Made by a program: the position numbers and the translations under genes
Origin: a virus
IMG/VR virus record: IMGVR_UViG_3300043137_000143
Strand: one strand, 5' to 3'
Length of the DNA: 40,070 nucleotides
The notes under the pieces: model-generated
What the model was told of the DNA's origin: nothing
Seen by the model: only the letters and a program-made list of their open reading frames with translations
The model's database searches: none
Shown here: positions 1 through 40,070 of the stretch, one piece after another
Numbering within the stretch: position 1 is the first letter of the stretch
How the letters are laid out: each line of letters opens with the position of its first letter

Positions 1-127
1 CCAGCAGCGGTGAAGAAGACATACAAGACTGAACTCTGCACTTGTTGCAAGGTTCATACCCCACAGTCCTAAGGAGGACTCATGAATACAGAAAAACTAG
101 TAGCAATTGCTGGTACGTATCTTCGTG
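1..127. repeat. Terminal direct repeat: 1-127 identical to 39944-40070 (circular-assembly overlap or terminal redundancy)
   Basis: Both ends compared base by base and are the same 127-nt string. It carries the last 72 nt of the endolysin ORF, an AAGGAGG RBS and the first 46 nt of the 82..273 ORF. Confidence 0.95.
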
Positions 128-273
128 CTGCTTTTGCATCTGTGCTAGCCATGTACATTGCGGGAGTGACAGACCCTAAAGCACTAGGCTCAGCATTCCT
201 TGCCTCTCTCGCTGCACCTATCTTGAAGGCATTAGACCCTAAAGAAACAGCGTACGGAAAAGGCTCAGAATAA
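82..273 (+). CDS. Holin-like small membrane protein (r1t-like pattern), last gene of the late operon across the circle junction
   Basis: 63 aa with two hydrophobic/amphipathic stretches (LRAAFASVLAMYIAG, LGSAFLASLAAPILKAL) and a polar tail. AAGGAGG sits 5 nt upstream. It lies directly after the endolysin once the circle is closed. Confidence 0.6.
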   Translation: MNTEKLVAIAGTYLRAAFASVLAMYIAGVTDPKALGSAFLASLAAPILKALDPKETAYGKGSE

Positions 274-310
274 TCATTTAAGGCCTTAGAAGGCTGTTTT
301 AAGACAAGAA

Positions 311-348
311 ACCCCCTTACCTTAGTAGAAATACTAGGGCGAGGGGGT
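311..348 (+). terminator. Intrinsic terminator, probably bidirectional, between the holin and the convergent small gene
   Basis: ACCCCCT (311-317) pairs with AGGGGGT (342-348). An inner 8-bp stem, CCTTAGTA/TACTAGGG, has a GAAA loop. CTTTTGTCGTTT follows on + and TTTCTTGTCTT on -. Confidence 0.65.
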
Positions 349-367
349 CTTTTGTCGTTTCTAAAGG

Positions 368-520
368 TTATTCTTGGAGTTCCTCTTCGAGGTTATCCCA
401 GAAATTCTCATACTGCTTCCCAGCGATACGTGCCTTGATGTCGTAGTACAAGGCTTCCAGTAGGTAGAACGTACCAATACCTGCTAGTGACGCTAAGAAC
501 GTTTCTAGAAAATTTGACAT
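368..520 (-). CDS. Hypothetical small protein (50 aa), hydrophobic N-terminus and acidic C-terminus
   Basis: Hand translation: MSNFLETFLASLAGIGTFYLLEALYYDIKARIAGKQYENFWDNLEEELQE. AAGGAG lies 6 nt upstream of the ATG. It is below the length cut-off of the supplied ORF track. Confidence 0.55.
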   Translation of the reverse strand: MSNFLETFLASLAGIGTFYLLEALYYDIKARIAGKQYENFWDNLEEELQE

Positions 521-554
521 AGTACTCCTTAGATATTATTATATATTTATATAC

Positions 555-582
555 TATATATAAGGCCGAAGGCCTTTATATA
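555..582. terminator. GC-clamped hairpin inside an AT-rich tract (possible insulator/terminator ahead of the early promoter)
   Basis: TATATAAGGCC-GAA-GGCCTTTATATA followed by TTTTCTTT. On the minus strand the loop reads as a UUCG tetraloop. Confidence 0.3.
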
Positions 583-620
583 TTTTCTTTATATATCAAT
601 TATACACATAGATTTCCAAA

Positions 621-644
621 TGTCAATTAATTAAACAATTGACA
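621..644. promoter_or_regulatory. 8-bp inverted repeat (candidate operator) overlapping the -35 of the early promoter
   Basis: TGTCAATT-N8-AATTGACA with perfect arms. The right arm contains the TTGACA -35 hexamer. Confidence 0.45.
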
Positions 645-668
645 AATCACCAACCGTAGTCTTATACT
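639..668 (+). promoter_or_regulatory. Sigma70/SigA-type early promoter, apparently giving a leaderless mRNA
   Basis: TTGACA (639-644), an 18-nt spacer, then TATACT (663-668). The A of the ATG at 675 is 7 nt past the -10 and no Shine-Dalgarno precedes it. Confidence 0.6.
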
Positions 669-674
669 TGAACT

Positions 675-866
675 ATGTCAATCGAACTAGAAGAATATAC
701 CTTACCAGAGCACATCTCGTACTCTGCATTCACTACCTACCTAACGTGTGGGTATCAATACTACCTCGGCAGACTCCTCAACAAGGAAGAAGCCCCATCC
801 GTCTGGTCTGTTGGCGGTTCAGCGTTCCACCTAGCATGTGAAAACTATGACAAGGAGAACGGATGA
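675..866 (+). CDS. Cas4/RecB-like PD-(D/E)XK exonuclease, N-terminal fragment (first Fe-S cysteine and GxxxH motif)
   Basis: ISYSAFTTYLTCGYQYYL matches the Cas4 N-terminal SxSxxxxYxxC pattern, followed by GGSAFH. The stop overlaps the next start (ATGA). Confidence 0.7.
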   Translation: MSIELEEYTLPEHISYSAFTTYLTCGYQYYLGRLLNKEEAPSVWSVGGSAFHLACENYDKENG

Positions 867-1474
867 GCACTCAGCAACTATGGGACAATGCATGGCAACT
901 ATCCAAGGGTGACACTGACCTAACCAATGCTCGCGTTGGTGGTCGTGCTACCAAGGCTAATCCTAACAAGGAAGACGTTAACTTCTGGCAGACCCAAGGT
1001 CCGCGATGGGTTGACGGCTACATCAACTGGCGTAAAGCAAATCCTGACTGGAAAATCTGGACAGCACCAGATGGGAACAAGGCTATCGAACTTGCCCTGA
1101 CCCCTACTGTCAATGATGTCCAAGTCAAGATGATTATCGACCGCGTGTTCGAGGTCAATGGCGAACTTGTCATCGTCGACCTCAAGACTTCACAGAACAC
1201 ACCTACTAGCAGTCTGCAACTAGGCTTCTACAAACTAGGTCTCGAGAAGCAGTTTGGTATCGAGGTCAAGTGGGGAACCTACTACATGTCACGTGGTAAC
1301 AACATCTCTGAGATGGTTGACCTATCTGAGTACACTTACGACAAAATGGAGTATCTCATAGAAACATTTGACAAAGCACGCAAGGCTGCGTTATTCTTAC
1401 CCAACACAAACAGTTGTCAGTACATGTGTGGACTCACAGAGTATTGCCAATTCTCGATTAAGAAGGATAAATAA
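863..1474 (+). CDS. Cas4/RecB-like PD-(D/E)XK exonuclease, C-terminal fragment (catalytic core and three-Cys cluster)
   Basis: IIDRV, VIVDLKTS (D-x-K) and QLGFYKLGL (QxxxY), with C-terminal CQYMCGLTEYC. AAGGAG lies 6 nt upstream of the ATG at 863. Confidence 0.75.
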   Translation: MSTQQLWDNAWQLSKGDTDLTNARVGGRATKANPNKEDVNFWQTQGPRWVDGYINWRKANPDWKIWTAPDGNKAIELALTPTVNDVQVKMIIDRVFEVNGELVIVDLKTSQNTPTSSLQLGFYKLGLEKQFGIEVKWGTYYMSRGNNISEMVDLSEYTYDKMEYLIETFDKARKAALFLPNTNSCQYMCGLTEYCQFSIKKDK

Positions 1475-1879
1475 ATGGCCGAAGACTGGAAGTTACAAGT
1501 ATCATATAAGACCCCTGCTGGGGATATGATTAACATTCGCGCTCATACTAACGATGAACTCAGTGTTCTACTCGAAGGTATTGGCGACTACTCAACTCAG
1601 ATTGCAGCAGTGCAAAGATTGGTGGTTGGTGCTTACGGGGTTGCCCCTTTAGCGACATCGCCTTCAACTCAAGGCACTCCGCCATCAGTCTCCTCCGCTC
1701 CACCCCAGGCGCAGGCTCCGTCCGCTATGGCTCCGCAAACCCAGCAACAGGGTGGACCGACATGCCAACACGGACCTCGCAAGTACAAGTCGGGAATCTC
1801 AAGCAAGACGGGAAACCCGTACGCGATGTGGGTCTGTCCGATGCCTCAGGGCGCGGACCAGTGCAAGCCAGTCAACTAA
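1475..1879 (+). CDS. Hypothetical protein with a P/Q/A/S-rich linker and a C-terminal Cys/His zinc-ribbon-like motif
   Basis: 134 aa with C-terminal CQHG...WVCP...QC. It abuts the previous stop (TAAATG). Function not recognised. Confidence 0.6.
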   Translation: MAEDWKLQVSYKTPAGDMINIRAHTNDELSVLLEGIGDYSTQIAAVQRLVVGAYGVAPLATSPSTQGTPPSVSSAPPQAQAPSAMAPQTQQQGGPTCQHGPRKYKSGISSKTGNPYAMWVCPMPQGADQCKPVN

Positions 1880-1924
1880 TACCAGAACAATTTCCATTTT
1901 AAGTAACTAGGAAGAGGAGCGACA

Positions 1925-2707
1925 ATGAGAACTCTAGTACGTTCAGTAGGACGAGCCTCAATTGGCGGAGAACCTCTACCTAGTTCCTTTAAGGCGTTCG
2001 AAGCGAACAAGATTATCATTCGTCGTTCAGAAGTTTCTATGTTTGCTGGTGCTCCAGGGGCGGGAAAATCTACTCTAGCCCTAGCACTTGCACTCAAAAC
2101 GAATGTGCCTACTTTGTACATATCAGCAGATACAAATGCACATACTATGGCGATGCGTCTGGCATCGATGATTTCGGGGAAAAGTCAGTCAGACGTAGAG
2201 CAGAAACTTAATACTGATGTTGGTTGGACAAAGGCAGTCCTCCAAAAAGGAAATCATATAGTCTGGTCATTCGAATCGTCACCTACATTAGAAGACATTG
2301 ATGAGGAAGTCCAAGCATTTGAAGAGTTGTGGGGCTGTAGCCCATCTCTCATTGTCTTGGACAACCTCATGGATGTTGCGACAGACGGAGGCGAAGAATT
2401 CGCTTCTATGCGTGCAATTATGAAGGAGTTGAAGTTCCTTGCGAGAGACACCAACGCTGCGATTGTGGTACTACATCACACTTCGGAGGCAGTTCCTGGA
2501 AATCCTTGTCAACCAAGAAGTGCAATCCAAGGAAAAGTATCCCAACTACCTGCTCTTATATGTACGCTTGGTACCGTTGGCACATCGATGGGCGTGGCAT
2601 CAGTCAAGAATCGCTACGGAAGAGCAGATGCAAATGGTACGCTCATGACTTGGTTAGCATTCAATCCTGAGTACATGTACATCGACGACATTCCAGAGAA
2701 CGTGTAA
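1925..2707 (+). CDS. DnaB-C/RepA/RecA-like P-loop ATPase (replicative helicase candidate)
   Basis: Walker A GAPGAGKST, Walker B LIVLDNLMD and a VVLHHT sensor-like motif. GAGGAG RBS. It sits in the replication module next to the primase. Confidence 0.7.
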   Translation: MRTLVRSVGRASIGGEPLPSSFKAFEANKIIIRRSEVSMFAGAPGAGKSTLALALALKTNVPTLYISADTNAHTMAMRLASMISGKSQSDVEQKLNTDVGWTKAVLQKGNHIVWSFESSPTLEDIDEEVQAFEELWGCSPSLIVLDNLMDVATDGGEEFASMRAIMKELKFLARDTNAAIVVLHHTSEAVPGNPCQPRSAIQGKVSQLPALICTLGTVGTSMGVASVKNRYGRADANGTLMTWLAFNPEYMYIDDIPENV

Positions 2708-2708
2708 C

Positions 2709-3077
2709 ATGGCAACTAGGAAGACACATAAGGTTAGAGGAGCGACGTATGAAACCGACACCAAAGATTGGTTTCGAGCAAATGGATACGACGCTGAACG
2801 ACTTGCTCGAACAGGTGCAAGAGATGAGGGCGACGTTGTTGTCCGTTCGGACTTCCTTGGTTCAATTGGGGTTATCGAGTGTAAAGCCCCAGGTGCAGGT
2901 AATAAGATTGACCTCAGTGGATGGACTAAAGAGGCGCAGTTGGAAGCCGTACACTACGCAGAAGCCAGAGGGCTTACCAGAGAACAGGTAATGCCAGCAG
3001 TACTAATCAAAGCAAGAGGCAAGTCCATAGCAGATTCGTATCTAGTATTAAGGTTAGGCGATGTATTTGGTGGATGA
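2709..3077 (+). CDS. PD-(D/E)XK nuclease, Hjc-like Holliday-junction resolvase candidate
   Basis: 122 aa with GARDEGDVVV ... VIECK (D ... E-x-K arrangement), a size typical of archaeal-type resolvases. Confidence 0.5.
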   Translation: MATRKTHKVRGATYETDTKDWFRANGYDAERLARTGARDEGDVVVRSDFLGSIGVIECKAPGAGNKIDLSGWTKEAQLEAVHYAEARGLTREQVMPAVLIKARGKSIADSYLVLRLGDVFGG

Positions 3078-3435
3078 TTTACCAGACATAGTAGCAGTGT
3101 TGAAGCACTACGGTGCCAACATTACACGTGCATCTGGTCAAGTAAATGTCAAGTGTCCGTTTCACAATGACTCCCATGCAAGTGCAAGTTTCAATACAAG
3201 ACAGAACATTTTCAATTGCTTCGCGTGTGGTATGCAAGGCAATAGCATTCAGATAATTGCTAAGAAGGAAGGGTGCGATATACGTGAAGCAAAGTCAATC
3301 GCAGAAGGAATTACTGGGGAGAGCCACCAGCAAGTACGCGGGAAGCATCTCTCTGGCGGAAGATTACCTGGAAAGTCGGGGAATCACAAGAGAAGTAGCA
3401 CGTCTGGCTCGATTAGGCGTAGTAGAGGAGCCTGA
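3061..3435 (+). CDS. DnaG-type primase, CHC2 zinc-finger part; the frame looks disrupted after about codon 86
   Basis: CPFHNDSHASASF...NCFACGMQGNSIQII is a CHC2 zinc finger. After ...AEGITGE the frame gives an R/S/G-rich tail typical of out-of-frame reading. Confidence 0.7.
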   Translation: MYLVDDLPDIVAVLKHYGANITRASGQVNVKCPFHNDSHASASFNTRQNIFNCFACGMQGNSIQIIAKKEGCDIREAKSIAEGITGESHQQVRGKHLSGGRLPGKSGNHKRSSTSGSIRRSRGA

Positions 3436-3910
3436 ACCTGGACACGAACAGTACATCGGACGGCTTAGCATTCCGTATATTACGAAGACTGGCGTTGTCG
3501 ACCTTCGTTTCCGCTCTCTTAATCCTGCCGTTGAACCGAAGTATATGGGTATGGTTGGTAGCGATACTCGCATGTACAATGTACTTGACATTGAGATTGC
3601 TGGCGATTGGATTGGAGTCTGTGAGGGCGAGTTGGACACGCTTACTATGTCTCGCTTGGTTGGAATTCCCTGCGTTGGCGTTCCTGGAGCAAACTCTTGG
3701 AAGAAGCACTATACAAGACTTCTTGCGGACTTCGAGAGAGTCTTTGTCTTTGCCGACGGAGATGCCCCAGGCCGTGAGTTTGCCGCCAGTCTCGCTCGAG
3801 AGTTACCAGTCACAACAGTTACGTTTGGAGACGGAGAAGATGTTAACTCAGCATATATTAAATACGGCAAGGAATTCATCCAGCAGAAAATGGGGCTAAA
3901 CGTTGATTGA
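3257..3910 (+). CDS. DnaG-type primase, RNA-polymerase/TOPRIM part (+1 frame relative to 3061..3435)
   Basis: SLAEDYLESRGIT...GRLSIPYI, CEGELDTLTM (TOPRIM Glu) and VFADGDAPG (DxD). The only in-frame starts before the conserved region are TTG 3257 and GTG 3284, inside the zinc-finger ORF. Confidence 0.75.
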   Translation: MLRRKGAIYVKQSQSQKELLGRATSKYAGSISLAEDYLESRGITREVARLARLGVVEEPEPGHEQYIGRLSIPYITKTGVVDLRFRSLNPAVEPKYMGMVGSDTRMYNVLDIEIAGDWIGVCEGELDTLTMSRLVGIPCVGVPGANSWKKHYTRLLADFERVFVFADGDAPGREFAASLARELPVTTVTFGDGEDVNSAYIKYGKEFIQQKMGLNVD

Positions 3911-4241
3911 GATACCACAGTGCAAGGTGTGCGGAACAGAATTCGATAACATCTTCGATGCCGTCAATCATCTTATGGATGATGAGGAAGATGTCTTCGA
4001 CCCAATCCTTAAGTTGCCTAATGGTTACTCGTTGATGCTCGGTTCCTTATTAGAGGAACTCTATCACTCAGCAGATGATGCAGATAGAATCAGAGACATT
4101 ACTGAGATGACATACGCAACTCTGTACGCCGCTCAAACAGACTTAACTCAAATGAAAGAGTTAGTAGAAGAAGCAATTATTAAGCAGCACATGGTAGATA
4201 TTGATGATGAATTAAAAGAACTACTAGAGGAGGACGAATGA
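3903..4241 (+). CDS. Hypothetical acidic protein with N-terminal CxxC...H zinc-finger-like motif
   Basis: 112 aa, CKVCGTEFDNIFDAVNH then a D/E-rich helical sequence. It apparently starts at a TTG overlapping the primase stop. Confidence 0.55.
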   Translation: MIEIPQCKVCGTEFDNIFDAVNHLMDDEEDVFDPILKLPNGYSLMLGSLLEELYHSADDADRIRDITEMTYATLYAAQTDLTQMKELVEEAIIKQHMVDIDDELKELLEEDE

Positions 4242-4534
4242 GCATCAAGCGTGAGTTACATCTTGAGACGCATCTAAGTAATACAACCAACGAGTTAACA
4301 GAATTGTTGGTCAGCAAGCATAGAGATTACGGTCCAAAGAATATCTCACTAGCCCCTGGCGGTGCTATCAATGGACTACGGGTACGAATGCATGACAAGT
4401 TAGCGCGTATCAATAACCTAGTTGATAGCGGTGCAGACCCAGAGCATGAGTCATTAGAGGATTCATTTAAGGATATGGCAAACTATGCAATCATCGGATT
4501 GCTAGTACTGAGAGGACAGTGGGATAACGAATGA
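4238..4534 (+). CDS. Hypothetical all-helical protein, DUF1599/MazG-like pattern (recall-based)
   Basis: 98 aa, KHRDYGPKN...GLRVRMHDKLARINNL. ATGA overlap and a GAGGAGG RBS. Confidence 0.4.
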   Translation: MSIKRELHLETHLSNTTNELTELLVSKHRDYGPKNISLAPGGAINGLRVRMHDKLARINNLVDSGADPEHESLEDSFKDMANYAIIGLLVLRGQWDNE

Positions 4535-4842
4535 TATACGAAATCAAAAACTGGCTAAAGAAGCACACAGTACGAGGTCGCTTGCGCTCAGTAGAGGCAC
4601 AGTTTAAGCCGTCAAATGGCTGGGACCCTACCATCAAGCATGATGTACAGGAACTTACTACATGGATTAGCAAGTTACAGGGTGAAGTCAACTACCTTGA
4701 TGGTGTCATTAAAGAGTCTGGTATCGTTGAGCAGGTTGATGTTTCCGACATTAAGTTCAAGGAAACAAAACATACTGGTAATATCTTTGGTTCATACATC
4801 ACACGTGAAGCATATCAAGTCAACAAAGTAAAGGTTAAGTAA
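4531..4842 (+). CDS. Hypothetical protein
   Basis: 103-aa ORF coupled to its neighbours by ATGA and TAATG overlaps. No motif recognised. Confidence 0.6.
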   Translation: MIYEIKNWLKKHTVRGRLRSVEAQFKPSNGWDPTIKHDVQELTTWISKLQGEVNYLDGVIKESGIVEQVDVSDIKFKETKHTGNIFGSYITREAYQVNKVKVK

Positions 4843-5168
4843 TGAAAATCTTCGGACCATACAAAGGTAGTAAGCAGAACGGTGGGCGACCAATCTATGT
4901 CTTTAAGCGCAAGAAAAAGGACGGCACTACTACCACTACGTCTTCGAATAAGGCTCGCGTTGATTATGAGAAAGCAACGGGTAAAAGCCTCCCGAGAGAT
5001 TCGGAAGTCGACCACAAGAACAACAAAGGTCGAGCAGGCGACGACAGGATTGAAAACCTCAGAGTTATCTCCAAAAGTAAGAATGTGGGATTAGAGAACA
5101 AGCGTCGCGCAACTAAGAAGGCAGCACCCAAGAAGACTACTAAGAAAGCGGTTAAAAAGAAGCCATGA
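4842..5168 (+). CDS. HNH endonuclease with a lysine-rich C-terminal tail
   Basis: EVDHKNN...DDRIENLRVISKSKN (H-N-N pattern). C-terminal KKAAPKKTTKKAVKKKP. Confidence 0.7.
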   Translation: MKIFGPYKGSKQNGGRPIYVFKRKKKDGTTTTTSSNKARVDYEKATGKSLPRDSEVDHKNNKGRAGDDRIENLRVISKSKNVGLENKRRATKKAAPKKTTKKAVKKKP

Positions 5169-5908
5169 AAACTATAGTCTGTGTGTCCGATTTACAAATA
5201 CCTTATCACGATAAGCGTGCCGTTGCCAACCTCGCTGCTTTCATCAAGGCTTACAAGCCAACCGAAGTAGTATCCGTTGGTGATGAGATGGACATGCAGA
5301 CTATTTCTAAATGGTCAAAGGGAACACCTTTAGAGTATGAACGTTCTATCGGACGGGATAGAGACGAAACAACTCGGGTGCTCGAGTCACTCAAGGTCAA
5401 GCATATCATTCGGTCGAACCACACCGACCGATTGTATAACACAGTTATGATGCGTGCTCCTGGGTTGCTCGGGCTACCCGAGTTGGACTTACCACAGTTC
5501 CTTCGGTTGCCAGATATCGGTGCTACATACCATGAGAAGCCTTATGAGTTAGCACCTAACTGGTTACTCATGCATGGCGATGAAGGCTCTATGAAGTCTA
5601 TCGGTGGGCTTACAGCCCTTGGTCTAGCGATGCGTACGGGCAAGTCAGTTGTCTGTGGTCACACGCACCGCATGGGTTTATCACATCACACTACCGCATA
5701 CGGTTCTGCTTCTCCTAAAACTGTATGGGGTATGGAGGTTGGAAACCTCATGAAGTACAAGGAAGCAAAGTATATTAAGGGTGGACTATTCACATGGCAA
5801 CAAGGCTTCGGTATGTTGTACGTGGATGGTAAGACTGTAGTGCCAGTAACTATTCCAATTGCTAGAGATGGTTCGTTTATTGTAGAGGGTAAGGTGTGGG
5901 GTCGATGA
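5165..5908 (+). CDS. Calcineurin-like metallophosphoesterase
   Basis: Ordered motifs VSDLQIPYHD, VGDEMD, SNHTDR, MHGDEG, CGHTHR. Confidence 0.8.
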   Translation: MKTIVCVSDLQIPYHDKRAVANLAAFIKAYKPTEVVSVGDEMDMQTISKWSKGTPLEYERSIGRDRDETTRVLESLKVKHIIRSNHTDRLYNTVMMRAPGLLGLPELDLPQFLRLPDIGATYHEKPYELAPNWLLMHGDEGSMKSIGGLTALGLAMRTGKSVVCGHTHRMGLSHHTTAYGSASPKTVWGMEVGNLMKYKEAKYIKGGLFTWQQGFGMLYVDGKTVVPVTIPIARDGSFIVEGKVWGR

Positions 5909-6591
5909 ACTGGGAACGTATTAAGCCGTGGGAATACATCGTAGCCCATGTCGCTGACGAATACCATAAGAAGTACACGATGGTTGACCGCGAAGATATT
6001 AAGCAGTCGCTCTACGAATGGTTTGTGTCGCATCCAAAGAAGTTGACCGAATGGGAAGGCTTCTCCAAGAAGTCTACTCAGAACTTGCTGTATCGTTCAC
6101 TCCGCAACCAAGCACTAGACTATTGCCAGTACTGGAAGTCTAAGTCATTAGGGTACGAAGTATCCGACTTGTACTTCTATGAGCCAGAGATTGTTGAAGC
6201 GATGCTTCCAGCGATACTACGTGGCGATGTAACAGAAGCACCAGTACTTAACTTAGGTATGCCAGGTAGCCCTTCTGCGCCAGCAGAGGGTGGTAACATG
6301 ATGGCTATGATGGCTGAGATTAAGGCTGCGTATCTGAAATTAAATACAGAGGATAAACATATTCTTTACCACAAGTACGCTAATTCATTATCGTATGCTG
6401 CTATTGCAGAGGAACTCGCCTTACCTAGTGATGATGCTGCACGTATGAGACATAATCGTGCAATTAAAAAACTCATCACTAGGCTTGGCGGTTTCCGTTC
6501 CTTCTTAGATAAAGATGAGACCAGCCAAGAAGGGCAGGATGAATCCCATAAAGATGAACATACTGACGATGAGAAGGATGCCCTCGAGTAA
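5905..6591 (+). CDS. Sigma-70 family (ECF-like, regions 2 and 4) RNA polymerase sigma factor candidate
   Basis: DREDIKQSLYEWFV is region-2-like. LNTEDKHILYHKYANSLSYAAIAEELALPSDDAARMRHNRAIKKLITRL is a region-4 HTH. The start is taken at the ATGA overlap with the upstream stop (the ORF track starts at 5896). Acidic C-terminal tail. Confidence 0.65.
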   Translation: MNWERIKPWEYIVAHVADEYHKKYTMVDREDIKQSLYEWFVSHPKKLTEWEGFSKKSTQNLLYRSLRNQALDYCQYWKSKSLGYEVSDLYFYEPEIVEAMLPAILRGDVTEAPVLNLGMPGSPSAPAEGGNMMAMMAEIKAAYLKLNTEDKHILYHKYANSLSYAAIAEELALPSDDAARMRHNRAIKKLITRLGGFRSFLDKDETSQEGQDESHKDEHTDDEKDALE

Positions 6592-6595
6592 AGGC

Positions 6596-7021
6596 TTATC
6601 CATAAATCTCCCATCGTTCATGTTCTTCGAACTCAGCAATCTCTCTACCTCTGGCCATACGAACGTGCTCTATCAATTGGCCAGGGGTAATGAGGTAGCC
6701 ACGTGAAGGGTTAGGTGGGATGTTGCAAGTGATAGGTCTACCACTCTCCCAGATAATCTCCTTGAGTCTATGCAATGGAACTATAAGTACCGAATCTTCT
6801 AGTACGAATCCCCAATGCGTAGCCCGACTAACTCTGATGCCAGATGGCTTCCAAGCATCTTCGTTAACGTAGTAACACTCGGTTTCAATGTAGAGATTAC
6901 CAGTCTGTACCCATTTCCTGTCTGTCTTAACCTCTACAGTATCAATGTGTAGCAAGTCTGCGACCTTGCTCTCACCTATCATCCCGTCTCTAAAGTCTAA
7001 GTCCCAGTTACTATCTTTCAT
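6596..7021 (-). CDS. Hypothetical protein, possible PD-(D/E)XK-like motif; last gene of the leftward operon
   Basis: 141 aa, GESKVADLL...TVEVKTD...NLYIE. TAATG coupling to the upstream small gene. Confidence 0.55.
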   Translation of the reverse strand: MKDSNWDLDFRDGMIGESKVADLLHIDTVEVKTDRKWVQTGNLYIETECYYVNEDAWKPSGIRVSRATHWGFVLEDSVLIVPLHRLKEIIWESGRPITCNIPPNPSRGYLITPGQLIEHVRMARGREIAEFEEHERWEIYG

Positions 7022-7131
7022 TATTCCTCCAGATATTTCTTGAACGCTTTGTCCCAGTCGTAACTTTCAAAGTACTCTTCGATACCTTCGATAATTTGTT
7101 CTTGTAGTTTCTGCATTTCCTCATCAGTCAT
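7021..7131 (-). CDS. Hypothetical small acidic protein (36 aa)
   Basis: Hand translation: MTDEEMQKLQEQIIEGIEEYFESYDWDKAFKKYLEE. GGGAGGG RBS. The stop overlaps the next ATG (TAATG). Confidence 0.45.
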   Translation of the reverse strand: MTDEEMQKLQEQIIEGIEEYFESYDWDKAFKKYLEE

Positions 7132-7308
7132 TTACCCTCCCGTAGAATAGAAGCCAGAACCATTGAACTTAACTGGTGGTGCTGAGTACAACCTTGACAT
7201 AGGTTCGTTGCACTTGTCACAGTAAGGTATGATTTCATCCTCCGTCATACCTCTGATGATAGTGACTACCTCTGAGTCATTGTCACACTTGTAATCGTAA
7301 CTAGCCAT
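7132..7308 (-). CDS. FmdB-family (CxxC_CxxC_SSSS) zinc-ribbon protein with a degenerate first knuckle
   Basis: MASYDYKC...CDKC...FNGSGFYSTGG. The start is set at the TAATG overlap with the upstream stop (7308) rather than the track start at 7350. Confidence 0.6.
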   Translation of the reverse strand: MASYDYKCDNDSEVVTIIRGMTEDEIIPYCDKCNEPMSRLYSAPPVKFNGSGFYSTGG

Positions 7309-7700
7309 TAGTACCAACCTTTCCGTTCGTGAAACTTCCATGCCATACAAGGCGTGCCATACCTATGCATAATGTAGGCGAAGCCTCTGTCAATCTGTAA
7401 TGGTGCTGGTGTCTTAGGGTCTAACCCCAGTATCTGTGGGATACCGCCAGCATTCTTACCCATTACCTTTACCTTATTGTACGCTTCCGTTCGCCAGTTG
7501 GACTCCTGTGTCCATAGTTTATCTAAGCACTCGTACTGGTTAGCAGCCCAAGTAAGTACTACATCTTGAGCATAAGCCTTGCTATCTTCGATAGCCCATT
7601 CCCTTACTGGTAACGGAGTCTCCTCCGTTCGGCTAACCGAACGAGTAAACGCGAATAACACCACTGCTACAACTACAAGTGCAATTACTTTCTTGGTCAT
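7308..7700 (-). CDS. Secreted or membrane-anchored SLT-like lytic transglycosylase
   Basis: N-terminal signal anchor MTKKVIALVVVAVVLFAF, then CLDKLWTQESNWRTEAYN...GGIPQ...YGTPCMAWKFHERKGWY (E-S catalytic motif and GIPQ). Confidence 0.65.
   Translation of the reverse strand: MTKKVIALVVVAVVLFAFTRSVSRTEETPLPVREWAIEDSKAYAQDVVLTWAANQYECLDKLWTQESNWRTEAYNKVKVMGKNAGGIPQILGLDPKTPAPLQIDRGFAYIMHRYGTPCMAWKFHERKGWY
7625..7640. promoter_or_regulatory. Operon palindrome, copy 1
   Basis: gttcggctaaccgaac. It is intragenic, encoding RSVSRTEE of the SLT-like ORF. Confidence 0.6.
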
Positions 7701-8020
7701 ACTGGTACCTCAATCCAAGGTCTAAGCGCTCTGTAACTTATGAGTGCTCGTCCCTCATCAGATAATTTATTGAACCTCTTGCCAGTCATGATGACACGCT
7801 CACCTGCAAGTGTACCACCCCAGATGCCGAATGCCAAGTTTTCTGGTTGCATACCTTGGTCTAGACATTCCTCCTGTGCAGGGCATGAGTTACATAGGGC
7901 GATGGCCCTACCTGCCTCTTGTCCTATCGGTGCTAGTCGCTTGGGTGTGGGTGCGCCAACTGGCACCTCTGGATACCAAGCATCGGGGTTACTATCCCCT
8001 GTGCAGTTACCTCTAATCAT
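7697..8020 (-). CDS. whiB: WhiB-like Fe-S transcription factor
   Basis: C-x36-C-x2-C-x5-C followed by GIWGG. N-terminus CTGDSNPDAWYPE. The start is chosen at ATG 8020 behind GGGGAG; the track's 8056 start is a TTG. Confidence 0.85.
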   Translation of the reverse strand: MIRGNCTGDSNPDAWYPEVPVGAPTPKRLAPIGQEAGRAIALCNSCPAQEECLDQGMQPENLAFGIWGGTLAGERVIMTGKRFNKLSDEGRALISYRALRPWIEVPV

Positions 8021-8144
8021 CTCCCCACATCCTGTCTGGTTCTCCGTCGTAGTCAACTAGGTCGTCAAGTGTATCCTCGTCAAGTTCCTCGTACTCATCA
8101 TCTAACTCGAATACATCGTCATTCAATGGCGGTTCGTAACTCAT
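8013..8144 (-). CDS. Hyper-acidic small protein (43 aa, 20 D/E)
   Basis: Hand translation: MSYEPPLNDDVFELDDEYEELDEDTLDDLVDYDGEPDRMWGDD. TAATG coupling upstream, and its end overlaps the whiB start by 8 nt. Confidence 0.5.
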   Translation of the reverse strand: MSYEPPLNDDVFELDDEYEELDEDTLDDLVDYDGEPDRMWGDD

Positions 8145-8299
8145 TACCCCTCCAATTCGTATGAAGCATAGTCGGCAAACTCCTGACCATACTCATCTAC
8201 TGTGATGTCGTGTGCCACTCGTAGGGCTTGCGCCTCGTTCTCTACATCTTCGACAGTAAGCCATTCCTCATACTTAATCTTCACTCGCATTGTATTCAT
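8144..8299 (-). CDS. Hypothetical small protein (51 aa)
   Basis: Hand translation: MNTMRVKIKYEEWLTVEDVENEAQALRVAHDITVDEYGQEFADYASYELEG. TAATG overlaps at both ends. Confidence 0.5.
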   Translation of the reverse strand: MNTMRVKIKYEEWLTVEDVENEAQALRVAHDITVDEYGQEFADYASYELEG

Positions 8300-8430
8300 T
8301 ATGCCACCTCTCGTAGTAGTAATCGGACTTGCGCTATCTTCCTATCAACTTGTACATCTGTCTGTGCGGTAAGTAGTTGCAGGTAGTCTATCAGGACTTC
8401 CCGTAACTGTTCTCTTTCTTGTACTGTCAT
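8299..8430 (-). CDS. Hypothetical small protein (43 aa)
   Basis: Hand translation: MTVQEREQLREVLIDYLQLLTAQTDVQVDRKIAQVRLLLREVA. An AGGAG RBS overlaps the upstream stop. Confidence 0.5.
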   Translation of the reverse strand: MTVQEREQLREVLIDYLQLLTAQTDVQVDRKIAQVRLLLREVA

Positions 8431-8437
8431 GATGCTC

Positions 8438-8656
8438 CTATCCTGCGTTGTGCGAGGGTACAAATATACGGTACACCTCTACATTTGTCAATTCCTTACC
8501 CCACTCTAGGGCAAGTTCTTTGGTATCGAATGGTCCGTAGTGGACAAGTCCGTCTATGGTTTGTGTCGAGGTAATCCACCCAGCCACCCACATTCCTCTG
8601 AATGGGTCTGTCTGTTCGGTTAACCGAATACTAGAATCCGAAGTTGAAGTACTCAT
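8438..8656 (-). CDS. Hypothetical protein, start uncertain (8656 or 8593)
   Basis: The conserved-looking part is MWVAGWITSTQTIDGLVHYGPFDTKELALEWGKELTNVEVYRIFVPSHNAG. The track start at 8752 would overlap the amidotransferase gene by 122 nt. Confidence 0.5.
   Translation of the reverse strand: MSTSTSDSSIRLTEQTDPFRGMWVAGWITSTQTIDGLVHYGPFDTKELALEWGKELTNVEVYRIFVPSHNAG
8614..8629. promoter_or_regulatory. Operon palindrome, copy 2
   Basis: gttcggttaaccgaat, just downstream of the amidotransferase stop (8631-8633) and 20 nt upstream of ATG 8593. Confidence 0.6.
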
Positions 8657-9467
8657 TGTAGTAGCCAACCTTACCCTTCTTGTTAGATGCGTATCGGTCA
8701 GACTCAGGTGTCCAGCATAGGCAGGTATCTTGGTACATGCCATCGCAGTCATAGCAAGTAAAGCACATCTCGCAATAGTACGGATTAGAGTCTGCTTCTG
8801 CCGTACTTAGGCAGTGAGCGCAACCAACTGTCTCGTAATCATTACTGTCATTGAGTGCTACGGCAGATGACTTACTAGGCGTACCTAGATAGGTAGACCA
8901 TGATGATTGCTTGTAGGTAGAGTTAGACCACCACATGCCCTCATTGTCCCAGTGACCAGCAGTCTCGTTGACAATGTAGCATGTCTCCTTGGCGTTAGGG
9001 TCAAGCGTGAACACTACAATCTTGCTACCAGTAGACCACTTGCTAAGCATAGCCCATACATGGTCATCATCTAGCGCAGTGACACCACCCATGGCAGGTA
9101 AGGTATCCTCTGCAAAGATACGCGTGTCACTTCGTCGGTCGCCTGCACTGATGTTGATGTCAAGGATACCGTTGTGTGCAAGGTATGTATCGTGTGAGTT
9201 AGGCACTCGGAATGGGTGACAGTTGTCCTCATTCTTGACACCATGCGTAGCAAAGCGAGCATGGAACATAGCGTAACTATCTGGATACTGCTTGCGTACT
9301 TCTAGGAACTGCTTGATTACTTTCTTGCTTGACATGCCACGACCAGTGACAATGCCATTAGGTGTGACAACGGCAAAGCCGAAGCCATGCGGGTTATTAC
9401 ATGATGCACATTCCAAGTCCTTCTTACGAGGCGTGGAATTAGGCGAGGCTACAACGAGTAGGCACAT
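8631..9467 (-). CDS. Class-II (Ntn, Cys1) glutamine amidotransferase-like protein with a Cys-rich C-terminal tail
   Basis: MCLLV (Cys right after Met), HGFGFA, HARFATHG, CHPF, LAHNGIL. C-terminal CAHC, CEMCFTCYDC, CLC. Confidence 0.7.
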   Translation of the reverse strand: MCLLVVASPNSTPRKKDLECASCNNPHGFGFAVVTPNGIVTGRGMSSKKVIKQFLEVRKQYPDSYAMFHARFATHGVKNEDNCHPFRVPNSHDTYLAHNGILDINISAGDRRSDTRIFAEDTLPAMGGVTALDDDHVWAMLSKWSTGSKIVVFTLDPNAKETCYIVNETAGHWDNEGMWWSNSTYKQSSWSTYLGTPSKSSAVALNDSNDYETVGCAHCLSTAEADSNPYYCEMCFTCYDCDGMYQDTCLCWTPESDRYASNKKGKVGYYNEYFNFGF

Positions 9468-10720
9468 TAGTTGCTCACATTCTGTTCGGCTAACCGAACG
9501 ACTAGTTTATCTATACGGGCTGATAGTTCTGGATACAAGTCTTCATGTTGGAAGATGTACCACATGAATAAGTCTGCACTAAGCGCACCTTGCGCTACAT
9601 CTTGGACAGTAAGGGTTCGGGTGTACTCAACACTGGCATGTGCTAAGTCTAATTGGGCTTTGATAGTCTCACCGTTGACAGTACCTCGGAAGATACGCAT
9701 CTCTAGTGTCTCGCGGTTGTTGGTATTGACTGCTGAATAGCGGTCGCTATTGCGGTCAGGTTGCAACTTGTGCATGAAGGTACGCTTGGTCTCTATCTCA
9801 TAAAGCATGCCACTGCTCGGTGCTGCTTCTATGCGGTTGCCGTCAGCATCACGCTTGTACTCACGCTGATAGATGTCAGTGAACTTAGCCCATTGGTCAG
9901 ATGTCCGACCTGCTAGGGTCTGATAGAACTCAGGGTTAGAATACACAAGGTTAAGGAAGCGGTGCATGTGTGCGCCACCACTAAACCCAGTGCGTGAGAT
10001 GTGGATGTGTAAGCCACAAGTACGAGTATCCCATGACTTGACTCGATAGGTTGGATTAGTACGCAACTGCTCTAATACAGTCCAGAACTCTTGCGCTTCT
10101 TGCTTGAAGAAACCATGAGACATGGGATGCGTAACTATCTCGAACCCGTTATTAAGCGAGCCGTCATTCTTAAGATACGCTAGGTCTATTGCTTCTAGTT
10201 GCTGTGCATAAGAGGCAGATTCTAACTTGTTATCCCCTGCTTCTACCTCTATCTCTAGCCCGAAGTACAGACGCTCGTTCTTGTCGGTACTATGGAAGAT
10301 AGCATCAGGTCGGTATGAATAGTCATGAATGATGCGACCAGCACCATCATCATCACACCTATCGCAACCATCGGCATTGTACTCGTCGCAATCGTCACAC
10401 CAGTAAGCACCTCGGTCGGTGCAATCCTGACACCAGTGCTCACCTCTGTCTGCGACTCCGGAAGTGCCATTCGAGTTGTATTCCTCACATGACTCGCACC
10501 AATAGGCTCGTCTCTCGGTACATGATTCGCACCATAGATAGTCACCATCTACCATGTGGAAACAGTCATCAGTCGAGCCGATAGAGTCGCAACGCTGGCA
10601 AATCTGCACGCAATCGTCACACACTATACTGTCATACTCTGTATGAATGACATTATCGGCATCAATGTCGGTACTACACACCGCACATTCTGATGTCACT
10701 TTATCATTTACATCTGACAT
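9467..10720 (-). CDS. Amidoligase_2-family (glutamine-synthetase-like) enzyme with an N-terminal array of about four zinc ribbons
   Basis: YFGLEIEVE, NDGSLNNGFEIVTHP, CGLHIHISR, ETLEMRIFRGT. Eight CxxC pairs lie in the first ~125 aa. The stop overlaps the amidotransferase ATG (TAATG). Confidence 0.7.
   Translation of the reverse strand: MSDVNDKVTSECAVCSTDIDADNVIHTEYDSIVCDDCVQICQRCDSIGSTDDCFHMVDGDYLWCESCTERRAYWCESCEEYNSNGTSGVADRGEHWCQDCTDRGAYWCDDCDEYNADGCDRCDDDGAGRIIHDYSYRPDAIFHSTDKNERLYFGLEIEVEAGDNKLESASYAQQLEAIDLAYLKNDGSLNNGFEIVTHPMSHGFFKQEAQEFWTVLEQLRTNPTYRVKSWDTRTCGLHIHISRTGFSGGAHMHRFLNLVYSNPEFYQTLAGRTSDQWAKFTDIYQREYKRDADGNRIEAAPSSGMLYEIETKRTFMHKLQPDRNSDRYSAVNTNNRETLEMRIFRGTVNGETIKAQLDLAHASVEYTRTLTVQDVAQGALSADLFMWYIFQHEDLYPELSARIDKLVVRLAEQNVSN
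9484..9499. promoter_or_regulatory. Operon palindrome, copy 3
   Basis: gttcggctaaccgaac, in the last codons of the amidoligase (VRLAEQN) and 16 nt upstream of the amidotransferase ATG. The minus strand continues CCGAAC-AGA-ATG. Confidence 0.6.
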
Positions 10721-10735
10721 TTTGTTACCTTTCTC

Positions 10736-10751
10736 GTTCGTTTAACCGAAC
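10736..10751. promoter_or_regulatory. Operon palindrome, copy 4 (one arm degenerate)
   Basis: gttcgtttaaccgaac, 15 nt upstream of the amidoligase ATG at 10720. Confidence 0.5.
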
Positions 10752-10785
10752 AGTCGAAACCATTGCGATTTGCAATAGCACTATT

Positions 10786-10956
10786 CTAACCCTTAACTAA
10801 GTTCTTGTCAATTACGGCATTGGCTAACACATCTCTAGCCTCTTCAACTACTTTTGCCAGCCCAGCGTAGCCTTGCTTGACCATGCGGTCATGCTCAGCC
10901 CGAAGTGCCTGCCTCACAAGACTAGCCTGTGCATCAGTAAACTCGACAGTAATCAT
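10786..10956 (-). CDS. Hypothetical small protein (56 aa)
   Basis: Hand translation: MITVEFTDAQASLVRQALRAEHDRMVKQGYAGLAKVVEEARDVLANAVIDKNLVKG. ATGA overlap with the upstream stop. Confidence 0.5.
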   Translation of the reverse strand: MITVEFTDAQASLVRQALRAEHDRMVKQGYAGLAKVVEEARDVLANAVIDKNLVKG

Positions 10957-11138
10957 CTCTGATAACTCATGACAGTCTCGAATACCGCGTCATCTAATTG
11001 GTCAATGAGAGATTCCCATTCGCTGACCGATAGGTCATGCCCGAGGATTTCTTGGACAAGTTGGTAGTCAAGGCGCGACTCCCAGAGAGTGTTTGTGTCG
11101 GAAACTTCCGCCACCAGTTCATCTGCGGTTGGGTACAT
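10953..11138 (-). CDS. Hypothetical acidic protein (61 aa)
   Basis: ORF-track entry. Its ATG immediately follows the upstream TAA. Confidence 0.55.
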   Translation of the reverse strand: MYPTADELVAEVSDTNTLWESRLDYQLVQEILGHDLSVSEWESLIDQLDDAVFETVMSYQR

Positions 11139-11282
11139 TTACTTAGCCTCTCTTAGTTGGCGACGAAGTTTAGTCGTCTGCTTCTCTAGCACATAGATTC
11201 TGCGGAACGCTAAGACTAGAACAACATTAACTGCGAATAGTGCGAGTGTTACTGCGAACACATCACTTGTTTGTAGGTACAT
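11139..11282 (-). CDS. Small membrane protein (47 aa, one TM helix and a basic tail)
   Basis: Hand translation: MYLQTSDVFAVTLALFAVNVVLVLAFRRIYVLEKQTTKLRRQLREAK. AAGGAG RBS. Confidence 0.5.
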   Translation of the reverse strand: MYLQTSDVFAVTLALFAVNVVLVLAFRRIYVLEKQTTKLRRQLREAK

Positions 11283-11302
11283 TACTTACTCCTTTACATG
11301 CC

Positions 11303-11318
11303 GTTCGGTTAGCCGAAC
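11303..11318. promoter_or_regulatory. Operon palindrome, copy 5
   Basis: gttcggttagccgaac, 20 nt upstream of ATG 11282, with AAGGAG between them. Confidence 0.6.
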
Positions 11319-11463
11319 AGATGATAACGCTTTGTTATCACGCGCTCACCGCAAGACTCGCACTTGCGTAACTGCCTATCATGAGCCACCAGCCTAACAC
11401 CTGCCCAAATTCAGGGTAGGCTATCCGCTAAGGTCTTTAGTCTAACATCAAAAGAAGTATGGG

Positions 11464-11607
11464 TCAAGCCTGTTCAATGTTGCTCGCTTCACGCATGGCT
11501 TGAACGCCACGCTCATAACGCTCACGCTCTGCACGCTTCTCATTCAGAATGTTGGTCTGAACTTCAAGGTGTGCGCTTAGGTCTAGGTCAATCATGTCCA
11601 TCTCCAT
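11464..11607 (-). CDS. Hypothetical small coiled-coil-like protein (about 43-47 aa)
   Basis: Hand translation: MEMDMIDLDLSAHLEVQTNILNEKRAERERYERGVQAMREASNIEQA. Three in-frame ATGs are possible; the third has GGAG upstream. Confidence 0.45.
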   Translation of the reverse strand: MEMDMIDLDLSAHLEVQTNILNEKRAERERYERGVQAMREASNIEQA

Positions 11608-11610
11608 TCT

Positions 11611-11626
11611 GTTCGGTTAGCCGAAC
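11611..11626. promoter_or_regulatory. Operon palindrome, copy 6
   Basis: gttcggttagccgaac, 3 nt from ATG 11607 (CCGAAC-AGA-ATG on the minus strand). Confidence 0.6.
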
Positions 11627-11704
11627 GAGTTATAGGTTAGCAACAAGGCAGGAGCCTCGCTGATAGACATTAGTCTACACCATGAAGAAGTTTCTGTCTA
11701 TCGT

Positions 11705-11720
11705 GTTCGGTTAGCCGAAC
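11705..11720. promoter_or_regulatory. Operon palindrome, copy 7
   Basis: gttcggttagccgaac, in the non-coding gap 94 bp upstream of copy 6. Confidence 0.6.
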
Positions 11721-11815
11721 GCTACATAGTTCGGTGGCATGTGTCGCTCGTATGTCGGTGGCATTGGTCGGTCGTTATTCGGTTTGTGTTGGTTTGTGTT
11801 GGACAATTTTTGGGC

Positions 11816-11847
11816 AAAAAAATAACCCCGCTCCCGAAGGAGCGAGG
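11816..11847 (-). terminator. Rho-independent terminator after the first leftward gene
   Basis: Minus-strand RNA: CCUCGCUCC-UUCG-GGAGCGGGG followed by UUAUUUUUUU. The one imperfect pair is a G-U on the minus-strand transcript but a C-A mismatch on the plus-strand one, which fixes the orientation. Confidence 0.8.
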
Positions 11848-11861
11848 CTATTCTCTTTGGC

Positions 11862-12488
11862 TTATGCCATAGCACCAACCTTTGATTCAATAGCCGCATG
11901 GATTTCAGCTATTTGGTCTAACTGATTCTCGCTCAATTCCTCAAAGTTCAATGCGGTGAAGTAGGCGAGAATCTCCGCGAGCGTATCTTTTGGAGCCTTT
12001 GGAGACTTCTCGCTCTTTGGGGTCTTGTTGCTCTTGTCGTTCTTAGCCTTGCGAATGGTAGCGATTTCCTTTTGGAGCGCGTCTAGGGTCTTAATCTGCT
12101 CACCCTTGCCCGCGCCTAGTAGGTCATAACTCGCGCTCGCGGTAGATAGTTGCTTAGCGATAGGCAGGGCGCGAAACTCAGCATGAAGTGAGCGTAACTT
12201 TGACCATGTAGGGAGCGCGGGAGCGTGGCTAGACTTCACGAAAGAGGACACCTTGCCCGAATCCTCTAAGCCTTTTATGAATCGCTTTTGGTCATTCACT
12301 GATAGGCGAGATTCTAAGACCATTGTCGCGGATAGATTCTCAATCGCTTTAATGATGTCGGATTCCGACTTAGCAGAAGTTGAGCATACTGAAGACCAAG
12401 CGCTTACCAACTTTGGAGCCTTAATTGTTACGGTGTTCTTTGGAGCCTTTGTTGTGTTCTTTGCTGTTGCCATTTGGGTTATTTCCAT
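11862..12488 (-). CDS. Hypothetical protein (208 aa), first gene of the leftward unit, with its own terminator
   Basis: Long ORF with a K/T/P-rich N-terminus and an internal KNDKSNKTPKSEKSPKAPK stretch. No fold recognised. The start may be 12488 or the ATG at 12473. Confidence 0.7.
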   Translation of the reverse strand: MEITQMATAKNTTKAPKNTVTIKAPKLVSAWSSVCSTSAKSESDIIKAIENLSATMVLESRLSVNDQKRFIKGLEDSGKVSSFVKSSHAPALPTWSKLRSLHAEFRALPIAKQLSTASASYDLLGAGKGEQIKTLDALQKEIATIRKAKNDKSNKTPKSEKSPKAPKDTLAEILAYFTALNFEELSENQLDQIAEIHAAIESKVGAMA

Positions 12489-12491
12489 TCT

Positions 12492-12507
12492 GTTCGGTTA
12501 GCCGAAT
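12492..12507. promoter_or_regulatory. Operon palindrome, copy 8
   Basis: gttcggttagccgaat, 3 nt from ATG 12488 (CCGAAC-AGA-ATG on the minus strand). It shares the 21-nt string ctgttcggttagccgaatggg with copy 9. Confidence 0.6.
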
Positions 12508-12625
12508 GGGGCGGTGTTGCCCGATTTGGTAAGAGAATCGTACCATGGCAAAAGGTTTTGCAACACCATAGGCGGGCGGGCGCGGGCGGGAATCTAGGCG
12601 GGCGCGTGAGCCTGAGCATGAGCCT

Positions 12626-12641
12626 GTTCGGTTAGCCGAAT
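12626..12641. promoter_or_regulatory. Operon palindrome, copy 9
   Basis: gttcggttagccgaat, 134 bp upstream of copy 8 in the control region. Confidence 0.6.
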
Positions 12642-13167
12642 GGGTAGCGGATAAGTAGTTGAAAGTTCAACCATCTCCCGCCTATCTATCTGCGCTGCAA
12701 TTTATTTATTTATTACGGGGGCAATTCATTTATGAAGTGACCGCATTGGATAGTTACTCTCACACAATTAAAACATGCACACAATAACGCCAGAATAAGC
12801 GCATAAGCGCTATCTTTGACCCGAGGTTTATTAAAAAGCGAGGTGTTATTATATATATACTCCCATAATTATTTTCTGTTATATTTAATCCCCCCCCTCA
12901 GAGTACTAAAAGTACTCCTCGGAGAGTGTGACTTACGTCACATCGTGAGCGTAAGATATGCGGGTCTGGGAAAATACTTTCCCAACCCACTCGGAAAAGA
13001 CCCGTTTGAACGGGTCTTCTATAGTATATAGATTAATATATACGGAGTCGCTCCGTTTAAGACTCCGCTCCTCCTATATATATAGATTTTGAAATTTTTT
13101 TTTAAGGATGCCACCCTTATGCCGTTTAGAGGGTACGTTAAATCGGCGTTAGAGGACAGGATATAAC

Positions 13168-15033
13168 ATGGGACGCAAGGCTGGAAAACAGACGTATGGT
13201 AAGGAAGAGGCGCAAGCCAAAGTCCTAGCCCTACTAGAACAAGGTGCCACCGTCACCGCTGCTATGGCAGCCGTTGACCGCCAGGACACCGCCTTCCGCC
13301 AGTGGTCTATGGCAGATGCCGACTTCAAAGAGAAGGCTGATAAAGCCCGCCTTGCGGGTAAGGGCATCAAACAAGATTTAGCAGAACTTAAGGATATGCC
13401 TTTCCATGAGTTCTCAGAGCAGTTCCTAGACTCTAGGCTCTTTCCACATCAGTTGAACTGGATTGACCTCATTGAGGGTAAAGAACCTAGATGGCTACCC
13501 CCTGGTATGACTTATGAACCAGGAGACCCTAACCGTGTCTTGATTAACGTGCCACCTGAGCACGCCAAGTCAACCACTATCACGACTAACTACGTGACCT
13601 ACAAGATTGTGACCAACCCTAACACGCGAGTGATTATCGTGTCTAAGACTCAGGGTATGGCTCGCAAGTTCCTAGGCGCTATTAAGACGCGTCTTTCCCA
13701 CCCTGGCTACATGAAACTACAGACGGCCTTCGGCCCTAATGGTGGGTATAAGGCGGATGCAACACAATGGTCCGCCGACATGATTTATCTAGGCACAGGT
13801 CGAGATTCTGGTGAGAAGGACCCAACCGTTCAAGCCCTAGGCTTCGGGTCTCAGATTTACGGTGCTCGCGCCGACCTGATTATCCTCGACGACGTGGTGA
13901 TGGGTTCTAACGCCCATGAGTGGGAAAAGCAGATTGAGTGGCTGCAGAAGGAAGTTATCACCCGTCTGGGACGACATGGTAAACTTATTATTGTAGGTAC
14001 TCGCGTATCATCTGTAGATTTGTACAAGATGATTCGTGATGGTGGACAATGGACAGGTGGCAAAAGCCCCTTTACTTACTGCGCTATGCCAGCAGTTTTA
14101 CAGTTCGATGATAAACCTAAGAACTGGAAGACTCTTTGGCCTGAGACGGACCAACAGGAAAACGATTTAGATGAGGTTTTGGAAAATGGCTTATACCCGA
14201 AATGGGATGGACCCTCGCTCTTTAAGCGTCGCTCTGAGGTCGCTCCGTCTGTTTGGGCTATGGTCTACCAACAGGAAGATGTCCAAGAAGACTCAATATT
14301 CTCTCCAACCTGTGTGGCTGGCTCAGTCAACGGAATGCGAAAAAGAGGACCTCTAAAAGCAGGTACTCCTGGACATCCCCAACATGTTGAAGGTTATACC
14401 ATTATCGGTCTTGACCCTGCTATGGCAGGTGCTACAGGAGCGGTGGTTTGTACTTACAACCGAGCAGATGGACGTATCTACGTCCTAGACTGTGTGAATA
14501 TGACTGACCCAAGCCCAGCAAAGATTCAATCTTTGATTGAGGAATGGGTTGAGAAGTATCGTCCACAGGAACTGCGTATTGAAATTAACGCACACCAGAA
14601 GGCGTATGCCTTAGACGATGACTTAAGAGCATATCTTGCATCCTATGGATGCCAACTCAACTCTCACTTTACTGGCAAGAATAAATGGGACACGTCTTTT
14701 GGTGTTGCGTCTATGTCTATGCTATTTGGAAATACCAGAGATGGTAGATTCCAAGACAACAACATTATCGAACTACCAAGTAATGAAGGTTCTGAAGGTC
14801 TGAAGACCTTGGTACAGGAACTAATTACCTGGAAGCCAGATACTAAGAACCCAACAGACTGCGTTATGGCACTCTGGTTTGCTATTATCCGCATCCGCGA
14901 GATGATGCAACAGAGCAGTAATGCATCTAAATGGATGCAGAACCGCTGGACAACCCAGGCACAAGCATCTAGACGACATGCAGTAAATTTAGACGAAGCC
15001 TTTGCAGAGCAATGGTCGCAAACATACGGTTAG
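13168..15033 (+). CDS. terL: Terminase large subunit with an N-terminal small-terminase-like HTH extension
   Basis: Walker A-like PPEHAKST, Walker B LIILDDV and a GTR coupling motif, with a C-terminal nuclease-sized domain. The first ~65 aa (AQAKVLALLEQGATVTAAMAAVDRQDTAFRQW) look like an HTH. It is the first gene after the control region. Confidence 0.85.
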   Translation: MGRKAGKQTYGKEEAQAKVLALLEQGATVTAAMAAVDRQDTAFRQWSMADADFKEKADKARLAGKGIKQDLAELKDMPFHEFSEQFLDSRLFPHQLNWIDLIEGKEPRWLPPGMTYEPGDPNRVLINVPPEHAKSTTITTNYVTYKIVTNPNTRVIIVSKTQGMARKFLGAIKTRLSHPGYMKLQTAFGPNGGYKADATQWSADMIYLGTGRDSGEKDPTVQALGFGSQIYGARADLIILDDVVMGSNAHEWEKQIEWLQKEVITRLGRHGKLIIVGTRVSSVDLYKMIRDGGQWTGGKSPFTYCAMPAVLQFDDKPKNWKTLWPETDQQENDLDEVLENGLYPKWDGPSLFKRRSEVAPSVWAMVYQQEDVQEDSIFSPTCVAGSVNGMRKRGPLKAGTPGHPQHVEGYTIIGLDPAMAGATGAVVCTYNRADGRIYVLDCVNMTDPSPAKIQSLIEEWVEKYRPQELRIEINAHQKAYALDDDLRAYLASYGCQLNSHFTGKNKWDTSFGVASMSMLFGNTRDGRFQDNNIIELPSNEGSEGLKTLVQELITWKPDTKNPTDCVMALWFAIIRIREMMQQSSNASKWMQNRWTTQAQASRRHAVNLDEAFAEQWSQTYG

Positions 15034-15040
15034 GATACCA

Positions 15041-16813
15041 ATGGCATTATCAATGGAACAGGTTGCAGCACGCGTCGAAGCGTTGCGCTACCGTAATCAT
15101 GAACGAGATGCTCGTAATCTAAGCGTACTTGCAGTTCGTAAGGGACAAATTTCACAGGTCTACCCTGAGTTCTTCCCAGAGGGTGTAGATGCTAACGTAG
15201 TTGCTAACTTCATTGACGTAGTAGCACGTGACCTTTCAGAGGTTATGGCACCGCTACCAGCAATTAACTGCTCTGCTGCTAACTCCGTTAGCGACAAGGC
15301 ACGTAACTTCGCTGATAAGCGTACACGTATTGCTGCTAACTACTTCTCACACTCTGACCTATCAGTACAGATGTACTCAGGTGCTGACTGGTATCTAACA
15401 TATGGTTTCGTTCCTTTCATGATTGAATTGGACGAAGAAAGCAAGTTGCCGCGTATTCGCGTAGAAAATCCAATCGGGGCTTACCCAGAATTCGACCGCT
15501 ACGGACGCTGTGTGGCATTTGCAAAGCGCTACATGATGACTCTTGGAGAACTAGTAACACAGTTCCCAGAGTATGAGACTCAAATCCTTGGTCGTGACGG
15601 ATACACACAGGACCTGCACGCTCAGGTCGAGATGGTTCGTTACTACGATAAGGACCAGTCAGTAATTTACTTACCCAAGAAGGGTAATCTAGTTTTATCT
15701 CGCGCAGCCAACCCGCTGGGCAAGATGATGGTTGTCGTGGCGCGTAAGCCGTCTATTGATGGCGAGATGCGTGGACAATTCGACGACGTATTAGGTATTC
15801 AACTTCTTCGCAACCGTTTCGCTTTATTGGCAATGGAAGCAGCGGAGAAGAGTGTTCAGGCACCAATCGTATTACCACAAGACGTACAAGAACTCCAGTT
15901 GGGTGGCGATGCGGTTATCCGTACCGCCAACCCAGCGGGCGTTCGTCGTGTCGAATTAAACATTCCACAAGGCGCGTTCACGGAAGCACAACTCCTTAAT
16001 CAAGAACTTCGCTCAGGTACTCGTTATCCAGAAGGACGTTCTGGTAACATTGATGCAAGCATCGTTACTGGTCAAGGCGTACAAGCACTCATGGGTGCAT
16101 TTGATACACAGGTTAAGTCAGCACAGGCAATCTTTGCATCTGCACTACGCGATGTAGTATCTCTATGTTTTGAGGTAGATGAGAAGGTTTACGCAGAAGA
16201 AAAGACCATTCGTGGTGTTGACTCTGGTTCTCCTTACGAGATTACATACAAGCCAACTAAGGATATCAAGGGTGATTACTCTGCAGATGTCCGTTATGGT
16301 ATGCTCGCTGGTCTTAACCCAGCACAGGGACTTATCTTTATGCTACAGGCTCTTGGTGGAGGACTAATCTCCAAGGACATGGCAATGCGTGAACTACCAT
16401 TCACTGTCAATGTTACTCAAGAACTTGAGAAGATTGAAATCGAAAACATGCGTTCATCACTTCTAAGTGGTATTACTGCAATGGCTCAGGCTATTCCAGC
16501 AATGGCTACATCAGGTGGAGACCCATCATCTATCGTAACTAAAATTGCAGGAGTTATTAGCGCAAGGCAAAAGGGACAGGCTTTGGAAGAAGCAGTTGCT
16601 AATGTGTTTGCTCCTCAGCAACAAGTTCCTCCTGCTGGGGCGGCAACTTCTCCTGTTGAGCAGCCGTCCCCTGCTCCAGGCGCGGCTCCAGTAGGAGGCT
16701 CTCCCGCAGATATGGGAATGGCACCTCCAGCAGCAGCACCAGATATCCAAACTATTTTATCTACCCTTAGCGGTAGCGGCAAGGCAACGGGACGAGTAAC
16801 AACTAGGGGATAA
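15041..16813 (+). CDS. Portal protein
   Basis: About 590 aa directly after terL, with a P/A-rich C-terminal tail. The start is taken at the ATG behind AGGA just past the terL stop (the track start at 15002 overlaps terL by 32 nt). Confidence 0.75.
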   Translation: MALSMEQVAARVEALRYRNHERDARNLSVLAVRKGQISQVYPEFFPEGVDANVVANFIDVVARDLSEVMAPLPAINCSAANSVSDKARNFADKRTRIAANYFSHSDLSVQMYSGADWYLTYGFVPFMIELDEESKLPRIRVENPIGAYPEFDRYGRCVAFAKRYMMTLGELVTQFPEYETQILGRDGYTQDLHAQVEMVRYYDKDQSVIYLPKKGNLVLSRAANPLGKMMVVVARKPSIDGEMRGQFDDVLGIQLLRNRFALLAMEAAEKSVQAPIVLPQDVQELQLGGDAVIRTANPAGVRRVELNIPQGAFTEAQLLNQELRSGTRYPEGRSGNIDASIVTGQGVQALMGAFDTQVKSAQAIFASALRDVVSLCFEVDEKVYAEEKTIRGVDSGSPYEITYKPTKDIKGDYSADVRYGMLAGLNPAQGLIFMLQALGGGLISKDMAMRELPFTVNVTQELEKIEIENMRSSLLSGITAMAQAIPAMATSGGDPSSIVTKIAGVISARQKGQALEEAVANVFAPQQQVPPAGAATSPVEQPSPAPGAAPVGGSPADMGMAPPAAAPDIQTILSTLSGSGKATGRVTTRG

Positions 16814-16814
16814 A

Positions 16815-17381
16815 ATGACTACGTTAGTAGCGATACAAGGTGACGGTTGGTCGGTACTAGGGTGTGATTCACGTTTAAGTGATGAGCATGGTCGTTTTCA
16901 GATAAGCAAAACCCCCAAGATTGTAGATAACAACGGCGTATTAATTGCTGGTTGTGGCTCATCACGTGCTAGTAACGTGTTGCATTATGGTTATAAACAA
17001 CCTAAGCCTACTGCTCAAGAAGACTTAAATACCTACATGACACAGAAGTTCATACCAGCAATGCGTAAGAACTTTGTAGATGCAGGTATTGATATGAAAG
17101 AGGACGGCGATGTTGCACAAATCGATGGGGGATTCCTCATCTCGGTTAAAGGACAAGTGTTCTCGGTTTCTGAAGATTACTCTTGGGATACCGATGTTCG
17201 CAATGTATACGTTATGGGTAGTGGTGGCGATGTTGCCCTCGGCGCATTGGCAGCGTTGGGTGTGGAAAAAGTAAAGACAATTAACCAAGCGGAGACAATG
17301 ATTCGTAAAGCAATTGCTATTGCAATCCAATACGATAACATGTGCTCAGAACCAATTCATATCTTTAGACAATTTAAGTAG
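16815..17381 (+). CDS. HslV/proteasome-beta-like Ntn threonine peptidase at the prohead-protease position
   Basis: MTTLVAIQGDGWSVLGCDS aligns without gaps to E. coli HslV TTIVSVRRNGHVVIAGDG (Thr1, Gly10, Asp17). A Lys lies near position 33, with LIAGCGSS and MGSGGDVALGALAAL (the GSGG motif). Confidence 0.7.
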   Translation: MTTLVAIQGDGWSVLGCDSRLSDEHGRFQISKTPKIVDNNGVLIAGCGSSRASNVLHYGYKQPKPTAQEDLNTYMTQKFIPAMRKNFVDAGIDMKEDGDVAQIDGGFLISVKGQVFSVSEDYSWDTDVRNVYVMGSGGDVALGALAALGVEKVKTINQAETMIRKAIAIAIQYDNMCSEPIHIFRQFK

Positions 17382-17389
17382 GAGGAACA

Positions 17390-17851
17390 ATGGCTGTAGA
17401 GAATCGTGGCGGTGCCAACGGTGGACCGCAGTACAATCCTGCCAACGTTTCAGGTGTAGGCGGAGCAGGCCAGAGTGGCAATTACACTGGCTTTGCATAC
17501 GGACAAAACCAAGCAGTAAACAATCAGCGTATTGAGGGTAATCAAGCAGTGGCTACAACTAAAGCAGCAGGTATCCCTTCATCAGAAGCACCATACGGTG
17601 GAGTTAATATGTCACCTCTAGGTAGTTTGCTAGATGATACTACTAATCCAGCAGAACCAATTACTGCTGGTGTAGACTTTGGCCCTGGTCCTGGTTCAGA
17701 AGCGCTACCTCAAGGCTTCATGAATAACACTCGTCCAGATGAAAATGCAATGATTGTAAAGCAGTACTTGCCAGACTTGGCTATGGCTGCACAGTCTAAG
17801 GACGCTCCAGATTCATTCAAGCGTTTCGTTAACTTTTTATTGGCACAATAA
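17390..17851 (+). CDS. Hypothetical virion-module protein with a G/N/Q-rich N-terminus
   Basis: 153-aa ORF with an AGGAGG RBS. No motif recognised. Confidence 0.6.
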   Translation: MAVENRGGANGGPQYNPANVSGVGGAGQSGNYTGFAYGQNQAVNNQRIEGNQAVATTKAAGIPSSEAPYGGVNMSPLGSLLDDTTNPAEPITAGVDFGPGPGSEALPQGFMNNTRPDENAMIVKQYLPDLAMAAQSKDAPDSFKRFVNFLLAQ

Positions 17852-18060
17852 TGGCAGATGTATATTGGATGCCTGGAAGTCTGTTTGACAACATTGATAA
17901 GTTTGCCAACTCGCTTGGCTACCAGAATGCTGCAATAGCATTAGAACTTGCAATGATGCCTTGGAAGTCACCAGATGAGCGTGATGCTTTTATCACTGGA
18001 ATCACTGGCGAAGATGTCAAAGGTGGCACAGAGAAAAACTACATTAAACAAAATTTTTAG
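17851..18060 (+). CDS. Hypothetical protein
   Basis: 69-aa ORF with a TAATG overlap with the upstream gene. Confidence 0.55.
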   Translation: MADVYWMPGSLFDNIDKFANSLGYQNAAIALELAMMPWKSPDERDAFITGITGEDVKGGTEKNYIKQNF

Positions 18061-18069
18061 GGGGTAGCG

Positions 18070-21000
18070 ATGTCAGCATGGAACAAATTCACATCCGCTA
18101 TCTCAGGAATCCCTGTACTCGGAAAGCGCATTACAGGTGGTGGGGCTTACCTCAGCGATGAGGAACTTGCAAAAGAACGCGCACTTAACGATACAGTAAA
18201 GGGTGCTCTTGCAGAGTTGGACTTGATGTCTAACCCAGCAACTAAGTTGGCAAAAGATGTTACCAAGCAGGCTGCAGACTTCCTATTGGCTGGCGCAGTT
18301 AAACTTAATAACAACGTTATCTCTCCCTACATCACACGTCCAGCATCAACGCTTGGACTTCTAACTGATATTCAGTCTCCCCTTTACAAGAAGGGTCAGT
18401 ACGAAGAAGGCTTTCAGTTTAGTGACATCAAGGCTGCATACAATCGCAGTGCTAAGGTTTCAACATTCCAGGCTCTAACTAAGTCTGAACTGACACCAAT
18501 CAGTCTTCTATCTTCAATGGTGCTACCTGCTGGTGGTATTGACATGAACAAGGTTGACCTTTGGAACGACGAAAGTATCCAACAGAACTTTGTTGATAAC
18601 GCAGTTGGTCGTTGGTTTACAGGTATCGGTGACTTTGTTGTAGGCAACAAGGTATTCGGTGTTGCTGGTAAGGTTGTTGGCGCTAGTGCTAAGGCAGGCG
18701 CTAAGCCTCTAGGTCTTTACACTAAGGGTAAGACTGTAGAGAGCCTTGCAACAGACATGGAAAACGGCATTGTATTTGCCAAGACTGCTGGAGCACAGGG
18801 AACTCAAACTGTTTCTGGTTCACACATGGTCACTCTTGCAGAGTCAAGAGACTGGGGAGTTGTAGAAGATTTAGTTTCCAAGTACAGTACTAACGAAAAA
18901 CTTATCCCGCTTATCCGCGAAGCATCTGATGCTGACGCAGTTAAGGATATCATCCTTGCAGATAAGGGAAATGTTACAGCGCTAGAACGTCTTGCTGCTA
19001 CAGATAGCCACAAGTTGTTTATCGCTGGTAACGTACAAGCACAACTACAGAACAAGTTTATTCAAACTGGTGTAGTAGCACTCCCAGAGGGAGCGGCAGT
19101 ACCACGTTTACAGAAGGCATTTGACGATGCTATCAATGCAGACCCACAGTTCAAGAAACTAAAGGATGCATTCTTTGATGAGGATTACAGTCTAACTCCT
19201 GGCGGTAAGGCTTACATGCCTCTAGAGCCAATTGTTGGAACTAACCTTATTATCAAGGGTGAAGAGAAGATTCGTGGCGCTAAGACTGCGGTTCGTTCAC
19301 GCTTTGCTGATGCACCAGAATCTGCCAAGTGGTTTGGTGAAACAACACTAGGCTCAAAGACTAGCGGGCTCGCTATGCGCCTTGTGCGCCTTGTAGGGCG
19401 TGGCACAGAGGCCTTGCCTACTGGTTATGTATCTTTCTCTGGTATGCGCCCTATGCAGGCACGTACAGAACTCAACGGTTTCCTCAACAACATGAAGTTG
19501 TTCAGAGACGGTGCAGCAAAGATTGAGACATCTCCTAACGTCTATGAGCGTGTAGCAGATGTTCGTGCTCGCTTTGATGATATGTACATGTCTTCACTAG
19601 GTCAAGGACCAATTGCACAGGCTAACGCTCTTAAGGCTATCGATGCAGAAGTTGGAAAACTTCTATTCTACAAGGTTGGCATTTACGATGCAGATACAAT
19701 TGCTACATCTGTAAACACCTACCAAAGCAACGTAAGTCGTGGCATCCAATCTGTTCAGCGAAACGGCTTTGGTATTGCACACGATGGTAGCGCTATCTTG
19801 GTACAGCCTCAGACACTTCGTCAACTTGCTGACTCATACCGCTTTACACCATGGGATGACATTGAGAACCAAGTTGATATGGCGCGTAAGGCTGGAACTA
19901 CTGCTGGTAAGGCTATGGTTGGCAAGGATGCAGGTCAAGAATTTCTTGCACAACTCAACCGTGTATGGACATTTGACGTACTAGCACGCCCTGCGTATGC
20001 TTTCAAGCAGTCACTATTTGAGCCAATGATTAGCACTGGTCTTGCTTATGGACTTGACTTCGTATGGAACGATGTTATCAAGACCGCAGGCAAGGGTAGC
20101 GCATACAACGTTCGCAACTGGGTACGTGGAGTTGCTGTTCAAAAGGGCAACAGAAAAGAATTTGCAGAAGTCAACAGAGCCTTGCAAGATAAGGCAAAGA
20201 TGTACGAGAAGGCTCTTGTTATCAAGGAGTCAGCAGAAGCAACAGTAGCAGAACTGCTAACTAATGCATCTCCAGCAACCAAGTCTCAGCACTTGTCTGC
20301 TGCAACAAAGGACTTAAAAGCAGCATCTAAACTTCTAGATGATATTGAACTAGACTTGCGTACAGCAGCAGTTCCTTACGGACAGACTGCAGCGATTCCA
20401 AGTATTGCTACGCTTGAGCGTCGCGTTAAGTATCTTTCTGAGTATGAAGATGTTGATTTAGTTGCACTCAATGAAGCACAGGATGCTATTGACAACTATA
20501 GAAAAACTATTTCTAAACTAGCAACCAACAAGAAGGTCATCCAAGATGCTGACCAGGCTGTTCAGGATGCTTATGCAAACATTGACAAGATTGTCAGTGA
20601 ACTTGGTGATGCCGCTAAGCGACAAGCAGATGTACACGGTAAGACTGCAGAGTTCAAAGACCGTTACTATACAAAAGAAATGCAACACCGCATAGTCAAT
20701 GGACAGCATGTTTCAATCGACTCTTTTATTCAGGACCCAACAGTACCTGGGAAGAACTACTTCACTGCTGCTACTCGCGCAGAAGTACAGAATGCCCGCA
20801 CATCTGATATTAACTATCTAGGTGAGCAGTCAATCGGTATGCGCACAGCAGGCATCCAGCGCCTTGTTCCATCTGGAAAGGTTTCTGTAAGCGACCCTGA
20901 GTACTTTGAAGAGTTGGCTTACATTGCAAACCGTCAGTACCGTGGAGACCCGTTGATGGATTTAATCCTCAAAGAGACTTCAATGAAGGACTTGCAACGT

Positions 21001-23088
21001 TGGGCAGCAACTGATACTGGCCAGGCTTACCTACGTCAGTTTGATGTTTTTGATGCTAAGGAAGTTCCTGCTTACCTAGCAGACAAGGTATCTCTAGTCC
21101 AGCGTACGTTCCCATCATATGAAGCACGTGCTGCAATTCTTAAGGGTGAAGTTACTTCACAGCAATTGCAAAAGAACCTTGCTCCATACATGAACGACCT
21201 GTACGATATCGTTCCGTCACATCACAACTACATTGGTTCTACTTTTGGTTCAAGTTCTCTTTCTAAGGTAAATACCAAGTTTAACGAATTAGCGGCAAAT
21301 GCTTTCAGAAAACTCGCTGCATTTGAAAACCCAATTCGTTATGCTGCCTTTGATAAAGAGGCAATTGACATTGTTGCTCGTAAAGCAGATTACCTAATGT
21401 CACAGGGTGTAGAAATGACACCTGCTCGCTTTAACGCACTACGCCAGTCTGCTGGTCGTGAAGCATTGCAGAATGTAGAGAAGACTCTTTACACTATTAA
21501 TAACCCTAATCGCTTTATCAACTCATTGCGTCTTATCACAGCGTTCCCTGCTGCAAATGCTAACGCATTCTTGCGCTACGGTCGTCTTGCTGCTAAGTCT
21601 CCACAGCGTGCTGCTGGATTCATGTACAACTACGGTCGTACATTCCAGACATTCGGTGTAGATGAGAACGGTAATCCAACCAACGACATCAACAAGATTA
21701 CACACCTTGTTGTTCCTGGTACAAAGGATTTAGGTTTAGGTCCACGTGGAGAAGGAATTGCACTGAGTTCTCAGTCACTAGGATTCCTACTTAACCGACC
21801 AAGCCCATCGTTCATTACCTCGCTTTCAATTGGTAATGTCATGAAGTACTTCCCACAGAGCGAAGATGAAATTCAAGATTTCATGACAATCAATGGGGTT
21901 AACTGGTTCAAGGTTTACTTCCCATACGGAGCACCTACAAACGTAGGTAAAGCATTCGTTCCGCCTTGGTTGAACTCATTCTACAACGGTGTGATGGGTC
22001 CTGAGAGCAAGCAAGATTATTTAAGTTCTTGGAAGTCTGTTTACAACTACCATGCAATGCTCAATGAAATGGGTGTTACAGATGGTATGCCTTCTGATGA
22101 TGAGATTAGAAAAGAAGTTAAGGCTCTTTGGTTGACAAAGGCTTTTGCATCGTTCTCATCTCCATTTGCTGGTATTCCGTTTAAGACAGACACCAACCCA
22201 ATGGGTCTTACAACTAACCTGTACTACAAGTTACAGGAAAAGTACAAGGCACAGAACATGTCTAACCAGGATGCACGCGATGCAGCAGGCGAAGAGATGC
22301 TATCTCTACTTGGTCCTAAGTTTATGGTTGATAGAGTATCATTTACTGGTTCATCAAAGAACCTAAACATTCCAGCAACCTACGAAGCATACGAACGTAT
22401 CTTCGAAGATAACAAGGACCTAGTTGGTCGCTTGGCAAACATCGAGCCAGGTGAAATTGGTTTGATTGGCTTGATTACATCAGACCTAAGCCGTGACCCA
22501 GCAGAGCAGTCAAGCAACATTCTTAACCTACTTGGTAGCAAGGGATTAGTAATTCCTGGCACAAGTAAGCGAGTGAATGAACTACGACTTACTCCACAGG
22601 AGATTGAAACTGAGCGCATTAAGCAGCGCACATGGAACCAATACACTGCGGTACGCGAAGCACTAGAGGCTAAGATTACAGATGGTCAAACTCTTCGTGG
22701 ACACCCAGAACTAAAGGCAGCCCTTGATAAGGTTGTCGAGGGTCCACTTAAGGAAGCAAGCCAGGCTTGGTACGATGAGTTCCAATTCTCTGCTAGCGGT
22801 GATGCATCTTACAAGTACGCACGTGCGCTACAAGAAATTACTAGCGACAAGAACTTTATGAAGAGTCAAGGCGGTTCTACCTTCTGGAAGGACGCTCAGC
22901 AATTCTTAGAGTCTCGAGCAATGTTCACAGACATCTATCAAGCATTACCAGATTATGACCCACGTAAGGCAATCCTCAAGGACGGCTACAACTACTGGGT
23001 ACAACAAAATCTAGGTCAATGGGATGGAAACCTAAAGACAATAGTTATGCGATATTTTGACAATGATTCCCTAAAGGCGGTTAACTAA
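18070..23088 (+). CDS. Very large (1672 aa) virion-module protein, function unknown (internal/ejection protein candidate)
   Basis: An uninterrupted 5-kb ORF, about 12.5% of the genome, lying between the portal/protease genes and the scaffold/capsid genes. No catalytic motif recognised by eye. Confidence 0.85.
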   Translation: MSAWNKFTSAISGIPVLGKRITGGGAYLSDEELAKERALNDTVKGALAELDLMSNPATKLAKDVTKQAADFLLAGAVKLNNNVISPYITRPASTLGLLTDIQSPLYKKGQYEEGFQFSDIKAAYNRSAKVSTFQALTKSELTPISLLSSMVLPAGGIDMNKVDLWNDESIQQNFVDNAVGRWFTGIGDFVVGNKVFGVAGKVVGASAKAGAKPLGLYTKGKTVESLATDMENGIVFAKTAGAQGTQTVSGSHMVTLAESRDWGVVEDLVSKYSTNEKLIPLIREASDADAVKDIILADKGNVTALERLAATDSHKLFIAGNVQAQLQNKFIQTGVVALPEGAAVPRLQKAFDDAINADPQFKKLKDAFFDEDYSLTPGGKAYMPLEPIVGTNLIIKGEEKIRGAKTAVRSRFADAPESAKWFGETTLGSKTSGLAMRLVRLVGRGTEALPTGYVSFSGMRPMQARTELNGFLNNMKLFRDGAAKIETSPNVYERVADVRARFDDMYMSSLGQGPIAQANALKAIDAEVGKLLFYKVGIYDADTIATSVNTYQSNVSRGIQSVQRNGFGIAHDGSAILVQPQTLRQLADSYRFTPWDDIENQVDMARKAGTTAGKAMVGKDAGQEFLAQLNRVWTFDVLARPAYAFKQSLFEPMISTGLAYGLDFVWNDVIKTAGKGSAYNVRNWVRGVAVQKGNRKEFAEVNRALQDKAKMYEKALVIKESAEATVAELLTNASPATKSQHLSAATKDLKAASKLLDDIELDLRTAAVPYGQTAAIPSIATLERRVKYLSEYEDVDLVALNEAQDAIDNYRKTISKLATNKKVIQDADQAVQDAYANIDKIVSELGDAAKRQADVHGKTAEFKDRYYTKEMQHRIVNGQHVSIDSFIQDPTVPGKNYFTAATRAEVQNARTSDINYLGEQSIGMRTAGIQRLVPSGKVSVSDPEYFEELAYIANRQYRGDPLMDLILKETSMKDLQRWAATDTGQAYLRQFDVFDAKEVPAYLADKVSLVQRTFPSYEARAAILKGEVTSQQLQKNLAPYMNDLYDIVPSHHNYIGSTFGSSSLSKVNTKFNELAANAFRKLAAFENPIRYAAFDKEAIDIVARKADYLMSQGVEMTPARFNALRQSAGREALQNVEKTLYTINNPNRFINSLRLITAFPAANANAFLRYGRLAAKSPQRAAGFMYNYGRTFQTFGVDENGNPTNDINKITHLVVPGTKDLGLGPRGEGIALSSQSLGFLLNRPSPSFITSLSIGNVMKYFPQSEDEIQDFMTINGVNWFKVYFPYGAPTNVGKAFVPPWLNSFYNGVMGPESKQDYLSSWKSVYNYHAMLNEMGVTDGMPSDDEIRKEVKALWLTKAFASFSSPFAGIPFKTDTNPMGLTTNLYYKLQEKYKAQNMSNQDARDAAGEEMLSLLGPKFMVDRVSFTGSSKNLNIPATYEAYERIFEDNKDLVGRLANIEPGEIGLIGLITSDLSRDPAEQSSNILNLLGSKGLVIPGTSKRVNELRLTPQEIETERIKQRTWNQYTAVREALEAKITDGQTLRGHPELKAALDKVVEGPLKEASQAWYDEFQFSASGDASYKYARALQEITSDKNFMKSQGGSTFWKDAQQFLESRAMFTDIYQALPDYDPRKAILKDGYNYWVQQNLGQWDGNLKTIVMRYFDNDSLKAVN

Positions 23089-23089
23089 T

Positions 23090-24025
23090 ATGACGACTGG
23101 TAAAGAAAACACTCCTTTACAGAATGCACAAACAGCAGCGTCTGCTAAGGATATCCTAAACGCTTTAGGCTTTGGCAATCTACAGGCACAGAATGATAGC
23201 GGCAACCGTTCACAGGTTGGTACATCAACTGCAACTAGCGTAACTCGTCTTAACTACCAGTCTGCAAAGGCGCTTCTTGAAGCAATTGCACGTGAGGCTA
23301 ACTTCACTGGCAAACTAACTCCAGATGACATCAAAGAGTTCATGGTGCAGTTCAAGGCTAAGCAAGATGAGCAGATTCAAAAGGTTGTCACAACATCTTC
23401 TAGTAAGACGGTTGCTGGAGCAACAGCGGATGCAACTAGCAAGGTCATTGACTCTACCAAGAAGGAAGAGTTCCCATCTTTCTTCGATGCAGAGGGATTT
23501 GCTAACGACTTCATCTGGGCTAAGATTAACTTCAAGGATGAGAAATCACTTGGAGCCAGGTCTCTTACAGCACTAGCAGAAGTACGTGGGCTTGTTGAAA
23601 AGTTTGAACTTATGGGCGTAACCAACAACGATATCCTTGCTGCTGCAAAGCAGATTGCAATGGGCCGTAAGACTATCGATGCATATCGAGTAGAACTACA
23701 GCAGATTGCTAAGAAGGAATACCCACAGTTTGCGGACCGCTTTACGAATGACCCAACATTGACAACATACGACATCGCTTCTCCTATCATCAAGATGCTT
23801 GCAAAGACTTGGGAAGTAGATGAGAAAGATGTCAAGATGGATAACCCACTTGTAATGTCATACATGAACTACGCTGGTCCAGATGGTAAGGGTACAGCGC
23901 CATCACGTTACGACTTGCTGCTTAAGGCAAAGAATGACCCTAAGTATCAGTTGACCGAAGAAGCGAATAACAATGCACGCGACTCTGCAACTAGTTTTGC
24001 TAGAGCGTTCGGATTTGGAGTATAA
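23090..24025 (+). CDS. Hypothetical virion-module protein
   Basis: 311-aa ORF tightly packed between its neighbours. Confidence 0.65.
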   Translation: MTTGKENTPLQNAQTAASAKDILNALGFGNLQAQNDSGNRSQVGTSTATSVTRLNYQSAKALLEAIAREANFTGKLTPDDIKEFMVQFKAKQDEQIQKVVTTSSSKTVAGATADATSKVIDSTKKEEFPSFFDAEGFANDFIWAKINFKDEKSLGARSLTALAEVRGLVEKFELMGVTNNDILAAAKQIAMGRKTIDAYRVELQQIAKKEYPQFADRFTNDPTLTTYDIASPIIKMLAKTWEVDEKDVKMDNPLVMSYMNYAGPDGKGTAPSRYDLLLKAKNDPKYQLTEEANNNARDSATSFARAFGFGV

Positions 24026-25974
24026 TGCCAGTCAAAGGAATGACGCAAGCGGAGATTGATGAAGCAACACGTGCTCAAGTAGCATCTGGTGGAAAGTCAA
24101 CAGACCGCACGAATCGCCTTCCAGGTGAAACTGCATCAGAGGCTAATGCTCGTATTACTGCTGGCTACCGAGAAATGACTGCTAAGCCAATCCTTTCTCA
24201 AGAGCAGGTTGACGCTGGCATGAAGGTTCAGTTTGTACGTACCGATGCAGGCGGCGCAGGCGAGTATGTACCTATTAAGCCAATTGGTTACAAGGGTCCG
24301 ACAGAGGTAACTGAATTTACTTCTGGTGTTATCCCAGCAAACTCACAATATACAACTGGAACAAGCGTTGGGTTTAACCCAGATGATTACAAGACTGCAG
24401 AAGACATGCAGCGTATCGCAGCAAAGGCTGCATCAGGCAAGCCGTTAACAGCGGACGAAAAAGCATTTATGGCAAAGGGTGCTCCTGCAGCGGCAACACC
24501 AACAGCAACACCAACAGCGACACCAACAGCAAAAACATACACATCTGCAGAACTACAAAAGATTGTCGCAAAACTTACCAGTGGTGGCACATTAACTGCT
24601 GAAGAAAAAGCAGCGATTAGTACTGGTTCACAGGTTACGCCAACGGCAACTCCAACAGCAAAGACCTACAGTGCTGCAGAGTTGCAAGCAATTGTTGCAA
24701 AACTTGGTCGCGGTCAAGCGTTAACTCCAGAAGAAGCGGCAGCGATTAATTCAAGTGTCAGTTCTACTGGAACAGTCACTGGAACAACCCCAACCCCCAC
24801 ACCTACACCAACCCCTACACCAACGCCTACCCCAAATGGCAAGAAAGAAATTTCTAGAGTAGACAATGGTGATGGAACATTCACTGTCACTTATGATGAC
24901 AAGACTACTGAAATCGTTGGAACAAAAAAGGTAGTTACACCAGTAAAGCCAGTTGGTACACCAGCCGCTTACGTTTATGACCCAGATTCAAAAACATGGG
25001 TTATGCCACCAAAGCCAACCACAGAAGGCAACTGGACATTTGACGCTAATAACGGTTGGGTGAATACTACAGTAAACCCAGGCTCAAGCGGACTTTCTGC
25101 TGATGGCACTAAGACACTAGCACTTGATACATTTAAGAATACACTAGCGCTACTCTTCGGAGCAAAAGAAGCAAGTCAACCTTGGGTTACTGCTCTTTAC
25201 ACAAGCGCATCAAAGTTCTACAACAGCGGTTCAACTGTAGATGAGTCAATCAACTTATCTCTACAAGATGTACGTTACAACAAGGATTTGAAGCCATTCA
25301 CTGACCGCTTCAAGGGAATCTACGCATTAACAGATAGACTTGCCAAAGGTGAGGCTATCGAGGTTCCAACTGTAGCAGAGTACTTCAAGTCAGAGTCTGC
25401 AATGGGTGATGTTCTACGTTCTGCTGGTATGGGAGACCTTGCTACGCAAGACTTCCTAGGCGATGTAATTGGACGTGGTAAGTCAGTACTTGAAGTAACT
25501 AACTTAATCACAGATACATTTGATAGAATTGACAATGCACCATCTGCTCTTAAGGCAGACCTGCAAGCATACTTCCCTGGAGCAGATAGAACATCTATCG
25601 CCAAGGCTATGCTTACTGGTGAAAAGGGTGCCGCTGAATTAACCAAGAAGGTTAAGGCAATCAGCGTACAGTCTGCAGCAAAGACACAGGGTGTAACAAT
25701 TGATGACCTAACTAGCGAAGACATTGCTGGACAGGGTTACGATTACAACCAATCACTTTCTAACTTTGCAACTGTCAAGCAACTTGAGCGTGGCAAGACA
25801 TTGGGCAAGATGAGTGGAATTGACTTCACACAACAAGAAGCAATTGCATCTACATTCCAAGCAAATGCCGCAGCAGCAGAGAAGGCAAGAAAGATTAAGG
25901 AAGAAGAGCAGAACCGATTTGGTGGTACTGCTGGTAAACTTGCATCTCGAAGCAGAGCACAAGGCATAATCTAA
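24025..25974 (+). CDS. Hypothetical virion-module protein with three ~29-aa internal repeats separated by TP/TA linkers
   Basis: 649-aa ORF. Repeats: AEDMQRIAAKAASGKPLTADEKAFMAKG, SAELQKIVAKLTSGGTLTAEEKAAISTG, AAELQAIVAKLGRGQALTPEEAAAINSS. Linkers (TPTA)3 and (TP)8. Confidence 0.7.
   Translation: MPVKGMTQAEIDEATRAQVASGGKSTDRTNRLPGETASEANARITAGYREMTAKPILSQEQVDAGMKVQFVRTDAGGAGEYVPIKPIGYKGPTEVTEFTSGVIPANSQYTTGTSVGFNPDDYKTAEDMQRIAAKAASGKPLTADEKAFMAKGAPAAATPTATPTATPTAKTYTSAELQKIVAKLTSGGTLTAEEKAAISTGSQVTPTATPTAKTYSAAELQAIVAKLGRGQALTPEEAAAINSSVSSTGTVTGTTPTPTPTPTPTPTPTPNGKKEISRVDNGDGTFTVTYDDKTTEIVGTKKVVTPVKPVGTPAAYVYDPDSKTWVMPPKPTTEGNWTFDANNGWVNTTVNPGSSGLSADGTKTLALDTFKNTLALLFGAKEASQPWVTALYTSASKFYNSGSTVDESINLSLQDVRYNKDLKPFTDRFKGIYALTDRLAKGEAIEVPTVAEYFKSESAMGDVLRSAGMGDLATQDFLGDVIGRGKSVLEVTNLITDTFDRIDNAPSALKADLQAYFPGADRTSIAKAMLTGEKGAAELTKKVKAISVQSAAKTQGVTIDDLTSEDIAGQGYDYNQSLSNFATVKQLERGKTLGKMSGIDFTQQEAIASTFQANAAAAEKARKIKEEEQNRFGGTAGKLASRSRAQGII
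24496..24531 (+). repeat. 3 x 12-bp tandem repeat encoding (TPTA)3
   Basis: acaccaacagca / acaccaacagcg / acaccaacagca. Confidence 0.9.
24787..24834 (+). repeat. Imperfect 6-bp tandem repeat encoding (TP)8
   Basis: acc cca acc ccc aca cct aca cca acc cct aca cca acg cct acc cca. Confidence 0.9.
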
Positions 25975-26093
25975 ATAGAATCCTGAACGGACCCATCGGC
26001 CCCGTCAGCGTAATAGACCGATAGCAAGAGCCAGCCTAGTTCCCCGACTAGCAACTGAGGCTTGCGACTACAACGAATAGAAGGGTGGTTGCT

Positions 26094-26570
26094 ATGAGCA
26101 ACAACTACTGGGATGACGAAGACGACGACCTCGATACAGAAACACCAATGGACGGCAGTGACTTATTAAAGAAGTTACGCAAAGCCAAGCGTGCGGACGA
26201 AAAGCGTATCAAAGAACTCACAGACCAACTTGAGACACTATCCAAGGGACAGCGTGAGCGAATCGTCAAAGAAACCCTAGAAAAGAAAGGTGTGAATCCT
26301 AAGGCAATTCGATTAGTCCTAAAGGACTTGGATGAAGTTAACGAAGAGACAGTGAATAACTGGCTCGATGATAACGCAGACTTGTTTGGACTAGAAGTTC
26401 GCCAGGATGCACCAGAAGTAAACAGCCAAAATCGTGCGGCACTACGCCAGCAAGACTTGGTTACTCAAGGTGCATTAACACCTGATAGAGCCGAAGACAT
26501 GGGTATGAGAATTGACAACGCAGAATCTGCGGAAGAAATCATCAACATGATTTACGGTTCACAAAACTAA
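26094..26570 (+). CDS. Scaffolding protein candidate
   Basis: About 158 aa, acidic N-terminus (DDEDDDLD), a charged helical middle, and a position directly upstream of the capsid gene. The ATG at 26094 behind AAGGG is preferred over the GTG at 26085. Confidence 0.6.
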   Translation: MSNNYWDDEDDDLDTETPMDGSDLLKKLRKAKRADEKRIKELTDQLETLSKGQRERIVKETLEKKGVNPKAIRLVLKDLDEVNEETVNNWLDDNADLFGLEVRQDAPEVNSQNRAALRQQDLVTQGALTPDRAEDMGMRIDNAESAEEIINMIYGSQN

Positions 26571-26606
26571 TCATAGTTTCTAACTACAAAAAAGGAAATA
26601 ACCTAA

Positions 26607-27560
26607 ATGGCTAACTCATACGTATCCACAGATTCTGCCTCTCTTGGCGGAACCGCTGGTGCAGCAGGTTTAGTACAGAAGGCTTATGACCGACTTCTCG
26701 AGTTCGCGCTCCGTTCAGAGCCACTCATTCGTTCAGTCGCAGATAAGCGTCCTGCTAAGCAAGCAACACCAGGTCAGACAGTAGTTCTACAGAAGTACGT
26801 AGACCTAACAGCAGCAACAACCGCTCTAACAGAGACAGTTGACCCAGATGCAGTAGCAATGTCTACACCAACATCTGTGACAATTACTCTTAACGAGTAC
26901 GGTAACTCAGTACTAGTTACACGCGCTTTGGAACTATTCAGCCTTGCTGACGTAGACCCAGCGATTGCTAACATCATCGCTTTCAACCTTGCAGATTCAA
27001 TCGACGCAGTTGCAATGACAACATTGCGCGGCGGTTCAAACGTAATCTACGCAGGTTCAACAGCAACATCAACAGCAACAATTACTGCTGCAGCAACACT
27101 ATCTTCTGCAAACATCCGCAAGGCTGTTGCGAAGTTGCGTGCTAACAAGGCAGTCGCTCGCAAGGGCTCACTATACTGGGCTGGACTACACCCAGAAGTT
27201 TCACACGACCTACGCGCTGAGACAGGTTCAGCAGGATGGTTGCTTCCAAACCAGTACGGTTCATCACAGGACCGCATCTGGGCGGGAGAGATTGGTACAT
27301 ACGAAGGTGCATACTTCGTAGAGTCACCACGTCTATACAACGCTACAGACGGTGCATCATCTGCACGTAACTACCGCACAATCATCGCAGGACAGCAAGC
27401 ACTTGCTGAGGCAGTTGCCGAAGAGCCACACGTGGTTATCGGACCTGTTGTTGACAAGTTGATGCGTCACCGCCCAATGGGTTGGTACGGCGTACTAGGC
27501 TTTGCTCGCTACCGCGAAGAAGCACTATACCGAATCGAATCAGGTTCATCAATCGCATAG
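26607..27560 (+). CDS. Major capsid protein (HK97-fold type)
   Basis: 317 aa located after the scaffold, with a strong-looking RBS and a stem-loop immediately downstream. The sequence resembles ~300-aa HK97-like capsid proteins (recall, not searched). Confidence 0.75.
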   Translation: MANSYVSTDSASLGGTAGAAGLVQKAYDRLLEFALRSEPLIRSVADKRPAKQATPGQTVVLQKYVDLTAATTALTETVDPDAVAMSTPTSVTITLNEYGNSVLVTRALELFSLADVDPAIANIIAFNLADSIDAVAMTTLRGGSNVIYAGSTATSTATITAAATLSSANIRKAVAKLRANKAVARKGSLYWAGLHPEVSHDLRAETGSAGWLLPNQYGSSQDRIWAGEIGTYEGAYFVESPRLYNATDGASSARNYRTIIAGQQALAEAVAEEPHVVIGPVVDKLMRHRPMGWYGVLGFARYREEALYRIESGSSIA

Positions 27561-27574
27561 TTGATTGACGGTTG

Positions 27575-27598
27575 AGCAGGGGGAGCAATCTCCCTGCT
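27575..27598 (+). terminator. Stem-loop after the capsid gene (attenuator or stabiliser; no clear U-tract)
   Basis: AGCAGGG(GG)AG-CAAT-CTCCCTGCT. Confidence 0.35.
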
Positions 27599-27626
27599 TA
27601 GCAGTAAATCCATTAGGAGGATAAAC

Positions 27627-27896
27627 ATGGCAAATTGGACGTTCACAACACCAATAGTAGAAGAAGGTCCAGCGGGCGGACATCGCTTGTTTTACTTTTA
27701 TAGATTGAACAAGGGTATTACTATCGTCAAAAGCGATGGTGAATACTTTCAAACTCGTTACCCAGTAGATGAAGATTTGCTTGAGTACGAGGAAGTCTAC
27801 CGTGGTGGGTACGAACACACAGTAGATGATGCAACAAAGGCGGCACTAATTGCAGGGGGCGTAGATGTCACGGAAGCAAACTTTACAGCACAGTGA
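27627..27896 (+). CDS. Hypothetical protein
   Basis: 89-aa ORF with an AGGAGG RBS. Confidence 0.6.
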   Translation: MANWTFTTPIVEEGPAGGHRLFYFYRLNKGITIVKSDGEYFQTRYPVDEDLLEYEEVYRGGYEHTVDDATKAALIAGGVDVTEANFTAQ

Positions 27897-28338
27897 GTGC
27901 GACCACATTACAAAAGTAGTAAAGTGGGGATACAACTTAATAGATGGCGATATGGTTTCATATGTAGCGCTGTACGGATGTACTAAGTGCGATGAAACAT
28001 CAGATGTCCCATTCATCTCAGAAGACTTCGGAGCAGTAGACCACACCAAGTGTGGCGGTCCATTTGAATGCTTTGGATGTAAGGCTAAAGGATTACAACT
28101 TAATACTGGAGATGCTGCAAGAGATATTCCTGACAAGAAATGGAATTCAGAACTTGCTGCATATAGAGACGCTAGGTCTCAAGGCATGCAACCAGGTGGA
28201 ACTACCAGGGCGCATGTCGAAGCAGCATACACGGCATCTGAGACAATAGGCAAAGCCTACAACTCAGAGACAATGCCAAAAGCACATCAAATAACCAAAA
28301 AAACAGCCGAAGTAATGAAAGAGATTGGACAAGTATAA
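27865..28338 (+). CDS. Hypothetical Cys-rich (zinc-ribbon-like) protein
   Basis: 157 aa with C-x-H ... CxxC and HTKC ... CFGC. It overlaps the upstream gene by 32 nt, so the start is uncertain. Confidence 0.55.
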   Translation: MSRKQTLQHSECDHITKVVKWGYNLIDGDMVSYVALYGCTKCDETSDVPFISEDFGAVDHTKCGGPFECFGCKAKGLQLNTGDAARDIPDKKWNSELAAYRDARSQGMQPGGTTRAHVEAAYTASETIGKAYNSETMPKAHQITKKTAEVMKEIGQV

Positions 28339-28505
28339 TGTCAGCAAAGAACGAAAAGTACAAGTCAATGGCTGCTATGAAGCGCCACGAAAAGAAGGAA
28401 GGCCCTAAAGAGCGTATGATGGAATACGGTCCTAAGAAGGTCGCCAAGAAGACTGCTAAGAAGGCTGTCGCTAAGCGCTCAATGGTTAGAAAGCGTGGTA
28501 TGTAA
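28338..28505 (+). CDS. Small lysine-rich basic protein (55 aa)
   Basis: Hand translation: MSAKNEKYKSMAAMKRHEKKEGPKERMMEYGPKKVAKKTAKKAVAKRSMVRKRGM. TAATG overlap with the upstream stop. Confidence 0.55.
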   Translation: MSAKNEKYKSMAAMKRHEKKEGPKERMMEYGPKKVAKKTAKKAVAKRSMVRKRGM

Positions 28506-28507
28506 TT

Positions 28508-28849
28508 ATGGCTCCAGAGAAGTACACTACTACTAAGGTAGCAAAGAAGAAGGCTGACACCATGGCAGCAAAGGTTGCAAAAGACTTTGGTTTCAACAAG
28601 CCTGAACCACGTAAGATGTCCTACCTAGAAAATCTTATGCGTGAGGCTAAGCAGACCGCAGGTCGTGCGAGCAACGCAGTTGACAAAGCATTACAGTCCG
28701 ACTACGAAAAGAAGTACAATCGCAAGATTGGCAACAAGATTGGTTCATCCAATGTTAAGGAGCAGGTTGGTCAATTCGTTGGCGCTCTTGCTTTAGGTCG
28801 TCGTTACGATGACAAAACAGGAAAGCAAATCAAGGCAAAGAAGAAGTAA
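28508..28849 (+). CDS. Lysine-rich basic protein (113 aa)
   Basis: ORF-track entry with K-rich termini (KVAKKKADTMAAKVAK ... KQIKAKKK). Confidence 0.6.
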   Translation: MAPEKYTTTKVAKKKADTMAAKVAKDFGFNKPEPRKMSYLENLMREAKQTAGRASNAVDKALQSDYEKKYNRKIGNKIGSSNVKEQVGQFVGALALGRRYDDKTGKQIKAKKK

Positions 28850-29128
28850 ATGAAAGACTCACGATTAACACGGGCTGGAGTCTCTGGCTATAACAAGCCA
28901 AAGAAAACTCCAAGCCACCCTACTAAGTCACACGTTGTTGTGGCTAAGGTAGGTAGCCAGGTAAAGACCATACGTTTTGGACAACAAGGCGTTTCTGGCT
29001 CACCTAAGAAAAAAGGAGAGTCTGCATCCTATGCAGCACGACGTAAGTCTTTCAAAGCAAGACATGCAAGTAATATATCCAAGGGAAAACTAAGTGCCGC
29101 ATATTGGGCAGACAAGGTGAAATGGTAA
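28850..29128 (+). CDS. Conserved basic phage protein (RRxSFxARH ... YW family, function unknown)
   Basis: KKTPSHPTKSHVVVAKVGSQVKTIRFGQQG ... ARRKSFKARHASNISKGKLSAAYWADKVKW. I recall this pattern from aquatic phages and algal viruses. Confidence 0.6.
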   Translation: MKDSRLTRAGVSGYNKPKKTPSHPTKSHVVVAKVGSQVKTIRFGQQGVSGSPKKKGESASYAARRKSFKARHASNISKGKLSAAYWADKVKW

Positions 29129-29931
29129 TGGCAAAAAAGTATAACTCAGTACAGGGAAAACTTCGCAAAGGCGGAGGAAAAGGTTTATCAGGCGATGCTC
29201 TAGTTGGTCGTGTATCACAGGCGACTATCGATAGCATCAAGAAGATGGGTATGACAGAGGCCCTTAAACTTGCTGGAAAGAACGGCAAGACATCTGGCGG
29301 AATGGCACGCGAGTTTCAAGAAGGCGTACGTCGTATGTACGGCGCAAAGCGTCTTGAAGCAGCAAAGACTAAGTACGCACCAAAGCCTAAGTTAGGCGAG
29401 AAGACAGTTATGGCTCCAAAGGGTGGCAATAAGCCAGCAGCAAAGCCAGCATCAAAGGGTTCATCAGCAGCAACTAAGGCCAAGGTTATTGGCGGAACAG
29501 TAGCAGCAATTGGACTAGCAGTTAAGGGTGGACCAGCAGGTCGCAAGGCAGCAACTAAACTTGCTCCAGCACTAGCAAAGTCACGCGTTGGTAAGGCACT
29601 ACTTGGTTCAGAGGCTAAGTTGTCACCATCATCAATGGCAAAGTTTAAGGCAGCACAGGCTGCTAAGGCTGCACCAGCAAAGGTTACAGTTGGACCTAAG
29701 GGTTCATTCGGTAAGACAACTCTAACCAAGGCTAAGTCAGGTCTAGGAACAGCATCAGAGTATGCATCAAAGGCTGGACAAGAATCAGCACGTGCAGCAA
29801 TCAAGGCTAAGTCACCAGATGCAGCACGCGCTGCAGCAACCACTACTAAGAAGGCAGCAGTTTCTGTCTCAAAGAAGAAGGTTGTTAAGGCTGGAATGGC
29901 ATCAACAGGCGCAGGACAGACAAAGAAGTAA
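29128..29931 (+). CDS. Ala/Lys-rich histone-H1/HU-tail-like low-complexity protein (267 aa)
   Basis: Long runs such as AAKPASKGSSAATKAKV, KAAQAAKAAPAKV and AAATTTKKAAVSVSKKKVVKA. The start is set at the TAATG overlap (the track start is 29104). Confidence 0.65.
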   Translation: MAKKYNSVQGKLRKGGGKGLSGDALVGRVSQATIDSIKKMGMTEALKLAGKNGKTSGGMAREFQEGVRRMYGAKRLEAAKTKYAPKPKLGEKTVMAPKGGNKPAAKPASKGSSAATKAKVIGGTVAAIGLAVKGGPAGRKAATKLAPALAKSRVGKALLGSEAKLSPSSMAKFKAAQAAKAAPAKVTVGPKGSFGKTTLTKAKSGLGTASEYASKAGQESARAAIKAKSPDAARAAATTTKKAAVSVSKKKVVKAGMASTGAGQTKK

Positions 29932-29949
29932 CTATCAAAGGTGGGGACA

Positions 29950-30690
29950 ATGGCACAAGAGACAGTATCAGTGGCTTGGTGTGACAACGGCAACGTCGAT
30001 GGCAAATTTATGCAAGGCGTTGTCGATGTCATGCTCAAGTCTGGGGTTAAGTTTGAGACATCACTGCGTAGTCAGGGCAACCAGATTGCTCGTCAACGCG
30101 AGAAGGTAATCTCATATTGGTATGAAAACAACAAGTCTGATTGGCTACTCTGGGTTGACTCAGATGTGGTTATCAGTGTTGACAAGTTCAAACTACTATG
30201 GGATAGCAAAGATGCTGAGAAGCATCCAATTGTAACTGGAGTCTACTTTACAACAGACACGCCAGAAGACCCTCTAATGATTCCACTACCTACGGTATTT
30301 GAATTTGCAGAGTCAGATGGAGTGATTGGCATTCAGAGAATGCATCCACTACCAGAGAATAAGTTTATCAAGGTTGGCGCAGCAGGTATGGGATTCGTCC
30401 TAATGCACCGTAGCGCAATTACCAAGATTATGGAAGCAGTACCAGGCGCACCTATGTTTACAGAGGTTGGCGTTAACAAGTCTTTCATGGGTGAAGATAT
30501 TTACTTCTTCGCTCTATGCGATAAGGCTGATGTGCCAGTATGGTGTCACACAGGAGCAACCGTTCCTCACATGAAGCGGTTCTCGTTTGATGAGCATTAC
30601 TACAAGGCATTCTTCGGTGGCGTTAAAGAGGAAAAGAAATCCAAGTTAATTCTACCAGAACAAGGTTTGATTACACCTAAGAAGGGTTAA
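29950..30690 (+). CDS. GT-A fold (family-2-like) glycosyltransferase
   Basis: WVDSD (DxD), GAAGMGFVLMHR, GEDIYFF. The ATG behind GGTGGGG is preferred over the GTG at 29941. Confidence 0.6.
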   Translation: MAQETVSVAWCDNGNVDGKFMQGVVDVMLKSGVKFETSLRSQGNQIARQREKVISYWYENNKSDWLLWVDSDVVISVDKFKLLWDSKDAEKHPIVTGVYFTTDTPEDPLMIPLPTVFEFAESDGVIGIQRMHPLPENKFIKVGAAGMGFVLMHRSAITKIMEAVPGAPMFTEVGVNKSFMGEDIYFFALCDKADVPVWCHTGATVPHMKRFSFDEHYYKAFFGGVKEEKKSKLILPEQGLITPKKG

Positions 30691-30693
30691 ACA

Positions 30694-30948
30694 ATGGCAA
30701 CAGGCAAAGCAGGTAGCAGTCTAACAGCAGAACTCAATAGGCTTGCTGGAACGACTGGTCTTGATGAGCAAGGTGCAGCGAATCGTTGGGCAGGTACAAC
30801 TGGTTTAGCAACAGTTGGAGCACTCAACATCAAAGCATCATCATCACGCACACGTGATAAGTTTAAGGACATCGACGGTATCTGCAATGAACTTGCTGGA
30901 ACAACTGGATTAGCAGCCCCTGCTGCTTTAAGGAGCATCAACGCATGA
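30694..30948 (+). CDS. Small protein with three LAGTTGL repeats
   Basis: NRLAGTTGLDEQGAAN / RWAGTTGLATVGALN / NELAGTTGLAAPAAL. ATGA overlap with the next gene. Confidence 0.6.
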   Translation: MATGKAGSSLTAELNRLAGTTGLDEQGAANRWAGTTGLATVGALNIKASSSRTRDKFKDIDGICNELAGTTGLAAPAALRSINA

Positions 30949-31883
30949 CGACTACTTTAGAGAACATGATTGATGAAGTTCTTATCAATCTTGCAGGGTA
31001 CACATTCCAACAGGATAGAGCAACCTATCTTAAGGACCCAGTAACTACAACTACATCATCAAGCGCTTCGCCACTCATCTTGTCACTTGGTTCTACTGAA
31101 TCAGTAGGTAAGGGCATTATTGAGATTGGCGAAGAGTTGATGTGGGTTGACTCATATGACCGTATTGCTAACACAGCAACTATTGCGCCATATGGTCGTG
31201 GGTACCTGGGCTCTACGGCTGACACACATGCTGCTGATAAGAAGGTTACTATTAGCCCAACCTTCCCACGTTATTCAGTTAAGCGTGCTATCAACGATAC
31301 TATTCGCTCATTAGGTTCTGCTATCTTCTCTGTAAAGACAACAACCTTTACATATAATGCTGCAGTGTCAACCTATGCATTCGCCAACCTTAACATGAAG
31401 AATGTTATTACAATCTCTTGGCAGTCGATTGGCCCATCTAAAGAGTGGGTTCCAATCCGTCATTATGACTTTGATTCAACAGCAAACCCAGAAGCATTTG
31501 GGTACACCACTGGTACTGACATCGTGCAGACAATTACAATTGGTGACAATCCAATCTCTGGTCGTACAGTGAAGGTTACATATGCAACTGACCCAGTAGC
31601 ATTTACAACCAATAGCCAAGACTACTCAACACAAACTGGCTTGCCAGAATCAACAAAGGATGTCGCAATCCTTGGTGCTGCGTATCGTCTATTGACATAC
31701 CTTGACCCAGCACGCGCTTCTCAGGTTAGCCCACAGGCGGACGAAACAGATTCAAAGCGCCCTTACGGTGCTTCTCAAACAGCAACAAAGCAACTCTATG
31801 CTCTTTACCAACAGCGTCTTAACGAAGAAACAAAGTCGCAACAGCAGAACTACCCACCTCGAGTTCACTTCTCCCGCCGATAG
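30945..31883 (+). CDS. Virion structural protein (tail/adaptor candidate) sharing an N-terminal motif with the fibre
   Basis: 312 aa. IIEIGEELMWV...TIAPYGRGYLGSTADTHAADKKV resembles the N-terminus of the next gene. Confidence 0.6.
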   Translation: MTTTLENMIDEVLINLAGYTFQQDRATYLKDPVTTTTSSSASPLILSLGSTESVGKGIIEIGEELMWVDSYDRIANTATIAPYGRGYLGSTADTHAADKKVTISPTFPRYSVKRAINDTIRSLGSAIFSVKTTTFTYNAAVSTYAFANLNMKNVITISWQSIGPSKEWVPIRHYDFDSTANPEAFGYTTGTDIVQTITIGDNPISGRTVKVTYATDPVAFTTNSQDYSTQTGLPESTKDVAILGAAYRLLTYLDPARASQVSPQADETDSKRPYGASQTATKQLYALYQQRLNEETKSQQQNYPPRVHFSRR

Positions 31884-31891
31884 GAACCTAA

Positions 31892-33910
31892 ATGACAGTA
31901 AGAAAATACTCATCTCGTTCTCAGCAAACAACACTGAGTTCACCAATCACTGCAACTGCAACAACTATGTCAGTTGTCAGCGGTGCATCTATCATGGGTG
32001 GAAAGACGCTATCTGGTTCACAGACATACACAGTTGTCATTGACCCAGATACAGCGCTTGAAGAAATTGTAGATGTCACGCTCTACTCATCTGGCAATAC
32101 ATTAACTATTACTCGCGGTATTGATGGACCAACTCCTGGCACAGGTTCTGCTCACTCAGCAGGTGCTGTTGTACGCCACATGGCAATTGGTCGTGACTAC
32201 CAGGATGCTAATGACCACCAAGAGAACGTAACAACTGCTCACGGTCTAACAATTGCTGACGTAGTTACAACAACTAATACAAAGACTTTAACTAACAAGA
32301 CTCTGACTTCTCCTAAGATTAACGAGAACGTAGCAGTTACAGCAACGGCGACTGAACTCAACTACGTTGATGGCGTTACATCATCAATTCAGACTCAGTT
32401 AGATGGCAAGCAAGCGGTTGTTTCAGGCGTATCTTCAACTGAGATTGGCTACCTAGATGGTGTCACATCTGCTATCCAAACACAGTTAGATGCAAAGCAG
32501 GCGGTAGTATCTGGTGTATCTAGCACAGAGATTGGGTATCTAGATGGCGTAACCTCTGCCATCCAGACTCAAATCGATGCTAAGGCACCTACTGCTAACC
32601 CAACATTTACTGGTACAGTAACTCTTCCAACAGGCACAGTTACATCAGGAATGATTCTCAACGATACAATCGTTAACGCAGATATTAACTCTGCTGCTGG
32701 TATTGCTTACAGCAAGTTGTCACTTGGTGGAACTATTACTTCCGCTGACCTGGTTGATGGAACTATCGTCAACTCAGACATCAATGCATCTGCAGGTATC
32801 GCACTTAGCAAGTTGGCTACAGACCCACTAGCGCGTGCTAACCACACAGGTACACAGATAGCATCTACTATTTCAGATTTTGATACACAGGTTCGTACCT
32901 CTAAGGTAACTGACCTTACTGCACCAACTGGTTCATTCTCAATGAACAGCCAGAAGATTACTTCTCTTGCTACACCTACAGACAACGCAGATGCTACGAC
33001 TAAGTTGTACGTAGATACAAAGGTTGCAGACTTAGTTAATTCAGCACCATCTACACTTGATACACTTGGTGAGATTGCTAGCGCAATTCAATCAGGTGGA
33101 ACAGTCTACGAGTCATTCGTACTTAAGGCTGGCGGTACAATGACAGGTGCTCTTACCTTGTCAGGTGCTCCAACTGTAGACCTACACGCTGCTACAAAGA
33201 AGTATGTAGACGACATTGCTGGAACAGTAGCAGATGCAGAAGCGGCAGCAACGGCTGCTGCTGCATCATATGATTCATTCGATGACCGCTACTTAGGCGC
33301 TAAGTCAACTGCTCCATCTGTAGACAATGATGGCAACTCTCTTATCACTGGTGCTATCTACTGGGATACAGTTTCAAATGCTATGTACGCTTGGACAGGC
33401 AGCGAGTGGGGTTCAATCTCCTCAACTGCTGCAATCTACCGTTACCGCTTTACAGCATCTGGTGGAGAGACATCACTATCAGGTACTGATGCTAATGGAT
33501 TAACTCTTTCCTATATGCCAGGCAAGGAGCAGGTATACCTCAACGGTGTGCTTCTTGCTCGTACATCTGACTACTCAGCAACTAACGGAACAAGCATCAC
33601 ATCCCTTGCAGCACTTGCTGCCTCAGACATTGTAGAGATTATTACCTTTACATCATTCGAGTTGGCTACTGCACTTGTTAGTTCTGACATTGATGCAAAG
33701 GGTGACTTGTTTGTCGGAACTGCAGCAGATACTGTAGGTAAACTTTCACTGGGTACTAACGGATACTTCCTCAAGGCTAACTCATCTACAGCAACTGGAC
33801 TTGAGTGGGCGCAGGTAGACCTATCGTCTTACGCGACAACTACATCAGTAACGAATTTAACCAACACTCATAATGACGACGTTGTTATGACAATTATGCA
33901 AGCATACTAA
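31892..33910 (+). CDS. Tail fibre protein
   Basis: 672 aa. N-terminal EEIVDVTL...TITRGIDGPTPGTGSAHSAGAVV, tandem E(I/L)xY(L/V)DGVTSxIQTQLD fibre repeats, and S/T/A/G-rich beta-type sequence. Confidence 0.75.
   Translation: MTVRKYSSRSQQTTLSSPITATATTMSVVSGASIMGGKTLSGSQTYTVVIDPDTALEEIVDVTLYSSGNTLTITRGIDGPTPGTGSAHSAGAVVRHMAIGRDYQDANDHQENVTTAHGLTIADVVTTTNTKTLTNKTLTSPKINENVAVTATATELNYVDGVTSSIQTQLDGKQAVVSGVSSTEIGYLDGVTSAIQTQLDAKQAVVSGVSSTEIGYLDGVTSAIQTQIDAKAPTANPTFTGTVTLPTGTVTSGMILNDTIVNADINSAAGIAYSKLSLGGTITSADLVDGTIVNSDINASAGIALSKLATDPLARANHTGTQIASTISDFDTQVRTSKVTDLTAPTGSFSMNSQKITSLATPTDNADATTKLYVDTKVADLVNSAPSTLDTLGEIASAIQSGGTVYESFVLKAGGTMTGALTLSGAPTVDLHAATKKYVDDIAGTVADAEAAATAAAASYDSFDDRYLGAKSTAPSVDNDGNSLITGAIYWDTVSNAMYAWTGSEWGSISSTAAIYRYRFTASGGETSLSGTDANGLTLSYMPGKEQVYLNGVLLARTSDYSATNGTSITSLAALAASDIVEIITFTSFELATALVSSDIDAKGDLFVGTAADTVGKLSLGTNGYFLKANSSTATGLEWAQVDLSSYATTTSVTNLTNTHNDDVVMTIMQAY
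32351..32587 (+). repeat. 2.7 copies of an 87-bp (29-aa) tandem repeat inside the fibre gene
   Basis: Units start at 32351, 32438 and 32525: TELNYVDGVTSSIQTQLDGKQAVVSGVSS / TEIGYLDGVTSAIQTQLDAKQAVVSGVSS / TEIGYLDGVTSAIQTQIDAKA. Confidence 0.9.
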
Positions 33911-33928
33911 GAAAGGTAACAGTAACTA

Positions 33929-34231
33929 ATGGCTGTAACATCAAAGGCGCTGGCTAGAACAGCAGCAGGAACATCAAGCACAACCCTGTACACCGTACCA
34001 TCTTCAACTACTGCAATCGTAACTAACATTGTAGTAACTAACTCAGCATCAACTGCTGCTACTTTTACAATCACACTAGATTCTGTTGACTTGTTTAAGG
34101 ATGCTGCAATTGCTGCTAATACGACCGCAATGTTTGACCTCAAGCAGGTCCTTGCTACTACAAAGATTATTGCTGGACTTGCATCAGCAACGACAGTTCG
34201 ATTCCATATCAGCGGAGTGGAGATAGCGTAA
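33929..34231 (+). CDS. Small T/A/S-rich protein, paralogue of 35485..35814
   Basis: 100 aa, ...TTLYTVPSSTTAIVTNIVVTN...ATFTI...SGVEIA. The stop overlaps the next ATG (TAATG). Confidence 0.65.
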   Translation: MAVTSKALARTAAGTSSTTLYTVPSSTTAIVTNIVVTNSASTAATFTITLDSVDLFKDAAIAANTTAMFDLKQVLATTKIIAGLASATTVRFHISGVEIA

Positions 34232-35340
34232 TGGGTCAATCAGTATTCCCAGCACCAAGCACATCAACAAGTATTCCAGGTGCAACCAACAAGCCACCTA
34301 AGTTTACTTACAGTACTTCATATGACTTGAGTTCTTTGACAAATATGAACAACATTAACAGCGGTAGCACCGCTATGACCTACCGTAGAACAGATGGTTG
34401 TATCTACTTCACATCATCTGGTGTTCAAGATTTGTGGAAATTTAATACATCAACAAATACTGGAAGTCACGTTGGTCAGGTACTTAATACTTCTAACGCT
34501 AAAGATATAGTAGCAGCCTATGATGGAACTTTATATTATGCCCAGGCTGACCCAACTGTTGGTTCAGTAACAACGCCTTTGTATTCGACAGATGGCGGCG
34601 CTACTTGGACAGCACTTCCAACATCAACTTCTGGAACAAACAGAGGATTTCTTCACTTAATTGATAGCGGAGTAATTCCAGGAGCAGGTGGAAATGTTCT
34701 ACAACACATTGCTGGAGCCGAGGCTGCTGGAGACCCTGGCTCTTGGTGGGATAGTACGACACTTGCTCCAACAAATACCACGTTTCAAACATCAGGTTTT
34801 TACAACTCTACCTATTATGGAGGAAGAGGAGTATTTCCATTGCGAGATGGAGATGACGTGAAGGCTGAAACCAGCGCAATCTGGCTTGGCGCTCTTGATA
34901 CAAATAGTTTTTCTCCTAGCAGAGGCAGCACTAGTTACGCAGTTCGCCCAGCAACAATTGGTCTCCGTGGATTAAACACAACAACAAAACAACTTGTTAC
35001 TGCCATAAATCCAGTTATTACAGGTTACGCAGCATCGGGCGCATTCCCAGAGCCAACCTTCAAGATATCTAAACCAACTACAATTGACAGTCGTTGGATT
35101 GTTAGTTGTTATAATGGAACAGCAAATGCTTTAGAAGTTATTGATTATACAACATTAAGAAAAGCCAACTCTGCACCTCTTCCTTATACAAGTGCTACTA
35201 CTGCAAACAGCGCAGGCAATGCCGCAGCAAATCCTGTTTATGTTTCAGCAACCAAGAAACTGTATGTATTGCAAGCCGCTAGCGCAAGCGGAACATCTAA
35301 CGTATCTAAGATGCACGTCTACGACGTGACAACCTACTAG
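34231..35340 (+). CDS. Receptor-binding/tail protein candidate with a BNR/Asp-box motif
   Basis: 369 aa. YSTDGGATW matches the S-x-D-x-G-x-T-W Asp-box, and the composition looks beta-propeller-like. Confidence 0.55.
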   Translation: MGQSVFPAPSTSTSIPGATNKPPKFTYSTSYDLSSLTNMNNINSGSTAMTYRRTDGCIYFTSSGVQDLWKFNTSTNTGSHVGQVLNTSNAKDIVAAYDGTLYYAQADPTVGSVTTPLYSTDGGATWTALPTSTSGTNRGFLHLIDSGVIPGAGGNVLQHIAGAEAAGDPGSWWDSTTLAPTNTTFQTSGFYNSTYYGGRGVFPLRDGDDVKAETSAIWLGALDTNSFSPSRGSTSYAVRPATIGLRGLNTTTKQLVTAINPVITGYAASGAFPEPTFKISKPTTIDSRWIVSCYNGTANALEVIDYTTLRKANSAPLPYTSATTANSAGNAAANPVYVSATKKLYVLQAASASGTSNVSKMHVYDVTTY

Positions 35341-35352
35341 GAGGTAGACTGA

Positions 35353-35481
35353 ATGACTAAAGCCCGTGACCTAGCCAACCTTGCATCAGATGCAACAGCA
35401 TTGGCAACAGACGCAGAAGTAACAGCAGCAGTGGCTGCAGCAGATTCAACCCCAACCGCACTAATGACAATGGGAGCATAA
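35353..35481 (+). CDS. Small Ala/Thr-rich protein (42 aa)
   Basis: Hand translation: MTKARDLANLASDATALATDAEVTAAVAAADSTPTALMTMGA. AGGAGG RBS 7 nt upstream. Confidence 0.45.
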   Translation: MTKARDLANLASDATALATDAEVTAAVAAADSTPTALMTMGA

Positions 35482-35484
35482 CCA

Positions 35485-35814
35485 ATGGCAACAACATATA
35501 AAGTACTAGGGCAAGTCGCCCCTAGCGCAACAACAGCGACAACCCTATACACCGTTGGTGCTGGTAAGTCTGCAGTAGTTTCTACTATTGCAGTTGCCAA
35601 CCGTGGTGGTACATCTGCTACCTATCGCATTGCGATTCGTGTAGCAGGTTCTGCTCTTTCAGACGAAGAGTACATTGCATACGATGCAACAGTTACAGCA
35701 AACAACTCAACCTTTATTACTATTGGTGTGACACTTGCTGCAACAGATGTTATTACTGTCTATGCATCAAATACTAACTTGTCATTCAATGCCTTCGGAA
35801 GCGAGATTGCATAA
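35485..35814 (+). CDS. Small T/A/S-rich protein, paralogue of 33929..34231
   Basis: 109 aa, ...TTLYTVGAGKSAVVSTIAVAN...ATYRI...FGSEIA. It has the same TAATG junction to its downstream gene. Confidence 0.65.
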   Translation: MATTYKVLGQVAPSATTATTLYTVGAGKSAVVSTIAVANRGGTSATYRIAIRVAGSALSDEEYIAYDATVTANNSTFITIGVTLAATDVITVYASNTNLSFNAFGSEIA

Positions 35815-36572
35815 TGGCTGTATCCTCATTAGTGGCCGCTAGTAGCGGCTTAACTCAGAAATTTGCTGAGTTCACAAGCACTGGAACATTTACCGCACCA
35901 TCAAATGTCTCAACCGTAGAAGTTTTACTTGCTGCAGGAGGCGGCGGTGGCGGAGGGTGTAGCGAGAATTATGCAGGTGGTGGCGGCGGTGGCGGCGGTC
36001 AAGTCGTTAAAAAGTTTTTAACCGTCACTCCTGGTAGTTCGTACACAGTAACTATTGGTGCTGGTGGTTCTGGCGGCGCAACAGGTGCTAACAATGGTTC
36101 TAATGGAAGTAATTCTTCCTTTGGGTCTTTGCTTGTATGTGGCGGCGGTGGCTACGGTGGTTTCGGAAATGGTTCTATTCCAACTGCAGGCGGCGCAGGC
36201 AATGCAGGCACAAACGCTTATGGTGGCGGGCATAACTCTGGAATTGCACAGAATTTTTCAACTACACAAACAAATTCTGTAGTCGGCGGGTCAAATGGCG
36301 GACACGGTAACAATTCTACATCTGGACAAACAGGTGGCGGTGGCGCGGGTAGCCCATCAGGTAACTCAACAACTAGTTATTCAGAAGGACAACCTGGCAT
36401 AAGTCTATTTGGTTTTGGCGCAGGAGGACTTCCTGGTAATGGTGGAGCGGGTGGTCAAAGTAACGGTCGGGCAGCATTGGCTAATTCAGGCAGCGGTGGC
36501 GGTGGCGCACAAAACAATGCAGCAGGCGGCGCTGGTGGTTCAGGTTACGCACTAGTTACTTATTGGAGTTAA
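35814..36572 (+). CDS. Glycine-rich domain protein (tail-fibre-associated type)
   Basis: LLAAGGGGGGGCSENYAGGGGGGGGQVV...YTVTIGAGGSGG...SSFG...CGGGGYGG pattern, ending GGAGGSGYALVTYWS. Confidence 0.6.
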   Translation: MAVSSLVAASSGLTQKFAEFTSTGTFTAPSNVSTVEVLLAAGGGGGGGCSENYAGGGGGGGGQVVKKFLTVTPGSSYTVTIGAGGSGGATGANNGSNGSNSSFGSLLVCGGGGYGGFGNGSIPTAGGAGNAGTNAYGGGHNSGIAQNFSTTQTNSVVGGSNGGHGNNSTSGQTGGGGAGSPSGNSTTSYSEGQPGISLFGFGAGGLPGNGGAGGQSNGRAALANSGSGGGGAQNNAAGGAGGSGYALVTYWS

Positions 36573-36574
36573 TT

Positions 36575-36820
36575 ATGGAACAACATTACGCATTTCTAAA
36601 AGACAATCGAGTTGTACAGATTGCAGTATTTGCATCACAAGATGAAGCACTTGCAGATGCGGTTGTACAAGAACACGGCTTTGATGATGCAGTATGGGTA
36701 GGAGAAACCATCCCTACTATGTATTCATCTTACGATGGCACAACATTTACTGCACCAACTGACGAGTATCTAATCTCTATTGGGATTATGAATCCTCCAA
36801 CAGAAGAACCAACAGAATAA
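36575..36820 (+). CDS. Hypothetical protein
   Basis: 81 aa counted from the ATG behind GGAG (the track start at 36563 overlaps the upstream gene). Confidence 0.55.
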   Translation: MEQHYAFLKDNRVVQIAVFASQDEALADAVVQEHGFDDAVWVGETIPTMYSSYDGTTFTAPTDEYLISIGIMNPPTEEPTE

Positions 36821-36880
36821 CACTTATCCCTGAGCAAGGATTCAAACTGCTCACTAATTTTTTCTGACTTAAGGAGTAAC

Positions 36881-38908
36881 GTGGCTAGAGATATTACCGA
36901 AGGTGATGGTGGAGTCTATTCCGATTTTGACGGCAGTGGAGTATCCAACGTTGCACGTGGTATTGCCGATATTGGTGTCGTTTCATCTACTGCCATCTGG
37001 CAGAACACCGACATTGCCTATGATGTAGCAGTTGGCGGACTTCCATTCATCTATGCAATCAATGACTCACGTCCATACATCCGTCAGACTGCACCATTCC
37101 GTAAGGACCAGTTCGACAATGGTCAAGAGCCAGGAGAGCAATCTCTAACTGGTTGGTGGATTCGCTCACAACGCTCTTTCCACTCTGGTGCTGGCATCAA
37201 CTTCTTTGACCCAGCAACCACTGATGAACTTGGACATTATCGCTTTGCAGACAGCAGAGGCATTAATGTCTGGACTAAGGGTGAGGCAACACTGCTTAAC
37301 GATGTAGACAACAACCACATAACAACAGGACCTATATCTGGAACAGACCATCAGCATGTCAACCAGCACGCACGTTCTATCCAGTACAATGGAACAAATG
37401 CTGTACTACTCCATGATGAGTACGATGTAGATAAAATTGTGCCAGGTGCAGACCCTGTTCACTTCATTGACTACCTTGAAGGTGGGGCAGAGCCAGTACG
37501 TGCAATCTGTGACGATGGTGTGTATGCCTACTGGGTAACTAATAAGGTTGAAAGCAGCGCTAACAAGTTGCATATGTACAAGAAACCATTGACTGGCTCT
37601 TCTGCTAGCACCGCTGATGAAGTACTTATGTTTACCGCAAGCGGCTTAGTGATTCAATACGCAACTATGGAATTTGTTAAAGACCGTATTGTTCTTTGCG
37701 TTAACAACAAGGTTTACGAAGTATTCACAAACTCAACATCTTTGCCTTCACCAATATACACTAACACCAACACAAACTACCACTACACTTCTGTTGCGGC
37801 ATCTGGTCCTGCTATATACACTGCAGGTCACTCAGGTATCTACTCAACCATCCAGAAGTACACATTGTCAAGCAATGGCTCAATGCCAGTTCTTACATCT
37901 GCGGTAGTTGCAGCAGAAATGCCTGCTGGTGAGATTGTTGAGAAGATTTACTACTACCTTGGGTACATGATGATTGGTACAAATAAAGGTGTGCGAGCAG
38001 CGGCAATTAACGACCAAGATGGCTCCCTAAAATATGGACCGCTCATCGTAGAGACATCTCAGCCATGCTACGACTTTGCTGGAAGAGATAGGTTCGTATG
38101 GGCTGCTACTGGCATTGGTAATTTAGATGGCGGACTTATCCGCTTTGACCTCGAGAATGACTTAGAAGAACTTCGTTTTGCTTACGCTAACGACTTGCAA
38201 GTGTCTCAGACATCTGTTCACTACACAACAGCGGTTGCATTTATTGGCGCTACCAATAGCCTTTCTTTCACTACAGCGCACAACACTACCAATGGTGCAA
38301 TCTACACAGAATCAACCAACAAGGTTGCATCTGGCTACCTAACAACAGGTAACATTCGATTTGGCACACTTGAGCCTAAGAACTTCAAGCGATTAATTGC
38401 TAGAGGTGACTACCGATATGGTGAGATGACTCTTGAGACTGTCGACAAAGATGGCATCGAGCATGACCACATAACATACAACCTTGCAATTCCATCAGTT
38501 GAGGTGGGTACATCTGCCCCAGCAACTGCACAAGAGTACGTCGCGTACAAGTTCATCTTGTACCGTGATGCAACAACAACAAGCCTAGGTCCAATCTTCA
38601 AGGGATACCAGGCTAAGGCAACAATCGCTACACCACGTCAGCGTGTTGTACGCTTCCCTGTCTATTGCTTCGATATCGAAACAGACAGATTCAACTCAGT
38701 AATTGGGTACGAAGGCAGAGCCTTTGATAGAATCCAAGCGCTGGAAGAAGTTGAAGAGAATGGTGACATTCTTACATGGCAAGACCTATCGACTGGCGAA
38801 TCACGTCAAGCGGTGCTAGAGCAAGTTACATTCACACGCATGACTCCTCCCGATAAGCGCTTTGACGGTTTCGGTGGAGTCCTAGAGATAACCATTAGGA
38901 CAGTATAA
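36881..38908 (+). CDS. Large virion structural protein (tail/nozzle or spike candidate)
   Basis: 675-aa ORF with a GTG start behind AAGGAG. It is the last structural gene before the lysis cassette. No motif recognised. Confidence 0.65.
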   Translation: MARDITEGDGGVYSDFDGSGVSNVARGIADIGVVSSTAIWQNTDIAYDVAVGGLPFIYAINDSRPYIRQTAPFRKDQFDNGQEPGEQSLTGWWIRSQRSFHSGAGINFFDPATTDELGHYRFADSRGINVWTKGEATLLNDVDNNHITTGPISGTDHQHVNQHARSIQYNGTNAVLLHDEYDVDKIVPGADPVHFIDYLEGGAEPVRAICDDGVYAYWVTNKVESSANKLHMYKKPLTGSSASTADEVLMFTASGLVIQYATMEFVKDRIVLCVNNKVYEVFTNSTSLPSPIYTNTNTNYHYTSVAASGPAIYTAGHSGIYSTIQKYTLSSNGSMPVLTSAVVAAEMPAGEIVEKIYYYLGYMMIGTNKGVRAAAINDQDGSLKYGPLIVETSQPCYDFAGRDRFVWAATGIGNLDGGLIRFDLENDLEELRFAYANDLQVSQTSVHYTTAVAFIGATNSLSFTTAHNTTNGAIYTESTNKVASGYLTTGNIRFGTLEPKNFKRLIARGDYRYGEMTLETVDKDGIEHDHITYNLAIPSVEVGTSAPATAQEYVAYKFILYRDATTTSLGPIFKGYQAKATIATPRQRVVRFPVYCFDIETDRFNSVIGYEGRAFDRIQALEEVEENGDILTWQDLSTGESRQAVLEQVTFTRMTPPDKRFDGFGGVLEITIRTV

Positions 38909-39108
38909 TGAACATCACGCAGTGGGCTAGTTTAGCCGTATCTATTATAGCAATCGTAGCCGCATTTGCTGGTTCTGTTAGATGGTTAGTCAAGCATTAC
39001 CTTTATGAACTCAAGCCAAACGGAGGTGGCAGTGTTAAAGACCAAGTTAATCGCCTTGAGGCTCGGATTGACGATATCTATCGTATTATTTGCGAGCGCG
39101 ATAACTAG
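38908..39108 (+). CDS. Lysis-cassette membrane protein (N-terminal TM helix plus short helical ectodomain)
   Basis: MNITQWASLAVSIIAIVAAFAGSVRWLV then ELKPNGGGSVKDQVNRLEARIDDIYRII. Confidence 0.6.
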   Translation: MNITQWASLAVSIIAIVAAFAGSVRWLVKHYLYELKPNGGGSVKDQVNRLEARIDDIYRIICERDN

Positions 39109-39253
39109 TTGTGGTTATCAAGGTTGGATAAGATATCCATGCCAAGAGTTTGAAAACTGGGAAAAGCCAGAATGTAATCCACCCCAGTGCATACCGACTG
39201 GGACTTGCACTAAAGATATTCTTCCAGGAGTATTAGATGAACCAAAAAAATAA
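39032..39253 (+). CDS. Small Cys/Pro-rich lipoprotein in the +1 frame, overlapping the 3' part of 38908..39108
   Basis: GTG 39032 lies 5 nt after GGAGG. The signal peptide MLKTKLIALRLGLTISIVLFASA precedes the lipobox ITS-C. The mature 47 aa is CGYQGWIRYPCQEFENWEKPECNPPQCIPTGTCTKDILPGVLDEPKK. The track ORF starts at ATG 39005. Confidence 0.55.
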   Translation: MLKTKLIALRLGLTISIVLFASAITSCGYQGWIRYPCQEFENWEKPECNPPQCIPTGTCTKDILPGVLDEPKK

Positions 39254-39512
39254 GTTTAGCCCAGAAGACCTTCATGCTCGACTGATTGTGACAATCGGTA
39301 TTATACTAGCCATCGTCTTCGCTGGCTCAGTGTTTGCACTGCTATACGCATTGCTATTTATCACACAACCATTAGGAGAACAGGCACCTAACGATGCTGC
39401 ATTTATTGACCTTGTTAGTACCTTGTGCGTGTTTCTTACTGGTTCTCTTGCTGGCGTACTTGCAGGAAATGGATTAAAGTCAAAACCTAAGGAAAAGAAA
39501 GATGGAGAATAA
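39237..39512 (+). CDS. Holin candidate (2-3 TM segments and a charged C-terminal tail)
   Basis: LIVTIGIILAIVFAGSVFALLYALLFI and FIDLVSTLCVFLTGSLAGVLAG, then KSKPKEKKDGE. GGAG RBS. It lies directly upstream of the endolysin. Confidence 0.6.
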   Translation: MNQKNKFSPEDLHARLIVTIGIILAIVFAGSVFALLYALLFITQPLGEQAPNDAAFIDLVSTLCVFLTGSLAGVLAGNGLKSKPKEKKDGE

Positions 39513-40015
39513 TGAAGCCTGTTGTCAAGAAAGCCACACCTGCCGCTATTGCTGTCCTACGACAAGCCACAGCGATAGCGCCTTCGCGTTTGAAAGTCAG
39601 CGATGGACTTCTGCCATCGAAAGCGCATCAGTCACAGAACCCCAATTCAGACCATAACACAGGGTTTGCAGTTGACCTAACTCATGACCCTAAGCATGGA
39701 ATCGATTGCGTAGAAATCTTCCAGAAGTTAAAGGAAGACAAGCGAGTCAAGTACCTAATTTTTAAGGGAAAGATTTGGTCGGCAGAGCGTGCATCCGAAG
39801 GAAACCGCGATTACGACGGTAGCAATAAGCACAACAAGCACCTTCATATCTCTATCAATGACGATATGGGTAAAGATACTTCACCTTGGTTCTGGTGGCT
39901 CAATCAACCTAAGGTAATCAATCAGGTCAAGGCTGCGCTTACACCAGCAGCGGTGAAGAAGACATACAAGACTGAACTCTGCACTTGTTGCAAGGTTCAT
40001 ACCCCACAGTCCTAA
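39512..40015 (+). CDS. Endolysin, peptidase M15 / VanY-like zinc peptidase
   Basis: SDHNTGFAVD matches SxHxxGxAxD, and HLH supplies the second zinc ligand pair. TAATG coupling to the holin candidate. Confidence 0.7.
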   Translation: MKPVVKKATPAAIAVLRQATAIAPSRLKVSDGLLPSKAHQSQNPNSDHNTGFAVDLTHDPKHGIDCVEIFQKLKEDKRVKYLIFKGKIWSAERASEGNRDYDGSNKHNKHLHISINDDMGKDTSPWFWWLNQPKVINQVKAALTPAAVKKTYKTELCTCCKVHTPQS

Positions 40016-40070
40016 GGAGGACTCATGAATACAGAAAAACTAGTAGCAATTGCTGGTACGTATCTTCGTG
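39944..40070. repeat. Second copy of the 127-bp terminal repeat
   Basis: Identical to 1-127. 40025-40070 re-reads the first 46 nt of the holin-like ORF. Confidence 0.95.

Follow-up and report, generated by a model that had tools for sequence, protein, structure and literature searches.

The closest precedent for the locus described here is an unexplained repeat of the Cluster O mycobacteriophages. Corndog and its relatives carry the 17-bp repeat 5'-TGTTCGGNNNCCGAACA in 34 copies over the whole genome, structural genes included (Cresawn et al. 2015, PMC4351075), and the authors of that work found insertions and deletions bounded by the repeats and proposed, as we do below, a dimeric DNA-binding protein (PMC4351075). 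No functional study of the repeat was found in the literature searched. Dispersed sites are also known as the stoperators of Cluster A phages, which belong to immunity repressors of the L5 gp71 type (PMC6550527, PMC9283540). The window analyzed here, a 40,070-nt stretch of DNA from a freshwater actinobacterial phage, contains a 16-20 bp palindrome, RTTCGG-YTAR-CCGAAY, in nine copies that all lie at 7.6-12.7 kb in one leftward operon. The initial annotation of the window saw no close precedent for this element, a view that has to be given up because the Cluster O repeat has the same GTTCGG/CCGAAC arms around a spacer of 3 bp, compared to 4 bp here (PMC4351075).

A motif scan places the copies at 7627, 8614, 9484, 10736, 11303, 11611, 11705, 12492 and 12626, the positions that had been picked out by eye, once it is allowed that the earlier start at 7625 took in two flanking bases. 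The scan also agrees with the earlier impression that there is no copy outside these nine in the 40 kb. Comparison with shuffled sequence, proposed with the initial annotation as a check, shows strong enrichment: GTTCGGNNNNCCGAAC has five exact matches against 0.00 expected from 100 dinucleotide shuffles, and with up to two mismatches it has nine, against 0.61 +/- 0.80 in the shuffles (maximum 3). TTCGG-N4-CCGAA is the commonest short palindrome in the window. Given a 127-bp direct repeat at its end, the window is the whole genome (~39.9 kb, complete), and thus the confinement of the palindrome to the leftward operon holds genome-wide.

All features of this operon are on the minus strand. Copy 1 (ATTCGGCTAACCGAAC in the transcribed strand, 12626-12641) is upstream of the predicted promoter P1 and has no adjoining start codon. 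P1 (12537-12563), as read from the sequence, consists of TTGCAA (12563-12558), a 15-nt spacer and an extended -10 element, TGgTACGAT (12545-12537), whose TAnnnT keeps its alignment column through changes of sequence in 10 relatives. Copy 2 (12492-12507) covers about +24 to +39 from P1 and leaves 18 nt to the ATG at 12473 of gene 1 (11862-12473, 203 aa). The gene 1 ORF can also be read from 12488 as 208 aa. An intrinsic-terminator-like hairpin with a T run (11816-11857, arms 11816-11834 and 11839-11857) follows gene 1, so that the strong terminator suspected between two units stands as a prediction. Copy 3 (11705-11720) ends 4 nt upstream of the -35 hexamer of the predicted promoter P2 (TAGACA-17-TAGACT, 11672-11700; TTGACA in many relatives), an arrangement kept in 16 relatives at 4-5 nt. 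Copy 4 (11611-11626), in the P2 5' UTR, adjoins the Shine-Dalgarno sequence GGAG, with 15 nt between its end and the ATG at 11595 of gene 2 (11464-11595, a putative protein of 43 aa), which has copies 3 and 4 upstream and copy 5 downstream.

Between copy 5 (11303-11318) and the ATG at 11282 there are 20 nt, and the copy is preceded by 146 nt of free non-coding space and by a covarying hairpin, GATAAC..GTTATC. The predicted promoter P3 (TTGACA-17-TAGAAT, 10783-10811) is within a coding region and despite this is kept in 8 relatives; copy 6 (GTTCGGTTAAACGAAC, with one arm mismatch, 10736-10751) lies at about +25 to +40 from it, 15 nt short of the amidoligase ATG. Copy 7 (9484-9499) is in the final amidoligase codons (encoding ..VRLAEQ..), where it had already been noticed, and ends 16 nt before the ATG at 9467 of a glutamine-amidotransferase-like gene. 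For copy 8 (8614-8629), the start is 1 nt from the preceding stop codon and the end is 20 nt short of the ATG at 8593. Copy 9 (7627-7642), the intragenic copy reported earlier in the transglycosylase (SLT) gene, occupies codons 20-25 of that ORF between the membrane anchor and the catalytic domain, and some relatives (L160, L162) have an in-frame ATG 13 nt downstream of it. Two more predicted promoters, at 8491-8463 and 7837-7809, have no palindrome downstream.

Six of the nine copies (2 and 4-8) therefore abut a Shine-Dalgarno sequence and end 15-20 nt before a start codon; the initial annotation had the number right and the distance, given as 3-20 nt, wrong. Its further idea of leaderless or Shine-Dalgarno-less initiation at starts reading AGA-ATG does not stand, since in relatives the upstream ATG is either missing or soon closed by an in-frame stop (atg gag taa). 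The homologues begin at downstream ATGs, 15-20 nt past the palindrome and each with a Shine-Dalgarno sequence, and their lengths according to the gene caller are 198-203 aa for gene 1, which sets the start used here, and 43-44 aa for gene 2. Judged from these homologues, the two AGA-ATG codons are not true starts.

About 60 related metagenomic contigs, from relatives of the 'Ca. Planktophila' phages, retain the palindrome in its positions while the flanks have diverged; conservation in related phages was among the checks proposed with the initial annotation. At these sites there are at least eight variant classes, such as GGTCGG-CYRG-CCGACC and TGTCGGG-YTAG-CCCGACA. Usually one class is common to all the sites of a genome, and the copies, copy 1 included, switch together; the exceptions are L163 (copy 6) and L172 (copy 9), each with one copy of another class. 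A direct view of such a switch is given by copy 7, where the window and L162 have identical flanks (agaatgtgagcaacta) and differ in the arms by T2>G and A15>C. In class II genomes one palindrome is at the gene 1 3' end, before the terminator.

The class of the palindrome fits gene 1 in all 33 informative contigs. Mean identity of the gene 1 protein is 73.7% within classes and 39.7% between them (between-class maximum 53%), whereas for the nine other proteins compared it hardly depends on class (within/between e.g. 72.1/71.5, 65.7/64.0 and 62.1/63.0), with between-class maxima of 86-100%. Gene 1 is thus the only one of these ten proteins that tracks class, and the gene 2 protein has no class structure. 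Phages E7 and F5 of Planktophila have neither the palindrome nor a gene-1 homologue that could be found. The suggestion of a DNA operator for a phage regulator had come with four candidates, and class tracking favors the one listed as the 208-aa first gene. The other three, WhiB, the FmdB-like protein and the sigma-like factor, are all also present in the motif-less E7 and F5, and WhiB, when measured across classes, does not track the palindrome class.

A palindrome that changes in step with one gene is probably the set of sites of a regulator, and on this comparative evidence the gene 1 product likely reads the palindromes. The divergence of gene 1 is not only a matter of specificity, as in class IV identity can fall to 36% with the palindrome little changed. 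The protein has an all-helical core with a lysine-rich N-terminal tail and linker and KAPK-type tails, and the tails count for an operator reading. Its AF2 model is confident (pLDDT 91) but had no match in PDB or BFVD, and there was no Pfam, PHROG or NCBIfam match. The lack of a recognizable DNA-binding domain or fold, including a helix-turn-helix match, counts against operators.

The target of the protein is probably double-stranded DNA. Dyad symmetry extends over ~20 bp and includes what would be the loop of a hairpin: in class I, T8 and A9 are near-invariant, positions 7 and 0 are Y and positions 10 and 17 are R, and the central step is pyrimidine-purine (TA, CA or TG) in all variants but one (AG or CT). 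Within a class the arm variation is symmetric and independent. Pair (1,16) is GC 70, GU 23, AC 17 and AU 5 times, with A-C mismatches about as frequent as G-U, pair (0,17) is C-A in 56 of 117 contexts, and the covariation score is 0.122 compared to 0.130 in shuffles. By comparison, compensatory changes are present in neighboring hairpins of these alignments. This combination of strict conservation without covariation, which the initial annotation took as the mark of a protein-binding site, argues for DNA. Additional support comes from copies 1 and 3, which are upstream of conserved predicted promoters with no nearby start and are still conserved and class-switching, and from the class II copy before the terminator.

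Our full proposal is that the palindromes are dispersed DNA operators through which a dimer of the gene 1 protein auto-represses the early operon, a statement that as a whole has in our view an even chance of being right. The leftward operon is taken to be the early operon, predicted from gene content only. Host RNA polymerase would initiate at P1, P2 and P3, which are predicted to be of the sigma-70 type, and as the gene 1 protein builds up it would bind as a symmetric dimer to double-stranded Y-RTTCGG-YTAR-CCGAAY-R. Copies 1 and 2 around P1 and copies 3 and 4 around P2 could then give autoregulation and promoter repression, and copies 2 and 4-8, in 5' UTRs and between cistrons, could be roadblocks to the elongating polymerase; those with a predicted promoter lie at about +25 to +120. 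The net outcome would be an operon turned down during infection; the repressive sign is predicted and is an evenly balanced call. Fitting less well with operators are the two predicted promoters without a downstream copy and the odd-class copies of L163 and L172.

The strongest alternative, which we consider unlikely, is that the gene 1 protein acts on RNA, binding the palindrome where it folds in the operon mRNAs into a hairpin with a 6-7 bp stem and a 4-nt loop. The bound hairpin could turn the translation of each cistron down or up, mark sites of processing, or serve to load an N-like antiterminator that carries transcription past the gene-1 terminator. This role has to be considered because six copies abut ribosome-binding sites, and they do so even where there is free non-coding space, a placement that a DNA roadblock does not need and that counts against operators. 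Copy 7 is even retained in a coding region just before the next start. The hairpin is predicted to fold in 5 of 7 contexts tested, the joint change of the arms between classes also preserves pairing, and gene 1 comes first with a strong predicted terminator behind it, as does N of lambda. The center is biased in orientation relative to transcription (CTAA 50 versus TTAG 27 unique contexts in class I; six CCAG and no CTGG in L160, a class II genome), which again counts against operators. However, orientation shows no link with ribosome-binding-site adjacency (p = 0.14), and centers are flipped at adjacent sites and in one copy of L213; these findings count for DNA. The Corndog right arm differs from the window phage group in showing such a correlation (p = 2.5e-4), which, as evidence from a look-alike, counts for RNA and against operators. 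An RNA reading also leaves copies 1 and 3 and the dyad symmetry of the loop without a role, and a stem that is invariant around a variable loop is the opposite of what known hairpin-binding proteins read.

Operators would remain the preferred reading when compared to three further explanations. The palindromes could mark module boundaries or serve recombination, in the manner of T4-type phages with their promoter-stem-loop cassettes, and so favor the shuffling of genes, with gene 1 unrelated or directing the recombination. The mosaic genomes with one foreign-class copy (L163, L172), the placement at gene boundaries and the insertions and deletions bounded by the Cluster O repeats (PMC4351075) fit this, but it does not account for both arms of every copy tracking one protein or for the paired copies around promoters. 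As a nuclease or recombinase signature is absent from gene 1, and recombination may be a side effect of any repeat, we consider it very improbable. Equally doubtful is that the phage exploits operators of a host ('Ca. Nanopelagicales') transcription factor, which would explain why a classical repressor is not recognizable among the phage genes. A scan of 185,579 species' genomes gave, among the matches listed, only scattered singles in unrelated taxa, and by estimate many matches are expected by chance; the two Planktophila matches are at the same spot in an apparent coding sequence (..VRLAE..); eight specificity classes tracking a phage gene in near-identical phages are also hard to reconcile with a host factor. 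A purely structural hairpin without a trans factor, stabilizing the mRNA or insulating ribosome-binding sites, is suggested by the position directly 5' of these sites and by other such hairpins in the same leaders, but is just as improbable, as it should covary freely and the palindrome is instead invariant within a genome and class and changes only in step with gene 1.

If the operator proposal is true, these otherwise near-identical genomes would hold at least eight operator/regulator specificities, much like immunity types, and a phage could evade being shut off by a relative's regulator, whether that relative co-infects the cell or infected it earlier.

How far this resembles known systems depends on the feature compared. 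Cluster O phages have 70-kb GC-rich genomes, infect Mycobacterium and are unrelated to the window phage; their 34 genome-wide copies compare to nine in one operon, the family profile detects no gene-1 homologue in Corndog, and co-varying protein and specificity classes are seen here and not described there. The sites themselves are alike: both have invariant arms and a varying A/T-rich center, about a third of the copies here share T..A at the next position out, both are enriched in a leftward operon of non-structural genes, where they occupy short gaps between genes close to gene 5' ends, and most Corndog right-arm copies are, as here, just upstream of a Shine-Dalgarno sequence and start codon. 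Cluster A stoperators share with our proposal many repressor sites dispersed in transcription units, mostly outside promoters, of which a few double as true promoter operators, and site motif and repressor (here a candidate) that diverge jointly among related phages. They differ in being asymmetric, oriented with transcription and read by a monomeric two-domain repressor, where the window sites are dyad-symmetric and gene 1 has no helix-turn-helix match, and in numbering 20-30 across the genome. Cluster A phages are also temperate, and no integrase was found among the window ORFs scanned, which lie outside the structural-gene block.

The repressor of phiC31, a temperate Streptomyces phage, is of a known gene family and binds ~17-bp conserved inverted repeats (CIRs) in many intergenic early-region copies. 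As in our proposal, these are multicopy inverted-repeat operators in the early region of an actinophage, with a sequence and regulator unrelated to those here. In contrast to the present sites, the 6 operators of lambda Cro form two clusters and do not accompany every cistron, and lambdoid boxB is recognized by its loop, which is the variable part of the present element, the stem being fixed. Neither system is similar in sequence or fold, but the organization would be comparable under our proposal: the first gene of the early operon acts at sites beside the early promoters, and among mosaic relatives both regulator and site split into specificity types.

The palindromes that the initial annotation had picked out in the leftward operon form a real, non-random and conserved cis-element system. 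There are five exact matches to GTTCGGNNNNCCGAAC in the window against 0.00 expected from 100 shuffles. With up to two mismatches there are nine, at the positions that annotation had proposed, against 0.61 ± 0.80 (at most 3 in any of 100 shuffles). We number them copy 1 to copy 9, from 12626 down to 7627 on the minus strand. All nine fall within 5 kb of one operon, none is found outside 7.6-12.7 kb in the complete genome, and no other short palindrome is as common in the genome. All nine copies have a 4-bp spacer (YTAR), as do nearly all of 117 related contexts.

Other repeats were seen in the window as well. A further palindrome, GTTGAActTTCAAC, is located at 12658-12671, immediately upstream of copy 1, with a similar form in the related contigs L003, L018 and L034. 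Between copies 1 and 2 there is a very GC-rich stretch, 12560-12625 (-), in which GCTCACGC-type repeats occur in degenerate form together with at least four C-tracts (cccgcccgcgcccgcccgcc), giving the opposite strand the potential for a G-quadruplex; comparable GC-rich stretches were seen after copy 1 in most of the relatives and other classes that were examined. The sequence CCRACACAAAC stands twice in tandem at 11782-11805 (-), past the terminator of the first gene, and also directly past copy 8 in L005, L012, L015, L019 and L020. A CACCGAC-type direct repeat is found upstream of copy 3. The rightward structural region carries seven copies of GCAGC-N4-GCTGC (24418, 29650, 29821, 30913, 33245, 33608 and 35425), which may be mere codon or repeat composition.

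The window ends in a 127-bp direct repeat (1-127 and 39944-40070) and is thus a complete phage genome of ~39.9 kb, the contig being circularly closed or terminally redundant; its GC content is 46%. A WhiB-like protein, a sigma-like factor, a transglycosylase and an amidoligase/amidotransferase pair are coded leftward, and replication and tail/host-interaction genes rightward, where a long series of large ORFs opens with the large terminase. None of 50,697 phage records matched the region at the nucleotide level. The terminase is 82% identical to those of the Planktophila phages LanE43AprE7 and F5 (E7/F5 below), the nearest cultured relatives, with which phages of the freshwater acI lineage, 'Ca. 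Nanopelagicales', were first brought into culture (PMC10202952). The phage is apparently lytic; no integrase, ParA/B, repressor family or classical repressor was found among the ORFs scanned, which lay outside the structural-gene block 13168-29128 but for two small ORFs at its right end. An amidoligase (9467-10720), an Ntn-type amidotransferase-like protein (8631-9467), a DUF1599 'nucleotide modification associated' protein (4238-4534) and a glycosyltransferase (29941-30690) occur together, a set that suggests hypermodification of the phage DNA. The last gene of the operon, 6596-7021 (-), encodes a 141-aa member of phrog_13596 (unknown function) whose sequence reads like a PD-(D/E)xK nuclease core (..GES.., ..IDTVEVK..); it is present in contigs that carry the motif and missing from E7/F5. 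Searches of the small operon proteins against Pfam, PHROGs and NCBIfam returned nothing useful, and the 56-aa, 43-aa and 141-aa proteins matched nothing in a sequence search of PDB chains.

The placement of the copies relative to gene starts needed correction. In the initial annotation two copies abutted the first codon of their gene (CCGAAC-AGA-ATG), which was taken as a sign of leaderless initiation; the upstream sequences and homologue lengths of the relatives do not bear this out. Upstream of gene 1, the first gene of the operon (11862-12473 (-), 203 aa), relatives read CCGAAT-agaaaaggaactacccaaATG and the early ATG is missing. Upstream of gene 2 (11464-11595 (-), 43 aa), several read aga-atg-gag-taa-gac-ATG, where a stop comes soon after the early ATG. 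In the protein collection, the called lengths of homologues are 198-203 aa for gene 1 and 43-44 aa for gene 2. With the starts corrected, six copies end 15-20 nt before an ATG and are directly followed by a purine-rich SD-like sequence (e.g. AGAAAGG, GGAG or GTGAG), and three copies have no adjoining start codon.

The promoters predicted for the operon include P1, P2 and P3. P1, at 12563-12537 (-) between copies 1 and 2, reads TTGCAA-15-TGgTACGAT, and its -10 element is kept as TAnnnT in the same alignment column in ten relatives though the sequence varies. Gene 1 is followed by a predicted terminator-like hairpin with a T run, 11857-11816 (-). P2 (TAGACA-17-TAGACT, 11700-11672 (-)) begins 4 nt past copy 3 (4-5 nt in relatives) and ahead of copy 4, a layout kept in 16 relatives. 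P3 (TTGACA-17-TAGAAT, 10811-10783 (-)), ahead of copy 6, is conserved despite its position in coding sequence. Measured from the predicted transcription starts, this puts copies 2, 4 and 6 ~25-55 nt and copy 5 ~120 nt downstream, and copies 1 and 3 are upstream of predicted promoters, far from any start codon. Copy 5 is preceded by a conserved non-coding leader of ~110 nt, 11320-11432 (-), which follows a promoter-like site at 11467-11439. In this leader an acceptor-like stem (GCTCAC..GTGAGC) encloses a T-arm-like hairpin, GCAAG-TGCGAGT-CTTGC, which is GCAGG-TTCGATT-CCTGC in relatives; neither ARAGORN nor Rfam gave it a tRNA or Rfam identity, and its possible roles are those of a small RNA or of a tRNA-like processing signal. 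At its predicted 5' end the P3 transcript has a hairpin, ATTGC-aaatc-GCAAT (10758-10772 (-)), that looks like a 5'-terminal stabiliser.

To follow the palindrome in relatives, IMG/VR was searched with the gene 1 protein, the exact motif, the amidoligase and a gene 1 profile, and more contigs were fetched by exact protein, giving ~60 distinct related contigs. Relatives with the window's own version of the palindrome (class I) carry it at the same nine sites in diverged flanks. The 117 unique class I contexts show almost no variation at positions 2-6 and 12-15 and have T at 8, A at 9, C/T at 7, A/G at 10, G/A at 1 and C/T at 16, with Y at flank 0 and R at flank 17; the position just outside the GTTCGG arm is T in 40 of the 117 and its mirror position A in 77. 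These symmetric preferences mean that the dyad extends through what would be the loop of a hairpin, and dyad symmetry covers 16-20 bp of the site. Loop sequences differ (CTAA, TTAG, TTAA, CTAG), and within a class the stem is invariant. Where the arms do vary they change independently: the outer pair (1,16) is GC in 70 contexts, GU in 23, AC in 17 and AU in 5, and pair (0,17) is the non-pair C-A in 56 of 117. The covariation score of the 8-bp helix over 57 distinct 20-mers is 0.122 against 0.130 ± 0.013 in shuffles, of which 367 of 500 reach or exceed the observed value. The neighbouring hairpins do covary. The one before copy 6 changes from ATTGC/GCAAT to GTTGC/GCAAC among relatives, one of which (L012) has an unrelated hairpin in its place; in an alignment of 12 sequences, compensatory changes affect 8 pairs in the hairpin before copy 5 and the structured leader that precedes it, and none in the motif itself. 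The motif is thus constrained in its sequence and not merely in its structure.

Relatives found through the amidoligase have a different palindrome at the same sites. Among the versions seen are GGTCGG-CYRG-CCGACC, (T)GTCGGA-CTAG-TCCGAC(A), TGTCGGG-YTAG-CCCGACA and TGTCGGC-YA-GCCGACA and, from further contigs, GCGGGC-TA-GCCCGC, TGTCGGGA-AG/CT-TCCCGACA and ACGGG-YTAR-CCCGT; at least eight versions exist in near-identical genomes. At copy 7 the flank agaatgtgagcaacta is identical between the window and L162, and the arms differ at two mirrored positions. Copies within one genome are normally all of one class. Two mosaics with a single foreign-class copy were found, L163 with a class I copy 6 (position 5224) in a class II genome and L172 with a class I copy 9 (position 2572) in a class IV genome, and both look like remnants of recent recombination within the operon.

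One protein changes with the palindrome. In other classes the identity of gene 1 to the window protein falls to 30-44%, and there is no consistent drop for the terminase (81-97%), the amidotransferase-like protein (82-98%), the amidoligase (66-81%), the 43-aa protein (mostly 60-80%) or the phosphoesterase (70-98%). Class by class, gene 1 is at least 62% identical to the window in class I contigs, 45-50% in TGTCGGG.. contigs, 37% in GTCGGA.. contigs and 29-34% in GGTCGG.. contigs. Across 23 loci its identity is 73.7% within classes against 39.7% between them (between-class maximum 53%), whereas for nine other proteins within- and between-class identity are about equal and the between-class maximum is 86-100%. 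For the informative contigs of the profile search, from which the class-by-class figures come, the gene 1 clade gave the motif class every time (33 of 33). E7/F5 have neither the motif nor a gene 1 homologue, the family profile search included, and phages bearing the system are not yet in culture. Given this co-variation, the gene 1 product is probably the reader of the palindrome. Two other candidates were set aside: the divergence of WhiB has no class structure, and the 56-aa protein, considered as a ribbon-helix-helix regulator, is missing from many motif-bearing contigs.

The gene 1 protein has a helical core; its N-terminal tail and its linker are lysine-rich (KAPK-type). Its family comprises 46 clusters at 50% identity among 1.84 billion representatives, mostly near 200 aa, with shorter members matching part of the profile only. 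No match was found in Pfam, PHROG or NCBIfam, and tblastn against the phage records gave only noise. The AlphaFold2 model from a diverse alignment is all-alpha with a pLDDT of 91. Foldseek found nothing for it in the PDB (best E 0.24, TM 0.25) and nothing in BFVD for an earlier, weaker model; no E value for the two models fell below 0.2. The residues that discriminate the classes concentrate in ~20-100, with no single helix singled out.

As the target we favour double-stranded DNA read by a symmetric dimer, on several counts. The symmetry takes in the centre, whose middle step is pyrimidine-purine in each variant but one (centre AG or CT), and the outer positions degenerate independently and symmetrically, with A-C mismatches as common as G-U pairs. 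Whether a copy adjoins a ribosome-binding site shows no relation to the orientation of its centre (p = 0.14), and L213 has one flipped copy. Additionally, copies 1 and 3, upstream of predicted promoters, are still conserved and class-switching, and a class II copy stands at the 3' end of gene 1, ahead of the terminator. An RNA hairpin as the target is less favoured but deserves serious weight: it is predicted to fold, its asymmetric centre has an overall orientation bias, and six copies sit tight against ribosome-binding sites even where long leaders leave space. Other ideas were rejected. The actinobacterial LexA SOS box is TCGAAC-N4-GTTCGA, with half-sites CGAAC then GTTCG; here that order is reversed (GTTCGG-N4-CCGAAC), and where copies 2 and 3 have an extra CCGAAC half-site upstream, the spacing is 6-8 nt, not 4. 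An ECF-sigma promoter with CCGAAC as its -35 was rejected since a conserved -10 is lacking after it and transcription would begin only past the start codons. A host operator was dismissed, as the matches listed in a scan of the genome collection are only scattered single ones.

With DNA as the preferred target, binding of the gene 1 product at its sites would repress the operon, a direction suggested by the downstream positions of most copies and by the diversification into specificity types. Such diversification would be expected if it is costly for a phage to have the same regulator as a co-infecting relative. Our fullest reading is that gene 1 is the first member of a new protein family that binds nucleic acids sequence-specifically and has a fold absent from the PDB, and that it forms with its dispersed palindromic sites a rapidly diversifying 'immunity-like' regulator/operator system in apparently lytic phages of the most abundant Actinobacteria of fresh water, with at least eight interchangeable specificities upheld by competition among co-infecting relatives; we offer it tentatively, as somewhat more apt to fail than to hold. 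Dispersed palindromic repeats at gene starts have already been noted in actinophages, Cluster O among them, and for Cluster O, the one case checked, no function was found. The relatives amount to a natural experiment: near-identical genomes, at least eight repeat versions and exactly one co-changing protein among those compared. This yields a testable candidate pair of regulator and target, a candidate new DNA-binding fold and a set of putative orthogonal protein/site pairs. The hosts, 'Ca. Nanopelagicales', are among the most abundant freshwater bacteria and very little is known of the biology of their phages. A switch of specificity in a phage that seems to be lytic would implicate competition between phages in driving regulatory diversity.

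Several known systems can be compared with this one. It resembles the conserved inverted repeats of phiC31 and lambda Cro. The start-associated sequences of Cluster K are an asymmetric 13-bp motif containing the SD, a few bases before start codons, whereas the palindrome here precedes the SD and has three copies without an adjoining start codon. In lambda boxB, N reads a conserved loop and the stem can covary freely; here the loop varies and the stem is invariant within a class. Lambda nut sites lie in transcripts downstream of early promoters; relative to the predicted promoters here, copies 2, 4, 5 and 6 are downstream and copies 1 and 3 upstream. In its logic the system is like the Cluster A stoperators, whose dispersed sites and repressor diverge together (PMC6550527), as do the motif and gene 1, its putative binder, here. 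However, stoperators are asymmetric, 13-14 bp long, oriented with transcription and spread as 20-30 sites over both genome arms, against nine dyad-symmetric sites in one operon here, where flipped centres occur. They are also bound by a monomer that blocks transcription elongation, in temperate phages with an integrase or parABS and an L5 gp71-family repressor, and no L5 gp71-like repressor, integrase or ParA/B was found here among the ORFs scanned.

The closest match is the 17-bp repeat of the Cluster O mycobacteriophages, TGTTCGGNNNCCGAACA, with 34 copies in Corndog; the paper that describes it proposes a dimeric protein, is sceptical of a role in transcription and assigns no function (PMC4351075). 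A literature search found no later functional study of the repeat. Its arms, TGTTCGG/CCGAACA, share the identical core GTTCGG/CCGAAC (PMC4351075), but its spacer is 3 bp, mostly AAA or TTT, instead of 4 bp, its more than 30 copies are spread over the whole genome instead of nine in one operon, and the Corndog-like phage background is unrelated to the present one; the gene 1 family profile found no homologue in Corndog. As here, most copies in the leftward arm of Corndog (L215) lie just upstream of an SD sequence and a start codon. Over record positions 45000-69777 this is the case for 14 of 15 AAA-sense copies and 1 of 8 TTT copies (Fisher p = 2.5e-4); the 2015 Cluster O paper had judged repeat orientation not meaningful (PMC4351075). 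The system described here is not a member of the Cluster O, Cluster A stoperator, phiC31 or lambda Cro families. Its kind is known, and what is new is the symmetric sites confined to a single operon of an apparently lytic phage, the at least eight specificities and a putative regulator whose modelled fold is unmatched. If our reading is true, the same logic may explain the decade-old unexplained repeat of Cluster O.

Follow-up and report, generated by a model that had tools for sequence, protein, structure and literature searches.

Two overlapping minus-strand genes of the phage DNA analyzed here (IMG/VR virus record IMGVR_UViG_3300043137_000143; the whole stretch of 40,070 nucleotides is called the window) encode an amidoligase of 417 aa (9467-10720) and a class-II glutamine amidotransferase (GATase)-like hydrolase of 278 aa (8631-9467). 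The amidoligase belongs to the Pfam family Amidoligase_2, and the GATase is of the Ntn type with Cys1 as nucleophile. We tentatively think, with a confidence just short of even, that the pair forms a glutamine-dependent, ATP-driven amidating complex acting on a host-universal, probably protein, target. The first-pass annotation had put the pair forward as its best candidate for an uncharacterised enzymatic system. In this respect the novelty was overrated, because gp105/gp106 of Mycobacterium phage Marvin are already annotated with the same architecture, Cys-rich decorations on both proteins included, and several phage groups are known to carry the module. The copy in the window is a well-preserved but ordinary member of a predicted module, and it adds no new principle.

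The annotation had also stated that such phage pairs were predicted by comparative genomics and that none was known to have a defined substrate, and the papers agree with this. They trace the prediction of the amidoligase-GATase module to Iyer et al. 2009. The module is annotated in LUZ24/tf/UFV-P2, phiEco32, Marvin and the OM43 phages MEP401/402 and is also seen in Poseidoniales viruses, and our literature search returned no experimentally defined substrate for it and no biochemistry on any Amidoligase_2 member. Like the module of the Iyer type, whose function is predicted, the pair in the window combines these two families in neighbouring genes of one direction within an early or accessory region. 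The module has been recognized in phages for more than fifteen years and is very common.

In order to clarify the family of the 417-aa protein, we compared it with PF12224 (Amidoligase_2). It scored 38.1 bits against a cut-off of 22 (E=2.1e-9), with aa 180-362 aligned to model positions 55-243 of 245, and this profile search confirmed the family that had been proposed. PHROG matches were phrog_16683, phrog_22302 and phrog_2443 ('amidoligase'). More than 1,500 metagenomic homologues were found, and all 120 homologues listed carried a precomputed PF12224 match. The motifs YFGLEIEVE, NDGSLNNGFEIVTHP, CGLHIHISR and ETLEMRIFRGT, on which the annotation had relied, were each found in the translation. 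The family motifs G-x-E-x-E, D-G-S...E, G-x-H-x-H-x-S-R and N...T-x-E-x-R-x-F are all present, and they are invariant in Marvin, MEP402 and MW202733 as well as in 72 close homologues. Within the catalytic domain (aa 129-417; 9470-10336, minus strand), the residues R137, G154, E156, E158, D186, G187, S188, E194, H238, H240, S242, R243, R327, Y328, N332, N335, E340 and R342 are invariant across the amidoligases of the window, Marvin, MEP402 and MW202733. The catalytic residues of both proteins are invariant in homologues at 23-38% identity.

The AF2 model of this catalytic domain was mediocre. When it was compared with the PDB by Foldseek, YbdK (1r8g; E=0.058, prob 0.82) and several glutamine synthetases (E=0.07-0.3) appeared, none of them significant. 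An hhalign comparison with E. coli YbdK was also not significant (probability <1%, with only the GxHxH motif aligned). A PDB sequence search found no relative of the amidoligase, NCBIfam gave no match to it, and PADLOC matched neither protein. The glutamine synthetase-like fold of the amidoligase is therefore a prediction taken from its Pfam family.

The 278-aa protein is a Cys1 class-II glutamine amidotransferase-type hydrolase, as its profile, fold and catalytic residues agree. The motifs quoted for it (MCLLV, HGFGFA, HARFATHG, CHPF and LAHNG) were likewise all present in the translation, and it matched phrog_25883 with E=4e-38. The class-II assignment of the first-pass annotation failed at the Pfam cut-offs (GATase_6 22.5 vs 27, GATase_4 18.3 vs 23, GATase_2 14.9 vs 19.9) but held in the other comparisons. 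Some close homologues and the Plantactinospora homologue (L085; GATase_4 23.9 vs 23) passed Pfam cut-offs, and a Firmicutes partner (L095) reached 48.1 bits against the GATase_6 cut-off of 27. A profile of four GATase sequences found the glutaminase domain of GlmS (1xff) at E=1.7e-7 and PurF at 2.5e-4. Foldseek returned 29 PDB matches with E<=1e-3, all of which were GlmS, GFAT, PurF or 1te5, followed by EgtC; the TM-scores were only 0.3-0.43, obtained with an AF2 model of moderate quality.

Class-II GATases require a free N-terminal Cys. M1 and C2 of the GATase are invariant in the distant homologues and in 71 close homologues, and the cellular partner ORFs also start with MC. The need for a free N-terminal Cys would explain why the GATase is a separate downstream gene and not a C-terminal fusion. 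Besides C2, the residues R71, T74, H75, G76, N82, H84, P85, F86, H98, N99, G100, D114 and T115 are invariant in the distant homologues. Cys2, Arg71 and Asn99-Gly100 align to Cys1, Arg73 and Asn98-Gly99 of GlmS, and D114 corresponds to GlmS D123 by motif similarity only (SDTRI vs TDTEV), outside the printed alignments. The residues predicted to hold free glutamine or a gamma-glutamyl head group are retained in the protein, namely the Arg and the Asn-Gly oxyanion pair according to the alignments and the Asp by motif. The glutaminase domains of GlmS, PurF and GFAT share with it the N-terminal Cys nucleophile, the HxRxATxG and HNG motifs and the fold. However, the sequence similarity is limited to about 90 residues, and those enzymes carry the GATase domain as an N-terminal fusion to their synthase, whereas the GATase of the window stands alone, is encoded downstream of the ligase and bears an additional Cys cluster.

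The low similarity to housekeeping enzymes bears on a reading adopted by some genome papers, namely that the two are auxiliary metabolic genes that boost host nitrogen or glutamine metabolism in infection. In NCBIfam the GATase scored 27 bits for GlmS/PurF, far below cut-offs of more than 380, and the pair has no close similarity to housekeeping GS, GOGAT or GlmS. In addition, the pair has dedicated finger arrays that are strongly constrained, occupies a variable early cargo slot from which it is missing in close relatives, and travels with mobile-element genes in cells. We therefore consider a metabolic role highly improbable.

The genetic linkage of the two genes proved to be strong. The amidoligase gene lies immediately upstream of the GATase gene on the same strand in all 78 testable viral loci, and a class-II GATase lies directly downstream of the amidoligase in at least 46 of 60 cellular loci, so that the two genes are co-conserved, as the annotation had supposed. 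They are adjacent and co-directional in Marvin, MEP402 and MW202733, and also in 17 of 19 terminase relatives. One locus (L089) shows an apparent single-ORF amidoligase-GATase fusion; its source is a MAG, and it may be an assembly or frameshift artefact. Neighbour clustering of 26 diverse loci showed only the pair in common, and neither this clustering nor a Pfam census of 133 neighbouring ORFs revealed a third co-conserved gene. In the census only mobile-element genes recurred (Resolvase in 18), with no other enzyme partner and no gamma-glutamyl cyclotransferase (GGCT) among the 133 neighbours of this subfamily. In cellular genomes the pair is accompanied by recombinases and mobile-element genes. 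The hosts of the module include Mycobacterium, Methylophilales, Plantactinospora, Coriobacteriia, Victivallis and Clostridia, spanning at least four bacterial phyla. In metagenomes, homologues of each protein form over 1,300 clusters when grouped at 90% identity, and at least 509 IMG/VR stretches encode relatives.

This broad host range suggests a universal donor and a universal target. Glutamine is the probable donor, because it is the only gamma-glutamyl amide common to all hosts of the module. The reaction might proceed as follows. After removal of Met, Cys2 of the GATase would attack the side-chain amide of glutamine and release ammonia. Glutamine synthetase-like ligases work through acyl-phosphate intermediates that are attacked by ammonia or amines. 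Likewise, the amidoligase would spend ATP and activate a substrate carboxylate as an acyl-phosphate, which ammonia, or another amine, would then capture, resulting in glutamine-dependent amidation or ligation of the target. Coupled transfer of ammonia from the GATase to the amidoligase would be part of this scheme. Against the role as ammonia donor, stand-alone class-II GATase-like proteins of known function, such as EgtC, are gamma-glutamyl hydrolases.

In ergothioneine synthesis, EgtA is a carboxylate-amine ligase of the glutamine synthetase-like kind, and EgtC is a Cys1 hydrolase that resembles class-II GATases and stands alone. The pair might thus act in sequence or in opposition in a similar manner: the amidoligase would attach glutamate or a peptide to a metabolite or protein by an amide bond, and the Cys1 hydrolase (presumably what Pfam describes as the 'thiol peptidase' partner of amidoligases) would trim or remove a gamma-glutamyl group without supplying ammonia. 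EgtC (4zfj/4zfk/4zfl), a gamma-glutamyl amidohydrolase, is among the structural matches of the GATase, which stands alone as do EgtC and PA1307 (1te5). Papers on other phages and prophages describe GGCT beside amidoligases, an indication of gamma-glutamyl chemistry in the family at large. However, a module that made a bond and then broke it again would achieve nothing unless another step came in between, and neither a third co-conserved gene nor GGCT was found in this subfamily. EgtA and EgtC catalyze separate steps of a five-gene pathway with EgtB between them, and such partners are absent here; nor do they carry zinc-finger modules, unlike the present pair. Glutamine, moreover, appears to be the sole gamma-glutamyl compound shared by the hosts. 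Taken comprehensively, trimming of this kind seems to us rather unlikely, and we continue with the amidating complex.

The zinc-finger-like decoration of the amidoligase may indicate what the complex acts on. Its N-terminal Cys-rich module (aa 1-128; 10337-10720, minus strand) contains exactly eight CxxC pairs, starting at residues 12, 34, 41, 64, 75, 97, 108 and 119 with spacers of 18, 3, 19, 7, 18, 7 and 7 residues, and four predicted Cys4 metal sites. A repeated unit occurs twice, as RRAYWCESCEEYN and RGAYWCDDCDEYN. The array is not a product of chance, because all 16 Cys of the pairs are invariant in 72 homologues (69-89% identity) while the lone Cys53 varies. AF2 gave pLDDT of 84-94 over residues 10-120, with hairpins and short helices. 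Within this amidoligase clade, N-termini with zinc fingers are widespread.

The first-pass annotation had described eight CxxC pairs forming about four zinc ribbons. The pairs and the repeat are as described, but the modelled modules resemble LIM/treble-clef fingers more closely than classical zinc ribbons. Pfam matched no zinc-finger family to the array, and weak matches were LIM (Foldseek, E=0.14) and the zinc ribbon of Rpb12 (PDB sequence search, E=0.11); in BFVD a viral relative is annotated 'LIM domain containing protein'. Tandem LIM/treble-clef fingers likewise have tandem Cys4 sites with CxxC-x18-19-CxxC spacing, and each module is modelled as a beta-hairpin followed by a helix. The repeat WCxxC...AYWCxxCxEY, in contrast, marks a distinct prokaryotic/viral module. 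The Cys clusters could instead be Fe-S, redox-active or metal-sequestering (metallothionein-like) sites, given that a further BFVD match is annotated 'prokaryotic metallothionein' (E=0.015) and that a WhiB Fe-S regulator is among the proteins encoded by the phage. However, three observations fit Cys4 zinc fingers, namely the regular CxxC-x18/19-CxxC spacing, the beta-hairpins and helices of the confident model and the weak LIM/zinc-ribbon matches, and such sites have a slim chance.

The finger array contains 33 D/E against 7 K/R (pI 4.05). Both Cys modules of the pair are strongly acidic (pI about 4), and nucleic-acid binding is thus unlikely. The acidic array of the amidoligase probably specifies the target, and most likely it would recruit a protein rather than nucleic acid. 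For the phage, the benefit could be host takeover, counter-defence or envelope modification. An extension of this proposal, which we regard as a fairly long shot, is that the pair is a portable protein-modifying weapon: the fingers would dock a basic host protein conserved across phyla, such as a nucleoid, transcription, translation or immune component, and amidation or amino-acid addition would disable or reprogram this protein early in infection. If true, phage host takeover or counter-defence would have a new class of enzyme.

The GATase ends in a cluster of eight Cys (aa 214-253; 8709-8828, minus strand) at positions 216, 219, 232, 235, 238, 241, 249 and 251, with two predicted metal sites. 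CAHC, CEMCFTCYDC and CLC, by which this cluster had been recognized, are present in the translation. Among 71 homologues, Cys 216, 219, 232, 235, 238 and 251 are invariant, and 241 and 249 occur in at least 90%; the AF2 confidence is low over the cluster. The tail has 8-9 Cys in all 80 viral loci considered. It is common to Marvin gp106, L084 and Plantactinospora L085 and is absent elsewhere. The annotation had suggested that the two Cys modules might serve mutual docking, and this idea is weakened because the tail is distributed more narrowly than the amidoligase fingers. In 19 loci the amidoligase has 5-8 CxxC pairs and its GATase has no 8-Cys tail; that is, the decorations do not co-vary, and we reject mutual docking as a general rule.

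The arrangement of the genes is as follows. At their minus-strand junction (TAATG, 9465-9469; ...AGCAACTAATGTGCC...), the TAA stop of the amidoligase (9469-9467) and the ATG start of the GATase (9467-9465) share base 9467, as the annotation had noted. Such an overlap is consistent with translational coupling, and it would give roughly matched co-expression of the two-protein complex. In most loci of relatives the GATase starts about -6 to +17 nt from the end of the amidoligase. The palindrome TTCGGTTAnCCGAA occurs, with two or fewer mismatches, at 9 sites that all lie within 7628-12640, against 0.6 expected. On the minus strand one copy (10737-10750) lies 16 nt upstream of the amidoligase ATG and another (9485-9498) 17 nt upstream of the GATase ATG, so that each gene is indeed preceded by a copy. 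The latter lies within the amidoligase coding sequence, encodes VRLAEQ, and is found as exact copies at the same relative position in close relatives (e.g. L016 and L027-L029). A third copy (8615-8628, minus strand) lies 3 nt past the GATase stop, and the next small ORF starts 21 nt downstream of this copy, with its ATG at 8593. An unusually stable RNA hairpin was not supported for the three copies flanking the pair (z-scores -0.2 to -0.8). Just upstream of the pair is a sigma-70-like promoter match (TTGACA-17-TAGAAT, 11/12; 10783-10811, minus strand). This is no more than agreement with the consensus, and overall, promoter-like sites are not more frequent in the region than expected by chance.

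The pair is accessory cargo of the early leftward operon of the phage. In two relatives without the pair (L227 and L234), the cargo slot contains only ORFans, which give no functional hint. A megablast search of 8400-10900 against 50,697 phage records gave no match; comparison at the protein level alone was informative.

The same operon contains a transglycosylase-like gene (7308-7700), which recalls the idea that the pair modifies the envelope. That is, it would amidate a peptidoglycan or precursor carboxylate in the manner of MurT/GatD and thereby block superinfection or alter lysis. For phiEco32 this suggestion is credited to Iyer et al. 2009 by the secondary literature, through which we cite it. 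MurT/GatD (PMC3267633) resembles our proposal in being a co-transcribed two-protein system of a ligase and a stand-alone glutaminase for glutamine- and ATP-dependent carboxylate amidation; it is an analogy only, as MurT has the fold of a Mur ligase and GatD belongs to the class-I (triad) GATases. However, the transglycosylase-like gene is six small genes away from the pair and is retained in relatives without it, and neither protein sequence has an evident signal peptide or membrane segment. The envelopes of the hosts are very different, and it is not obvious what an acidic finger array would do on a lipid-linked precursor. An envelope target is accordingly quite improbable.

Among isolated phages, the closest counterpart of the pair is gp105/gp106 of Marvin (cluster S). 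The alignments cover 66-92% of each protein at 30-34% identity, and gp105 and gp106 both bear the annotation 'glutamine amidotransferase domain protein'. The gene order, the Cys-rich N-terminus of the amidoligase and the GATase tail (CxxC...CxxCxxCxxC...CxC) are the same, although the Marvin amidoligase has only 3 N-terminal CxxC pairs and a long C-terminal extension, and the Marvin genes are 79 nt apart instead of overlapping. MEP402 gp06/gp07 are direct homologues of the pair, but the MEP402 GATase lacks the 8-Cys tail. The loci of the LUZ24 type have extra ATP-grasp and COOH-NH2_lig genes and a GATase of 486 aa, in contrast to the two genes and short GATase found here.

The survey sharpens the problem to a self-contained two-gene module that is portable, is dispensable in close relatives and carries a constrained acidic finger array, and Marvin gp105/gp106, which are decorated in the same way, offer a genetically tractable orthologue. 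If one member were solved, thousands of genes in phages and prophages would be annotated, and a new covalent host-modification chemistry might come to light. The WCxxC...AYWCxxCxEY repeat also occurs as long C-terminal arrays on unannotated proteins, and if the pair is a protein-modifying weapon, these arrays would represent a shared targeting module.

The ORF scan placed the amidoligase gene at 9467-10720 (417 aa) and the gene of the GATase, a class-II, Ntn glutamine amidotransferase-like protein, at 8631-9467 (278 aa), both on the minus strand. At their junction, AGCAAC-TAATG-TGCC, the TAA of the amidoligase and the ATG of the GATase have base 9467 in common, as the first-pass annotation had described. 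All of the motifs that it had quoted were found in the two translations, and the eight CxxC pairs of the amidoligase N-terminus are indeed present, starting at aa 12, 34, 41, 64, 75, 97, 108 and 119. The JGI annotation gives the amidoligase as a 218-aa product that would start at Met200 (P0304), whereas the Logan assembly calls the full 417 aa. One public annotation may therefore lack the Cys-rich N-terminus. The long form is supported by conservation that extends back to Met1.

The assignment of the 417-aa product to the Amidoligase_2 family was upheld by the HMM search, in which it scored 38.1 bits against the Pfam threshold of 22. Its PHROG matches carry the annotation "amidoligase", and the GxExE, DGS...E, GxHxHxSR and N..T.E.R.F motifs are invariant in an alignment with Marvin gp105, MEP402 gp06 and the MW202733 protein, to which the product is 23-34% identical. 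The putative glutamine synthetase-like fold gained no independent support. YbdK and glutamine synthetases came near the top in Foldseek, though short of significance (E=0.06-0.3), with a catalytic-domain model that was mediocre. The comparison with E. coli YbdK by hhalign gave no significant match, and a sequence search for a related solved structure found none.

The class-II amidotransferase identity of the 278-aa product did not emerge from the single sequence, which stayed under the Pfam cut-offs (GATase_6, 22.5 vs 27), but it was borne out by profile, structural comparison and catalytic residues. That is, a profile of four distant homologues matched the GlmS glutaminase domain (E=1.7e-7) and PurF (2.5e-4), and all 29 significant Foldseek matches in the PDB were class-II GATase domains, with EgtC next. 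Cys2, Arg71 and Asn99-Gly100 align with Cys1, Arg73 and Asn98-Gly99 of GlmS and are invariant in the homologues. Asp114 is also invariant and lies within an S-D-T motif; from the likeness of this motif to T-D123-T, Asp114 is probably the counterpart of GlmS D123. Judged by these matches and the aligned invariant residues, the GATase looks catalytically competent, with a pocket that would fit free glutamine or a gamma-glutamyl head group.

The coupling of the two genes was examined from both sides. From the GATase side, the amidoligase lies directly upstream on the same strand in 78 of the 80 IMG/VR loci, and the remaining two loci end at a contig edge. From the amidoligase side, at least 46 of 60 testable cellular loci have a downstream Met-Cys ORF with GATase motifs or HMM matches, and the Firmicutes partner clears Pfam GATase_6 at 48 bits. 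The earlier interpretation is supported for both family identity and coupling. In an Atopobiaceae MAG (L089, 5173-7218), a single ORF of 681 aa spans the finger array, the amidoligase and the GATase, and a Ser-Met-Cys junction (...S-MCIIV) lies inside it. This suggestive ORF may be a true fusion, or else a frameshift or assembly artefact; if it is genuine, Cys1 would have to be freed by initiation within the ORF or by self-cleavage.

When neighbours were clustered across 26 diverse loci, the pair alone was in common. In a Pfam census of 133 neighbour ORFs, the matches were to genes of mobile elements, serine recombinases among them, and no additional enzyme appeared. The terminase has roughly 600 relatives. 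Within this phage lineage, among 19 terminase relatives with enough upstream sequence (82-98% TerL identity), 17 have the pair at the equivalent position. In two terminase relatives without it, L227 (5400-9000) and L234 (4650-9000), with 82-83% terminase identity, the flanking genes (sigma, zinc-ribbon, transglycosylase and WhiB) are retained and unrelated ORFans stand in place of the pair and its small neighbours. The interval from WhiB to terminase is therefore a slot for variable cargo. Taken together, the clustering, the census and the absence in L227 and L234 indicate that the pair is a cargo unit that is self-contained, mobile and dispensable. In the cellular loci (L085-L143), the pair typically stands beside a serine recombinase or resolvase (18 of 133 neighbours), and relaxase, DUF1643, DUF932, D5_N and YqaJ genes also occur. 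In some Clostridia loci, very large ORFs (1,200-1,800 aa) lie just upstream of the pair. These surroundings suggest that the pair is placed close to the termini of integrative elements or prophages.

From the strict adjacency with a one-base overlap, the intact glutamine pocket and the absence of a third partner gene, we tentatively favor an amidating or ligating complex that depends on glutamine and is driven by ATP, although we put this at somewhat under an even chance. In such a complex, glutamine would be hydrolyzed by the GATase through a thioester at Cys2. The amidoligase would convert a carboxylate of the substrate into an acyl-phosphate and join it to the freed ammonia or to an amine, and a protein target would be brought in by the acidic finger array. 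Glutamine would be the simplest donor because the host range is very wide. The main rival is a pair like EgtA/EgtC, that is, a ligase with a gamma-glutamyl-hydrolase. EgtC is a structural match of the GATase, and the characterized stand-alone class-II GATase-like proteins are hydrolases, but a two-gene module that makes and then breaks the same bond would be futile, and we consider this reading somewhat less likely.

Amidoligase and GATase genes have been noted in LUZ24-like Pseudomonas phages, the OM43 phages MEP401/402, Poseidoniales viruses, a Planctomycetes phage and Clostridium prophages; these papers cite Iyer et al. 2009 for the prediction, and also cite the Marvin genome paper. The pair of the window is a further member of an already known kind of phage module and no surprise to specialists. 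Cell-wall modification, secondary-metabolite synthesis and nitrogen metabolism have been put forward as its roles, as proposals only. We regard envelope amidation and auxiliary metabolism by the pair as less likely than either the complex or the EgtA/EgtC-like pair. In the literature from 2022 onward, we found no biochemical characterization of the module. The pair is a reasonable experimental target, and Marvin gp105/gp106 offers the best route.

The finger array comprises the first 128 aa of the amidoligase and includes two R-x-AYWC-xx-C-x-EYN units. All 16 array cysteines are invariant in 72 homologues (69-89% identity), and the unpaired Cys53 is not. AlphaFold modeled aa 10-120 as hairpin-hairpin-helix units in repeat (pLDDT 84-94), and the model places four putative LIM/treble-clef Cys4 sites at C12/15+C34/37, C41/44+C64/67, C75/78+C97/100 and C108/111+C119/122. 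Weak matches to LIM (Foldseek, E=0.14) and the Rpb12 zinc ribbon (E=0.11), and a BFVD relative named "LIM domain containing protein", point the same way, while no Pfam zinc-finger model matched the array. With 33 D/E against 7 K/R (pI 4.05), the array is strongly acidic, which argues against binding of DNA or RNA.

The array is not restricted to this phage: 6-8 CxxC pairs also stand N-terminal to the catalytic domain in homologues of Plantactinospora, of Coriobacteriia and of many Clostridia. An exhaustive search with the array alone gave 62 representative clusters. Several proteins among them (P0245, P0256, P0266, P0268 and P0296, with P0280 and P0291) bear about 5-10 copies of the acidic repeat at the C-terminus, in the pattern …[DE]TWCxxC…A/FxCxxCEEYH…. 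Their N-terminal domains are of two types, "FAHVS…GPxSCM…HPxRAY" and "GGxSCMT…DRIYP", neither of which matched Pfam. The repeat looks like an undescribed mobile module joined to at least two other uncharacterized domains.

The GATase tail has cysteines at aa 216, 219, 232, 235, 238, 241, 249 and 251 of the translation. It was found in all 80 viral relatives, Marvin gp106, L084 and the Plantactinospora locus L085. However, 19 loci keep the array on the amidoligase and have a GATase without the tail. The distribution of the tail is thus narrower than that of the array, and the idea that the zinc modules of both partners serve mutual docking loses ground, because the two decorations are no obligate docking pair.

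The virus is a tailed phage with a genome of roughly 40 kb and a G+C content of 44-48%. The left arm (+) encodes an exonuclease, a DnaB-like helicase, RusA, a primase, a metallophosphoesterase and, at 5896-6591, a sigma-like protein, and the right arm (+) begins with the terminase (13168), followed by the portal and major head protein. Between them, from about 12.5 to 6.6 kb, lies a leftward operon of mostly small ORFs, which includes the pair, an FmdB-type zinc-ribbon gene, a transglycosylase-like gene (7308-7700, minus strand) and a WhiB-family gene (7697-8056; Pfam 37 bits vs 23.6). The WhiB gene suggests an actinobacterial host.

Nine sites carry the palindrome TTCGGTTAnCCGAA (7628, 8615, 9485, 10737, 11304, 11612, 11706, 12493 and 12627), all within 7628-12640, against 0.6 expected; its 14-16 bp form, (G)TTCGGYTARCCGAAC, is confined to the leftward operon. 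A copy precedes each gene of the pair, as reported before; these copies lie 16 nt (amidoligase) and 17 nt (GATase) upstream of the start codons. The latter sits within the amidoligase coding sequence, and another follows the GATase stop. Most copies are followed, after 16-21 nt that include a purine-rich stretch, by a plausible start codon, and several extend into ...CCGAACAGAATG. Close relatives (L008, L014-L016, L027-L029 and L057) have exact copies at equivalent relative positions. As an RNA hairpin, its stability is not unusual. Its arrangement is similar to that of the start-associated or "stoperator" repeats known from mycobacteriophages, and it may act at the level of DNA or RNA; the sigma-like and WhiB proteins of the phage are candidate regulators. 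The copy at 7628-7641 is within the 5' coding region of the transglycosylase-like gene and directly follows the part for a hydrophobic N-terminal segment. Translation may in truth start further downstream, or the palindrome may be tolerated in coding sequence as at the amidoligase 3' end.

Sigma-70-type promoter matches of 11/12 were seen on the minus strand at 10783-10811 (TTGACA-17-TAGAAT), just upstream of the amidoligase with a palindrome between it and the ATG, and at 8463-8491 (TTGACA-17-TATATT); the count of such sites over the region is no higher than chance. Because the former adjoins the amidoligase, the pair may be its own transcription unit.

In the structural module, a 1,672-aa ORF at 18070-23088 (+) has its sole match in phrog_10618, of unknown function. 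Two ORFs at 3061-3435 (+; phrog_360) and 3257-3910 (+; phrog_849) overlap in different frames and match DNA primase families, the former covering positions 30-106 of the phrog_47 primase, in its N-terminal part, and the latter positions 138-335. They could represent a primase split in two, a start codon called wrongly or a programmed frameshift. The same genome carries a calcineurin-like metallophosphoesterase at 5165-5908 (+), and papers on OM43 phages and a Poseidoniales virus list amidoligase, GATase and metallophosphoesterase together; this trio may be a coincidence or a recurrent accessory set.

Follow-up and report, generated by a model that had tools for sequence, protein, structure and literature searches.

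A predicted proteasome/HslV-like threonine peptidase encoded directly after the portal gene in a podophage related to phages of 'Ca. Planktophila'

The gene located directly downstream of the portal gene was examined in a 40070 bp stretch of viral DNA (IMG/VR record IMGVR_UViG_3300043137_000143), the whole of which is referred to here as the window. Profile searches and structure prediction confirmed the assignment of the predicted product to the Ntn Thr1 peptidases of the proteasome-beta/HslV superfamily (MEROPS family T1). The best explanation for the presence of this gene, with a probability of roughly 0.55, is that it encodes an accessory, late-expressed, stand-alone peptidase that would be self-compartmentalising and would carry out ATPase-independent proteolysis in the cytoplasm late in infection, a reading that draws on the sequence, on a structure model and on analogy with HslV and BPH.

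Phage identity and genetic context

The window represents a WhiB-carrying podophage of the family that includes the 'Ca. Planktophila' (acI) phages E7 and F5. As a WhiB gene is present (coordinates 7697 to 8056) and the closest isolates infect 'Ca. Planktophila', the phage is taken to be an actinophage. The portal gene, the peptidase gene and the relevant late genes are located as follows:

15002 to 16813, + strand: portal gene (Pfam SPP1_portal and PHROG 104; 44% identity to Beephvirinae portals)
16815 to 17381, + strand: peptidase gene, proteasome-beta/HslV/BPH-like Thr1 peptidase (PF00227, PHROG 1040, AlphaFold2 model and Foldseek)
17390 to 23088, + strand: downstream late genes for proteins of 153 aa and 69 aa and a giant protein of 1672 aa (PHROG 10618)
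26085 to 26570, + strand: scaffold-like gene, 161 aa (PHROG 7813; aligns to the annotated scaffold of Dennebes)
26607 to 27560, + strand: major capsid protein gene, 317 aa (PHROG 1357 'major head protein', E = 1.7e-81)

Portal homologues start with MAL(T/S)(I/M)EQV, and the true start of the portal gene is probably the ATG at 15041. The ATG of the peptidase gene lies 1 nt past the portal stop codon TAA (16811 to 16813) and is preceded by a purine-rich AGGGGA at 16805 to 16810. A scan for promoters and terminators found no signal above chance around the peptidase gene until past the capsid gene, which, together with the 1 nt gap, indicates that the peptidase gene belongs to the late structural operon in both transcription and translation, with translational coupling to the portal gene.

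The order of the late genes immediately downstream is kept across the family and their sequences are hypervariable. The 153-aa protein is partly disordered, and the neighbours of the peptidase contain long low-complexity, probably disordered stretches. The scaffold and capsid genes are found 9 kb downstream of the peptidase gene, beyond genes presumed to encode internal-virion and tail proteins. Over its full length, the capsid protein shares 55% identity with that of Dennebes (317 versus 320 aa), and the near-equal lengths and end-to-end alignment indicate that there is no extra propeptide or domain in the window capsid. Expression together with the virion genes late in infection would be no less compatible with a role in morphogenesis than with one directed at the host.

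Family and fold of the peptidase

The peptidase ORF encodes 188 aa, starts with MTT and includes neither a propeptide nor a C-terminal extension. Its translation reads MTTLVAIQGDGWSVLGCDSR at the start and contains ISKTPKIV, LIAGCGSS and GSGGDVALGALAALG, so that the features listed in a first-pass annotation of this DNA (a 188-aa ORF directly after the portal, an MTT start and the ISKTPKIV, LIAGCGSS and GSGG motifs) are all present. Nearly all of 150 representatives start with M-T and align from residue 1, the start being MTT in 84 of the ~150 and MTC in 25. Methionine aminopeptidase exposes Thr1 in this type of protein, and the M-T start makes removal of Met, and with it the exposure of Thr1, likely for the peptidase. 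Among relatives in which the adjacent giant protein is only 50–75% identical, the peptidase is 86–97% identical, pointing to strong purifying selection on the peptidase gene.

The first-pass annotation had proposed an HslV/20S-proteasome-beta-like protein, and this assignment was supported by Pfam, PHROG and PDB profile matches. Pfam PF00227 (Proteasome), the family named there for a search, was matched at 26.9 bits, above the gathering cut-off of 22.4, with the match spanning residues 2–182 of the peptidase and positions 5–185 of the 189 in the model. PHROG 1040 ('peptidase HslV family') was matched with an E-value of 4.6e-23. A single-sequence phmmer search against the PDB gave insignificant matches only, and a profile was required. 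With a profile of 19 sequences, BPH (5ovu) was matched over its full length (E = 6.7e-7) and HslV (1m4y and 2z3a) at ~1e-6, the values for BPH and HslV being near-equal (6.7e-7 and 7.3e-7, respectively).

The AlphaFold2 model of the peptidase (pLDDT 89.2, pTM 0.87) is an alpha-beta-beta-alpha Ntn sandwich with helices H1–H4, in which the 188 aa make up the catalytic fold alone, without a targeting extension. When the model was compared with known structures using Foldseek, the probability was 1.00 and the top PDB matches were solely HslV, BPH and 20S beta subunits, in agreement with the likeness to HslV first proposed. The TM-score was highest to BPH (0.75), with 0.63–0.68 for HslV. The peptidase belongs to 'group I' of Fuchs et al., which comprises the HslV/BPH/AAH radiation.

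Predicted active site

Conservation was counted in 122 aligned sequences, namely the window protein and 121 diverse full-length representatives. The codons for the predicted catalytic residues are:

16818 to 16820, + strand: Thr2, the predicted Thr1 nucleophile after Met removal (Thr in 115/122, Ser in 7/122)
16866 to 16868, + strand: Asp18, equivalent to proteasome Asp/Glu17 (Asp in 115/122, Glu in 6/122)
16917 to 16919, + strand: Lys35, equivalent to catalytic Lys33 (Lys in 122/122)
16956 to 16958, + strand: Gly48, equivalent to oxyanion-hole Gly47 (Gly in 119/122)
17217 to 17228, + strand: GSGG motif, Gly135-Ser136-Gly137-Gly138, in the proteasome Ser129/Gly130 region (Gly135 and Gly137 in 122/122)

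Asp18 is also invariant in alignments A1 and A2, and Ser136 is invariant within the close family. The role of Gly47 in the oxyanion hole has been described (PMC8665760, section 3.3). In these alignments the predicted catalytic set of Thr1, Asp17, Lys33, the oxyanion Gly and the GSG motif is complete and essentially invariant.

The gapless alignment of the first 19 residues to E. coli HslV reported at first pass (Thr1, Gly10, Val13 and Asp17) holds. A Lys near position 33 had also been reported, and Lys35 falls on the catalytic Lys33 in HMMER alignments to BPH and B. subtilis CodW. An hhalign comparison with E. coli HslV gave a probability of 48% with a one-residue shift at the Lys33 loop, and the assignment of Lys33 is therefore that of the HMMER alignments rather than of hhalign.

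Comparison with HslV, BPH and other phage proteasome homologues

A further feature was identified in the model between helix H71–89 and strand E107–111:

17082 to 17135, + strand: long acidic 'pore loop', residues 90–107, DAGIDMKEDGDVAQIDGG

This loop of 18 residues joins helix H2 to the next strand. Residues 86–108 around it carry a net charge of -5, and the region is acidic in 40/40 relatives inspected. In the alignment with BPH 5ovu it falls on the KEDEDD pore loop, whereas HslV has at this site a short linker with the basic residues Arg86, Arg89 and Lys90 (PMC5777263).

The fold, the catalytic residues and the mature TT N-terminus are common to the peptidase and HslV (ClpQ/CodW). However, HslV differs in its short basic pore linker and in having a cognate HslU partner, which was not found among the window ORFs scanned. 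No AAA+ unfoldase was detected among the larger ORFs of the window that were scanned, and the sole P-loop protein among them is a DnaB-type helicase. Identity as HslV proper was rejected using the NCBIfam equivalogs, as the scores were 15.5 bits versus 157.75 for TIGR03692 and 16.2 bits versus 137 for NF003964. Table 1 of PMC8665760 lists no HslV for Actinobacteria, the phylum of the host. This phylum is not expected to have HslU, hence any activity of the peptidase would be independent of HslU. The peptidase family is labelled as HslV in IMG and PHROGs. The annotation 'ATP-dependent protease HslVU peptidase subunit' is over-specific for this family.

BPH (PDB 5ovs and 5ovu; Fuchs et al. 2018, PMC5777263), which gave the full-length profile match and the top TM-score, resembles the peptidase in having Thr1 without a propeptide, a compact group-I fold that lacks helix H5 at the C-terminus, a long and highly acidic pore loop in the same place, which in BPH is between H2 and S7, and no associated unfoldase. 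However, the peptidase is only ~17% identical to BPH, and BPH is a proteobacterial tetradecamer, whereas the peptidase is actinophage-encoded.

The phage proteasome homologues PPH, AAH and CPH were described in 2021 by Fuchs, Alva and Lupas (PMC8665760) and, like the peptidase, are group-I, tailed-phage-borne and propeptide-less (PMC8665760). AAH and CPH, which have the reference sequences WP_035979212 and WP_008185288, respectively, and were compared by description only, have compact group-I features in common with the peptidase (no insertions and no S12/H5). Identity with PPH was rejected, as PPH has ~140 residues and lacks H2, whereas the peptidase has 188 residues with H2 at 71–89. The 2021 survey found no Actinobacteria-specific phage encoding AAH (PMC8665760). 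In contrast to that outcome, the peptidase family is found in actinophages with a cultured host, and thus places a proteasome homologue in a category that the survey missed for AAH. The peptidase is a further member of this already described class of phage proteasome homologues, which are widespread, and the members of PHROG 1040 include VpV262, pT24 and D'Alembert.

Canonical prohead proteases (HK97 gp4/Peptidase_S78 (U35), ClpP-like S14/S49 and the T4 gp21/herpesvirus assemblin fold) share with the peptidase only a gene position downstream of the portal in the late operon. They have another fold and a Ser/His nucleophile in place of the Thr1 of an Ntn peptidase, and the peptidase gave no matches to S78, U35 or ClpP in the Pfam and PHROG scans. 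Unlike their genes, the peptidase gene has no scaffold or capsid gene adjacent to it and is patchily distributed among phages with the same head genes, and its product has no capsid-targeting tail. The first-pass annotation had placed the gene in the slot of the prohead protease, a description that does not fit a genome in which a separate scaffold gene and the capsid gene lie 9 kb away. A position after the portal gene is by itself no sign of a prohead protease.

Distribution among related phages

The peptidase family was found in at least 549 IMG/VR loci and is very abundant in lakes. The peptidase profile matched 5034 clusters at 50% identity, and there were 37 viral structure matches. A scan of bacterial genomes returned 5 MAG contigs only, which resemble mis-binned phage DNA, and no cellular relatives.

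The frequency with which the family follows a portal gene, a point raised at first pass, has two sides. Where the gene is present it is always directly after the portal gene, in 41/41 gene-carrying sister loci and in 79/79 close relatives with upstream sequence, and in F5 a homologue that is only 27% identical sits in the same slot. However, 36 aquatic sister loci lack the gene in the sequence that their contigs provide, up to 10 kb to each side of the portal (7 of the 36 have at least 8 kb of upstream sequence), as do 11/11 Beephvirinae-like loci with enough downstream sequence. IMGVR_UViG_3300042549_001579 is an example of the non-carrier lineages. The Streptomyces Beephvirinae that lack it have an orthologous portal (44% identity), scaffold and capsid. 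In the gene-less sister lineage the portal is 74–80% identical to that of the window and up to ~92% identical to portals of gene-carrying phages, and gene-less close relatives keep the same layout of portal, small-protein and giant-protein genes.

The same type of giant protein occurs with the peptidase (locus L013) and without it (loci L173 and L198), and the peptidase is paired with at least five mutually unrecognisable giant-protein types. In other phages (VpV262, DSL-LC01, D'Alembert and Pitbull), homologues are located among early or non-structural genes, and in locus L011 the homologue is just upstream of a tail-fibre-like gene, outside the head module. These comparisons point to the peptidase gene being an optional accessory cassette, inserted at one fixed site, rather than a component of the head-assembly machinery. 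The fixed position may reflect a functional link with the portal or head-internal proteins, or may mark no more than a recombination hot spot.

A 'tag-and-degrade' link to the amidoligase/GAT-II pair encoded at 8631 to 10720 on the minus strand was also considered and was rejected as an obligate one. E7 and F5 carry the peptidase gene and gave no amidoligase match, and in cluster-S mycobacteriophages the amidoligase is present and the peptidase absent. In the 17 loci with at least 8 kb of upstream sequence, an amidoligase gene was found in 6/10 carriers and 0/7 non-carriers of the peptidase gene, a weak association that is phylogenetically confounded.

The abundance of the family in lakes and the availability of E7 and F5, cultured on 'Ca. 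Planktophila', make it suited to the assignment of a function, and its natural close relatives with and without the gene provide a ready-made comparison.

Predicted function and alternative explanations

Ring assembly, ATPase independence and substrates are matters that we infer for the peptidase as follows. Once the initiator Met is removed, catalysis would follow the classical proteasomal mechanism, with the exposed Thr1 assisted by Asp17, Lys33, the oxyanion hole at Gly47 and the GSG loop. If HslV and BPH are a guide, 12 or 14 subunits of 20 kDa would assemble into a double ring that encloses the active sites. The long acidic BPH-like pore loop would substitute for regulation by an unfoldase, and the particle would have no need of HslU to act on its substrates, which would be peptides or polypeptides that are unfolded or disordered. 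Independence of a cofactor is an assumption, as BPH, the closest structural analogue, showed no activity in standard assays (PMC5777263). The most likely role would be late cytoplasmic proteolysis in a streamlined actinobacterial host, in which unfolded host or phage proteins, spent scaffold for example, might be cleared or recycled, or a host factor might be removed.

An unlikely alternative is that the peptidase takes over an AAA+ unfoldase of the host (ARC/Mpa, Cpa, ClpX or ClpC), either forming a hybrid ATP-dependent protease that degrades specific host proteins or titrating the unfoldase so that it is lost to its normal partner. An ATPase is normally required by HslV and 20S cores for protein substrates (PMC5777263), other authors have noted phages carrying HslV-like genes without HslU (PMC7823757), and the optional accessory status of the gene would suit a role in host interaction. 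However, the host phylum is not expected to have HslU, the pore loop is long and acidic like that of the partner-less BPH and unlike that of HslV, there would be no alpha-ring on which HbYX-type ATPases could dock, and late expression is ill-suited to host takeover.

It is also unlikely that the peptidase is a morphogenetic protease, recruited to proheads, for example via the portal, to trim or remove the scaffold, the portal tail, the 153-aa protein or the giant protein. Such an enzyme would be a phage maturation protease of a new class, within the T1 family. The gene lies immediately after the portal gene, to which it appears translationally coupled, in all 79 and all 41 loci, a slot kept despite the swap to the 27%-identical homologue in F5. 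It is also expressed from the late operon, the window ORFs scanned include no canonical prohead protease, and the probably disordered stretches of the neighbouring proteins could be digested by a proteasome-like enzyme. However, the gene, for which capsid maturation or scaffold removal was suggested at first pass, is lacking in the Beephvirinae, the capsid of which is orthologous and of the same length, and in the aquatic sister phages, including close relatives in which portal, small-protein and giant-protein genes are laid out alike. The gene does not co-vary with candidate substrates, being found with five or more giant-protein types, one of which occurs both with and without it, there is no capsid-targeting extension on the 188-aa catalytic fold, and homologues elsewhere are in non-structural regions. 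Proteasome-type particles degrade processively and not at defined maturation sites, which also counts against this role.

A related possibility, to which a similarly small chance is given, is a portal-associated, head-internal proteasome-like particle that digests disordered internal or scaffold proteins in the prohead or is delivered to the next host. It is suggested by the strict placement after the portal gene, maintained through replacement by a homologue of 27% identity. Such a particle would be the first protease of the threonine class (T1 family) in a tailed phage to serve in morphogenesis or to be carried in the virion, and the optional status of the gene would be due to alternative internal-protein modules that have no need of it.

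That the peptidase is a packaged effector, carried inside the capsid with internal proteins and ejected to degrade host proteins early in the next cell, is very unlikely. The gene is located between the portal gene and those for presumed internal-virion or ejection proteins, and packaging was also put forward in the first-pass annotation. However, a particle of ~230–280 kDa would be too big for the portal channel, so that ejection in an unfolded form and reassembly would be needed, there is no targeting extension, and the non-structural arms house the gene in other phages. Literature searches yielded neither virion proteomics in support of this reading nor, for any HslV-like protein of phages, virion proteomics or biochemistry. 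Packaging in the virion and processing of virion proteins are not supported here, the conserved post-portal position being the sole observation in their favour.

Least probable is that the peptidase is not a hydrolase in vivo and acts instead as a sequence-specific transpeptidase or ligase like connectase, a ligase that arose from the proteasome fold (PMC7980362), or as a catalytically silent structural protein, for which the lack of protease activity of BPH in vitro could be cited; the peptidase has both helix pairs and no connectase-type helical insertion between S3 and S4 (PMC8665760, section 3.3), and the invariant full proteasomal catalytic set argues against a silent protein.

The phage and its closest relatives

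The window is a phage genome segment of roughly 40 kb (46% GC) in which no tRNAs were found, and it encodes sigma-70-like, DnaB-like and DnaG-like proteins and a late operon, together with the following features.

7697-8056, minus strand: WhiB
16815..17381, plus strand: peptidase gene (188 aa, begins MTT)
26607-27560: major capsid protein gene (317 aa)

The closest GenBank relatives, with portals 81-86% identical, are Planktophila phages LanE43AprE7 (E7) and F5 (GenBank accession numbers OX376640 and OX376641), the first phage isolates on 'Ca. Nanopelagicales' (acI) (PMC10202952). Next closest are the Beephvirinae, which are podophages of Streptomyces (43-45% portal identity).

Assignment of the peptidase to the proteasome family

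The ATG of the peptidase gene lies 1 base past the portal stop codon, and an AGGGGA Shine-Dalgarno-like element was found within the 3' end of the portal gene. The ORF position and all of the motifs quoted in the first-pass annotation were confirmed in translation, and the proteasome/HslV-type similarity it had proposed held in both Pfam and structural comparisons. Pfam PF00227 covered the whole length at 26.9 bits (gathering score 22.4), PHROG 1040 'peptidase HslV family' matched at 4.6e-23, and a homologue profile retrieved BPH (Betaproteobacteria proteasome homologue) and HslV chains from the PDB at about 1e-6. An AlphaFold2 model with 26 homologues as input was confident (pLDDT 89.2, pTM 0.87), and its best 50 Foldseek matches in the PDB were all HslV, BPH or 20S beta subunits (probability 1.00). 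By several independent results, the likeness to proteasome-type peptidases exceeds chance.

Almost all relatives start with M-T and align from residue 1, and the peptidase is therefore without a propeptide. Thr1 would become exposed via methionine aminopeptidase. A search over 1.84 billion representative proteins matched 5034 clusters at E <= 1e-3, and conservation was examined in an alignment of the window protein with 121 full-length representatives sharing pairwise <50% identity (n=122). Position 2 is Thr in 115 sequences and Ser in 7, position 18 carries Asp or Glu in 121/122, Gly48 is present in 119/122, and Lys35, Gly135 and Gly137 are each present in 122/122. Within the close family, T2, D18, S19, R20, K35, G48, G135, S136 and G137 are invariant. 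Judged from the alignment, residues 2, 18, 35, 48 and 135-137 are the predicted Thr1/Asp17/Lys33 triad, Gly47 oxyanion hole and GSG loop, which are the proteasomal catalytic elements as defined previously (PMC8665760). The peptidase is thus a catalytically competent-looking proteasome-family member, and the pattern is, at sequence level, that of an enzyme selected for catalysis; a non-hydrolytic role is most improbable.

Relationship to HslV, BPH and PPH

IMG already labels these very proteins HslV subunit. However, HslV in the strict sense was ruled out, as NCBIfam HslV equivalog models scored 15.5-16.2 bits against cut-offs of 137-158, no AAA+ unfoldase match was found among the larger ORFs scanned in the window, and the host phylum is without HslV (Table 1 of Fuchs, Alva and Lupas 2021; PMC8665760). 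The same survey described the phage-borne proteasome homologues PPH, AAH and CPH. A PPH identity was rejected, as PPH has ~140 aa and lacks helix H2, whereas the window protein has 188 aa and includes H2.

The top structural match of the model was BPH with a TM-score of 0.75, compared with 0.63-0.68 for HslV. A long acidic segment (residues 90-107, DAGIDMKEDGDVAQIDGG) connects H2 to the strand that follows; the region around it has a net charge of -5, and all relatives inspected are acidic there as well. This segment aligns with the KEDEDD pore loop of BPH, and the long acidic loop of BPH is thought to stand in for unfoldase regulation (PMC5777263; PMC8665760). We favour, at a probability of roughly 0.55, a reading in which the subunits would form a double ring that, by analogy with BPH, may work without an ATPase and whose substrates would be unfolded or disordered polypeptides in the cytoplasm. 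That the peptidase instead hijacks a host unfoldase is unlikely; HslV carries a short basic linker under HslU control at the pore-loop site (PMC5777263; PMC8665760), whereas the window protein is long and acidic there.

The late operon and head type

The order of the late operon is TerL, portal, peptidase, then proteins of 153 aa (low-complexity), 69 aa, 1672 aa (the giant protein), 311 aa and 649 aa, ending with a 161-aa scaffold-like protein and the major capsid protein. Only past the capsid gene was a convincing intrinsic terminator found, and the peptidase gene is expressed from this predicted operon.

In Beephvirinae the arrangement matches, the portal being followed by small ORFs, a protein of 1635 aa, the scaffold and the capsid, but, unlike the window, their late region includes no peptidase. 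Their capsid protein (320 aa) is 55% identical to that of the window, aligned from first to last residue, and the 161-aa protein can be aligned with the scaffold annotated in them. These matches indicate a head type that, like the protease-less assembly of T7 or P22, has a separate scaffold and lacks an additional propeptide on the capsid protein. For such a head, the expectation in the first-pass annotation of a protease after the portal does not hold. The peptidase is dispensable for building this virion type. A morphogenetic role is quite unlikely, and retains some weight because the invariable post-portal placement of the gene speaks for it, the sole other explanation being a recombination hot spot.

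The listed portal ORF starts at TTG 15002, overlapping TerL. As portal homologues begin MAL(T/S)(I/M)EQVAARVE, the true start is probably ATG 15041, 7 nt past the TerL stop. The portal C-terminus (16600-16810) is a Pro/Ala-rich low-complexity tail of ~70 residues, and the 153-aa protein (PHROG 8200) starts with a Gly/Asn/Gln-rich low-complexity stretch (17390-17600); both are possibly disordered.

Presence and absence among related phages

Close relatives of the peptidase are encoded by at least 549 IMG/VR loci. In the best 80, the peptidases are 86-97% identical to that of the window, on par with TerL and portal conservation, whereas identity falls to 50-75% in the giant protein downstream; the peptidase is under strong purifying selection. 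A portal-based survey found the gene missing in 11/11 Beephvirinae-like loci with enough flank and in 7 aquatic loci with portals 74-80% identical to that of the window. In these 7, the slot holds a 73-85-aa ORF, and after it come, as usual, a protein of 130-140 aa and the giant protein. The slot protein is conserved in these non-carriers (L142, L150, L154, L161, L163, L165 and L167; e.g. L163, 5286-5513), with a basic N-terminus and the rough consensus ..RK(R/K)..TV.D..YS.L..Y.I.L.EYYKSL.KAGF...

Eighty loci around the non-carrier portal type were examined with flanks up to 10 kb, the divergent F5 protein serving as positive control (picked up at 1e-52). No peptidase homologue was found throughout the fetched DNA of 36 loci, and in the 41 carriers the gene was never elsewhere than directly after the portal. 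On how often this family follows portal genes, a question raised by the first-pass annotation, the gene lies directly after the portal in 79/79 of the best 80 loci (those with upstream sequence) and in these 41/41 carriers. Carrier and non-carrier portals share up to about 90% nucleotide identity but their flanking modules are unalignable, indicating strong mosaicism. When L173 was compared with L206, L233 and L218, the portal genes were about 90% identical in nucleotide sequence and the TerL genes only about 65%; the 9.4 kb 3' of the portal was unalignable, and about 94% identity returned beyond this block.

The giant protein (1500-1700 aa, PHROG 10618; 18070-23088 in the window) occupies the same position in L002, L006, L013, L038, L173 and L206, and only the C-terminal third of that of the window can be aligned, weakly, to the 1635-aa protein of Beephvirinae. 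At least 5 mutually unrecognisable sequence types occur at this one position beside closely related portals, and one type is shared by a peptidase carrier (L013) and non-carriers (L173, L198). Together with the survey, this pairing indicates an optional cassette at a fixed site, and the peptidase is not tied to one portal allele or one candidate substrate.

Homologues in other phages

Phage proteasome homologues are a class already described (PHROG 1040; PMC8665760), and HslV genes without HslU were noted in a paper on a Salmonella jumbo phage (PMC7823757). In Vibrio phage VpV262, a gene annotated 'peptidase HslV family', of the same length as the 186-aa VpV262 protein matched by fold, is at the end of the replication arm, opposite the structural arm. 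Homologues lie among small genes adjoining whiB in Actinomycetia phage DSL-LC01 (34% identity), among small early-type genes in Psychrobacter phage D'Alembert and Arthrobacter phage Pitbull, and between a KTSC-domain gene and a tail-fibre-like gene in L011, a different WhiB-carrying actinophage contig (56% identity). A literature search for phage HslV-like proteins found no reports of biochemistry or virion proteomics, and a packaged effector, a role that the first-pass annotation had also envisaged, is very unlikely. What is modestly new is the family in actinophages with a cultured host, a category absent for AAH in the 2021 survey (PMC8665760), and a clean natural presence/absence polymorphism in close relatives that makes peptidase function testable.

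Other features of the window and its relatives

An Amidoligase_2 gene (PF12224, 417 aa, E = 2.1e-9) adjoins a gene for a protein of 278 aa that matches class-II glutamine amidotransferases (Ntn) weakly (8631-10720, minus strand). The pair, also present in relatives L006 and L008, was found in 6/10 peptidase carriers versus 0/7 non-carriers among 17 related loci. As it was not found in E7 and F5, no obligate link to the peptidase is shown. Distant homologues are present in cluster-S mycobacteriophages.

Family contigs L009-L013 (GTDB genome contigs) are binned in MAGs labelled Burkholderiaceae, Saccharimonadales, Methylococcus, Nanopelagicaceae and Actinomycetota; for most of them, mis-binning of phage DNA is the probable cause, making such MAG labels unreliable for host assignment. 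The DnaG-type primase of the window looks split (3061-3910), with the CHC2 zinc ribbon in ORF 3061-3435 and Toprim in the overlapping ORF 3257-3910 in a different frame, which could reflect two genes, a frameshift or a sequencing error. The late region also encodes a glycosyltransferase (PHROG 34859; 29941-30690), an SU10-type adaptor protein (PF24175; 30945-31883) and a Gly_rich_2 domain protein (PF21722; 35814-36572).

Follow-up and report, generated by a model that had tools for sequence, protein, structure and literature searches.

Two overlapping genes at the 3' end of a phage genome raise the question whether a lipoprotein gene that begins inside the gene of a small membrane protein marks the two products as partners, i.e. 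whether such a pair in the lysis cassette of a probable actinophage is a spanin pair. The genome is the IMG/VR record IMGVR_UViG_3300043137_000143, a complete 40-kb phage record carrying terminal repeats; the whole stretch of 40,070 nucleotides that was analysed is called the window. A first-pass annotation had considered three readings of the locus: a spanin-like activity required by an outer layer of the presumed actinobacterial host, a superinfection-exclusion factor nested in the lysis cassette, and a fortuitous overlap. The cassette consists, in this order, of a 675-aa gene, which is probably a tail gene, a 66-aa transmembrane (TM) gene, the lipoprotein gene, a 91-aa two-TM gene, a 167-aa probable endolysin and a 63-aa holin-like gene. 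The relevant features are:

7697..8056, minus strand: WhiB-family gene (phrog_472, E 1e-9), a clue to the host (Actinobacteria) given for context only
38908..39108, plus strand: 66-aa single-TM protein with a PNGG-S-x-K-D motif; best match phrog_9869 (function unannotated)
39032..39253, plus strand: predicted Cys-rich lipoprotein, 73 aa from GTG, recognised by its signal pattern and invariant residues
39237..39512, plus strand: 91-aa two-TM protein (phrog_25359, E 5e-35), overlapping the 3' end of the lipoprotein gene by 17 nt
39512..40015, plus strand: 167-aa putative endolysin (phrog_32486, function unannotated), assigned by motifs and position
82..273, plus strand: 63-aa holin-like membrane protein (phrog_37724, function unannotated), 3' of the endolysin across the terminal repeat

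The host of the phage is probably an actinobacterium, because the WhiB gene is present and whiB is the usual actinophage marker in freshwater phages (PMC6802176). The same host had been proposed in the first-pass annotation from WhiB, an r1t-like holin and an SLT domain; both the WhiB gene and a transglycosylase are encoded in the window, and the host assignment is based on the former. A search of genome contigs gave no named host and one phage-like contig in a proteobacterial bin. The terminal repeat comprises ~128 nt, with its second copy beginning at 40026. The 167-aa protein contains the motifs S-D-H...D...H-x-H, which together with its position suggest an M15-type zinc peptidase; a PDB search found no match for it. 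The label "r1t-like" holin, which had been given to the product of 82..273, was not confirmed, as PF16945 was not matched.

The overlap itself is composed of two elements:

39022..39026, plus strand: putative Shine-Dalgarno sequence GGAGG of the lipoprotein gene, supplied by the Gly codons GGA-GGT of the TM gene
39032..39108, plus strand: dual-coding stretch of 77 nt, specifying the C-terminal helix of the TM protein in frame 0 and the lipoprotein signal peptide in the +1 frame

The GGAGG sequence precedes GTG 39032 by 5 nt, and the first stop in the +1 frame is TAA 39251-39253, 145 nt beyond the stop codon of the TM gene. Coordinates, spacing and extension were thus reproduced exactly as first described. 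The signal consists of 26 residues: an n-region with K, K and R, an uncharged h-region, and the lipobox I-T-S-C, whose Cys codon (39110-39112) is the predicted lipidation site and lies just past the stop of the TM gene. Dual coding is confined to the signal peptide, and the mature lipoprotein is wholly single-coded. The latter comprises 47 residues, is rich in Pro and Cys, and contains the invariants R-Y-x-C-Q, W, C-x-x-P-x-C and C, with four further Cys residues beyond the anchor. All features of a signal peptidase II substrate (basic n-region, hydrophobic h-region, lipobox Cys) are visible in the sequence, as the first-pass annotation had stated for the signal and the mature peptide. This pattern and the existence of stand-alone homologues with ordinary ATG-started signals predict that the product of 39032..39253 is a lipoprotein.

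A comparison of 108 distinct relatives of the TM gene distinguished four arrangements (C, B, E and N). The lipoprotein is found in type C, which is the type of the window (17 loci), and in type B (34 loci); the overlapping gene is absent from type N (10/108). When the TM protein was recoded in simulations with the genome's own codon usage, the +1 frame was open in 16.5% of trials, and a frame that is open in about 16% of random recodings is what can be said for a fortuitous overlap whose +1 frame contains no gene. An open +1 frame with an equally hydrophobic, charge-free core occurred in just 0.7% of trials, and therefore the overlap exceeds chance. Synonymous-site suppression, which had been suggested as a check, was clearly seen: the value for synonymous differences within the overlap is 0.21 in type C and 0.09 in type B, versus 0.38-0.51 in the single-coding flanks and 0.46 in type N. 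The +1 frame is neither interrupted nor unconserved, being open from the GTG in 17/17 type C loci, and the overlap is kept in 51 distinct loci. Moreover, the lipoprotein has hundreds of homologues, many of them stand-alone with their own ATG, its Cys residues are invariant, and the mature peptide has no alternative start or signal. The overlap is genuine, and selection acts on it; the probability that it is fortuitous is close to nil.

The relatives also show that the +1 slot is reusable. In type B, the lipoprotein starts from a TTG formed by Val-Glu codons (34/34), mostly after GGAG, and the +1 frame is closed upstream of this TTG in 30/34 loci. In type E (47/108), the slot holds an unrelated secreted protein of ~370-510 residues, which starts from the homologous TTG in 45 cases and has, besides its Pro-rich stalk, an N-terminal domain that varies and a C-terminal end that is hydrophobic; a two-TM gene of another kind (56 aa) follows downstream. 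In a tree computed for the 5' half of the TM gene from 111 columns only, the cargo types form a mosaic, and well-supported branches force 3-5 changes; such interleaving speaks for an exchange of cassettes inside this gene. In our reading, the 3' end of the TM gene is an overprinting slot, whose codons furnish, in the +1 frame, the ribosome-binding site, the start codon (GTG or TTG) and the signal peptide of a neighbouring exported-protein cassette. We infer that translation is coupled via the overlap; the slot would serve this coupling and save about 50-80 nt. The overlap does not mark binding partners.

For the window, two start codons have to be weighed, GTG 39032 and the following alternative:

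39068..39070, plus strand: alternative TTG start, preceded by GAGG at 39058-39061 and homologous to the start TTG of types B and E

A TTG is found at this site in 16/17 type C, 34/34 type B, 45/47 type E and 5/10 type N loci; starting there would leave the lipoprotein with a signal of 14 residues that lacks a basic one. GTG 39032 is probably the start, because it is accompanied by GGAGG (present in 15/17 loci of the window's type, 0/34 of type B, 0/47 of type E and 2/10 without overlap), because the interval between GTG and TTG is free of stops in 17/17 type C loci versus 4/34 (B) and 5/47 (E), and because one locus (L165) has lost the TTG; note that these loci are related, so that the counts overstate the number of independent events, which are perhaps few. 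Synonymous variation between the two codons (0.35) favours neither start. Of the two starts proposed in the first-pass annotation, GTG 39032 is thus the favoured one, and ATG 39005 is not conserved. That the AGT Ser codon creating GTG 39032 is an innovation of the window's type was considered and dismissed, as type B has the same codon.

Do the 66-aa protein and the lipoprotein form an overlapped i-spanin/o-spanin pair? The architecture matches that class (P2 LysB/LysC, T5; Kongari et al. 2018, PMC6139136): the lipoprotein starts in the +1 frame inside the upstream membrane-protein gene, its gene overruns the upstream one, and both lie in a lysis cassette. The conservation of the overlap at all 51 loci and the Pro/Cys-rich mature peptide are likewise in line with spanins. 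However, i-spanins are type II membrane proteins (N-in/C-out; PMC6139136), whereas the positive-inside charge rule, the sole basis of this topology, predicts the 66-aa protein to be N-out/C-in with a cytoplasmic C-terminus: the mean number of K/R is 0 before and 3 after the helix, and in 104/105 homologues basic residues are more numerous after it. Because of this predicted topology, the C-terminus could not meet a lipoprotein located outside. The N-terminal TM helix described in the first-pass annotation was confirmed, as was the length of only 66 aa, but the short helical "ectodomain" is, judged from the charge pattern, probably cytoplasmic. Searches of PHROG and Pfam gave no Rz-like match, and only ~40 residues follow the helix, compared with the long periplasmic coiled-coil of an Rz protein.

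The two genes, moreover, assort independently. The TM gene occurs without the lipoprotein in 57/108 loci; conversely, just 55/150 lipoprotein loci have the upstream 1TM gene and 95/150 lack it, and away from the TM gene the lipoprotein is usually stand-alone with its own start, in many cases ATG. Their evolutionary distances are hardly correlated (Mantel 0.14), and the slot is filled by the unrelated secreted protein in 47/108 relatives and empty in 10. In contrast to overlapped spanins, the partners are thus not obligate; the host of the window phage probably lacks a proteobacterial outer membrane, and the lipoprotein family co-occurs with true Rz/Rz1 genes in phages of Gram-negative type. 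At 10 distinct loci, the Cys-rich family is accompanied by an Rz-like gene that is separate from it, and those inspected also showed a +1 lipoprotein frame of the Rz1 kind. For example, locus L356 encodes the two-TM protein and its Cys-rich lipoprotein together with an Rz (phrog_1327, E 8e-22), in which a +1 lipoprotein frame is nested, and a lysin of the GH19 type; MW202462, L443, L452 and L465 are arranged alike. In addition, a whole clade around MW202675 lacks the lipobox Cys (77/77) and carries the Cys-rich domain on a TM helix. The overlapped gene pair first described is real and conserved, whereas its function as a spanin, with the TM protein as partner, is largely refuted by topology and independent assortment; we regard a spanin pair on an actinobacterial outer layer as highly improbable.

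For the 66-aa protein, the closest known counterparts are found among single-TM lysis regulators of the LysF1b/LysA2b kind (DUF2746; Pollenz et al., PMC13056207, bioRxiv 10.64898/2026.08.27.747656). Shared with LysF1b are the single N-terminal TM helix, the N-out/C-in topology, the basic residues that follow this helix and a helical tail rich in charges, whose charged fraction is 38% in the 66-aa protein and 0.33-0.39 overall, within the 30-50% used to define LysF1b; both also share their cassette with two-TM proteins, which for LysF1b is LysF1a. Unlike LysF1b, which has 88-150 residues, the protein has 66, and no homology is detectable. Membership in DUF2746/LysF1b was rejected: PF10874 was not matched, whereas the control Girr gp35 matched at E 8e-13, and the hhalign probability was 0.2%. 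The protein is best read, by topology only, as a LysF1b-like lysis regulator, and by analogy it may work like LysF1b.

If the TM protein is not the partner of the lipoprotein, which protein is? Its gene abuts both the 1TM and the two-TM gene, yet it co-varies with them unequally: for 62 loci with all three genes, the distance correlation with the two-TM protein is 0.70 (Mantel), versus the above 0.14 with the 1TM protein. With lipoprotein queries, the two-TM gene was found directly downstream in 140/140 loci; with two-TM queries, 115/126 Cys-rich genes were adjacent and the rest within 2 kb. Among the 248 loci obtained from either query, a Cys-rich gene lies <=2 kb from the two-TM gene in 247, the exception being L188, where a different small lipoprotein occupies that place and overlaps its upstream gene. 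C-terminal variants of the lipoprotein pair strictly with loop variants of the two-TM protein (37:0 and 15:0), although the co-variation of such adjacent genes is partly due to linkage. Co-inheritance thus shows the Cys-rich lipoprotein and the downstream two-TM protein to be the candidate functional unit.

The model of the two-TM protein (pLDDT 84) is a helical hairpin; both termini are basic, the tail included, and the loop is uncharged. Because of this charge distribution, the protein is predicted to be N-in/C-in. The outside loop is its most conserved region, with Q44 and D53 invariant in 79 sequences, and the second helix (TM2) contains conserved Gly repeats. All 79 aligned homologues matched phrog_25359, a family without annotation of which the 91-aa protein is a member, and database matches were uncharacterised phage proteins only. 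The model of the lipoprotein shows a small domain almost without regular secondary structure (pLDDT 81), for which no structural match was found; Pfam, PHROG, PDB-sequence and fold searches gave no match either, and an atlas search returned just viral clusters automatically named lipoprotein or hypothetical, a weak lead. Neither protein resembles a holin or antiholin family in sequence or fold.

The mode of anchoring varies, while four Cys besides the anchor are invariant in the Cys-rich domain. The lipobox Cys is present in 155/157 loci found with lipoprotein queries and missing in 65/291 homologues, which have a TM anchor where inspected. Asp occupies position +2 in 10/16 Rz/GH19-bearing loci; in E. 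coli, this residue is the Lol-avoidance signal (PMC5727369). Because lipid and TM anchors interchange and Asp is frequent at +2 in these loci, both module proteins appear to stay at the cytoplasmic membrane, though Asp at +2/+3 may be part of a D-x-Y motif of the domain and not a sorting signal. A candidate fusion of half the lipoprotein to the two-TM protein (P0069) was set aside, since it stems from one 1-kb contig of one sample and could be a deletion or a misassembly.

The module is present in lysis regions of numerous freshwater phages; in all, about 290 distinct loci carry it, and the hosts of these phages are very diverse. In several clades, it stands beside unrelated endolysins and holin-like genes. 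It is accessory: close relatives without the pair retain another holin-like gene. Each cassette already has such a further gene, so that a second one is not needed. The pair is also present in the cultured 129-kb Actinomycetia phage DSL-LC01, where it follows a ribonucleotide reductase and not an annotated lysin; in the clade of this phage, a peptidase adjoins the pair in just 22/64 loci.

Based on these data, we tentatively favour a reading that we consider slightly less than evenly probable: the two-TM protein is holin-like, and the Cys-rich protein is its regulator on the outside, by analogy to holin T and antiholin RI of T4 (PMC11413866). Late in infection, both proteins would be located in the cytoplasmic membrane. 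The hairpin, with its Gly-repeat second helix and basic cytoplasmic tail, would oligomerise and form lesions, either as an accessory holin or in the manner of a pinholin; the 47-aa domain, locked by disulfides and lipid- or TM-anchored on the outer face, would bind the conserved outside loop and thereby restrain or time the hairpin, as periplasmic RI does with T. The lysis-cassette context in most clades examined supports this reading, as does the finding that RI is functional when membrane-anchored (PMC11413866). The similarity to T4 is by analogy only (a small exported protein plus a membrane lysis protein): there is no sequence or fold similarity, and T is a single-TM protein with a large periplasmic domain, unlike the two-TM hairpin with its ~15-residue loop. 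The presence of another holin-like gene in each cassette, the lack of a holin or antiholin family match and the gene order in the DSL-LC01 clade speak against a holin and its regulator. That the hairpin is holin-like and the lipoprotein its outside regulator is the least certain part of the proposal.

The lack of a holin-family match agrees with the main rival, which is of some weight though on balance unlikely: a late superinfection-exclusion or receptor-masking module that keeps DNA from entering through the cytoplasmic membrane or shields progeny from cell debris, and that lies among lysis genes merely because they form the late membrane-protein operon. Small phage lipoproteins (T5 Llp, Ltp) and two-TM proteins (T4 Imm) act in this way elsewhere. 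The module is accessory and mobile, as expected for exclusion: numerous close relatives lack it, and it is exchanged for another surface-protein cassette. Its placement amid lysis genes in most clades examined, the lack of a match to known exclusion families in Pfam and PHROGs, and its very strong conservation between phages of the actinobacterial and the proteobacterial type, which is unlike receptor-specific exclusion proteins, argue against this reading.

The lysis-cassette position would also fit an accessory factor that follows the endolysin and weakens an envelope layer other than peptidoglycan, in the way LysZ has been proposed to act on lipoglycans. In a mycobacteriophage, lysis can be modulated by a lipoprotein (bioRxiv 10.64898/2026.08.27.747656), and LysZ of corynephages shows that actinophages can need such a factor (PMC13123898). 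Like the proteins studied here, LysZ is described there as an actinophage membrane protein of the lysis cassette with a suspected spanin-like role; unlike them, it has 177 residues, a proposed N-in/C-out topology and a long outward helix, and is described without a lipoprotein partner. As the module lacks a comparable helix and also occurs in Rz/Rz1-bearing phages, whose hosts have a different envelope, we consider this role quite improbable.

Returning to the holin-like hairpin and its outside regulator, the broadest form of this proposal, an undescribed lysis-control system of freshwater phages with actinobacterial and proteobacterial hosts, combined with a slot that swaps unrelated exported-protein cassettes, is unlikely, if conceivable. 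In such a system, an outside sensor would gate the holin-like protein and give lysis timing or inhibition in monoderm hosts. Overlapped signal peptides and actinophage cassettes with several membrane proteins are known kinds; a literature search of incomplete coverage did not find the Cys-rich plus two-TM module, its link to phrog_25359 or the reuse of a slot by unrelated cargo.

These results remove a tempting inference, namely that freshwater Actinobacteria need a spanin and hence possess an outer-membrane-like layer; spanins cannot be called from an overlapped TM/lipoprotein architecture alone. They define instead a compact two-gene module, whose lipoprotein is without family annotation in PHROG and Pfam. 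Finally, the 3' end of the TM gene clearly illustrates how, in nature, two unrelated exported proteins can make use of a single dual-coding stretch, within which the ribosome-binding site and start codon have been relocated between lineages.

The window's lysis cassette includes a gene whose product is probably an endolysin, carrying M15-like zinc motifs recognized only by eye; a comparison with Pfam and PDB gave no match. The cassette continues across the terminal repeat via a holin-like gene (82-273).

Window 39512-40015: probable endolysin
Window 1-128 and 39943-40070: direct repeat of about 128 nt at the two termini

Among the related loci (L-numbers), a GH19-lysin clade that includes MW202675 and L358 encodes a TM plus coiled-coil protein of 143-182 aa ahead of the Cys-rich gene. 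This protein gave no Rz-family match and follows two conserved secreted proteins in the gene order. The two-TM gene is present in MW202675 but absent from its annotation; likewise, the GenBank annotation of MW202462 lacks both an Rz-like gene and its nested lipoprotein frame.

L162:2400-3279 (MW202675); also L358: Cys-rich gene region, GH19-lysin clade
L361:3411-3905 (MW202462): Rz-like gene with nested +1 lipoprotein frame

Two loci carry variants of the lipoprotein and two-TM pair. The L188 lipoprotein gene starts 31 nt within the preceding gene, on a contig that is phage-like, yet was placed in the bin of a proteobacterial genome. The fusion P0069, found in one contig only, is possibly a deletion or misassembly.

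L188:3847-3998: unrelated 50-aa lipoprotein with two Cys, encoded upstream of the two-TM gene in place of the Cys-rich one
L351:35-412: P0069, N-terminal half of the lipoprotein fused to the two-TM protein

In type E relatives, a secreted protein also makes use of the overprinted start.

L084:1661-3192, L089:1661-3192, L121:864-2363: secreted protein, 370-510 aa

Its gene is followed by a 56-aa two-TM gene, which in L410 and L435 lies immediately upstream of the Cys-rich lipoprotein gene. The secreted protein, which had no match in PHROG, has an N-terminal domain that is exchangeable and, judged by eye, resembles PA14 or FN3, together with a Pro/Glu-rich stalk and a conserved hydrophobic C-terminus with the final residues R-R-K-P, and looks like a phage-encoded protein of the host surface.
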